Shown: in pieces, positions 1 through 23,318 of the stretch
Layout: every line of letters starts with the position of its first letter
Position numbering within the stretch: the first letter of the stretch is position 1
Assembly (NCBI GenBank): GCA_039714075.1
Contig: JBDLKA010000055.1
Coordinates: forward strand, 1-23,318
Reading direction: 5' to 3'
DNA length: 23,318 bases
Origin: Candidatus Krumholzibacteriota bacterium
GTDB lineage: Bacteria; Krumholzibacteriota; Krumholzibacteriia; LZORAL124-64-63
Position numbers and translations under genes: made by a program
Notes under the pieces: model-generated
Told to the model about the DNA's origin: nothing
What the model saw: only the letters and a program-made list of their open reading frames with translations
Database searches by the model: none

Positions 1-725
1 AGGTTGTTGGCCGAAGCCAGAAGTCCCGCCCCCCCCCGCGCCCCGCCCTTGTTCCACAGGTAGAAACCCAGGGCCGTCGGCAGAAGGCCCAGATACAACA
101 GCGTCCACCAGGCCCCGGCGTGCCACCCGTCCAGGGGTTGAATGCCCCCGGCCAACCGCAACAATACCACGACCAAAGTGAGCAGCGCCGCGCCCAGGTA
201 CATCCAGCCCAACAAATCCGCTTCATGGCCTTCGACCCGCCGCTTCAAGCGGACGAACAGCACCTGCCCCGCGGCGAAACACAGGTTTGCGCCCTGCAGC
301 AAGACAATTCCCCTCCAATCGGCTCCGGCCGGCATGGCCGTCGCCACGACCACCCCCGCGCCGGCCACCGCCAACACCGCGCACAGCAGGTGCCGCGCCC
401 GAAAGTTGCGGTCCAAAAAATCGGCGAACAGGACCACGTACAAGGGAGTGAAAATCGTGAACAGGGCCACCATCCAGGCGGGCAACCAACGGTAGGAATA
501 GATATACAGGACATACATCAGGCCGAACTGGAGCATCCCCAGCAGCATGGCCCGCCAGACCGTCGGCCGGCGCAGGGAAGAACGAATAACCAGCGGAGAA
601 AACGCCGCCGCCGCCAACGCCAGACGACCGCAGGCAACCGCCACCGGGTCGAGCCCGGCCAGTTGTCCCTTGATGAGCCCGAAGGAAAAGGCCCACAGCA
701 GCGAAGCGGCCAGCAGGTAGATCAT
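1..725 (-). CDS. EamA/DMT-family (YigM/BioP-like) membrane transporter, 3' end runs off the window
   Basis: Not in the ORF track because its stop lies outside the window. My translation from ATG at 725 gives MIYLLAASLLWAFSFGLIKGQLAGLDPVAVACGRLALAA...GMLQFGLMYVLYIYSYRWLPAWMVALFTIFTPLYVVL...LLYLGLLPTALGFYLWNKG. It has many hydrophobic helices and EamA-type motifs, and starts 30 nt after the stop of the co-oriented peptidase. Confidence 0.85.
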   Translation of the reverse strand, partial: MIYLLAASLLWAFSFGLIKGQLAGLDPVAVACGRLALAAAAFSPLVIRSSLRRPTVWRAMLLGMLQFGLMYVLYIYSYRWLPAWMVALFTIFTPLYVVLFADFLDRNFRARHLLCAVLAVAGAGVVVATAMPAGADWRGIVLLQGANLCFAAGQVLFVRLKRRVEGHEADLLGWMYLGAALLTLVVVLLRLAGGIQPLDGWHAGAWWTLLYLGLLPTALGFYLWNKGGARGGAGLLASANN

Positions 726-754
726 GACGTCTTTCGGACGGAAATCCCGGTCGG

Positions 755-2830
755 CTAACGGATCAGGGACATGGGCCGGACCTGGTCGAGGCCCGCTCCG
801 GTCATCCGCGTGAAGTAGGTGCCCGAGGCCACGGACCGGCCGTGAAGATCGGTCCCGTCCCAGAGAATCCTATTATCCCCCGCGGGGCGCACTTCGTCGA
901 CCAGCGTCTTGACCAGACGGCCGGAAACGTCATAGACGGACACCCGCACCGCCTGGTCCGCGGGCAGGGTGAACCGGATCTCGGTGGCGGGATTGAAGGG
1001 GTTGGGAGCATTGCCCACCAGGCGCGCCGCCACCGGAATCTCGCCGGCCCGGGTGACGCCGTTGTCGTGGACCTCACGCAGCACCCAGTGGTCCGGATCC
1101 AGCTCGACCGCGGTCACCGGATCGTTCACCTGGAAGCTGTGCCACTGCACCTCATCGGTTTGGTTGATCACGAACGTCTCGGTTCCGCCGGTGGTGGAGA
1201 CCACGACGTCCAGGGGCATGGAAAAAAGTCCTCCTTCGAGCTGGATCTGTTCCACCCTGACCGAAACCTCATAGCCGCCGCCCGACGGCCACCAGTTCCA
1301 GGAAAAATCGTAGACGGGATAGTAGTCGCCGTAGATCCACTGCTGGAAAAACGCGTTCAGGTCCAGGCCGGAAACATTCTCGAACACGGCCTGGAACTGT
1401 TCGGTGGTCGCGCTGCCGTGGCCGTAGATATCCAGGTACTGGTTCACGGCCGTGAAGAAGTCGGCCTCCCCCAGCATGTGGCGCAGCATGTGGGGAATCC
1501 AGGAGGCTTTGAGATAGCTCAGGTTGTAATCGAAAATATCCCAGATGTTGGAAGTGTTCTCCACGAAGATCGTACCGCCGCCCAGGTAGCGAGCATCGGC
1601 CATTTCCTGATGATAGGCTACGACCCCTTCGTTCACCTCGCGCCAGTAAGCCTCGGACCAGGTGGCGAAACCCTCGTTCAGCCAGATATGACCGAAATCG
1701 GCGCAGGTCACAAAGTCGCCGAACCATTGGTGCGCCAATTCGTGGGATATGATCCACTGATCGAAGAGGCCCACACCCAGACTTGTCATGGTCTGGTGCT
1801 CCATGCCCCCACCCCAGGGGAATTGGGCGTGCCCGTATTTTTCGTTCACGAAGGGATACTCGCCGAAGCCCGCGGAAAAGGCGGTAAGCATGTCCGGTAC
1901 TATTGCAAAACCACTGGCGGCCTGACCTACCTGATCGGACACCACGTAATATTCCAGGGGCATCGTGTCACCCAGGGCGGAATGGTACTCGTCCTGCAAA
2001 AGCGTATAGGGATGGATGGCCAGGGAAACCAGATAGGTGACGATGGAATACCGCTCCTGCCAGGCAAACGTCTTCTTGCCGGGAGCCGGAACCGTCTCGG
2101 CGACGAGCAGTCCGTTGCTGGCCACCACCAGGTTGTCCGGCACCGTCACGGTGATGTCCACCGAATCGGCCTTGTCGGTGTTGACGTCCTTGCAGGGCCA
2201 CCATTCCCGCGCCCCGTAGGGTTCGCTCAAGGTCCAGATCAAGGGCTGGCCGCCGTAGCTGTTCCAGCCGAAATAGTCGCCGGCGGGATTCCCGCTGTAG
2301 GCCACCTGGACGCTGACCTGCTCGCCCTGCAAATATGTCTTGTCCAGAGTGACGGTCAGGACTTCGCCCACATGGGCAAAGGGGACCATTACGCCCCCGG
2401 CTGAGACCTGGGTGACCGTCAGGCCCAGCAGGTTCAGATCCAGGGTGGCGATGTCGGTTCCGGTCACCTCGGCCTCCACGGTCACGAGGCCCGTCAGGAC
2501 CTGGCCGACGGGATCCAGGTCGAGAACCAGGTCGTAGAAATGCACGTCGTAGAGATCCATGTTGGGCGTGGCATTGAAGTCCTTGTCACTGTCCCGCAAT
2601 AACCCCTTGGCCAACAGCCGCGCCTTGGTGTGCGCTTCGTGGAGGCGGGACTGGCGGGTCTGGTAACTGCGGGTCCAGGGGGTGTCTTCGGGAACGGGGG
2701 CCAATGGGGTCACGCCGCCCGCGATGGCGGCGGCGAATCCCGTCAGCACGATCGGCAATACCGCGGCCAGTACCGCCGCGGCCTGGCGACCTGGGCTTCG
2801 CGATCCACGCAACAACAAGAATGACAACAT
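755..2830 (-). CDS. Secreted M1-family zinc aminopeptidase with C-terminal FlgD-Ig / secretion-sorting-like domain
   Basis: Exopeptidase motif GGMEH, zinc motif HELAH-x18-E (…WLNEGFA), a hydrophobic N-terminal signal, and a C-terminal 'NAPNPFNPATEIRFTLP…YDVSGRLVKTL…WDGTD…VASGTYF' tail. The start at ATG 2830 is inferred. Confidence 0.9.
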   Translation of the reverse strand: MLSFLLLRGSRSPGRQAAAVLAAVLPIVLTGFAAAIAGGVTPLAPVPEDTPWTRSYQTRQSRLHEAHTKARLLAKGLLRDSDKDFNATPNMDLYDVHFYDLVLDLDPVGQVLTGLVTVEAEVTGTDIATLDLNLLGLTVTQVSAGGVMVPFAHVGEVLTVTLDKTYLQGEQVSVQVAYSGNPAGDYFGWNSYGGQPLIWTLSEPYGAREWWPCKDVNTDKADSVDITVTVPDNLVVASNGLLVAETVPAPGKKTFAWQERYSIVTYLVSLAIHPYTLLQDEYHSALGDTMPLEYYVVSDQVGQAASGFAIVPDMLTAFSAGFGEYPFVNEKYGHAQFPWGGGMEHQTMTSLGVGLFDQWIISHELAHQWFGDFVTCADFGHIWLNEGFATWSEAYWREVNEGVVAYHQEMADARYLGGGTIFVENTSNIWDIFDYNLSYLKASWIPHMLRHMLGEADFFTAVNQYLDIYGHGSATTEQFQAVFENVSGLDLNAFFQQWIYGDYYPVYDFSWNWWPSGGGYEVSVRVEQIQLEGGLFSMPLDVVVSTTGGTETFVINQTDEVQWHSFQVNDPVTAVELDPDHWVLREVHDNGVTRAGEIPVAARLVGNAPNPFNPATEIRFTLPADQAVRVSVYDVSGRLVKTLVDEVRPAGDNRILWDGTDLHGRSVASGTYFTRMTGAGLDQVRPMSLIR

Positions 2831-3064
2831 ATTGTCGGCCCATCTCCCCCGGGCAGGACCCACACGGTCCCGCCTTGTTGATGTCGAATTACACGGACGA
2901 TATTAATTTAGTACAATCGGTACTGTACTCCAATAAGCCCGGCTCTACAACCGGCGGCCCAGGCCCCTGAACCCCGAAACTGGCATCAGGGACCGTTTGA
3001 TCCCATATTTTGCTGTTCCCGGACGAGCCGGGTTCCAACACAGCAATGCCAAAGGCAGGATGGT

Positions 3065-3319
3065 ATGCCGACGTACGAATATGAGTGCACCCGCTGCGGC
3101 CTGATCACCGAAGAGTTCAAACCCATGTCTGCCCCCAGGCGCCAGCGCTGCCCCGAATGCCGCGGCAAGGTCGAGCGCCTGATTTCCGGCGGCATGGGCG
3201 TCCATTTCAAAGGGTCGGGCTTTTACATCAACGACTCTCGCGGTAAGATGAGCACCGGCGGCGGCGAATCAACCGCTCCCGCCAAAAGCGAGAGCAAGGC
3301 CGACAAGAAATCCGATTAG
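3065..3319 (+). CDS. FmdB-family zinc-ribbon putative regulatory protein
   Basis: MPTYEYECTRCG…CPECRGKVERLIS…FKGSGFY is the typical FmdB pattern. AGGA lies just upstream. Confidence 0.9.
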   Translation: MPTYEYECTRCGLITEEFKPMSAPRRQRCPECRGKVERLISGGMGVHFKGSGFYINDSRGKMSTGGGESTAPAKSESKADKKSD

Positions 3320-3338
3320 CTGAATCCCGGAGGACCCC

Positions 3339-5009
3339 ATGGCATCCGCTAGCGTTCTGGTCGAAGTCGATGGACTGAAGATCGACATCAAACCCGGAAC
3401 CACCGTGCTGCAACTCCTCCAGGACCGCAACAGCCTGGACCCCGACCAGGACGACCCCATCGTCATCGCCTCGATCAACGGCCGCCGCACCAGCCTGGCC
3501 GAGCCCCTGTTCGGGGACGAACGGATCCGCCTCATCCGGATGAATGACAAACAGGCCCAGACCACCATCCAGCGGTCCGTGCAGTTTTTGGCCTTGGCCG
3601 CGGCCGAGGATCTTTTCCCCGGCCATACCCTCGACGCCCACTTCAGCTGCGGCTCGGGAATGTATTGCGAACTGGACAGGGACGAGCCGCTGACCGCCGC
3701 GGAAATTTCCGCCCTGGAAAACCGCATGAAGGAACTGGTTGATGCCGATCTGCCTCTGACCCCCCAGCGATTCGGCCTGCGGGCCCTGTTGAAGATCTAT
3801 GAGCGCCGGGGCGAACTGCGCCACCTGAAGACCGCCAAATACCTGCGCCGCGACTCGCTTGTCCTGTACAGCATGAATGGTTCGCAGCAGCTGTATTTCG
3901 GCAGGCAGCTTCCGTCCACCGGTTACGTGCGCGCCTTCCACCTGGTACCCGAAAGCCCCGGCTTCGTGCTGCTGAGCAACGTCAAGGGCGAGCCTGCCCG
4001 CATCCCCGACTACATCCCCCAGCCCAAACTCCTGGACACCTTGCGGGAATACACGTCGTGGGCGGAAAAGATCGGGATGCAGGACACCGGCAGCCTGAAC
4101 GAGTTCATCGTCCACGGCCGCACCGGCGACCTGATCCAGATCTCCGAGGCCCGCCACAACAAGTTTTTCGTGGAAGCGGCCCAGCGCGTGGCCGACCTCC
4201 CGGAGGAAGGCCGCCTGGTCCTGCTGGCCGGGCCCTCGAGTTCGGGCAAGACCAGCAGCGCCAAACGGCTGATGGTCCAGCTCCGTGTCCTGGGCCTGGA
4301 GCCCATGGCCCTGTCCCTGGACAACTACTTCGTGGACCGGGACAAAACGCCGCGCGCCGCGGACGGCGATTACGATTTCGAATCGCTGAAGGCCCTCAGG
4401 ATCGACCGGTTCAATGACGATCTCAAGGCGCTGATGGCGGGCGAGGAAGTACTCCTGCCCCGCTTCGACTTTCGCACCGGCAAGGCGGAAACCACCCGGA
4501 CAACCACCCGGATCAAACGTGGACAACCCCTGCTGGTCGAGGGCATCCACGCCCTGAATCCCGAACTGACACCCGCCATTCCCACGGTCGACAAGCTGCA
4601 GATCTACGTGTCGGCCCTGTGTCATCTGAACATCGACAACATCAGCTACATCAAGACCACGCACAGCAGGCTGTTCCGCCGCATCGTGCGCGACGCCCAG
4701 TTCCGCGGCTACACCGCCAGCGAAACCCTGGCCCGCTGGCCCAAGGTCCGGCTGGGCGAGGACAAGCACATCTTCCCCCACCAGGGAAACGCCGATCTGT
4801 TCTTCAATTCCGGATTGACCTATGAACTGGCGGTGTTGAAGCTGTGGGCCGAACCGCGGCTGGCGGCGGTGGAATCGGACGACCCCCACTACGGTCTGGC
4901 CCGCACCCTGATCGAACTGCTGTCGCTGCTGCTGCCCATCGACGCCAGCGGCGTGCCCCCCACTTCCCTGTTGCGGGAATTCATCGGGGGCAGCGGCTTC
5001 AACTACTGA
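3339..5009 (+). CDS. Nucleoside (uridine) kinase-family protein with N-terminal TGS/threonyl-tRNA-synthetase-like domain
   Basis: P-loop AGPSSSGKT, LSLDNYF, EGIHALN, RRIVRD…RGY and a C-terminal SLLREFIGGS. GGAGG RBS; 19 nt after the FmdB gene. Confidence 0.85.
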   Translation: MASASVLVEVDGLKIDIKPGTTVLQLLQDRNSLDPDQDDPIVIASINGRRTSLAEPLFGDERIRLIRMNDKQAQTTIQRSVQFLALAAAEDLFPGHTLDAHFSCGSGMYCELDRDEPLTAAEISALENRMKELVDADLPLTPQRFGLRALLKIYERRGELRHLKTAKYLRRDSLVLYSMNGSQQLYFGRQLPSTGYVRAFHLVPESPGFVLLSNVKGEPARIPDYIPQPKLLDTLREYTSWAEKIGMQDTGSLNEFIVHGRTGDLIQISEARHNKFFVEAAQRVADLPEEGRLVLLAGPSSSGKTSSAKRLMVQLRVLGLEPMALSLDNYFVDRDKTPRAADGDYDFESLKALRIDRFNDDLKALMAGEEVLLPRFDFRTGKAETTRTTTRIKRGQPLLVEGIHALNPELTPAIPTVDKLQIYVSALCHLNIDNISYIKTTHSRLFRRIVRDAQFRGYTASETLARWPKVRLGEDKHIFPHQGNADLFFNSGLTYELAVLKLWAEPRLAAVESDDPHYGLARTLIELLSLLLPIDASGVPPTSLLREFIGGSGFNY

Positions 5010-5021
5010 TCCGGACCGCCG

Positions 5022-7799
5022 TCACCCCTCGAGAATCAAGTCCGCCAGCCGGGCGCGGGTTTCCATCATTTCCTGATGGTCCCGGTCGGCTCCGGCCCAG
5101 ATACCCAGGGCTTTTTCATAGTAGCGGACGGCCTCGGACTTCTTGCCTTCCGTTTCCGCTATCAGCCCCATCAGGGCCAGGGCCCGGGGCCAGGTGCCGC
5201 CCCCATTCTGGAGGTAGGCGGCGAAAGGATATTCCACCAGGGGATCGAGGGCCTTGCGCGCCTGGCTGAATTTGCCGGCGCCCAGATAGGCCCGGGCCAA
5301 AGCCAGACGGGGGTGCGGAGCGGGCAGGGTCTTCAGGGACAGCTCGATCTCGGCGGCGGCCTCCCGGTAGAGCCCCCGGTACAACAGGACCAATCCCCGC
5401 AGATGATGGGCATTCCCCCGGTGGTCATGGGTCAGCTCACCGTTTGCGGGATTCTCCAGGGTGGCCAGGATTTCCTCGGCACCGCTCAAATCATCCATCA
5501 GGACCCGTGTTCGGCCCAGGTAGTACAGGGGAACCGCCCCGGGCCAGGTTTCCACCACCCGGGAAAAGTCCGCCTGGGCCATCTCCAGGCGGCCGGCCGC
5601 CAGGTGGGTAAGGCCCCGATAGATCAGGATCCAGGATTCCTGGCTGCGGTTGCCCACCCGCCGCACTTCGCCCAGGGCTTTCTGGAGATGGTCCAGGGCC
5701 TCGTCATTCCGACCGAGGTAGTACAGGAACTTGGCCTGGCGGTAATCCAGGCTCACCGAAGGTCTGTCCGAACCGGCGGCCAGCGAATCCTGCAGCGCCT
5801 GGGCGCCGTCCAGGTCCATCCGGCAGACATGAATCCAGCTCAGGTTGTCCAGGGTCCGGTCCTGGCGGGGTTGGCTGCGCAGCACCCGGGAAAACTGGGC
5901 AACCGCTTCCTCGTAGCGGGCGAGCCCCCCGAAGGCGTTGCCCAGGGCGAAATCGATGTACCAGTTTTCCGGAGCCAGTTCGGCCGCCAATTGCAGTTCC
6001 GCCAGGGCCCCTTCGTGCTGCGAACTCAGCATGTAGGTGGTGGCCAGATTCATGCGCACATCGAAATCGTCCTCATGTTCCCCCAGCAGCAGGATGAACT
6101 TCTCGATGGCCTTGTCGTAATCCGCGCGGTAACGGAAATATTCCGCCTCGATGTAATACTTCTCCCGGTCGCTCAGGGATTTCCGGTTGTCCATGGCCTT
6201 GGCGCTGAATTCCAGGGCGTCGTTGGTGCGGGCGGTGATAAAATAGATCCGGCCCAGCTTGGAGTACGCGATCGCGAAAGTCGAATCCGCCGCGACGGCC
6301 TCCTGGTAGAAGGTGGCGGCTTTTTCCCAGTCGGCCTGCCCCAGGTGGCGTTCTCCCTGGGTGTAGTACCGCAGGGCCTGCAACGAACTGGTCGTTACCC
6401 GGGCCAGGGGTTTGTCCCGGCGTTCGATGGAAAGAAGCGATTCCCCCAGGTCCTTGCGGATGTTGCGGGCCAGGGTGTCGATCGCCTTGAAGACATCGTC
6501 CCTTTTTTCCGCCTTGGCGCTTTTCGTGCTGACCGTTTCCCCGGTGACCGGATCGACCAGGCGGGCCCCGATCAGGTAGGAGCTGTCGAGCCTGGTGATC
6601 GAACCCTCCAGCACGGCCGCGATGCCCTCCCTCTGGGCCAGTTCACGCCCCAGGTCGGCGGTGATGAGGGAACCGGGTCTCTTCTCCATTCTCCCCAGGG
6701 CGTCGGACAGCCGGCGGCCCGTGAACAGGCTCACGTAGGGCGATTGCCCCAGGTCATAGGACAGGGCCTGCCTGATGGTCCCGTCGAAGACCTCGTCCCC
6801 GGTCAGGTTATCGAATTCCGTCACCAACAGAAGATCCTGTTTTTCGAAATCCAGGCGGCGGAACGAACCCAGCCGGGAAAAGCCCACCGCGATGATCACG
6901 GCCAGGATCACCAGGACCGACCACATCACCCGGCGGGAAAGGAACCACCCGGGTTTTTCCCGCTGGTGGTCCTCCCCGCCCTTTCCGGATCCGGGTTTTC
7001 CGGGGAACCAACGGGACAGATCTTCCAGGAACTCACCGGCATCCGCGTGCCTGAGCCGGGAGTTCTTTTCCATGGCCTTTCCCAGCAGTTCCCCCACGGG
7101 GGCCGGCAATCCGGGGATCGGTTCCGGATCGACGTTCACCACCTCGTACATGACGGCCTGGGGATGATCCCCGGGAAAGGCCTTCCTGCCGCAGATCAGT
7201 TCATACAGGAGCGTTCCCAGGGCCCAGACGTCCGTGGTGAGGTCCACCCGCTGGGCCTGCAGCTGTTCGGGCGCCATGTAGGCCATGGTGCCCATGGTGG
7301 AATCCTGGGTGATGACATGGCTTTTGCCCGACAGCTTGGCCACCCCGAAATCGATCAGTTTCACCTGGCCGTCTTCCAGCACGATGATGTTGCGGGGATT
7401 GATGTCCTGGTGAACGATTCCCTGCCGGTGGGCCAGCGCCAGCCCCGAGGCGAGCTGGCTGATGATGTCCAGGGCGTCGTCCAGCTTGAGGTTGCCCTCG
7501 GCCATGACCTGCTCGAGGTTTTTCCCTTCGTAGAAGGCCATGGCGATGAAGATTTCCCCGTCACGGGATTCGTCGATTTCGTAGATGGTGCAGATGTTGG
7601 GATGGTCCAGGGCGGAAGCGGCCTTGGCTTCCTGGACGAAGCGGGCCTTGGCCACCGGCTCGTAGGATTTCGAGGGGGGCATGAACTTGAGGGCCACGAT
7701 CCGGTCCAGCCGCAGATCTTCGGCCTTGTAGATCACACCCATCCCGCCTTCACCGATTTTGGCCAGGATGCGGTAGTGGGAAATGGTTTGTCCGATCAT
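5022..7799 (-). CDS. Membrane-anchored Ser/Thr protein kinase (Hanks type) with TolB-N-like and TPR-repeat C-terminal region
   Basis: GEGGMG, VALK, HPNI, DFG, GTMAYMAPE and DVWALG motifs, one TM helix (VMWSVLVILAVIIAVGF), then TPR-like helical repeats. Confidence 0.9.
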   Translation of the reverse strand: MIGQTISHYRILAKIGEGGMGVIYKAEDLRLDRIVALKFMPPSKSYEPVAKARFVQEAKAASALDHPNICTIYEIDESRDGEIFIAMAFYEGKNLEQVMAEGNLKLDDALDIISQLASGLALAHRQGIVHQDINPRNIIVLEDGQVKLIDFGVAKLSGKSHVITQDSTMGTMAYMAPEQLQAQRVDLTTDVWALGTLLYELICGRKAFPGDHPQAVMYEVVNVDPEPIPGLPAPVGELLGKAMEKNSRLRHADAGEFLEDLSRWFPGKPGSGKGGEDHQREKPGWFLSRRVMWSVLVILAVIIAVGFSRLGSFRRLDFEKQDLLLVTEFDNLTGDEVFDGTIRQALSYDLGQSPYVSLFTGRRLSDALGRMEKRPGSLITADLGRELAQREGIAAVLEGSITRLDSSYLIGARLVDPVTGETVSTKSAKAEKRDDVFKAIDTLARNIRKDLGESLLSIERRDKPLARVTTSSLQALRYYTQGERHLGQADWEKAATFYQEAVAADSTFAIAYSKLGRIYFITARTNDALEFSAKAMDNRKSLSDREKYYIEAEYFRYRADYDKAIEKFILLLGEHEDDFDVRMNLATTYMLSSQHEGALAELQLAAELAPENWYIDFALGNAFGGLARYEEAVAQFSRVLRSQPRQDRTLDNLSWIHVCRMDLDGAQALQDSLAAGSDRPSVSLDYRQAKFLYYLGRNDEALDHLQKALGEVRRVGNRSQESWILIYRGLTHLAAGRLEMAQADFSRVVETWPGAVPLYYLGRTRVLMDDLSGAEEILATLENPANGELTHDHRGNAHHLRGLVLLYRGLYREAAAEIELSLKTLPAPHPRLALARAYLGAGKFSQARKALDPLVEYPFAAYLQNGGGTWPRALALMGLIAETEGKKSEAVRYYEKALGIWAGADRDHQEMMETRARLADLILEG

Positions 7800-7922
7800 G
7801 GCTCTCCGGATCCGGGAATCGGTTGAGACAGACCCTGACCCGCAGAGCCTAACGCACTCCGGGTGATCAGCACAATGCCGGACTGGAAATCGAGGGAATT
7901 CGGCAGCGGTAAAAGCGGAGAA

Positions 7923-8399
7923 TCAGGGAACCAGGAAACAATCCCGCAGCTTGGCCACGGCCGTATCGGCGTCCTTCTCGTTGGTCAGGAAGGAAACGGT
8001 CGAAAAGGAGGTGGCGATCATGTGGATTTCGACGCCCGCCTCGCCGGTGGCCTCGAAGACGGTGCCCGCGATGGCGGGCCGTTCGCTGAAATGCGGGCCG
8101 TAGATCGAAATCGAGCTGCAGTGGCGCTGGTAATCGATGTTGCGGGCCTGCAACTCGTCCTGCAGGGACTGGAGCAGCCCCAGGGCCTGATCGAGATCGT
8201 CCTGGTGGATGGCAAAGCCGATGTTGACCAGGCCTTCGCGGTCGATGAAGGACGTGACACAGGTGATGTTGATGCCCTTGAGGCCGAGTCCGGACAGGGC
8301 GCGGCCCGCCAGTCCATAGCCCCTCTTGGCGCCCAGGATCCTGACCAGGACCAGATCATCGATCCTCGTGATGCCTCCGACCGCCATCTTACCCGTCAT
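7923..8399 (-). CDS. Stand-alone tandem ACT-domain protein (aspartokinase regulatory/beta-subunit-like)
   Basis: 'ISIYGPHFSERPAIAGTVFEATGEAGVEIHMIATSFSTVSFL' resembles the C-terminal ACT domain of aspartokinase. There is no kinase domain. GGAG RBS upstream. Confidence 0.75.
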   Translation of the reverse strand: MTGKMAVGGITRIDDLVLVRILGAKRGYGLAGRALSGLGLKGINITCVTSFIDREGLVNIGFAIHQDDLDQALGLLQSLQDELQARNIDYQRHCSSISIYGPHFSERPAIAGTVFEATGEAGVEIHMIATSFSTVSFLTNEKDADTAVAKLRDCFLVP

Positions 8400-8563
8400 G
8401 ACCGTATCTCCAGGTTCGACTGCTCACCCGAAATTTCACGTGGGGCCGCAAACGGACCCCCTCCTCCATGCCCCCAAAACTAGCTTCTCGAATACGCGGA
8501 AACAAAATAATCCTTCGGCGCGCCTGATAAATTCCCTCCTGGTCCCCGGGGGGCGCAAGGGGG

Positions 8564-8592
8564 TTGACATCCCCGGTACCAACCGGTAAAAG
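8564..8592 (+). promoter_or_regulatory. Candidate sigma70-type promoter for elbB
   Basis: Perfect TTGACA (8564-8569), 17-nt spacer, then TAAAAG (imperfect -10), about 60 nt upstream of the elbB start. Confidence 0.4.
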
Positions 8593-8651
8593 CAGGGTAC
8601 GAGAGCATTTTCAGCACTCGGTGCGGGGGTCCTGCAGATCGGAGGTCCGAA

Positions 8652-9314
8652 ATGAAAAAAGTCGCGGTCATACTGAGCGGGTGTGGGGTTTTCGACGGCT
8701 CGGAAATCCATGAAGCGTGCGCCGCCCTGCTGGCCCTGCACCGGGCCGAAGCCGAGGTCGTGATCTGCGCACCGACCGGCCCGCAACTGCACGTCGTCGA
8801 CCACGTGGCCGGGGAACCCGCCGAGGGTGAAACCCGGGACATCCTGGTCGAAAGCGCCCGGCTGGCCCGGGGCGACATCCGGCCCCTGGCCGAGGTCGAG
8901 ATCGCCGATCTCGACGCGGTGCTGCTGCCCGGCGGCTTCGGCGCGGCCAAGAACCTGTGCACCTTCGCCGTGGACGGGGAAAACTGCACCGTCCACCCCG
9001 AGGTCGAATCCTTCCTGCGCCGGGCCCATGGCCAGGGCAAGGCCATCGGGGCCATGTGCATTGCGCCGGTGATTTTGGCCAAGGTGTTCGGCGCCGACCT
9101 GAAGCCTGCGGTGACCATCGGCAACGATCCGGTCACCGCCGGCAAGATCAAGCAGATGGGCGCCCGCCACATCGATTGCGCCGCCGACGAAACCGTGGTG
9201 GACGAAGGCAACAACCTGGTCACGACGCCCGCCTACATGATCGCCGGCGACATCGGCGAGGTCTTCGACGGCGCGGCCGCCTGCGTGGAAAAACTGCTCG
9301 GCCTTTGCCGCTGA
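8652..9314 (+). CDS. elbB: Glyoxalase ElbB (DJ-1/PfpI superfamily, ES1-like)
   Basis: MKKVAVILSGCGVFDGSEIHE, LVESARLARG, PGGFGAAKNL, GAMCIAP and VTTPAYM motifs. GGAGG RBS. Confidence 0.93.
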   Translation: MKKVAVILSGCGVFDGSEIHEACAALLALHRAEAEVVICAPTGPQLHVVDHVAGEPAEGETRDILVESARLARGDIRPLAEVEIADLDAVLLPGGFGAAKNLCTFAVDGENCTVHPEVESFLRRAHGQGKAIGAMCIAPVILAKVFGADLKPAVTIGNDPVTAGKIKQMGARHIDCAADETVVDEGNNLVTTPAYMIAGDIGEVFDGAAACVEKLLGLCR

Positions 9315-9334
9315 TTTCCAGTCCTGCCCACCCC

Positions 9335-9365
9335 ACAGGCGCCTCGGCAAGGAGGCGCCTGTTTT
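9335..9365 (+). terminator. Rho-independent terminator after elbB
   Basis: ACAGGCGCCTC-ggcaag-GAGGCGCCTGT hairpin running into a short T tract. Confidence 0.75.
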
Positions 9366-9439
9366 AAGTTGATTTCACCTCCTCCATTGGGTTAGCTTCC
9401 CGCAGTTCGGACTTGCCCCATCTTTGAGGAGAAGCTTCT

Positions 9440-10702
9440 ATGTCTGACCAAAAGCCCGCGGGGAACAAATCCCCCTTGTCCAATATCGCCCACCCCGACT
9501 TCAAGCCCCGGCGCAGCACCCCCTGGGGGACCGTCGAGGGCCGGGTCATCAGCCTCGTCAGCCGTAAGGGCGGCGTCGGCAAAACCACATCGGCGGTCAA
9601 CCTCGGGGCGGCGCTGGCCCTGTCGGGGCACACCGTCCTCGTCGTCGGGACCGATCCCCAATGCGGCGTGTGCCGTACCTTGGGCGTTCCCCCGACCGAA
9701 CTGGCCACCTGCCTGAGCGAAATCTTCTCCGACGGGCAATCCTTGACCGACATGGCCCATCCTTCGGCCCTGCCGGACCTGTTTTTCGTGGCGCCCCGCA
9801 TCCTCACCCTGGAAGATGAAGAGTCGTATCTCCGGGAAATGGAACGCCATCCCGACACCTTCATCCACGAAATCGACCGCGCCCGCCATCTTTACGACAC
9901 CATTCTCATCGATTGCCCTCCCGGCCTGGGCGCCACCGCCAGGGCCGCACTGCTGGCTTCGGACGGGTACCTGGTTCCCCTGCAGGCGGAAGAACTCTGT
10001 CGGGATTCGGTGGACAACCTGTTGGAATTCGTGGCCACGTTCCGGGCGCGGAACTTTCCCGAGGAAATGCCGGCAGCCGGGCCCGTTCCGGTTCCCCAAC
10101 CCGGATCCCCGGTGAACCGTTCGGTCGCCCTGGAGGGTGTCTTCCTGACCATGGCCAGCCAGCACACGCGCATGGGCCGGCATGTCTCGGCCCGGGTGCA
10201 GGAGGATTTCGGGGACGTCCTGTTCCAGGCCGCCGTGCCCCGCACCACCCGTTTGAGCGAGATGGCCCTGCGGGGCAAACCCGCGGTCATCTATGACCGG
10301 CGGTCGGCCGGCAGCCGGGCCTATTTCGACCTGGCGGATGAAATGGTAAGCCGCTACCGTCTGGCGGAGGAAAGCATGGGGCTGGTGCCGGGTTCTTCCA
10401 TCCCCCACCGGTTCGACCCATTCGGTCCCGAGGCCGACGGGGACGGTGGGGAAGCGATGGAAGTATTATCCTCCCCCCCTGCCCCGACCGGCGGAATGGA
10501 TAAACTCCTGGCTGATCTGGGCGGAATCCCGACCGAGGAGTCATCCGGACCCGCCTTCGAGGAGCCCACGACGCCGGAAATCGTCTCCCTGGACGATCTG
10601 CTGGCCGAAGAGGAAAACCAGGGCAACCGGGAATCCAGCGATGAGGATTGGAGCGACGGTTTCTGGAACAACGAAACCGACGGCGGCGAAAGATTGAACT
10701 GA
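9440..10702 (+). CDS. ParA/Soj-family ATPase with long acidic C-terminal extension
   Basis: Deviant Walker A RKGGVGKTT, DPQ, ILIDCPP and VPRTTRLSE…GKP motifs. GAGGAG RBS. No parB is adjacent. Confidence 0.85.
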   Translation: MSDQKPAGNKSPLSNIAHPDFKPRRSTPWGTVEGRVISLVSRKGGVGKTTSAVNLGAALALSGHTVLVVGTDPQCGVCRTLGVPPTELATCLSEIFSDGQSLTDMAHPSALPDLFFVAPRILTLEDEESYLREMERHPDTFIHEIDRARHLYDTILIDCPPGLGATARAALLASDGYLVPLQAEELCRDSVDNLLEFVATFRARNFPEEMPAAGPVPVPQPGSPVNRSVALEGVFLTMASQHTRMGRHVSARVQEDFGDVLFQAAVPRTTRLSEMALRGKPAVIYDRRSAGSRAYFDLADEMVSRYRLAEESMGLVPGSSIPHRFDPFGPEADGDGGEAMEVLSSPPAPTGGMDKLLADLGGIPTEESSGPAFEEPTTPEIVSLDDLLAEEENQGNRESSDEDWSDGFWNNETDGGERLN

Positions 10703-10746
10703 GCCCCGGGTCCGGTTGTCGTACCCCGCAGGGTGGAGGTGGCGAG

Positions 10747-11922
10747 TTGGCAGCCCAAACCATGAAGTGTCTGGTGTTCGACAAATCCAGCATGGCCTGG
10801 GACAAATCCAGGGGATTCACCAGGATGGAAGCCCCCGTGCCCGTCCTGGACGAAAAGACCGATCCCGGCGACGCGGACCATGTCCTGGTCAAGGTCATCT
10901 ACGCCGGATTCTGCGGCAGCGACCGCGGCATCTGGAACCGCACGGCCTTCAAGGGCATGATTTTCGACAGCCTCAAGCGGGAAAAAAAATCCACCCGTAT
11001 CATCGGGCATGAAATGGTGGGAGAAATCGTCCAGGTGGGCTCGCGTGCGCAAACGCGGTTCGGCTTCCGTCCCAAGGACATCGTTTCCACCGAAAGCCAT
11101 ATCATCTGCGGCACCTGCTACCAGTGCCGTATCGGCCAGACCCACATCTGCAGCCAGGACGTGATCATCGGCATCGGCCGCGACGGCTGTTTCGCCGAAT
11201 ACATCAAGCTGCCGGCCAACGTGCTGTGGCCCACCGATCCCCGCCGGATCAAGATGAAGGTGGCCGCCCTGCAGGAACCGTTCGGCAACGCCGTGCACGC
11301 CTGCACCACCGCCGACCTGCGCGGCAGGACCGTGGCCGTTTTCGGCTGCGGAACCATCGGGCTGTTCGTGATCATGGTGGCCCGCGCACTGGGCGCCACG
11401 CGGATCATCGGCATCGAACCCAATCCCGCCAACGGGGCCATGGCCAAAAAACTGGGCGCGGACGACGTGATCCCGGTGGACCTGTCCCGATCCGCCCCCC
11501 ACGCCTGGAGCGCCGACAAGGAACTGGTCAAGGATGTGCGGGACGCCTTCGGGGGCATCGGCCCGGATGTCTGCATGGAAATGGCGGGTTTCAACTCCAG
11601 CGTCAACAACGCCATCCAGTCGGCCCGGCGTGGCGGTGAAGTGATCCTGTTCGGACTGAAACAGGGCAATTTCCACATCCAGGCCTTCGATCGCGTGATC
11701 GTCAACGGCCTGACCCTGCACAGCGTGATCGGTCGCCGGATTTTCGAAACGTGGTATATTACCCGCAACCTCCTGGAAGACCGCACCAACGGCATCCAGG
11801 AAAAAATCGCCGAAGTCATCCTGGGCGGCGGCGAGGAAGCGGTTGTCCACATCGATGAATTCACCCCGGAATCCTTCGAGAAAACCCTTTCCTTGTGGCC
11901 GAAGCCGCTGATCCAGTTCTGA
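10747..11922 (+). CDS. tdh: Zinc-dependent medium-chain dehydrogenase, probably L-threonine 3-dehydrogenase
   Basis: GFCGSD, GHE, structural zinc site CGTCYQC…HIC, EPFGNAVH, GCGTIG and the Tdh-like GRRIFETWY. The start is TTG 10747 (GGAGGT RBS at 10735-10740) or ATG 10762, not 10648. Confidence 0.75.
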   Translation: MAAQTMKCLVFDKSSMAWDKSRGFTRMEAPVPVLDEKTDPGDADHVLVKVIYAGFCGSDRGIWNRTAFKGMIFDSLKREKKSTRIIGHEMVGEIVQVGSRAQTRFGFRPKDIVSTESHIICGTCYQCRIGQTHICSQDVIIGIGRDGCFAEYIKLPANVLWPTDPRRIKMKVAALQEPFGNAVHACTTADLRGRTVAVFGCGTIGLFVIMVARALGATRIIGIEPNPANGAMAKKLGADDVIPVDLSRSAPHAWSADKELVKDVRDAFGGIGPDVCMEMAGFNSSVNNAIQSARRGGEVILFGLKQGNFHIQAFDRVIVNGLTLHSVIGRRIFETWYITRNLLEDRTNGIQEKIAEVILGGGEEAVVHIDEFTPESFEKTLSLWPKPLIQF

Positions 11923-11962
11923 CCGGAAATACATGGTCGATTTTGATTCAGGGAGGACCTCC

Positions 11963-12190
11963 ATGAAGATCACCATCGAGTACTGCAAGGTTTGAAATTA
12001 TGAACCACGCGCCTCCGGTCTGGCGGGCGCCATCAGGGATAAATTCGGGATAAGGCCGGAACTCATCCCTTCCGGCGGCGGGGTTTTCGAGGTTGAAGTC
12101 GACGGCCGGCTGGTCTTCTCCAAGAAGGAACTGGACCGGTTCCCCGAGGAGGGGGAAATCCTTACGGAAATCGAGAATCTCACGAGCTGA
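11963..12190 (+). CDS. SelT/SelW/SelH (Rdx) family selenoprotein, 75 aa, CxxU motif
   Basis: GGAGG RBS, then MKITIEYCKV-TGA(11993-11995)-NYEPRASGLAGAIRDKFGIRPELIPSGGGVFEVEVDGRLVFSKKELDRFPEEGEILTEIENLTS*. This is a complete Rdx pattern (IEYCxxU, GGxFEV, FSK, RFP) on both sides of the TGA. Absent from the ORF track. Confidence 0.93.
11996..12031 (+). promoter_or_regulatory. Bacterial SECIS-like hairpin of the Rdx selenoprotein gene
   Basis: GC-rich stem-loop cgcgcCTCCGGTctggcgggcgcc directly 3' of the in-frame TGA. The apical GGTCT begins 21 nt after the TGA and resembles the GGUCU apex of the E. coli fdhF SECIS. Confidence 0.7.
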
Positions 12191-12200
12191 ACCGGGCAAA

Positions 12201-12238
12201 AAGATCCCCCGGCGCCATTGGCGACGGGGGATTTCTCT
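12201..12238. terminator. Probable bidirectional terminator between convergent genes
   Basis: ATCCCCCG…CGCCattGGCG…CGGGGGAT hairpin with an A-run on the left and TTTCTCT on the right. Confidence 0.65.
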
Positions 12239-12261
12239 ATCCAACCCAAGGGGGAACGAGG

Positions 12262-12777
12262 TCAGTCCTCGCGCGAATCCCCGACCTTTTTCAGTTCCTG
12301 ACGCAATTCCTTCATCTCCTGCTGCAATTTTTTCAATTCCCGGCGCAGATCCTCGTCCGTCGATGCCTCCCACCGGTCGTGGGAACCGGTCCAGTCCTCG
12401 GTGTCGAACTCGTCCAGACCGGCCTGAAGCGCCACCGAGACCTGGGACATGACCTGATCCAGATCCAGTTCGAAGGTGGTATCCTCGTAGGAAAGGTCCA
12501 GACGGTTGTCCCGGCCCAGCCGGACCTGGAACTGCATGTCCTCCAGTTCGGCCATCACTTCGTCCAGACCGCTCAGGGCATCGGCCACGATCTCGTGGAC
12601 CGCTCCCATTTCGATGACCATCTCCTCACCGTCTTCACCGACGATGACCAACTTGGCCTCCTTGTCCTCGCAGTCGGGCTCGTCGGCCCACAGGACCACC
12701 GGCAGGAACAGGATCAACAAAGCCAGGATGAACGGCCCCGCTATCTTGAGGGAATCGGCATTTCGTTTGGCATTCAT
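12262..12777 (-). CDS. Hypothetical exported acidic protein with C-terminal coiled coil
   Basis: GGAGG RBS, signal peptide (…FILALLILFLPVVLWA|DE), D/E-rich body and a heptad-like tail LRRELKKLQQEMKELRQELKK. Confidence 0.75.
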   Translation of the reverse strand: MNAKRNADSLKIAGPFILALLILFLPVVLWADEPDCEDKEAKLVIVGEDGEEMVIEMGAVHEIVADALSGLDEVMAELEDMQFQVRLGRDNRLDLSYEDTTFELDLDQVMSQVSVALQAGLDEFDTEDWTGSHDRWEASTDEDLRRELKKLQQEMKELRQELKKVGDSRED

Positions 12778-12802
12778 GGTGAACCTCCGGCGGAACCGTA
12801 TG

Positions 12803-12834
12803 AAAAAGCGGGACGCCTTCGTGGGTCCCGCTTT
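12803..12834 (-). terminator. Rho-independent terminator after the 1013-aa gene
   Basis: AAAGCGGGAC…GTCCCGCTTT inverted repeat. The A5 run gives a U tract on the minus strand. Confidence 0.7.
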
Positions 12835-12872
12835 CCATTACGCATGATCGCCGGCAGGGTTGCGGCCGATAA

Positions 12873-15800
12873 TCAGAAAATCATTCCCAGGGCCGGCAAT
12901 TGCAGTGATTTCCAGTAGGCGGGATCGATCTTGAGGCTGACCGAGCCCCCGTCTCCGGATCGAGGCCGCACCATACCGCCGGGGCCGACACCATCGCTCA
13001 GGGACGGGCAGGACACCTCCAGCAGGGTCTCATCCCCGTCATCGGCGACAACCTTGATCTCAAGGCCCTGCCCCGCGTGGATCTTGAGGGTCTCCTTCAG
13101 GGAAACCGTACCGACCCAGCCCATGCCGGCGGGGGCCGCCAGGCCGATCTGGAAATCATCCGAACGGATCATGCTGCCGGCCGGACTTGTCCGGACCTCC
13201 AACCTGGCCCTGACCGGTTCCGTCAACCGGTCCTGATCCAGGCGGATGGTTCCCGAAAGATAATCCAGGGGCAAATGTGCCCTGAGAGCCACCAGGAGAT
13301 TATTGATGTCGGCCAGCTTCTGCGACCGCTCGGGGTCCGCGCCCAGATGATCGGTGTGCAGTGACGATATCGCCTTTGCCTGGCCGTGGAGGCTCAGCCA
13401 GGTACGGGACCAGTCCCGGCCCGCCACCGCCTCATCCTGCAACCGGGCCGCCGTCTTGCGGCATTCCAGCCATGACTTGTCGAACTTTTCCCGGGCCTTG
13501 TCGAATTCGAATTTGGCCACGGCCGACAGGTGCCCCGCCCATCGGTCCAGGAACGGAAGACCGTCCGACGTTGCCAGACTCTCCCAGACCTCCGGCGGCG
13601 GCTTGAGGTCCATGGTGATCCGGAATCCGGCCACCTGGTCCCTTACCGAACCGGTATACAAATATTCCGGTATCAGTTCGGGATCGCCCCCGTCCTTCAG
13701 GTGCAGGACAGCCGCTTCGTACCTGATCCTGGCCAGGAACTCACCATAGGCCCGGGGGTGGAAACGAACCGCCGGATTATCCTCCAGCCGGGACAGGGCA
13801 CGGGGGGATTCCGCCACCTTGGCCGCCAGCGTGACCGGCTTTTTCAGGGCCGAATACAGTTCCAGGGTACCGGTCAAAAGCCCCGGAATCCGTCCTTTGG
13901 GAAACATGACCGTCTGGGCGCGAAGATTGGTCAAAATGACCCGGATTTCCGACGACGGCCAATCCTGGTCCGCCAATCCGCGGCGGTAGGGCAGGAAGGT
14001 CTGATCCCCCCTGCGCTCGGCCTTCTTGAGCCGGACCAGGGCGAAGGCGCTGTTGGTGTAGGCCCGGGTCATCCGGCTGGCAGTCGGTGCCACCTGGCCC
14101 GCCGCCTGGCTGAGCGCTTTTTCCCATTCCCGTGAATAGGTTGAAGCTTCGAAAAGTGTCAACAGCAGGGCCATCCCGGACACGTGACCCCGGGTCTGGT
14201 CCAGGACCTGCTTGGCCTCGAGGGTTCCCAGGTCACGCCGGACATCCTGGAGAACGCCCTTGCCCACCCGGGACAACGAGTCCCGGCGGGCAATGACGGC
14301 CTGATCGGAAAGGGTGGAAATGTCCCGCCAGAAGACCCCCGCGGCCAGGGAATACCAAGCCAGTTCCAGTCGGGTCAATTCGTTTTCCAGGACCAGCCCC
14401 TGGTCGGCCAGGGATTGCAACCTCTGCGCTTCACGATCCGGCCGGCTGGCCTGCTGAATGCCGTCGGCCGCCAGTTTGGCGAACAGTTCCACCTGTTGGT
14501 TCAACGGCTGCACCGCCAGGTCCCGCAGATTGGCCAGGGCCTTGTGCCTTCCCTTGTCGACGGAAGGGTTCAACCCCTTGCCGGAGTTGGTCAACAATTT
14601 CAACTGGCGCCCGTAGACCTCGCCGACATCGACGACTTCCAGCAGGGTGGCGGCACGTTCGGTCCTGGGTTTTTCTCCCATCAAACCCTGAAGGTTGGCC
14701 CACTCCAGGCTTTCGGCGAGGGTCCTGCCCTCTTTCCACATCAGACCCGCAGTGCCTGCCAGAGCCAGGATGAGCACCAGGACGGCAACACGCACGGCAT
14801 TGGCTCGGGGAAACCTGCGGCCTCTTGATTTGGTCTTCGGATTGGGGAATTTCCGCACCAAGGGGCTGGGCTTTTCGGGTTTCGGGCGGACATTCGACCT
14901 GGCAGGCACAGGACTCGGGCCAGGGCCCGGGGAACCGGCCTGGGATGCGTCCGGCGCCTGCCAACGGGTCCTGGAGGGTTTCGACCTGGGCAGCGAGGCC
15001 TGGAGCGAATCCAGGGCCAGCGGTGGTTCCTGCCTGTCCCGCGAAGAACCCTGCACCGGCATGGCCGCCGAAACGGTTTCCTTGCGCAGATTGTCCTGTA
15101 AATCAGGGGTGGGCCTGGAATGAACCTGTTGCCGCTGACTTGTCCTGGAGACCCCGGCCAGATCACCAGCGGCAAGATATTTGCGGATCTCCTCGATGTA
15201 GTTGTCGACTCCCTTGACGTTGTCCCCGGCCAACCAGGCCATCATCATTCTCTGCCAGCCGGCGAAGACACATCCTTCGGACTCCACGCCCGCCAGGGTG
15301 TAGTTATTGGCTTCATTGGGCGCGAAAGAGGTGAAGCGCAGTTTTTTCCGGGCCTTTTCGGGCATGCAGGCGATGATCAGGGCCAGGCACCGGTCACTTT
15401 GTGCATTGGCCTGTTCGATGGGCATCAACAACTTGCCTTCGGCGATGAGTTTGACCACCGCTTCATCGACAAGTCCGATGTCGCTCTCGTTGGGGGCCGG
15501 ATCGACCAGGGGTCGGGTGGAATCGTAATCGATTTCGGCCCTCTGCAATTTTACCTGGGGATTCCATTCGTCGCAAAAGTCCACCGCCTGGGCCACGGCG
15601 AAGGGATTGCGCAGGAACGTGGCGTACGACCCCTCGGACAGAACCACGGCGTGGAAAAGCGGGTTCAAGCCCCGGCCGGCGCGGATGACCGTGAAAAGGC
15701 GGCCGGGGATCGCGCGTATGGTCGAAGTCAAACTGAAGGACATCAGCGCGGGTTGTTCCAGGCCCAGCGGGGGCGGCGGACCCCAGTTGTCGCACAAGCG

Positions 15801-15914
15801 GACTATTTCAGCGGCGGCTTTGTCTCCCATGCCCGAAGAACTCGCCAGGACCGACTTGCTCGGTTTGTCGTCCTTTAAATTGACCCCGTAAAGCAACTGT
15901 TCGATGAAAGGCAT
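12873..15914 (-). CDS. Large bitopic membrane protein with GAP1-N2/GAP1-M-like N-terminal region, Pro-rich linker, one TM helix and a helical C-terminal region
   Basis: 1013-aa ORF with GAGG RBS. The N-terminus 'EQLLYG…VLASSSG…WGP…FLRNPF' and 'MPEKARKKLRFTSF' recall GTPase-associated protein 1 domains (pattern recognition only). TM segment AVRVAVLVLILALAGTAGLMW. Confidence 0.6.
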   Translation of the reverse strand: MPFIEQLLYGVNLKDDKPSKSVLASSSGMGDKAAAEIVRLCDNWGPPPPLGLEQPALMSFSLTSTIRAIPGRLFTVIRAGRGLNPLFHAVVLSEGSYATFLRNPFAVAQAVDFCDEWNPQVKLQRAEIDYDSTRPLVDPAPNESDIGLVDEAVVKLIAEGKLLMPIEQANAQSDRCLALIIACMPEKARKKLRFTSFAPNEANNYTLAGVESEGCVFAGWQRMMMAWLAGDNVKGVDNYIEEIRKYLAAGDLAGVSRTSQRQQVHSRPTPDLQDNLRKETVSAAMPVQGSSRDRQEPPLALDSLQASLPRSKPSRTRWQAPDASQAGSPGPGPSPVPARSNVRPKPEKPSPLVRKFPNPKTKSRGRRFPRANAVRVAVLVLILALAGTAGLMWKEGRTLAESLEWANLQGLMGEKPRTERAATLLEVVDVGEVYGRQLKLLTNSGKGLNPSVDKGRHKALANLRDLAVQPLNQQVELFAKLAADGIQQASRPDREAQRLQSLADQGLVLENELTRLELAWYSLAAGVFWRDISTLSDQAVIARRDSLSRVGKGVLQDVRRDLGTLEAKQVLDQTRGHVSGMALLLTLFEASTYSREWEKALSQAAGQVAPTASRMTRAYTNSAFALVRLKKAERRGDQTFLPYRRGLADQDWPSSEIRVILTNLRAQTVMFPKGRIPGLLTGTLELYSALKKPVTLAAKVAESPRALSRLEDNPAVRFHPRAYGEFLARIRYEAAVLHLKDGGDPELIPEYLYTGSVRDQVAGFRITMDLKPPPEVWESLATSDGLPFLDRWAGHLSAVAKFEFDKAREKFDKSWLECRKTAARLQDEAVAGRDWSRTWLSLHGQAKAISSLHTDHLGADPERSQKLADINNLLVALRAHLPLDYLSGTIRLDQDRLTEPVRARLEVRTSPAGSMIRSDDFQIGLAAPAGMGWVGTVSLKETLKIHAGQGLEIKVVADDGDETLLEVSCPSLSDGVGPGGMVRPRSGDGGSVSLKIDPAYWKSLQLPALGMIF

Positions 15915-16016
15915 ATTCCGACCTCTTGAGACAAAGTGAATCCCTCCCGTTCACCTCCCTTTTCGGCCGCAAATGCCCTTTCCTGAGCCTCAACCTCGTT
16001 TCCAACAGCTGCCAAC

Positions 16017-16051
16017 AAAAAACCGGCCTCTCCTGTTACGGGAGAGGCCGG
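16017..16051 (-). terminator. Rho-independent terminator after the cytochrome c/b gene
   Basis: CCGGCCTCTCC-tgttacg-GGAGAGGCCGG 11-bp stem with A6 on the left, giving U6 on the minus strand. Confidence 0.85.
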
Positions 16052-16073
16052 AATCGGGATCGGAAACGGCGGA

Positions 16074-17987
16074 TCAGATGTCCCTTTCCAGGCCCAGACG
16101 TTTGACCTTGTCCACGTTGCCCGGGGATTGGGCCGCGGGGTGTTCCGTTTCGAACATTTCCTGGGGCATTTTACCCGTCAACCACGAGGGATTCATGGGG
16201 TACACGTGGGGATTGAACATGACCCCGTACATGTGCCAGATCAGAATGGCCAGGAACGCCAGCCAGGCCTCGTAGTAGTGGATGACCAGGAAGACCTCCA
16301 TGACACCCTTGCCGATGTAGGCGGTCAGGGGCTTTTCGAACCACATGGCCAGACCGGTCAGGACCATGACCACCGTCCCCCAGATCAGGGCCCAGTACTC
16401 GGCCTTTTCCACGAAGGAGAAGCGCCTCATCTGGGGATGTTCGTCGGTCCGCCCCAGGTTGTACATGAACATGCCCCAGACCTGTTTGGCATCGTTCCAG
16501 TTCGGTGCGATGTCCCTCAGGAAGATCCGGCCCTTGACCGTCACCAGATAGCCCAGGTGCCACAGGGAACCGAGGATCATCACCACGGCGGCCACGCGGT
16601 GGATCATGCCGCGCACGAACGCGCCTCCTTCGTGCCCGAAGATCATCTTGGCCCACCAGGCGTCGTAGAAGCGCAGTGAGAAACCGGTGATGACCAGGAC
16701 CGAGAAGGAAACGGCCAGGACCGTATGCTGGACCACCTCGTCGGCCTCCATGCGCCGCACCTGCTTTTTCCGCAGGACGTTGCGCACCTGGCGCAGCCAG
16801 TCCAGGAAACAGTAGACAACCATGCCGCCGATGATCAGCAGGATCATGACCAGGTAGATGGTCCGGACGTAGTAGGGCCAACCCTCGGCCACACCGGTGA
16901 CCGGCTCGTGGATCTTGGTTTTGGCCGCCTTTTCGGCGGACATCCCGTGGTGACAGTGACCGCAGGTTTCCACCAGGTTGGAGGCCGCAACCGAAGAGCG
17001 CGGATCGTCCGAAGGCAGAACCATGTGGGCGGCGTGGCAGGACGAGCAGTTGGCCACCGTCTGGTCGCCGGCACGGCTTTTCAGGCCATGATAGGAATCG
17101 ACGTAGGACTGCAGCCTGCCGGAGGGCAGGTCGTATTTTTCATTCAGCTTGGCCGAATCATGGCAGGGAGAACAGGTGGCCTCGGCCACGCGGAAGGGGC
17201 TGACCGGCGAGCGGGGATCGTCCGTGGCCAGGATCCCGTGCTCCCCGTGGCAGGTGGTGCAGGTGGGTGAGTCGACCTCGCCCCGGGCTACCAGTTCCCC
17301 GTGGATACCCTCTTCGAATTCCTTCTTGATCGTGCTGTGACACTTGCCGCAGGTCTTGGAAATATTGAAGAAGTTGATGGTCGATTCGATGTTGCCCGGA
17401 GGCAGGATCCGGTGGGCGGTACCCCCGCTGGAGTGGCAATCGTTGCAGGAGGCCGCGGTATCGACGCCGCCGGCGGTAGCCGTACCGTGCACGCCCTTCT
17501 GGTACACCTCGATGGGGTGCTTGAATTTGATGTTCAGATCGGCCAGGAAATCCTGATTCTCGTGACAGGATCCGCAGGTTGCCGGCAGGTTCGAGGCGTG
17601 CACCATGGATTCGGAATCCGTATGGGGCAGGATGTTGTGGCTGCCGTGGCATTCCTGGCAGGTGGGAACATCGGGTGAAACGCCGACAGTCCCGCGACCG
17701 TGCTGCTTATAGACTTCGACGGTTTCTTCGTGGCAAACACCGCAATCGGGTTTGGCCAGTGCCGCAGCATGGGGAACCTTGTGGATGTCGATATGGCAAT
17801 CCGTGCAGGAAAAATCCTCGTGGATGCTGCCACGCAGATCCTCCGTGGTCACCTCCGAGGGAACCCCACCGGTATTGGTATGACAGTCGGCGCAGACTTC
17901 ATCGGGGAAATCTCCGGCGAATGCCAGGGGGACCACGGCGACAAATGCCAGAAGCACCGCGAGGATTTCAATCCTTGCTCGTGTCAT
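16074..17987 (-). CDS. CbcL-like inner-membrane protein: periplasmic 11-heme cytochrome c fused to an FdnI/HydC-type di-heme cytochrome b domain
   Basis: The likely start is ATG 17987 (MTRARIEILAVLLAFVAVVPLAFA signal peptide; 637 aa). I count 11 CxxCH motifs: CADCH, CTDCH, CGVCH, CQECH, CGSCH, CNDCH, CGKCH, CTTCH, CSPCH, CSSCH, CGHCH. Five TM helices follow, with candidate heme-b His ligands (QH, IHR, IHY, WHMY) and the EKAEYWAL motif. Confidence 0.9.
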   Translation of the reverse strand: MTRARIEILAVLLAFVAVVPLAFAGDFPDEVCADCHTNTGGVPSEVTTEDLRGSIHEDFSCTDCHIDIHKVPHAAALAKPDCGVCHEETVEVYKQHGRGTVGVSPDVPTCQECHGSHNILPHTDSESMVHASNLPATCGSCHENQDFLADLNIKFKHPIEVYQKGVHGTATAGGVDTAASCNDCHSSGGTAHRILPPGNIESTINFFNISKTCGKCHSTIKKEFEEGIHGELVARGEVDSPTCTTCHGEHGILATDDPRSPVSPFRVAEATCSPCHDSAKLNEKYDLPSGRLQSYVDSYHGLKSRAGDQTVANCSSCHAAHMVLPSDDPRSSVAASNLVETCGHCHHGMSAEKAAKTKIHEPVTGVAEGWPYYVRTIYLVMILLIIGGMVVYCFLDWLRQVRNVLRKKQVRRMEADEVVQHTVLAVSFSVLVITGFSLRFYDAWWAKMIFGHEGGAFVRGMIHRVAAVVMILGSLWHLGYLVTVKGRIFLRDIAPNWNDAKQVWGMFMYNLGRTDEHPQMRRFSFVEKAEYWALIWGTVVMVLTGLAMWFEKPLTAYIGKGVMEVFLVIHYYEAWLAFLAILIWHMYGVMFNPHVYPMNPSWLTGKMPQEMFETEHPAAQSPGNVDKVKRLGLERDI

Positions 17988-18652
17988 TTTCCTGAAACCT
18001 TTCCCTGAACCCCGGTGACAACAGATTCGCGGGCCCAGAATATATGCGGCATCCACCTGCCCGCGCGTTTTGGGCGCGGACAAGGTGCTGAAGCAGGCCG
18101 TCCGGTGGGCCGGATCATCGACAACCCCGCAGCCCCACCCTGCTGAAATCTTAACAGCATCCAGGCGCCACCGGTCGACCCTTTCAGTTTGGGCGACGAA
18201 ATATCCCCGTGGATATCGTGTCCCTTTCACGGCTTCAATGTTAATGGGCAGGGGGGGCAATTCCAAAAACAAAGTCCTTCAACATATTCATTTTAATTGA
18301 CTTAATCCCTATCATTTCCGTGGGCTATCCGGAATCCAACCCTTTCGGGAGGGTGAAGAGGAGTAATTGAAAGTGAATCCTCATAGTGGCAAATACATGA
18401 CATCCCTAAGGGTAAATTGTTGTAATTTCACAGCTTGAATTAAAGAATACTCTTTTTAACTCTTTTTAATGAACAAAGTTATGAAAATCTACTTGGACAC
18501 CGGGGGAAATCTTGGGCAATTTTGCCGGGAATAGTCAACCCGTCAATTGATTAACACTTTCAATCCGGTTTGGTTATTTGCTTATCAGGCCACTCCTGGT
18601 GGTTTTTCCTGACAACCTGGCCCCAACAACCCCTAAAGGTGAGGTCCGTTTC
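17988..18652. promoter_or_regulatory. Divergent, partly AT-rich control region between the cytochrome c/b gene and the decaheme-porin operon
   Basis: 665-nt non-coding gap, visibly AT-rich at about 18230-18590 against a GC-rich background. Contains the tandem 10-bp repeat ACTCTTTTTA x2 (18449-18468). Confidence 0.65.
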
Positions 18653-19648
18653 ATGGATCGAAGAAATTTCAGCCAGAAGACACCGGGCAGCCCGCTCCTC
18701 CTGTTGTGGGGGCTGGTTTTCTGCCTGGCATTGTCGACCGGCGCGCTTGCCCAGGCTCCTGACGACTTCGCGGGCGCCGAAGCGTGCCTGGATTGTCACG
18801 ACGACATGGCCGCCGAGTTTTCGCGCACCGTACACGGGCAGCTGGCCGATTACGAGTATCCCGGCCTGGCCGGCGGCTGCGAGTCCTGCCACGGCGCCGG
18901 CGCCGCCCACGTCGAATCCGAAGACCCGGCCGACATTTTCCTGCCCACGGCGGAGATGGGAAACGACGGCACCGATCTGTGCCTGGATTGCCACAAGACC
19001 GGGCACACCCTCAACTGGGAAATGAGCACCCACGCCGAATCCGACGTGTCCTGCCTTTCCTGCCACAAGCTGCACGACAACTCCTCCAGCCGGGCCCTGC
19101 TGAACGGCACCGAGGAAGATGTCTGCTTCACCTGCCACATGGACACCCAGAGCAAGTTCCAGCTGCCGAGCCACCACCCGGTTCGTGAAGGCTTCATGAC
19201 CTGCTCCAGCTGCCATGACGTCCACGGCAACCAGTTCCAGGAGATCGCCGCCGGCGAAACCTCCCGGGACGCCTGCCTGGTGTGCCACCAGCAGCATGCC
19301 GGTCCCTTCGTGTTCGAACATTCTCCCGTCATGGAAGACTGCATGATCTGCCATGACGTGCACGGCACCGTGGCCAACAACCTGCTCCGGCAGAACGAAC
19401 CGTTCCTCTGCCTGCAGTGCCACCAGCCGCACTTCCACAGCATTTTGACCGGGGCCGAGGGTGATTTCGGCACCCCGGGCAACGTCAGCGACAGGGACCC
19501 GGGTTACGCCGGCCTGAGCATGACTTCCCATGCCGACAGCATGAAGAAAGTGATGCTGACGAAGTGTACCCAGTGCCACCAGTCGATTCACGGAACCGAT
19601 CTGCCTTCCCAGTCCATCACGGGACAGGGCCGGGCGCTCAACCGATAA
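18653..19648 (+). CDS. MtrA/DmsE-type periplasmic decaheme c-type cytochrome
   Basis: GAGGT RBS and ATG 18653, then a signal peptide. Ten CxxCH motifs: CLDCH, CESCH, CLDCH, CLSCH, CFTCH, CSSCH, CLVCH, CMICH, CLQCH, CTQCH. MtrA hallmarks SHHPVREG, GPFVFEH.PV.EDC and a terminal IHG(T/S). Confidence 0.93.
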   Translation: MDRRNFSQKTPGSPLLLLWGLVFCLALSTGALAQAPDDFAGAEACLDCHDDMAAEFSRTVHGQLADYEYPGLAGGCESCHGAGAAHVESEDPADIFLPTAEMGNDGTDLCLDCHKTGHTLNWEMSTHAESDVSCLSCHKLHDNSSSRALLNGTEEDVCFTCHMDTQSKFQLPSHHPVREGFMTCSSCHDVHGNQFQEIAAGETSRDACLVCHQQHAGPFVFEHSPVMEDCMICHDVHGTVANNLLRQNEPFLCLQCHQPHFHSILTGAEGDFGTPGNVSDRDPGYAGLSMTSHADSMKKVMLTKCTQCHQSIHGTDLPSQSITGQGRALNR

Positions 19649-19704
19649 CCCTCACGGCGGGCCGGTCGAAGGCCGGTCGTCGAACCACTACATACGAGGT
19701 GATT

Positions 19705-21951
19705 ATGAGAACGCGAAACCTGATCATGTGCTCTGCGGTCCTGTTGATGTGCTGGACCGCTGTCAGCCTGGCTGACGAAGAGGGTGCATTCGTAGAGGGA
19801 TCCGCATCGGTCGGCGCTCACTACAGCCATTTCACCGACAACCCCGTGCGGGTCGGCGAATATGTGAACCTGAACGCCACCAAGGACCTTCAGGCGGACA
19901 TGATCCTGAACCTCTTCGGGGGTACGGACAACACTCTCTACAACATCAATCTCGATTACCGTGATGTCGCGACCAAGAGTTTCGAATTCGGGGTGGACAC
20001 GAAGAGCCTCCTGGCCGCGGATTTCCGCTACGGGTCGTTCATCCACAACCTGGATCACGACAACATGCGGAACCTGCAAGGCAAGGCCGGCGGGAAACAG
20101 GTCTACAATACCGACAACGACCCCATGGGCCGTTACTTCATGGAATACGAGCAGTTCCATGGGAACATCAAGGTGGACATGCCCTTCCTGACCGACGGCC
20201 AGGTCACCCTGGGCATGTCCGACCAGCGCAAGTCCGGTTACAAGCAGGCCATGTCCATCGACCACTGCGCCTTCTGCCATGTGGAAAGCAACGCCCAGCG
20301 CGTGGACCAGCAGACCCGGATCTGGAAGGCCGGCGCCGAGGGTTCCCTGGGTCCCGTCTCGGTGAACTACGACTTCGCCAAGACCGATTTCGTGGACAGG
20401 GCCAACGCGCCGGAGCACCGCTGGAAAACCGCGATGCATCCCGTCAAGGGCCCGATCGATCCCGTTTCCGGTCTGGATTATGTCGCCGAATTCGGCAGCC
20501 GGCTGGGTTTCCACGACGTGACCCTGCCCTATGCCCGAACCGCGGACAACGACAAGCTCAGCCACAGCGCCGGGATCAAGGTCGATCTCAAGCGGGCCGG
20601 CACCCTGAAGGGTTCCTACACGAACACCAACCGGACGAACTACCATACCGGCATCGAGGGCAAGTTCGACGCCGGAGCCCTGGGCTACGCGGTCAGGCTG
20701 ACTCCCAAAATGCGCCTGACCGGCAAGTTCCTGGCCTACGAAACCAAGGTCGACGACGCTTTCGTCGATCTGCCGCTGTTCCGTGACGGACGCGGCGCCG
20801 GCGGCCTGGACTTCGACTGGAACCGGATCTCCTCGGCCAACCGCAAGGTCTACCAGGGCGATCTGAACCTCGGATGGAAAGTGGCCAAGGGCAAGCACCT
20901 GAAGGTGAACTGGCGCTACCAGATCATCGACCGGCCGGCCATGGCCCAGAGCCAGACCAACTACGTCTTCGACGGCGCCAACGTCGGCCCTGCGGGGATC
21001 GTGGAAACGCTGCCCTCCGAGGCCTTCGAGAACAAGACAACGGTCAACCGGGTCAAGCTGCGGTACGACTCCCGCATCGGCATGAAGGGCAACTACAACC
21101 TGACCTACACCTACACCGGTGTGGACAAGCCGTTCATGAATCCCACGGCCATGTGCGAGGAAAGCCTGATCGGGACCGGCAGCGCCCATCCCGGCGGCAC
21201 GGCTGCTGGACGGTTGTACTACTTCCAGCGCGAGCGTTTCGGCAACGGGTCCAACCAGGCCAGCCAGTCCCACAAGGCAACGGGCCGGGCGTCGTTCCAG
21301 ATCACCCCCCGCACATCGATCAACGGGTTCGTGACCTACGCGCAGGACAAGAACGACGAGCTGAACATCTACCAGTACGATCGGGACTACCTCTCCCCCG
21401 GTTTGAACCTGTGGACCGCCCCGGCGGACCAGATCCTGTTCACGCTGGGCTGGACCTACAACAAGGTCAAGTCGAACGAGAACATCTGTATCCCGATATT
21501 CGATGGCTGAGCGGGTCACATCGAAGGCTCCGGTTCGGAGCTTCCCGAGCATTACGACTCCGTCAGCACGCAGTCCGATTACACGACCGACACGAACGTG
21601 TTCTTCATGAACGCCAACCTGACCGCCACGGAGAAGCTCAGCTTCTTCGCCGAAGGTGTCTACTCCCTGTCCAAGGGCAGTGCGACTTCCTGGGGGGACG
21701 TGACCCCGGAAGAGGATCACCATTTCGCAGTCAGTACCCCGGACTACGACTTCTCGAAGGTCAACGAATACAGCGACCTCGAGTACACGCAGCTGGAAGG
21801 TACCCTGGGCGTGAACTACAAGCTGGACAAGAGAGCCACGGTTTACGGCTCGGTCAACCTGATGAAACTCCAGGATGACCAGGAGTACGTCTACGGCGAC
21901 CTGACCGGCATGATCGTCACCTACGCCACCGGTATGACCGTGGGCTTCTAG
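19705..21951 (+). CDS. MtrB-position outer-membrane beta-barrel protein with one CxxCH and a predicted selenocysteine (748 aa, U602)
   Basis: GAGGT RBS, ATG 19705 and a signal peptide, followed by alternating beta-strand patterns and CAFCH at 20266-20280. TGA 21508-21510 is followed by an open frame continuous with the 21598-21951 ORF, which ends in the beta-signal-like YATGMTVGF. A SECIS-like hairpin follows the TGA. Confidence 0.85.
21523..21544 (+). promoter_or_regulatory. Bacterial SECIS-like hairpin of the beta-barrel gene
   Basis: GAAG(g)CTCC-GGTTC-GGAGCTTC stem-loop starting 12 nt after the TGA. The apical GG begins 21 nt after the TGA, the same offset as in the Rdx gene. Confidence 0.75.
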
Positions 21952-21994
21952 CCGAAGTCCACGTACCTGCAACACCCGGCAGGGTGACAAGAAC

Positions 21995-22023
21995 GAGGGG
22001 GGCCATCACGGCCCCCCTCTTCC
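21995..22023. terminator. Terminator hairpin between the convergent porin gene and pstB
   Basis: GAGGGGGGCC-atcac-GGCCCCCCTC perfect 10-bp stem followed by TTT and a pyrimidine run. Confidence 0.75.
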
Positions 22024-22051
22024 CTCTCCTCCCCCAGGCAAACCGCAAAGG

Positions 22052-22903
22052 TCAACCAAACCGGCCGGTGATGTAATCCTCGGTTTCCTTGAGCAGCGGA
22101 TTGGTGAACAGCCTGGCCGTCGGCCCGTATTCCACCACCTGTCCCAGATACATGAAGGCGGTGTAGTCGCTGACCCGGCTGGCCTGCTGCATGTTGTGGG
22201 TGACGATCAGCACGGTGTAATCCCCCCGCAGGCGCAGGATGAGTTCCTCCACCTTGGAGGTGGCGATGGGATCAAGCGCGCTGCAGGGCTCGTCCATCAG
22301 CAGGACTTCGGGTTCAGCCGCGATGGCGCGGGCGATGCACAGCCGCTGTTGCTGTCCGCCGGACATGCTGAGCGCACTCTCGTCCAGCCGGTCCTTGACC
22401 TCGTCCCACAGGGCGGCGCCGGTCAGGGCCCTTTCGCAGACGTCGTTCAGGACCGCCCGGTTGCGCTCCCCGTTGATCTTCAGGGCGTAGACCACGTTCT
22501 CCCGGATGCTCATGGGGAACGGATTCGATTTCTGGAACACCATGCCCATGCGGCGGCGCAGCTCGATGACATCGACGTTTTTCCTGTAGACGCTGTCGGG
22601 TCCCAGCTTCATGTCGCCCGTGATCGAAACCGTTTCGATCAGGTCATTCATCCGGTTAACCGACCGCAGCAGCGTGCTCTTGCCGCATCCCGAGGGACCG
22701 ATCAGCGCCGTGACCTTGCCCTTCGGGATGACCATGTTGACGTCGAAGATGGCCTGCTTGTCCGCGTACCAGAGGTTGAAGCCCTCGATGTCGAGAACCG
22801 CTTCCTCCTCGGCCAGTTCGGTGTGGACCGTGGCCGGAACGACCTCGCCGGCGGCGATTCGGGTCAGGCGATCGGTAATGACCTGTGGTTCGGCCTGTGA
22901 CAT
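22052..22903 (-). CDS. pstB: Phosphate ABC transporter ATP-binding protein PstB
   Basis: [56 protein letters not shown] and the terminal [10 protein letters not shown]. Confidence 0.96.
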
Positions 22904-22913
22904 GACATCCTCT

Positions 22914-23318
22914 CTAGAACTTGGACCCGCTGAATTTGCGCGCCAAGCGGGACCGCAGCCAGATGGCCGCCGCGTTCAGGAACAGCACGATGCCCATCAG
23001 CAGCATCGTCGTGGTGAAAACCATGGGTTTGGCCGCTTCGGAGTTCTGGCTCTGGAAACCCAGGTCGTAGATGTGGAATCCCAGGTGCATGAAGCTCCGT
23101 TCGGGATGGAAGAACGGGAAATGCTGGTCCAGCGGCAGCTCCGGGGCCAGCTTCACGGCGCCCACCAGCATCAGCGGCGCAACTTCCCCGGCTCCCCGGG
23201 CCATCGCCAGGATGGCGCCGGTCATGACCCCGGGCAGGGCGCGCGGCAGCACGACCCTTTGGATGGTCTGCCATTTGGTGGCGCCGCAGGCGAAGGAGCC
23301 CTCCCGCATGGAGGTCGG
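22914..23318 (-). CDS. pstA: Phosphate ABC transporter permease PstA, 5' part outside the window
   Basis: [26 protein letters not shown]…[17 protein letters not shown]-loop region, immediately upstream of pstB. Confidence 0.92.

Follow-up and report, generated by a model that had tools for sequence, protein, structure and literature searches.

A GSU2203/GSU2204-type decaheme and probable selenocysteine/heme barrel pair next to a CbcL/MtoC-type cytochrome gene in Candidatus Krumholzibacteriota

The window analysed here, a 23,318-nucleotide stretch of contig JBDLKA010000055.1 from a Candidatus Krumholzibacteriota bacterium, encodes an OmcK/OmcL-type pair head-to-head with a gene for a CbcL/MtoC-type quinol cytochrome. 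With moderate confidence we propose that the decaheme sits in the barrel, that an eleventh heme and a selenocysteine (Sec) of the barrel lie at the cell surface, and that the pair is fed by the quinol cytochrome as a shared electron source; the fold and loops in this model are predicted, and we infer the contacts, the direction of electron flow and the substrate. By sequence, the decaheme and the barrel are members of an already catalogued family (NF041028/NF041027; GSU2203/GSU2204, OmcK/OmcL), so the instance described here is no discovery in itself. What the locus contributes is the linkage of the pair, in one lineage, with a cytochrome on the quinol side, together with a more precise model, built on the heme plus Sec and on a structural C484-C595 pair. 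Its features are as follows.

16023-16051, minus strand: intrinsic-terminator-like hairpin with an 11-bp stem and a T-run, 3' of the cytochrome b/c gene, which it closes
16074-17987, minus strand: CbcL/MtrH/MtoC-type inner-membrane cytochrome, 637 aa, 11 CxxCH, cytochrome b561 domain
18387-18402, no strand: direct repeat TGACA-N6-TGACA, 11-bp period, one mismatch here, conserved in the divergent intergenic region
18653-19648, plus strand: GSU2203/OmcK-family, MtrA-like decaheme cytochrome, 331 aa, 10 CxxCH (NF041028, TIGR03508)
19705-21951, plus strand: GSU2204/OmcL-family outer-membrane barrel, 748 aa with Sec read-through (NF041027), predicted 26-strand MtrB fold
20266-20280, plus strand: CAFCH heme-c motif, C188-H192, in predicted extracellular loop 4, at its tip
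21154-21156, plus strand: C484, missed by the earlier note; lies in predicted extracellular loop 9 and likely forms a disulfide with C595
21487-21489, plus strand: C595, at the extracellular end of predicted strand 21
21508-21510, plus strand: in-frame TGA read as selenocysteine U602, on predicted extracellular loop 11
21525-21543, plus strand: SECIS-like hairpin, 17 nt 3' of the TGA, conserved
21995-22019, minus strand: hairpin of 11 bp lying between the barrel gene and the convergent pstB gene; terminator call on the pstB strand

The search for ORFs and motifs bears out the three genes and 22 heme motifs of the earlier note (11 in the cytochrome b/c protein, 10 in the decaheme and one in the barrel). 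A profile scan also agrees with it in finding no MtrC/OmcA-like cytochrome or molybdoenzyme gene among the 13 ORFs of the window; other multiheme genes lie elsewhere in the genome, including a second decaheme/barrel cluster (C64). Of the terminators that the note had placed on both sides of the locus, the one behind the cytochrome b/c gene stands, but the hairpin behind the barrel gene belongs to the pstB call and has no more than a weak T-tail when read on the strand of the barrel. The number of hairpins in the region (12 versus 7.8 +/- 2.9 in shuffles) is not clearly above chance. The TGACA repeat is a candidate site for a regulator.

The decaheme scores 374.3 bits against NF041028 (cut-off 325) and 237.5 bits against TIGR03508 (cut-off 192.2), and it matches MtrA (6r2q_A) at E 3.9e-38 with collinear hemes. 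When the decaheme was examined for a His that might serve the barrel heme as a ligand, H260 proved to be gained where the last His of MtrA is lost, which leaves the His count unchanged. The barrel, which matches no Pfam family, reaches 554.8 bits against NF041027 (cut-off 350) and has the hallmarks of the GSU2204/OmcL family, namely a single CxxCH, a conserved Sec/Cys site and a gene located 3' of a GSU2203-family decaheme. Its profile matches MtrB (6r2q_B) at E 6e-9, and MtrB is also the top Foldseek match (E 1.6e-20) of its AF2 model (pLDDT 91.6), in which 26 strands are joined by short turns alternating with long loops. These matches agree with the MtrA-like and MtrB-like assignments made previously. 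Homology and gene adjacency suggest that the decaheme likely sits inside the predicted 26-strand barrel.

The constants of the barrel family are, as judged from alignments, the CxxCH motif and the Sec/Cys site. C188, C191 and H192 are kept in 119/119 near-full barrel rows, and CxxCH in 100 of the 101 near-full distant homologues drawn from a search of 50%-identity representatives. Sec/Cys is retained in ~95 of these 101 proteins, at 22-61% identity: 92 stop exactly before the U602 codon and three carry Cys there, one Cys-type homologue being that of Desulfuromonas thiophila, whereas six, including one from Thermotomaculum hydrothermale, align neither residue at the site. No His of the barrel other than H192 is invariant (best 96-97/119), which makes Sec/Cys the most constant candidate for the second heme ligand; H114, H118, H245 or H287, conserved at 68-82%, could be alternative distal ligands. 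Because the heme motif and Sec both fall on predicted extracellular loops, the barrel could supply the terminal redox site, as had been suggested.

Covariation analysis recovered 9 of 15 adjacent strand pairs in the top 50, versus a 9.5% baseline, and couplings among the invariant columns C188, C191, H192, G178 and G601 were disregarded as artefacts. Couplings connect the Sec loop with loops 9, 3 and 4 (Y506-D600, K131-F599 and H187-F599), the last being a modest signal (rank 143-281, ~50 effective sequences, with kin that are not independent). The predicted loops 4 and 11 are separated by 14 strands, so a contact between them needs both to be folded over the pore.

In the proposed mechanism, electrons would pass from menaquinol through the b hemes to the 11 c hemes of the CbcL-like protein and from there, probably by a soluble periplasmic shuttle, to the decaheme in the barrel. 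The decaheme would hand them to the barrel's own loop-4 heme, in the place that MtrC takes in Shewanella, and then to Sec602 on loop 11, which may either ligate that heme on its distal side or act as a nucleophile next to it. A C484-C595 disulfide would pin the Sec loop in a lid formed by loops 3, 4, 5, 7, 9 and 11. Sec602 would most likely act at the cell surface, in the reduction of polysulfide/S0 or of other S/Se bonds. MccSep offers a precedent, since its Sec works at a heme in polysulfide reduction (PMC13510729), and the Desulfuromonas thiophila origin of a Cys-type homologue and the LysR scores given below speak for such chemistry too. The most specific form of this proposal regards the OmcL barrel itself as a surface selenoenzyme, that is, a porin with a Sec-ligated covalent heme, wired via OmcK and a CbcL-like quinol oxidase, that reduces extracellular S0/polysulfide without MtrC or a molybdoenzyme; we put it forward tentatively and consider it fairly unlikely. 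If true, the OmcL barrel would represent a terminal reductase of a new kind, and an MtrAB-type wire ending in the barrel's heme and Sec would make a minimal enzyme of this sort from just two proteins. We know of no earlier His/Sec-ligated heme, and that of OmcL would then be the first. The model addresses the still open question of electron transfer to sulfur outside the outer membrane, for which the route across this membrane is given as not known in the MccSep paper (PMC13510729).

An alternative that is possible, if on the whole doubtful, keeps the same conduit and barrel heme and allows Sec only to tune or cap the terminal heme for generic exchange with iron oxides, humics or partner cells; the wire may even run inward like MtoAB with MtoC, the CbcL-like protein reducing quinone. 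The sequences of CbcL/MtoC proteins give no clue to electron direction, and among Fe(II) oxidisers the mtoABC clusters lack MtrC as well (PMC6295460). In published expression work the signals concern iron oxides and the uptake of electrons rather than sulfur: GSU2203/2204 (omcK and GSU2204) are up 1.5-2.7-fold on hematite/magnetite (PMC4070692), and OmcKL is strongly expressed in the electron-accepting partner of ANME, its expression being 4-fold above that of OetABI in partnered HotSeep-1 (PMC10553843). The six homologues that lack Sec and Cys fit the same alternative, whereas retention of the residue in the others fits a chemical role. Sec in proteins is usually catalytic. In the same direction, the U325C mutant of MccSep has lost its activity (PMC13510729).

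The electron source in the proposed model is a CbcL/MtrH/MtoC-type protein, a family with an N-terminal multiheme c domain of 3-23 CxxCH (PMC6295460). The 11 motifs found here fall within that range. They are followed by a HydC/FdnI-like cytochrome b domain (PF01292, 55.6 bits versus a cut-off of 30.1) in which H421, H463, H477, H570 and H585 are invariant in 37/37 homologues. Hydropathy gives a signal peptide ahead of the c domain and five hydrophobic helices after it; members of the family usually have six transmembrane helices and some have five or four. A comparison by sequence with solved structures yielded no match.

The synteny survey that the earlier note had called for reveals a conserved three-gene order in this lineage. 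A CbcL/MtoC-type gene lies head-to-head with the pair in 17 of the 22 evaluable relatives, and a paralogue does so in three more (20/22), down to ~40% barrel identity. The self-contained three-gene unit that the note had seen does not hold, however, as the cbcL gene is divergent, is kept without the pair in many genomes and, in three distant loci, does not accompany the pair. A second alternative, about as possible as the tuning role of Sec, views the CbcL-like gene as a mere chromosomal neighbour that feeds a general periplasmic cytochrome pool (for example the C64 cluster), with no special functional tie to OmcKL. It is consistent with the 47 of 73 genomes that have a close CbcL-like orthologue and no strong barrel match, with pstB located directly after cbcL in 8 of 20 loci examined, with a different, non-Sec MtrAB cluster at that place beside cbcL in locus L088, and with the eight changes of pair presence required on a quick cbcL tree. 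The pair also occurs without cbcL in two genomes (G164, G176) and in those three distant loci whose upstream DNA is long enough to tell, where a LysR gene takes the place of cbcL; the best score of these LysR proteins is to the selenium-metabolism LysR family, below its cut-off. The single-protein metagenome scan provided four distant loci only, and the survey is thin outside this phylum. Against a mere neighbourhood stand the head-to-head arrangement in 20/22 genomes, barrel remnants that adjoin cbcL in two genomes of different families (L087, L064), the direct repeat conserved in the intergenic region common to cbcL and the pair, and the correlation of barrel and cbcL distances (Spearman 0.78 over 17 loci, whose kin are not independent). 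Since the gene is usually linked to the pair yet often kept without it, the CbcL-like protein is likely a shared electron source and not a dedicated third part. Loss of the pair through loss of the Sec machinery was rejected, as selA is over its cut-off in 88 of 91 family genomes. MccSep occurs in nine of these 91 genomes, with no co-occurrence seen, and was not found in the source genome.

A dedicated and complete three-gene wire, with direct contact between CbcL and the decaheme and with C595/U602 as a thiol/selenol redox pair, is improbable. The two residues do occur together in 27 of 29 lineage rows, the synteny of the three genes is conserved, and MccSep uses Cys and Sec together (PMC13510729). 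However, C595 is present in only 37 of the 101 homologues and tracks C484: both are found in 26, neither in 60, and 15 are discordant. The C484-C595 coupling ranks 7 of 140,237, and 16 of 138,135 among the distant sequences only. The C-x6-U redox pair proposed from the single sequence was rejected on these grounds, as a residue missing in 64/101 homologues that covaries with C484 is an unlikely partner of U602, and the covariation indicates that C484-C595 is likely a structural disulfide. Retention of cbcL without the pair also speaks against a dedicated wire. In addition, the periplasm is ~200 A wide, of which MtrA covers ~30 A (PMC7096707), and the chain of ten hemes in MtrA is ~80 A long (PMC7198977), so that the 11-heme domain is probably too short to bridge the gap alone.

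That the TGA is a genuine stop and the barrel gene split or broken is very unlikely: databases end most homologues at the U602 codon and the 63 nt past the TGA fold no better than shuffles (z -1.28), but the TGA is found in 29/29 lineage rows that reach the site, the frame downstream is open and conserved, full-length Cys-type homologues exist, the last five predicted strands would complete the barrel, and the genome encodes selA, selB, selD and tRNA-Sec. Together with the conserved hairpin these observations support the read-through originally claimed, and U602 is likely a selenocysteine.

Comparison with known systems places the locus closest to OmcK/OmcL of Geobacter sulfurreducens, with which it shares the order of decaheme and barrel, scores above both cut-offs, the CxxCH and the Sec site. 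A 2026 review counts the family among the selenoproteins (PMC13188914), and an 'OmcKL conduit' is described for HotSeep-1 and Seep-SRB2 (PMC10553843). In the latter paper OmcK is regarded as extracellular, and no periplasmic cytochrome is noted next to it; the homology of OmcK to MtrA suggests instead a barrel-embedded wire, with the barrel supplying the outer heme. A difference is that a CbcL/MtoC-type gene stands head-to-head with the pair here, whereas the three distant loci examined have a LysR gene upstream. Among the titles and abstracts within reach of our search we found no biochemical work on GSU2204/OmcL and no CbcL beside OmcKL, and the preprint of one Haft paper does not mention the GSU2203/GSU2204 family. 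MccSep/ExtKL, the polysulfide reductase of G. sulfurreducens, shares Sec and a c-type heme with the barrel and is a possible model for its chemistry, but it is a periplasmic five-heme tetramer with a His/Cys heme (PMC13510729), and the barrel has no match to its family NF040886 among the NCBIfam models. Shewanella MtrCAB (6R2Q, PMC7198977) shares the MtrA-like decaheme and the MtrB-like 26-strand fold, whereas the cluster here has no outer-surface MtrC/OmcA decaheme, and the barrel is ~10% identical to MtrB and has, in loops predicted to be extracellular, a heme motif and Sec in addition. CbcL/MtoC genes next to mtrAB/mtoAB are a published architecture (PMC6295460), and in the mtoABC and mtrH-mtrAB clusters, too, the decaheme and barrel genes are accompanied by one for a cytochrome that combines multiheme c and HydC/FdnI-like cytochrome b parts. 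Unlike in these clusters, the barrel here belongs to the GSU2204 type with Sec and heme, and the gene for the quinol cytochrome is transcribed divergently and stays when the pair is lost.

ORF and motif analysis confirmed the positions of the three genes that the earlier note had proposed as an electron conduit, and its total of 22 heme motifs was correct:

17987-16074, minus strand: CbcL-like cytochrome b/c protein (637 aa), with a signal peptide, 11 CxxCH motifs and five hydrophobic helices
18653-19648, plus strand: decaheme cytochrome (331 aa), with 10 CxxCH motifs; NF041028 (GSU2203 family)
19705-21951, plus strand: barrel (748 aa with the TGA read through), with C188AFCH, C484, C595 and U602

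The barrel ORF is interrupted by a single TGA, at position 21508. Terminators had been placed on both sides of the cluster; one hairpin does close the cytochrome b/c gene, but the other was called on the strand of pstB.

The decaheme-barrel pair is already catalogued. The barrel belongs to NCBIfam NF041027, 'GSU2204 family CXXCH-containing (seleno)protein' (554.8 vs. a cut-off of 350 bits), and the decaheme to NF041028, the GSU2203 family (374.3 vs. 325 bits). In the excerpts available, Murali et al. (PMC10553843) describe the two proteins as the OmcKL porin:cytochrome conduit, and a 2026 review lists the GSU2204 family as a selenoprotein (PMC13188914). The decaheme matches MtrA, the barrel profile matches MtrB, and MtrB is also the best structural match of the AF2 model of the barrel (pLDDT 91.6, 26 strands); an MtrAB-like architecture of the pair is highly probable. 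With short turns assigned to the periplasm, as in the available description of MtrB (PMC7198977), the model predicts all four sites to be extracellular: loop 4 carries CxxCH at its tip, loop 9 contains C484, strand 21 has C595 at its outer end, and loop 11 holds U602. The Sec loop is the least confident part of the model (pLDDT 58-69). Judged from its sequence, the cytochrome b/c protein is organized like the CbcL/MtrH/MtoC family: it scores over the PF01292 cut-off, and five His are invariant in 37/37 homologues. According to the accessible text of Zhong and Shi, who defined this family, its genes cluster with mtrAB/mtoAB in several species and no feature telling the direction of electron flow was found (PMC6295460); CbcL/MtoC beside MtrAB is already published.

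The TGA of the barrel gene very likely encodes selenocysteine. The window's genome has a tRNA-Sec, and selA, selB and selD are all above cut-off. Among 31 distinct barrel rows of this phylum, counting the window and one broken remnant, all 29 that reach the site have the TGA followed by an open frame. From the 304 matches of a representative search the best 150 were taken, the 105 of at least 520 aa were kept and 4 not covering both cysteine sites were removed; among the 101 homologues so listed, 92 stop exactly ahead of the Sec codon, three have Cys at the site and six have neither. A hairpin ~17 nt 3' of the TGA forms in 31/31 loci, and in the 25 in-register rows five of its eight base pairs are invariably paired and one shows double changes in six rows, with the caveat for its conservation as Sec evidence that the stem overlaps conserved codons. 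The whole 63-nt segment after the TGA is no more stable than its shuffles, which counts against a Sec signal. Sec and Cys are both missing from the aligned site in four full-length homologues that have CxxCH (P0066, P0097, P0126 and P0132, one of them from Thermotomaculum hydrothermale); these are useful natural controls for the role of Sec. The homologue in locus L049 (genome G090) has an internal TAG at codon 305 besides the conserved TGA, which is a sequencing error or a recent inactivation.

The proposal that C595 and U602 form a Cys/Sec pair was not upheld. C595 is probably not the partner of Sec: among the matches listed, it is kept in 37/101 distant homologues vs. 100/101 for CxxCH, and it covaries with C484 (both present in 26, neither in 60, discordant in 15 of the 101; odds ratio 35, although related rows are not independent). 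By mutual information over 119 aligned barrel rows, C484 and C595 are each other's top partner, and the pair ranks 7 of 140,237 residue pairs, or 16 of 138,135 once the 26 rows most similar to the query are taken out. The control passed, adjacent strands making up 9/15 strand-strand pairs in the top 50 (baseline 9.5%). Loops 3, 4, 5, 7, 9 and 11 are coupled as well (E485-R509, K127-E485, Y506-D600, K131-F599, H187-R266 and, more weakly, H187-F599), which suggests that they form a lid over the pore, drawing loop 11 with Sec towards loop 4 with the heme motif. The alignment holds no invariant His in the barrel besides H192. From the covariation, the loop couplings and the lack of another invariant His we infer a heme/Sec site together with a structural C484-C595 disulfide; that the barrel has one heme/Sec site is slightly favored.

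NF041027 is above cut-off in 27 of 208 genomes of the phylum, 22 of which can be evaluated as the other five end at contig edges. The 11-heme orthologue lies head-to-head with the pair in 17 of the 22, a 19-heme paralogue takes its place in three, and two have neither; therefore, the link between cbcL and the pair is real in this lineage. The converse fails: among 73 genomes with a cbcL orthologue (identity of at least 54% over at least 575 residues), many of them incomplete, 23 have the barrel above cut-off, three a partial or remnant copy and 47 no strong match. The 19-heme form adjoins the pair in G118-G120 (L047, L050, L051), and another copy lies on contig C16 of the window's genome, G000 (C16:9815-12712, L093).

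Twenty cbcL loci were fetched, all from genomes in which no full barrel is linked. In eight the pair is missing and pstB lies 420-640 bp from cbcL, and L088 carries a different, non-Sec decaheme/barrel cluster. Decayed barrel remnants lie directly beside cbcL in L087 (G145), one of the fetched loci, and in L064 (G200; another family), retaining the C-terminal part with the TGA and hairpin, the decaheme being gone. On a quick tree built from 40 cbcL rows, presence or absence of the pair must change 8 times, and well-supported branches force at least 6 of these changes, a pattern that fits repeated loss of the pair. Loss of the pair through loss of Sec was rejected, because selA is present in 88/91 family genomes. 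Three of four distant metagenomic loci (those with enough upstream DNA) have the order LysR-decaheme-barrel with no cbcL; the best score of this LysR in L065, L066 and L068 is to the selenium-metabolism family NF040786, under its cut-off (172-201 vs. 250 bits). We favor reading the CbcL-like protein as a putative shared quinol hub, beside whose gene the pair would ancestrally have sat.

The region separating cbcL from the decaheme gene contains a direct repeat, TGACA-N6-TGACA with up to one mismatch, at 18387-18402 of the window and likewise in L004-L008, L013, L014, L045, L048, L049, L053-L055 and L057. The repeat occurs in 15/16 linked loci, including 8/9 not used to derive it, and in 77/2000 shuffles; it is absent from two same-genus loci without the pair and present in L071. 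We take it to resemble a PhoB/OmpR-type box, and pst genes are adjacent to the region. Two further features belong to the surroundings and to the same genome:

12873-15914, minus strand: 1013-aa ORF with an N-terminus like GAP1-N2/GAP1-M proteins (ESM Atlas, score 0.93)
G000 C64:234-6546 (L091): second decaheme, plus a barrel that has neither Sec nor CxxCH

The 1013-aa ORF has no Pfam or NCBIfam match; in 14 of the 20 fetched loci it comes after the CbcL-like gene. On C64, the decaheme and barrel genes are followed by a TetR gene, a cytochrome ORF with 9 CxxCH motifs and a gene for a double-rhodanese protein, which suggests a separate sulfur-related surface conduit.

In the proposed path, electrons would pass from quinol to the b and c hemes of the CbcL-like protein, from its c hemes probably to a periplasmic shuttle, then to the decaheme inside the barrel, the barrel heme and finally Sec. 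Such a shuttle is likely, given that MtrA, according to the available text, protrudes ~30 Å into a periplasm of ~200 Å (PMC7096707). Four pair-bearing genomes and three others have a gene for a tetraheme cytochrome after cbcL, and a homologue of it lies on contig C60 of the window's genome. For the direction of flow we lean marginally towards outward. The best precedent for the substrate, by analogy, is MccSep, in which Sec lies beside a His/Cys heme and which reduces polysulfide and selenite (PMC13510729, in excerpt); a Cys-type barrel homologue comes from Desulfuromonas thiophila. Against a sulfur role, the accessible expression data on omcK/GSU2204-type genes concern iron oxides (PMC4070692), OmcKL expression is tied in the available text to electron uptake from ANME (PMC10553843), and no MccSep was found in the window's genome. 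A chalcogen substrate is a tentative possibility, somewhat on the doubtful side.

Among the papers listed by our literature searches, none is a biochemical study of the OmcL barrel or reports CbcL next to OmcKL. The available portions of PMC12133095, PMC12977616 and PMC2398784 do not mention the GSU2203/GSU2204 family, and in PMC13194489 omcK appears only within a table of mutations. The window presents a known but putative conduit in a new genomic arrangement, and the model of its active site is revised; the barrel may prove to be a heme/Sec surface reductase. Compared with MtrCAB of Shewanella, the likenesses to MtrA and MtrB lie in the decaheme and the barrel, respectively. In Shewanella, heme A10 passes electrons to MtrC, and MtrAB without MtrC reduces only soluble acceptors (PMC7198977, in excerpt); by analogy, the barrel heme could stand in MtrC's place.

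What the first reader, a model, noticed from the sequence alone, without database searches (positions are those of the whole stretch)
21481..21951. Selenocysteine-containing outer-membrane beta-barrel: in-frame TGA in ICIPIFDG-U joins two ORFs
Seen: the 19705-21510 ORF stops at TGA without a beta-signal. The same frame stays open for 146 more sense codons (AGHIEGSGSELPEHYDSVS…YATGMTVGF*), supplying further beta-strands and a terminal Phe. The downstream piece has no evident RBS or signal peptide. A SECIS-like hairpin follows the TGA, and Cys595 lies seven residues before U602 in a probable loop. Inference: a 748-aa selenoprotein porin with a C-x6-U redox pair. Selenoproteins in outer-membrane barrels are very unusual. 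I recall a computationally defined Geobacter 'GSU2204-type CXXCH (seleno)protein' family beside a decaheme gene; this may be a member, which needs checking. I know of no functional characterisation.
Basis: partly seen in the sequence, partly recalled or inferred. Interest (0 to 1): 0.9.

Follow-up and report, generated by a model that had tools for sequence, protein, structure and literature searches.

The report
Selenocysteine outer-membrane electron-conduit barrel (OmcL-type)
One gene, read through an in-frame TGA as selenocysteine, encodes a 748-residue outer-membrane barrel with one haem-binding motif that sits beside a ten-haem cytochrome; the family is already catalogued as a selenoprotein but has never been studied at the bench.

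Summary
The ORF from 19705 stops at TGA 21508-21510. The same frame stays open for 146 more codons, to TAG at 21949-21951.

The TGA is very probably a selenocysteine codon:
- All 25 related loci that cover the site have TGA there. Their true stop codons vary.
- Coding constraint continues downstream of the TGA.
- A hairpin 22 nt downstream meets the bacterial SECIS consensus and shows compensatory changes.
- TGA is the ordinary stop of 9 of 11 other window genes.
- Distant full-length relatives carry Cys at this position.

The protein scores 554.8 bits (cut-off 350) on NCBIfam NF041027, "GSU2204 family CXXCH-containing (seleno)protein". That model ends exactly at the residue before U. The upstream gene is a GSU2203-family decahaem.

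The predicted fold is a 26-strand MtrB-like barrel, and its last five strands lie after the TGA.

The family is already listed as a selenoprotein in a 2026 review and is called OmcL, part of the "OmcKL conduit", in the electron-transfer literature. So this is a new member of a known, uncharacterised kind, probably from Krumholzibacteriia.

The proposed C-x6-U redox pair is specific to this clade, not to the whole family.

The parts
19705..21951 (+). Whole gene: a 748-codon selenoprotein barrel of the OmcL/GSU2204 family, including the final TAG
   Evidence: Translation with TGA=U. NF041027 scores 554.8 bits against a cut-off of 350. tblastn relatives match query residues 1-748.
19705..19773 (+). 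Predicted signal peptide (residues 1-23, cleavage after SLA)
   Evidence: Read from the sequence. Helix 2-21 in the model with pLDDT below 50. The cleavage site is an inference.
20266..20280 (+). The single c-type haem-binding motif, C188-A-F-C191-H192
   Evidence: Invariant in 23 of 23 close rows and 99 of 99 family rows. It lies at the tip of the long hairpin formed by strands 7 and 8.
21487..21489 (+). Codon of Cys595, seven residues before U
   Evidence: Invariant in the close clade. Present in only 38 of 99 family rows.
21508..21510 (+). In-frame TGA read as selenocysteine (U602)
   Evidence: TGA in 25 of 25 loci that cover the site. The NF041027 model ends at residue 601. Cys sits in this column in distant full-length relatives.
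21525..21543 (+). SECIS hairpin: 8-bp stem (21525-21532 with 21536-21543) and apical loop GUU (21533-21535), 22 nt after the TGA
   Evidence: The consensus criteria come from the Fig. 2 legend of PMC13188914.
21511..21948 (+). The 146 codons after U: the rest of loop L11, the last five barrel strands (residues 623-640, 645-660, 694-706, 711-724, 735-747) and the terminal Phe
   Evidence: Model. Substitutions are concentrated at third codon positions, as they are upstream of the TGA. Invariant residues include G604, G610, S619, Y689-L692, G743, M744 and F748.
21995..22019 (.). G+C-rich palindromic hairpin between the convergent barrel gene and pstB; a likely terminator
   Evidence: 11 pairs, 9 of them G-C. 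No terminator-like site on the + strand between 21510 and 21951.
18653..19648 (+). Partner gene: an MtrA/DmsE-type decahaem cytochrome (GSU2203/OmcK family), 10 CXXCH motifs. The ATG at 18653 is the likely start.
   Evidence: NF041028 scores 373.9 bits (cut-off 325) and TIGR03508 scores 237.1 (cut-off 192.2). The profile hits PDB chain 6r2q_A at E 1.6e-55. The gene is directly upstream of the barrel gene in 25 of 25 loci that hold upstream sequence.
16074..18272 (-). Divergent gene: a multihaem cytochrome c (11 CXXCH) fused to a cytochrome b domain, CbcL-like. It is a candidate inner-membrane quinol/quinone link. The true start is probably internal.
   Evidence: PF01292, PF14522 and TIGR01583 hits. 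CXXCH count. A homologue lies within the fetched flank in 20 of 27 loci. The comparison with CbcL is recalled, not tested.

Best explanation
Positions 19705-21951 are one gene for a 748-residue outer-membrane selenoprotein of the GSU2204 (OmcL) family.

How the TGA is read. The ribosome reaches UGA at 21508. A SECIS hairpin 22 nt downstream (21525-21543) is inferred to recruit SelB carrying Sec-tRNA, so selenocysteine is inserted and translation continues. The extra 146 residues supply the last five of 26 beta-strands and the C-terminal Phe signal. Without them the barrel would have 21 strands and could not close.

What the protein does. The barrel is MtrB-like. It is inferred to sheathe the MtrA-like decahaem encoded immediately upstream, forming a trans-outer-membrane electron conduit. 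A divergently encoded multihaem/cytochrome-b protein could link this conduit to the quinone pool.

How it differs from MtrB. The barrel carries its own c-haem site (C188-x-x-C191-H192) and the selenocysteine. Both lie, with most invariant residues, on the face that has the long loops. By the usual porin rule this is the outer face, or loops folded into the lumen. No MtrC-type surface cytochrome gene was identified among the window ORFs scanned. I therefore infer that haem plus Sec form the conduit's terminal redox site.

Status of each step.
- Shown: one reading frame, a conserved TGA, a SECIS with covariation, family membership, the barrel fold, and the conserved gene pairing.
- Inferred: actual Sec insertion, haem attachment, the complex with the decahaem, topology, direction of electron flow and substrate.
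For: Reading of the TGA.
- TGA at the site in 25 of 25 loci, while the true stops are 8 TGA, 16 TAG and 1 TAA.
- Flanks are conserved as C-x-P-x-F-[DG]-G-U-[AG]-G-H.
- Codon-position differences downstream of the TGA follow the coding pattern. Against L001 they are 0.154/0.147/0.399 downstream and 0.129/0.097/0.273 upstream.
- 9 of 11 other window genes end in TGA, which rules out a genome-wide reassignment.
- 49 of 49 database homologues stop at about 600 aa and cover at most 80% of the query.
- 111 of 150 family representatives end at the pre-U motif.
- Cys is in the U column in P0065, P0100, P0141 and P0181.

SECIS.
- 8-bp stem, 3-nt loop starting GU, 22-nt spacing and -11.1 kcal/mol. This meets all four criteria of the consensus quoted.
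- 3 of 8 pairs have changes on both sides, and pair 24-36 shows C-G, G-C, A-U and U-A.

Family.
- NF041027 at 554.8 bits against 350, with model positions 2-580 of 580 ending at residue 601.
- The neighbouring gene hits NF041028 at 373.9 bits against 325.

Fold.
- 26 strands with strand pLDDT mostly 85-95.
- The best PDB match is 6r2q_B, from the entry titled 'Structure of the Mtr complex': E 1.4e-18, TM 0.61/0.69. The next match has TM 0.36/0.45.
- The decahaem profile hits 6r2q_A at E 1.6e-55.

Gene pairing.
- The decahaem gene is directly upstream in 25 of 25 loci. A CbcL-like gene is present in 20 of 27.

Functional face.
- Invariant residues number 50 of 300 in the long loops, 37 of 386 in strands and 1 of 33 in short turns.

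Literature.
- The OmcK/OmcL genes are reported as a putative porin:cytochrome conduit, up-regulated on haematite and magnetite in Geobacter (passages of PMC4070692; passages of PMC10553843).
Against: - No Sec machinery (selA, selB, selC, selD) was seen. There is no tRNA-Sec in the window or in the 27 loci, and the rest of the genome could not be searched.
- Rfam gave no SECIS match.
- Folded alone, the hairpin is no more stable than shuffles (z -1.15; z -1.64 for the 80-nt stretch).
- All loops that carry the haem motif, C484, C595 and U602 have pLDDT below 50. Their side of the membrane and their mutual distance are therefore not modelled, and I had no coordinates.
- The barrel has no sequence-level match in the PDB (0 hits at E up to 1) and no TIGR03509 hit of its own.
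- A haem-bearing loop would have to cross the outer membrane during folding, and nothing here shows that it does.
- Some family members have Gly instead of Sec or Cys at the site and still score above the cut-off (P0142, 468.8 bits). Sec is therefore not indispensable to every member.
Confidence: 0.8

Rival explanations
1. The core of the mechanism is a Cys595-Sec602 selenenylsulfide redox pair in a loop. This pair, rather than the haem, would do the chemistry.
For: C595 is invariant in the close clade: 49 of 49 database homologues and 23 of 23 full-length rows. C595 and U602 lie in the same predicted loop, L11.
Against: The Cys at -7 is present in only 54 of 111 representatives that end at the pre-U motif and in 38 of 99 aligned family rows. 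Elsewhere it is replaced by Ala, Ser, Thr or Val. The Cys-form relatives P0065, P0100 and P0141 have Ala there. By contrast the CXXCH motif is 99 of 99.
Confidence: 0.2
2. Translation normally ends at the UGA. The 601-residue protein would be the product, and the downstream 146 codons would be a separate small gene or non-coding remnant (a split or truncated porin).
For: Gene callers predict about 600-aa proteins in 49 of 49 homologues. Ten short proteins that match only residues 624-748 or later exist among the representatives.
Against: - Conservation starts at the first codon after the TGA (A603, G604, H605, G608-G610), before any in-frame start. The first start is GTG at 21598, 30 codons on, with no Shine-Dalgarno sequence.
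- The stop is always TGA, never TAA or TAG (25 of 25), whereas true stops vary.
- A SECIS with covariation follows.
- 21 strands cannot close a barrel, and the beta-signal Phe is at residue 748.
- Full-length Cys forms exist.
Confidence: 0.04
3. The TGA is a nonsense mutation, a sequencing error or a pseudogene lesion in this one genome.
For: None beyond the stop itself. One relative, L016, does carry an extra in-frame TAG at codon 281 of its match.
Against: The same TGA occurs in 25 of 25 independent assemblies at 40-78% protein identity. Downstream coding constraint is intact.
Confidence: 0.01
4. The organism reads TGA as a standard amino acid (Trp or Gly) throughout its genome.
For: The frame is open under such codes.
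Against: 9 of 11 other genes in the window end with TGA at the positions expected from their family matches. 8 of 25 relatives use TGA as the true stop of this same gene.
Confidence: 0.01

Closest known systems
GSU2204 family CXXCH-containing (seleno)protein (NCBIfam NF041027), called OmcL in Geobacter sulfurreducens
   Same: - Full-length match above the curated cut-off.
- A single CXXCH motif.
- An in-frame TGA directly after the model's last position.
- A GSU2203/OmcK-family decahaem gene alongside.
- Listed as a selenoprotein family, described as an MtrB/PioB family outer-membrane barrel, in the table of review PMC13188914.
   Different: - The source lineage: the closest loci are Candidatus Krumholzibacteriia MAGs and MAGs labelled Fibrobacteraceae, not Geobacter.
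- Here the pair sits beside a divergent multihaem/cytochrome-b gene in 20 of 27 loci. For the HotSeep-1 homologues, PMC10553843 states that there is no adjacent periplasmic cytochrome gene.
- The Cys at -7 is specific to this clade.
MtrB of the MtrCAB complex (PDB 6r2q chain B) and the MtrB/PioB family (TIGR03509)
   Same: - A 26-strand barrel. It is the best structural match, with TM 0.61/0.69.
- Encoded next to an MtrA-type decahaem.
   Different: - No sequence-level hit for this protein. Only 22-33-bit TIGR03509 hits in 6 of 20 relatives.
- The barrel has a CXXCH motif and a selenocysteine.
- No MtrC-like gene was identified among the window ORFs scanned.
Cyc2-type fused cytochrome-porins of iron oxidisers (recalled, not tested here)
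   Same: An outer-membrane barrel that itself carries one c-type haem motif.
   Different: As I recall it, Cyc2 has the haem motif at the N-terminus of a smaller barrel, with no decahaem partner and no selenocysteine. Nothing was compared here.
ExtKL (GSU2937-2936), a selenocysteine-containing multihaem cytochrome of Geobacter
   Same: A selenoprotein inside an extracellular-electron-transfer gene cluster, predicted in silico (passages of PMC5877670; table of PMC13188914).
   Different: ExtKL is a multihaem cytochrome, not a barrel. No sequence relation was tested here.

Membership tests
NF041027, GSU2204 family CXXCH-containing (seleno)protein | HMM score at or above the curated cut-off of 350 bits over the whole model | tested here: met
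   554.8 bits. Model positions 2-580 of 580 align to residues 11-601.
NF041027, GSU2204 family CXXCH-containing (seleno)protein | One CXXCH haem-binding motif | tested here: met
   C188-A-F-C191-H192, the only CXXCH in the protein. 99 of 99 family rows keep it.
NF041027, GSU2204 family CXXCH-containing (seleno)protein | Sec (TGA) or Cys directly after the ...[FMY]-x-G end of the model, with homologous sequence continuing beyond | tested here: met
   TGA at codon 602. 25 of 25 loci have TGA and conserved downstream sequence. Cys is present in distant full-length members.
NF041027, GSU2204 family CXXCH-containing (seleno)protein | Neighbouring GSU2203-family decahaem cytochrome gene | tested here: met
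   NF041028 at 373.9 bits against a cut-off of 325 for 18578-19648. Adjacent in 25 of 25 loci.
Bacterial selenoprotein gene | bSECIS: 3-9 nt apical loop, 4-16 bp upper stem, G in the first two loop positions, 16-37 nt from the UGA, and MFE of -7.5 kcal/mol or lower (Fig. 2 legend of PMC13188914) | tested here: met
   Loop GUU, 8 bp, 22 nt spacing and -11.1 kcal/mol. Covariation in 3 of 8 pairs. No Rfam family matched.
Bacterial selenoprotein gene | The genome encodes selA, selB, selC (tRNA-Sec) and selD | not testable with these tools
   None of these is in the window. No tRNA-Sec in the 27 loci.
Bacterial selenoprotein gene | Selenium actually incorporated at the UGA | not testable with these tools
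   This needs 75Se labelling or mass spectrometry.
MtrB/PioB decahaem-associated outer-membrane protein (TIGR03509) | HMM score at or above the cut-off of 240.05 bits | tested here: not met
   No TIGR03509 hit at E up to 0.01 for the window protein. Relatives reach only 22-33 bits. The protein therefore works like MtrB but is not a member by this model.
MtrB/PioB decahaem-associated outer-membrane protein (TIGR03509) | A large (26-strand) barrel fold like MtrB, encoded beside an MtrA-type decahaem | tested here: met
   26 strands. 6r2q_B at E 1.4e-18 with TM 0.61/0.69. The decahaem profile hits 6r2q_A at E 1.6e-55.
MtrB/PioB decahaem-associated outer-membrane protein (TIGR03509) | Physical complex with the decahaem inside the barrel | not tested

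The most novel reading that the evidence does not exclude
Selenocysteine 602 is the distal axial ligand of the barrel's own c-type haem, or sits directly beside it. This would make a haem-selenium redox centre built into the outward-facing loops of an outer-membrane barrel. It would take the place of an MtrC-type surface cytochrome as the terminal site of the conduit.

The evidence leaves this open:
- Across 99 family rows, the CXXCH motif and the residue before U are 99 of 99.
- No other His or Met in residues 1-601 reaches 90%. The best are H114 at 77 of 99 and H287 at 76 of 99.
- The haem motif and U lie on the same long-loop face.

To my recollection a natural Sec-ligated haem has not been described.
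Probability: 0.15. Interest if true: 0.85.

Novelty: new member of a known kind. Interest (0 to 1): 0.4.

Why it matters
Gene callers cut this barrel at 80% of its length, so electron-transfer surveys score a broken porin. PMC10553843 treats OmcL simply as a porin and does not contain the words selenocysteine or selenoprotein.

Reading it correctly shows three things:
- A widespread MtrAB-like conduit depends on selenium.
- The barrel has a haem motif of its own.
- The conduit occurs outside the Desulfobacterota, in Krumholzibacteriia-type genomes. One study inferred iron cycling for that group from other genes (PMC7914226).

An exported, outer-membrane selenoprotein is rare. The invariant Sec next to a haem motif is a clear target for biochemistry.

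Tried and rejected
- **Rfam scan of the whole window at E up to 1.** No SECIS family matched. The only hit was a sub-threshold mmgR/suhB match elsewhere.
- **Search for longer proteins holding the C-terminal 146 residues.** 331 candidates, none at E up to 0.001. The Cys and Gly full-length forms appeared only in the exhaustive representatives search.
- **The listing of cluster members, for names and taxa of distant hits.** The database was switched off. The taxonomic spread of the wider family therefore stays unchecked, as does where Geobacter's own GSU2204 sits among the hits.
- **Scan of 150 flank ORFs for Sec machinery.** The call exceeded the residue limit. I dropped it as unlikely to be informative.
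- **PDB sequence search with the barrel profile.** No hits.
- **Reference 61 of the review (PMC2398784).** The review cites it for this family, but its main text contains neither 'cytochrome' nor 'CXXCH'. I did not open its supplements, and they may hold the original listing.
- **Rejected readings.** Pseudogene, split gene and genome-wide TGA recoding; see the rival explanations.
Full report
**1. The observation**

The + strand frame that starts at ATG 19705 (GAGG seven bases upstream) runs to TGA at 21508-21510. It then continues for 146 sense codons to TAG at 21949-21951. The read-through product is 748 residues. It has a signal-peptide-like N-terminus (MRTRNLIMCSAVLLMCWTAVSLA|DEEG), one CXXCH motif (C188-A-F-C191-H192), the sequence N-I-C595-I-P-I-F-D-G601-U602-A-G-H605, and the C-terminus ...YATGMTVGF. 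The first in-frame start codon after the TGA is GTG at 21598, 30 codons downstream, with no Shine-Dalgarno-like sequence before it.

**2. Is the TGA read as selenocysteine?**

*Protein searches.*
- All 49 database homologues found with the read-through protein are 467-614 aa and cover at most 80% of the query.
- The 28 that I aligned all end at the same ...C-x-P-x-F-[DG]-G.
- In other words, gene callers stopped at the same codon everywhere.

*DNA of relatives.*
They come from MAGs labelled Candidatus Krumholzibacteriia, 'Fibrobacteraceae' or unclassified bacterium.
- Two loci (L026, L027) end before the site.
- In the other 25 the codon is TGA in 25 of 25. The same frame stays open for 141-154 more codons, to a conserved ...GM[TSN]xxF end.
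- The true stop codons vary: 8 TGA, 16 TAG, 1 TAA.
- L016 carries one additional in-frame TAG, at codon 281 of its match.

*Coding constraint.* Downstream of the TGA, substitutions against the window concentrate at third codon positions, as they do upstream. Against L001 the figures are 0.154/0.147/0.399 downstream and 0.129/0.097/0.273 upstream.

*Genetic code.* TGA is the normal stop of 9 of 11 other genes in the window. The genome therefore has not reassigned TGA.

*Sec/Cys pattern.* The exhaustive representatives search gave 304 hits at E up to 0.001, with the best 150 listed.
- 111 of the 150 end in the pre-U motif.
- 74 have their best matched stretch ending at query residues 599-601 and at their own C-terminus.
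- A few distant full-length relatives (20-27% identity) span the site. P0065, P0100, P0141 and P0181 have Cys in the U column. P0142 has Gly. P0111, P0171, P0177 and P0194 align poorly there.
- This is the usual Sec/Cys signature of a selenoprotein family.

**3. The SECIS element**

A hairpin lies at 21525-21543: stem 21525-21532 paired with 21536-21543, loop GUU. It starts 22 nt after the UGA and has an MFE of -11.1 kcal/mol. These values meet the four consensus criteria quoted in the Fig. 2 legend of review PMC13188914 (section 5 read). The criteria are a 3-9 nt loop, a 4-16 bp stem, G in the first two loop positions, 16-37 nt spacing, and -7.5 kcal/mol or lower.

On an alignment of the window plus 25 loci:
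- 90.5% of cells pair, against 82.4% in shuffles (0 of 500 reach it) and at most 56.5% with slid partners.
- 3 of 8 pairs change on both sides.
- The pair in columns 24 and 36 shows C-G (16), G-C (3), A-U (1) and U-A (1), with 4 unpaired.
- That pair joins the third base of the Gly608 codon to the third base of the Glu/Asp612 codon. The peptide E-G-S-G-S-E is therefore partly dictated by the RNA.

Weak points: as a single sequence the hairpin is not more stable than shuffles (z -1.15), and Rfam has no matching family.

**4. What the protein is**

*Family.*
- NCBIfam NF041027 ('GSU2204_Se_pt_1', GSU2204 family CXXCH-containing (seleno)protein) scores 554.8 bits against a cut-off of 350. Model positions 2-580 of 580 end exactly at residue 601.
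- Pfam has nothing, and the C-terminal piece matches no model.

*Neighbours.*
- The upstream gene (18578-19648, likely start 18653) is a GSU2203-family decahaem: NF041028 at 373.9 bits against 325, and DmsE-family TIGR03508 at 237.1 against 192.2. It has 10 CXXCH motifs.
- Its profile hits chain A of PDB entry 6r2q at E 1.6e-55. The table labels that chain 'Cystathionine beta-synthase', while one search gives the entry title as 'Structure of the Mtr complex'. That chain A is MtrA is my recollection.

*Fold.*
- AlphaFold2, run on 23 full-length read-through sequences, gives mean pLDDT 69.2 and pTM 0.62. There are 26 strands, mostly at pLDDT 85-95, and all long loops are below 50.
- The best PDB fold match is 6r2q_B: E 1.4e-18, TM 0.61/0.69. 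The next match, LptD, has TM 0.36/0.45.
- Strands 22-26 (residues 623-747) lie after the TGA. A product of 601 residues would have 21 strands and no terminal Phe.
- At sequence level the barrel has no PDB relative and no TIGR03509 hit of its own. It works like MtrB, but by that model it is not an MtrB/PioB family member.

**5. Gene context**

- The decahaem gene lies directly upstream of the barrel gene in 25 of 25 loci that hold upstream sequence. L024 and L025 start inside the barrel gene.
- 22 of 22 decahaem homologues examined have 10 CXXCH motifs.
- A divergently transcribed gene (16074-18272, minus strand) combines 11 CXXCH motifs with a cytochrome-b domain (PF01292). It has a homologue within the fetched flank in 20 of 27 loci. 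It resembles Geobacter CbcL (recalled) and could link the conduit to the quinone pool.
- No MtrC-like surface cytochrome gene was identified among the window ORFs scanned. The next gene downstream is a convergent pstB. A strong palindromic hairpin at 21995-22019 lies between the two.

**6. Where the special residues sit**

Take the model's strands and the usual porin rule (short turns face the periplasm, long loops face outwards).
- All 12 turns after even-numbered strands are 2-4 residues long.
- The CXXCH motif (L4, at the tip of two 24-residue strands), C484 (L9) and C595/U602/H605 (L11) all fall on the long-loop face.
- Invariant residues are enriched on that face: 50 of 300, against 37 of 386 in strands and 1 of 33 in turns. 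This is unusual for porin loops and suggests a structured functional module at the mouth of the barrel or in its lumen.
- This is inference. The loops are not confidently modelled, and I had no coordinates.

**7. The mechanism of the Sec residue**

The Cys at -7 occurs in 54 of 111 representatives and 38 of 99 aligned rows, and it is Ala in the Cys-form relatives.

*Family-wide invariants.* These are the CXXCH motif (99 of 99) and G601 before the U (99 of 99). No other His or Met in residues 1-601 reaches 90%.

*Preferred reading.* I therefore favour a role for Sec tied to the barrel's haem, as part of a terminal redox site, over a stand-alone selenenylsulfide. The bolder version, Sec as an axial haem ligand, is not excluded. 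I put it at about 0.15.

*Against any universal role.* P0142 has Gly at the site and still scores 468.8 bits.

**8. Comparison with what is known**

- The family is known. NF041027 exists. [quoted passage not shown]
- The review cites its reference 61 for this (PMC2398784), but that paper's main text mentions neither cytochrome nor CXXCH. I did not open its supplements.
- The electron-transfer literature calls the pair OmcK/OmcL. GSU2203 and GSU2204 are up-regulated with haematite and magnetite (table in PMC4070692).
- PMC10553843 describes an 'OmcKL' porin:cytochrome conduit that is highly expressed in a syntrophic sulfate reducer (passages). That paper does not contain the words selenocysteine or selenoprotein.
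- Full-text searches for 'GSU2204' (2 papers), 'GSU2203' (2), 'OmcL'+'OmcK' (2), 'selenoprotein'+'decaheme' (2, apparently unrelated from their titles and abstract openings) and 'selenocysteine'+'MtrB'+'porin' (1, about ExtI) found no experimental study of this protein in the held library.
- 'Krumholzibacter'+'selenocysteine' gave one paper, which I did not open.

**9. Verdict**

- It is a new member, from a Krumholzibacteriia-like genome, of a selenoprotein family that is catalogued but has not been characterised.

Noticed in passing
window 12873-15914 (-): A 1013-aa ORF with no CXXCH and no family above threshold. Weak leads point to GTPase-associated protein 1 domains: PF20014 at E 0.0043 (below the cut-off) and Atlas feature scores of 0.75-0.78, which count as leads only. 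It lies next to the CbcL-like gene and has homologues in the same position in 8 loci (L002-L005, L010, L014, L026, L027).
   Followed up: partly
window 12262-12777 (-): A 171-aa ORF with a signal-peptide-like N-terminus and only weak coiled-coil-type Pfam hits. It is conserved in L002, L003, L005 and L010 between the Tdh-like gene and the 1013-aa gene.
   Followed up: partly
L016:3881-6049: This relative of the barrel gene carries an extra in-frame TAG at codon 281 of its match, in addition to the conserved TGA. It may be a pseudogene or an assembly error. It was left out of the full-length alignment A3.
   Followed up: no
window 755-2863 (-): An M1-family aminopeptidase-like protein with a C-terminal FlgD-Ig / T9SS type A sorting-like tail (TIGR04183 at 22.7 bits against a cut-off of 23). 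Similar tails occur in seven loci. This would fit an origin in the Fibrobacterota/Bacteroidota-related group. That T9SS is typical of this group is recalled, not tested.
   Followed up: no
window 21523-21543: The SECIS stem is written in the codons for E-G-S-G-S-E-L. The third base of the Gly608 codon covaries with the third base of the Glu/Asp612 codon, so the RNA structure constrains the protein sequence in loop L11.
   Followed up: yes
window 10977-11047 (-): A sub-threshold Rfam match to mmgR/suhB (25 bits against a gathering score of 41, E 0.23). It contains a hairpin followed by a U run and is probably just a terminator.
   Followed up: no
window 5022-7799 (-): A 925-aa Ser/Thr protein kinase fused to many TPR repeats. 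It has no homologue in the fetched loci.
   Followed up: no
P0194 (representative hit, 783 aa): A distant relative of the barrel family carries an extra N-terminal class-I cytochrome c domain (weak ccoP/c6-type hits) fused in front of the barrel. It scores 294.4 bits, below the NF041027 cut-off.
   Followed up: no
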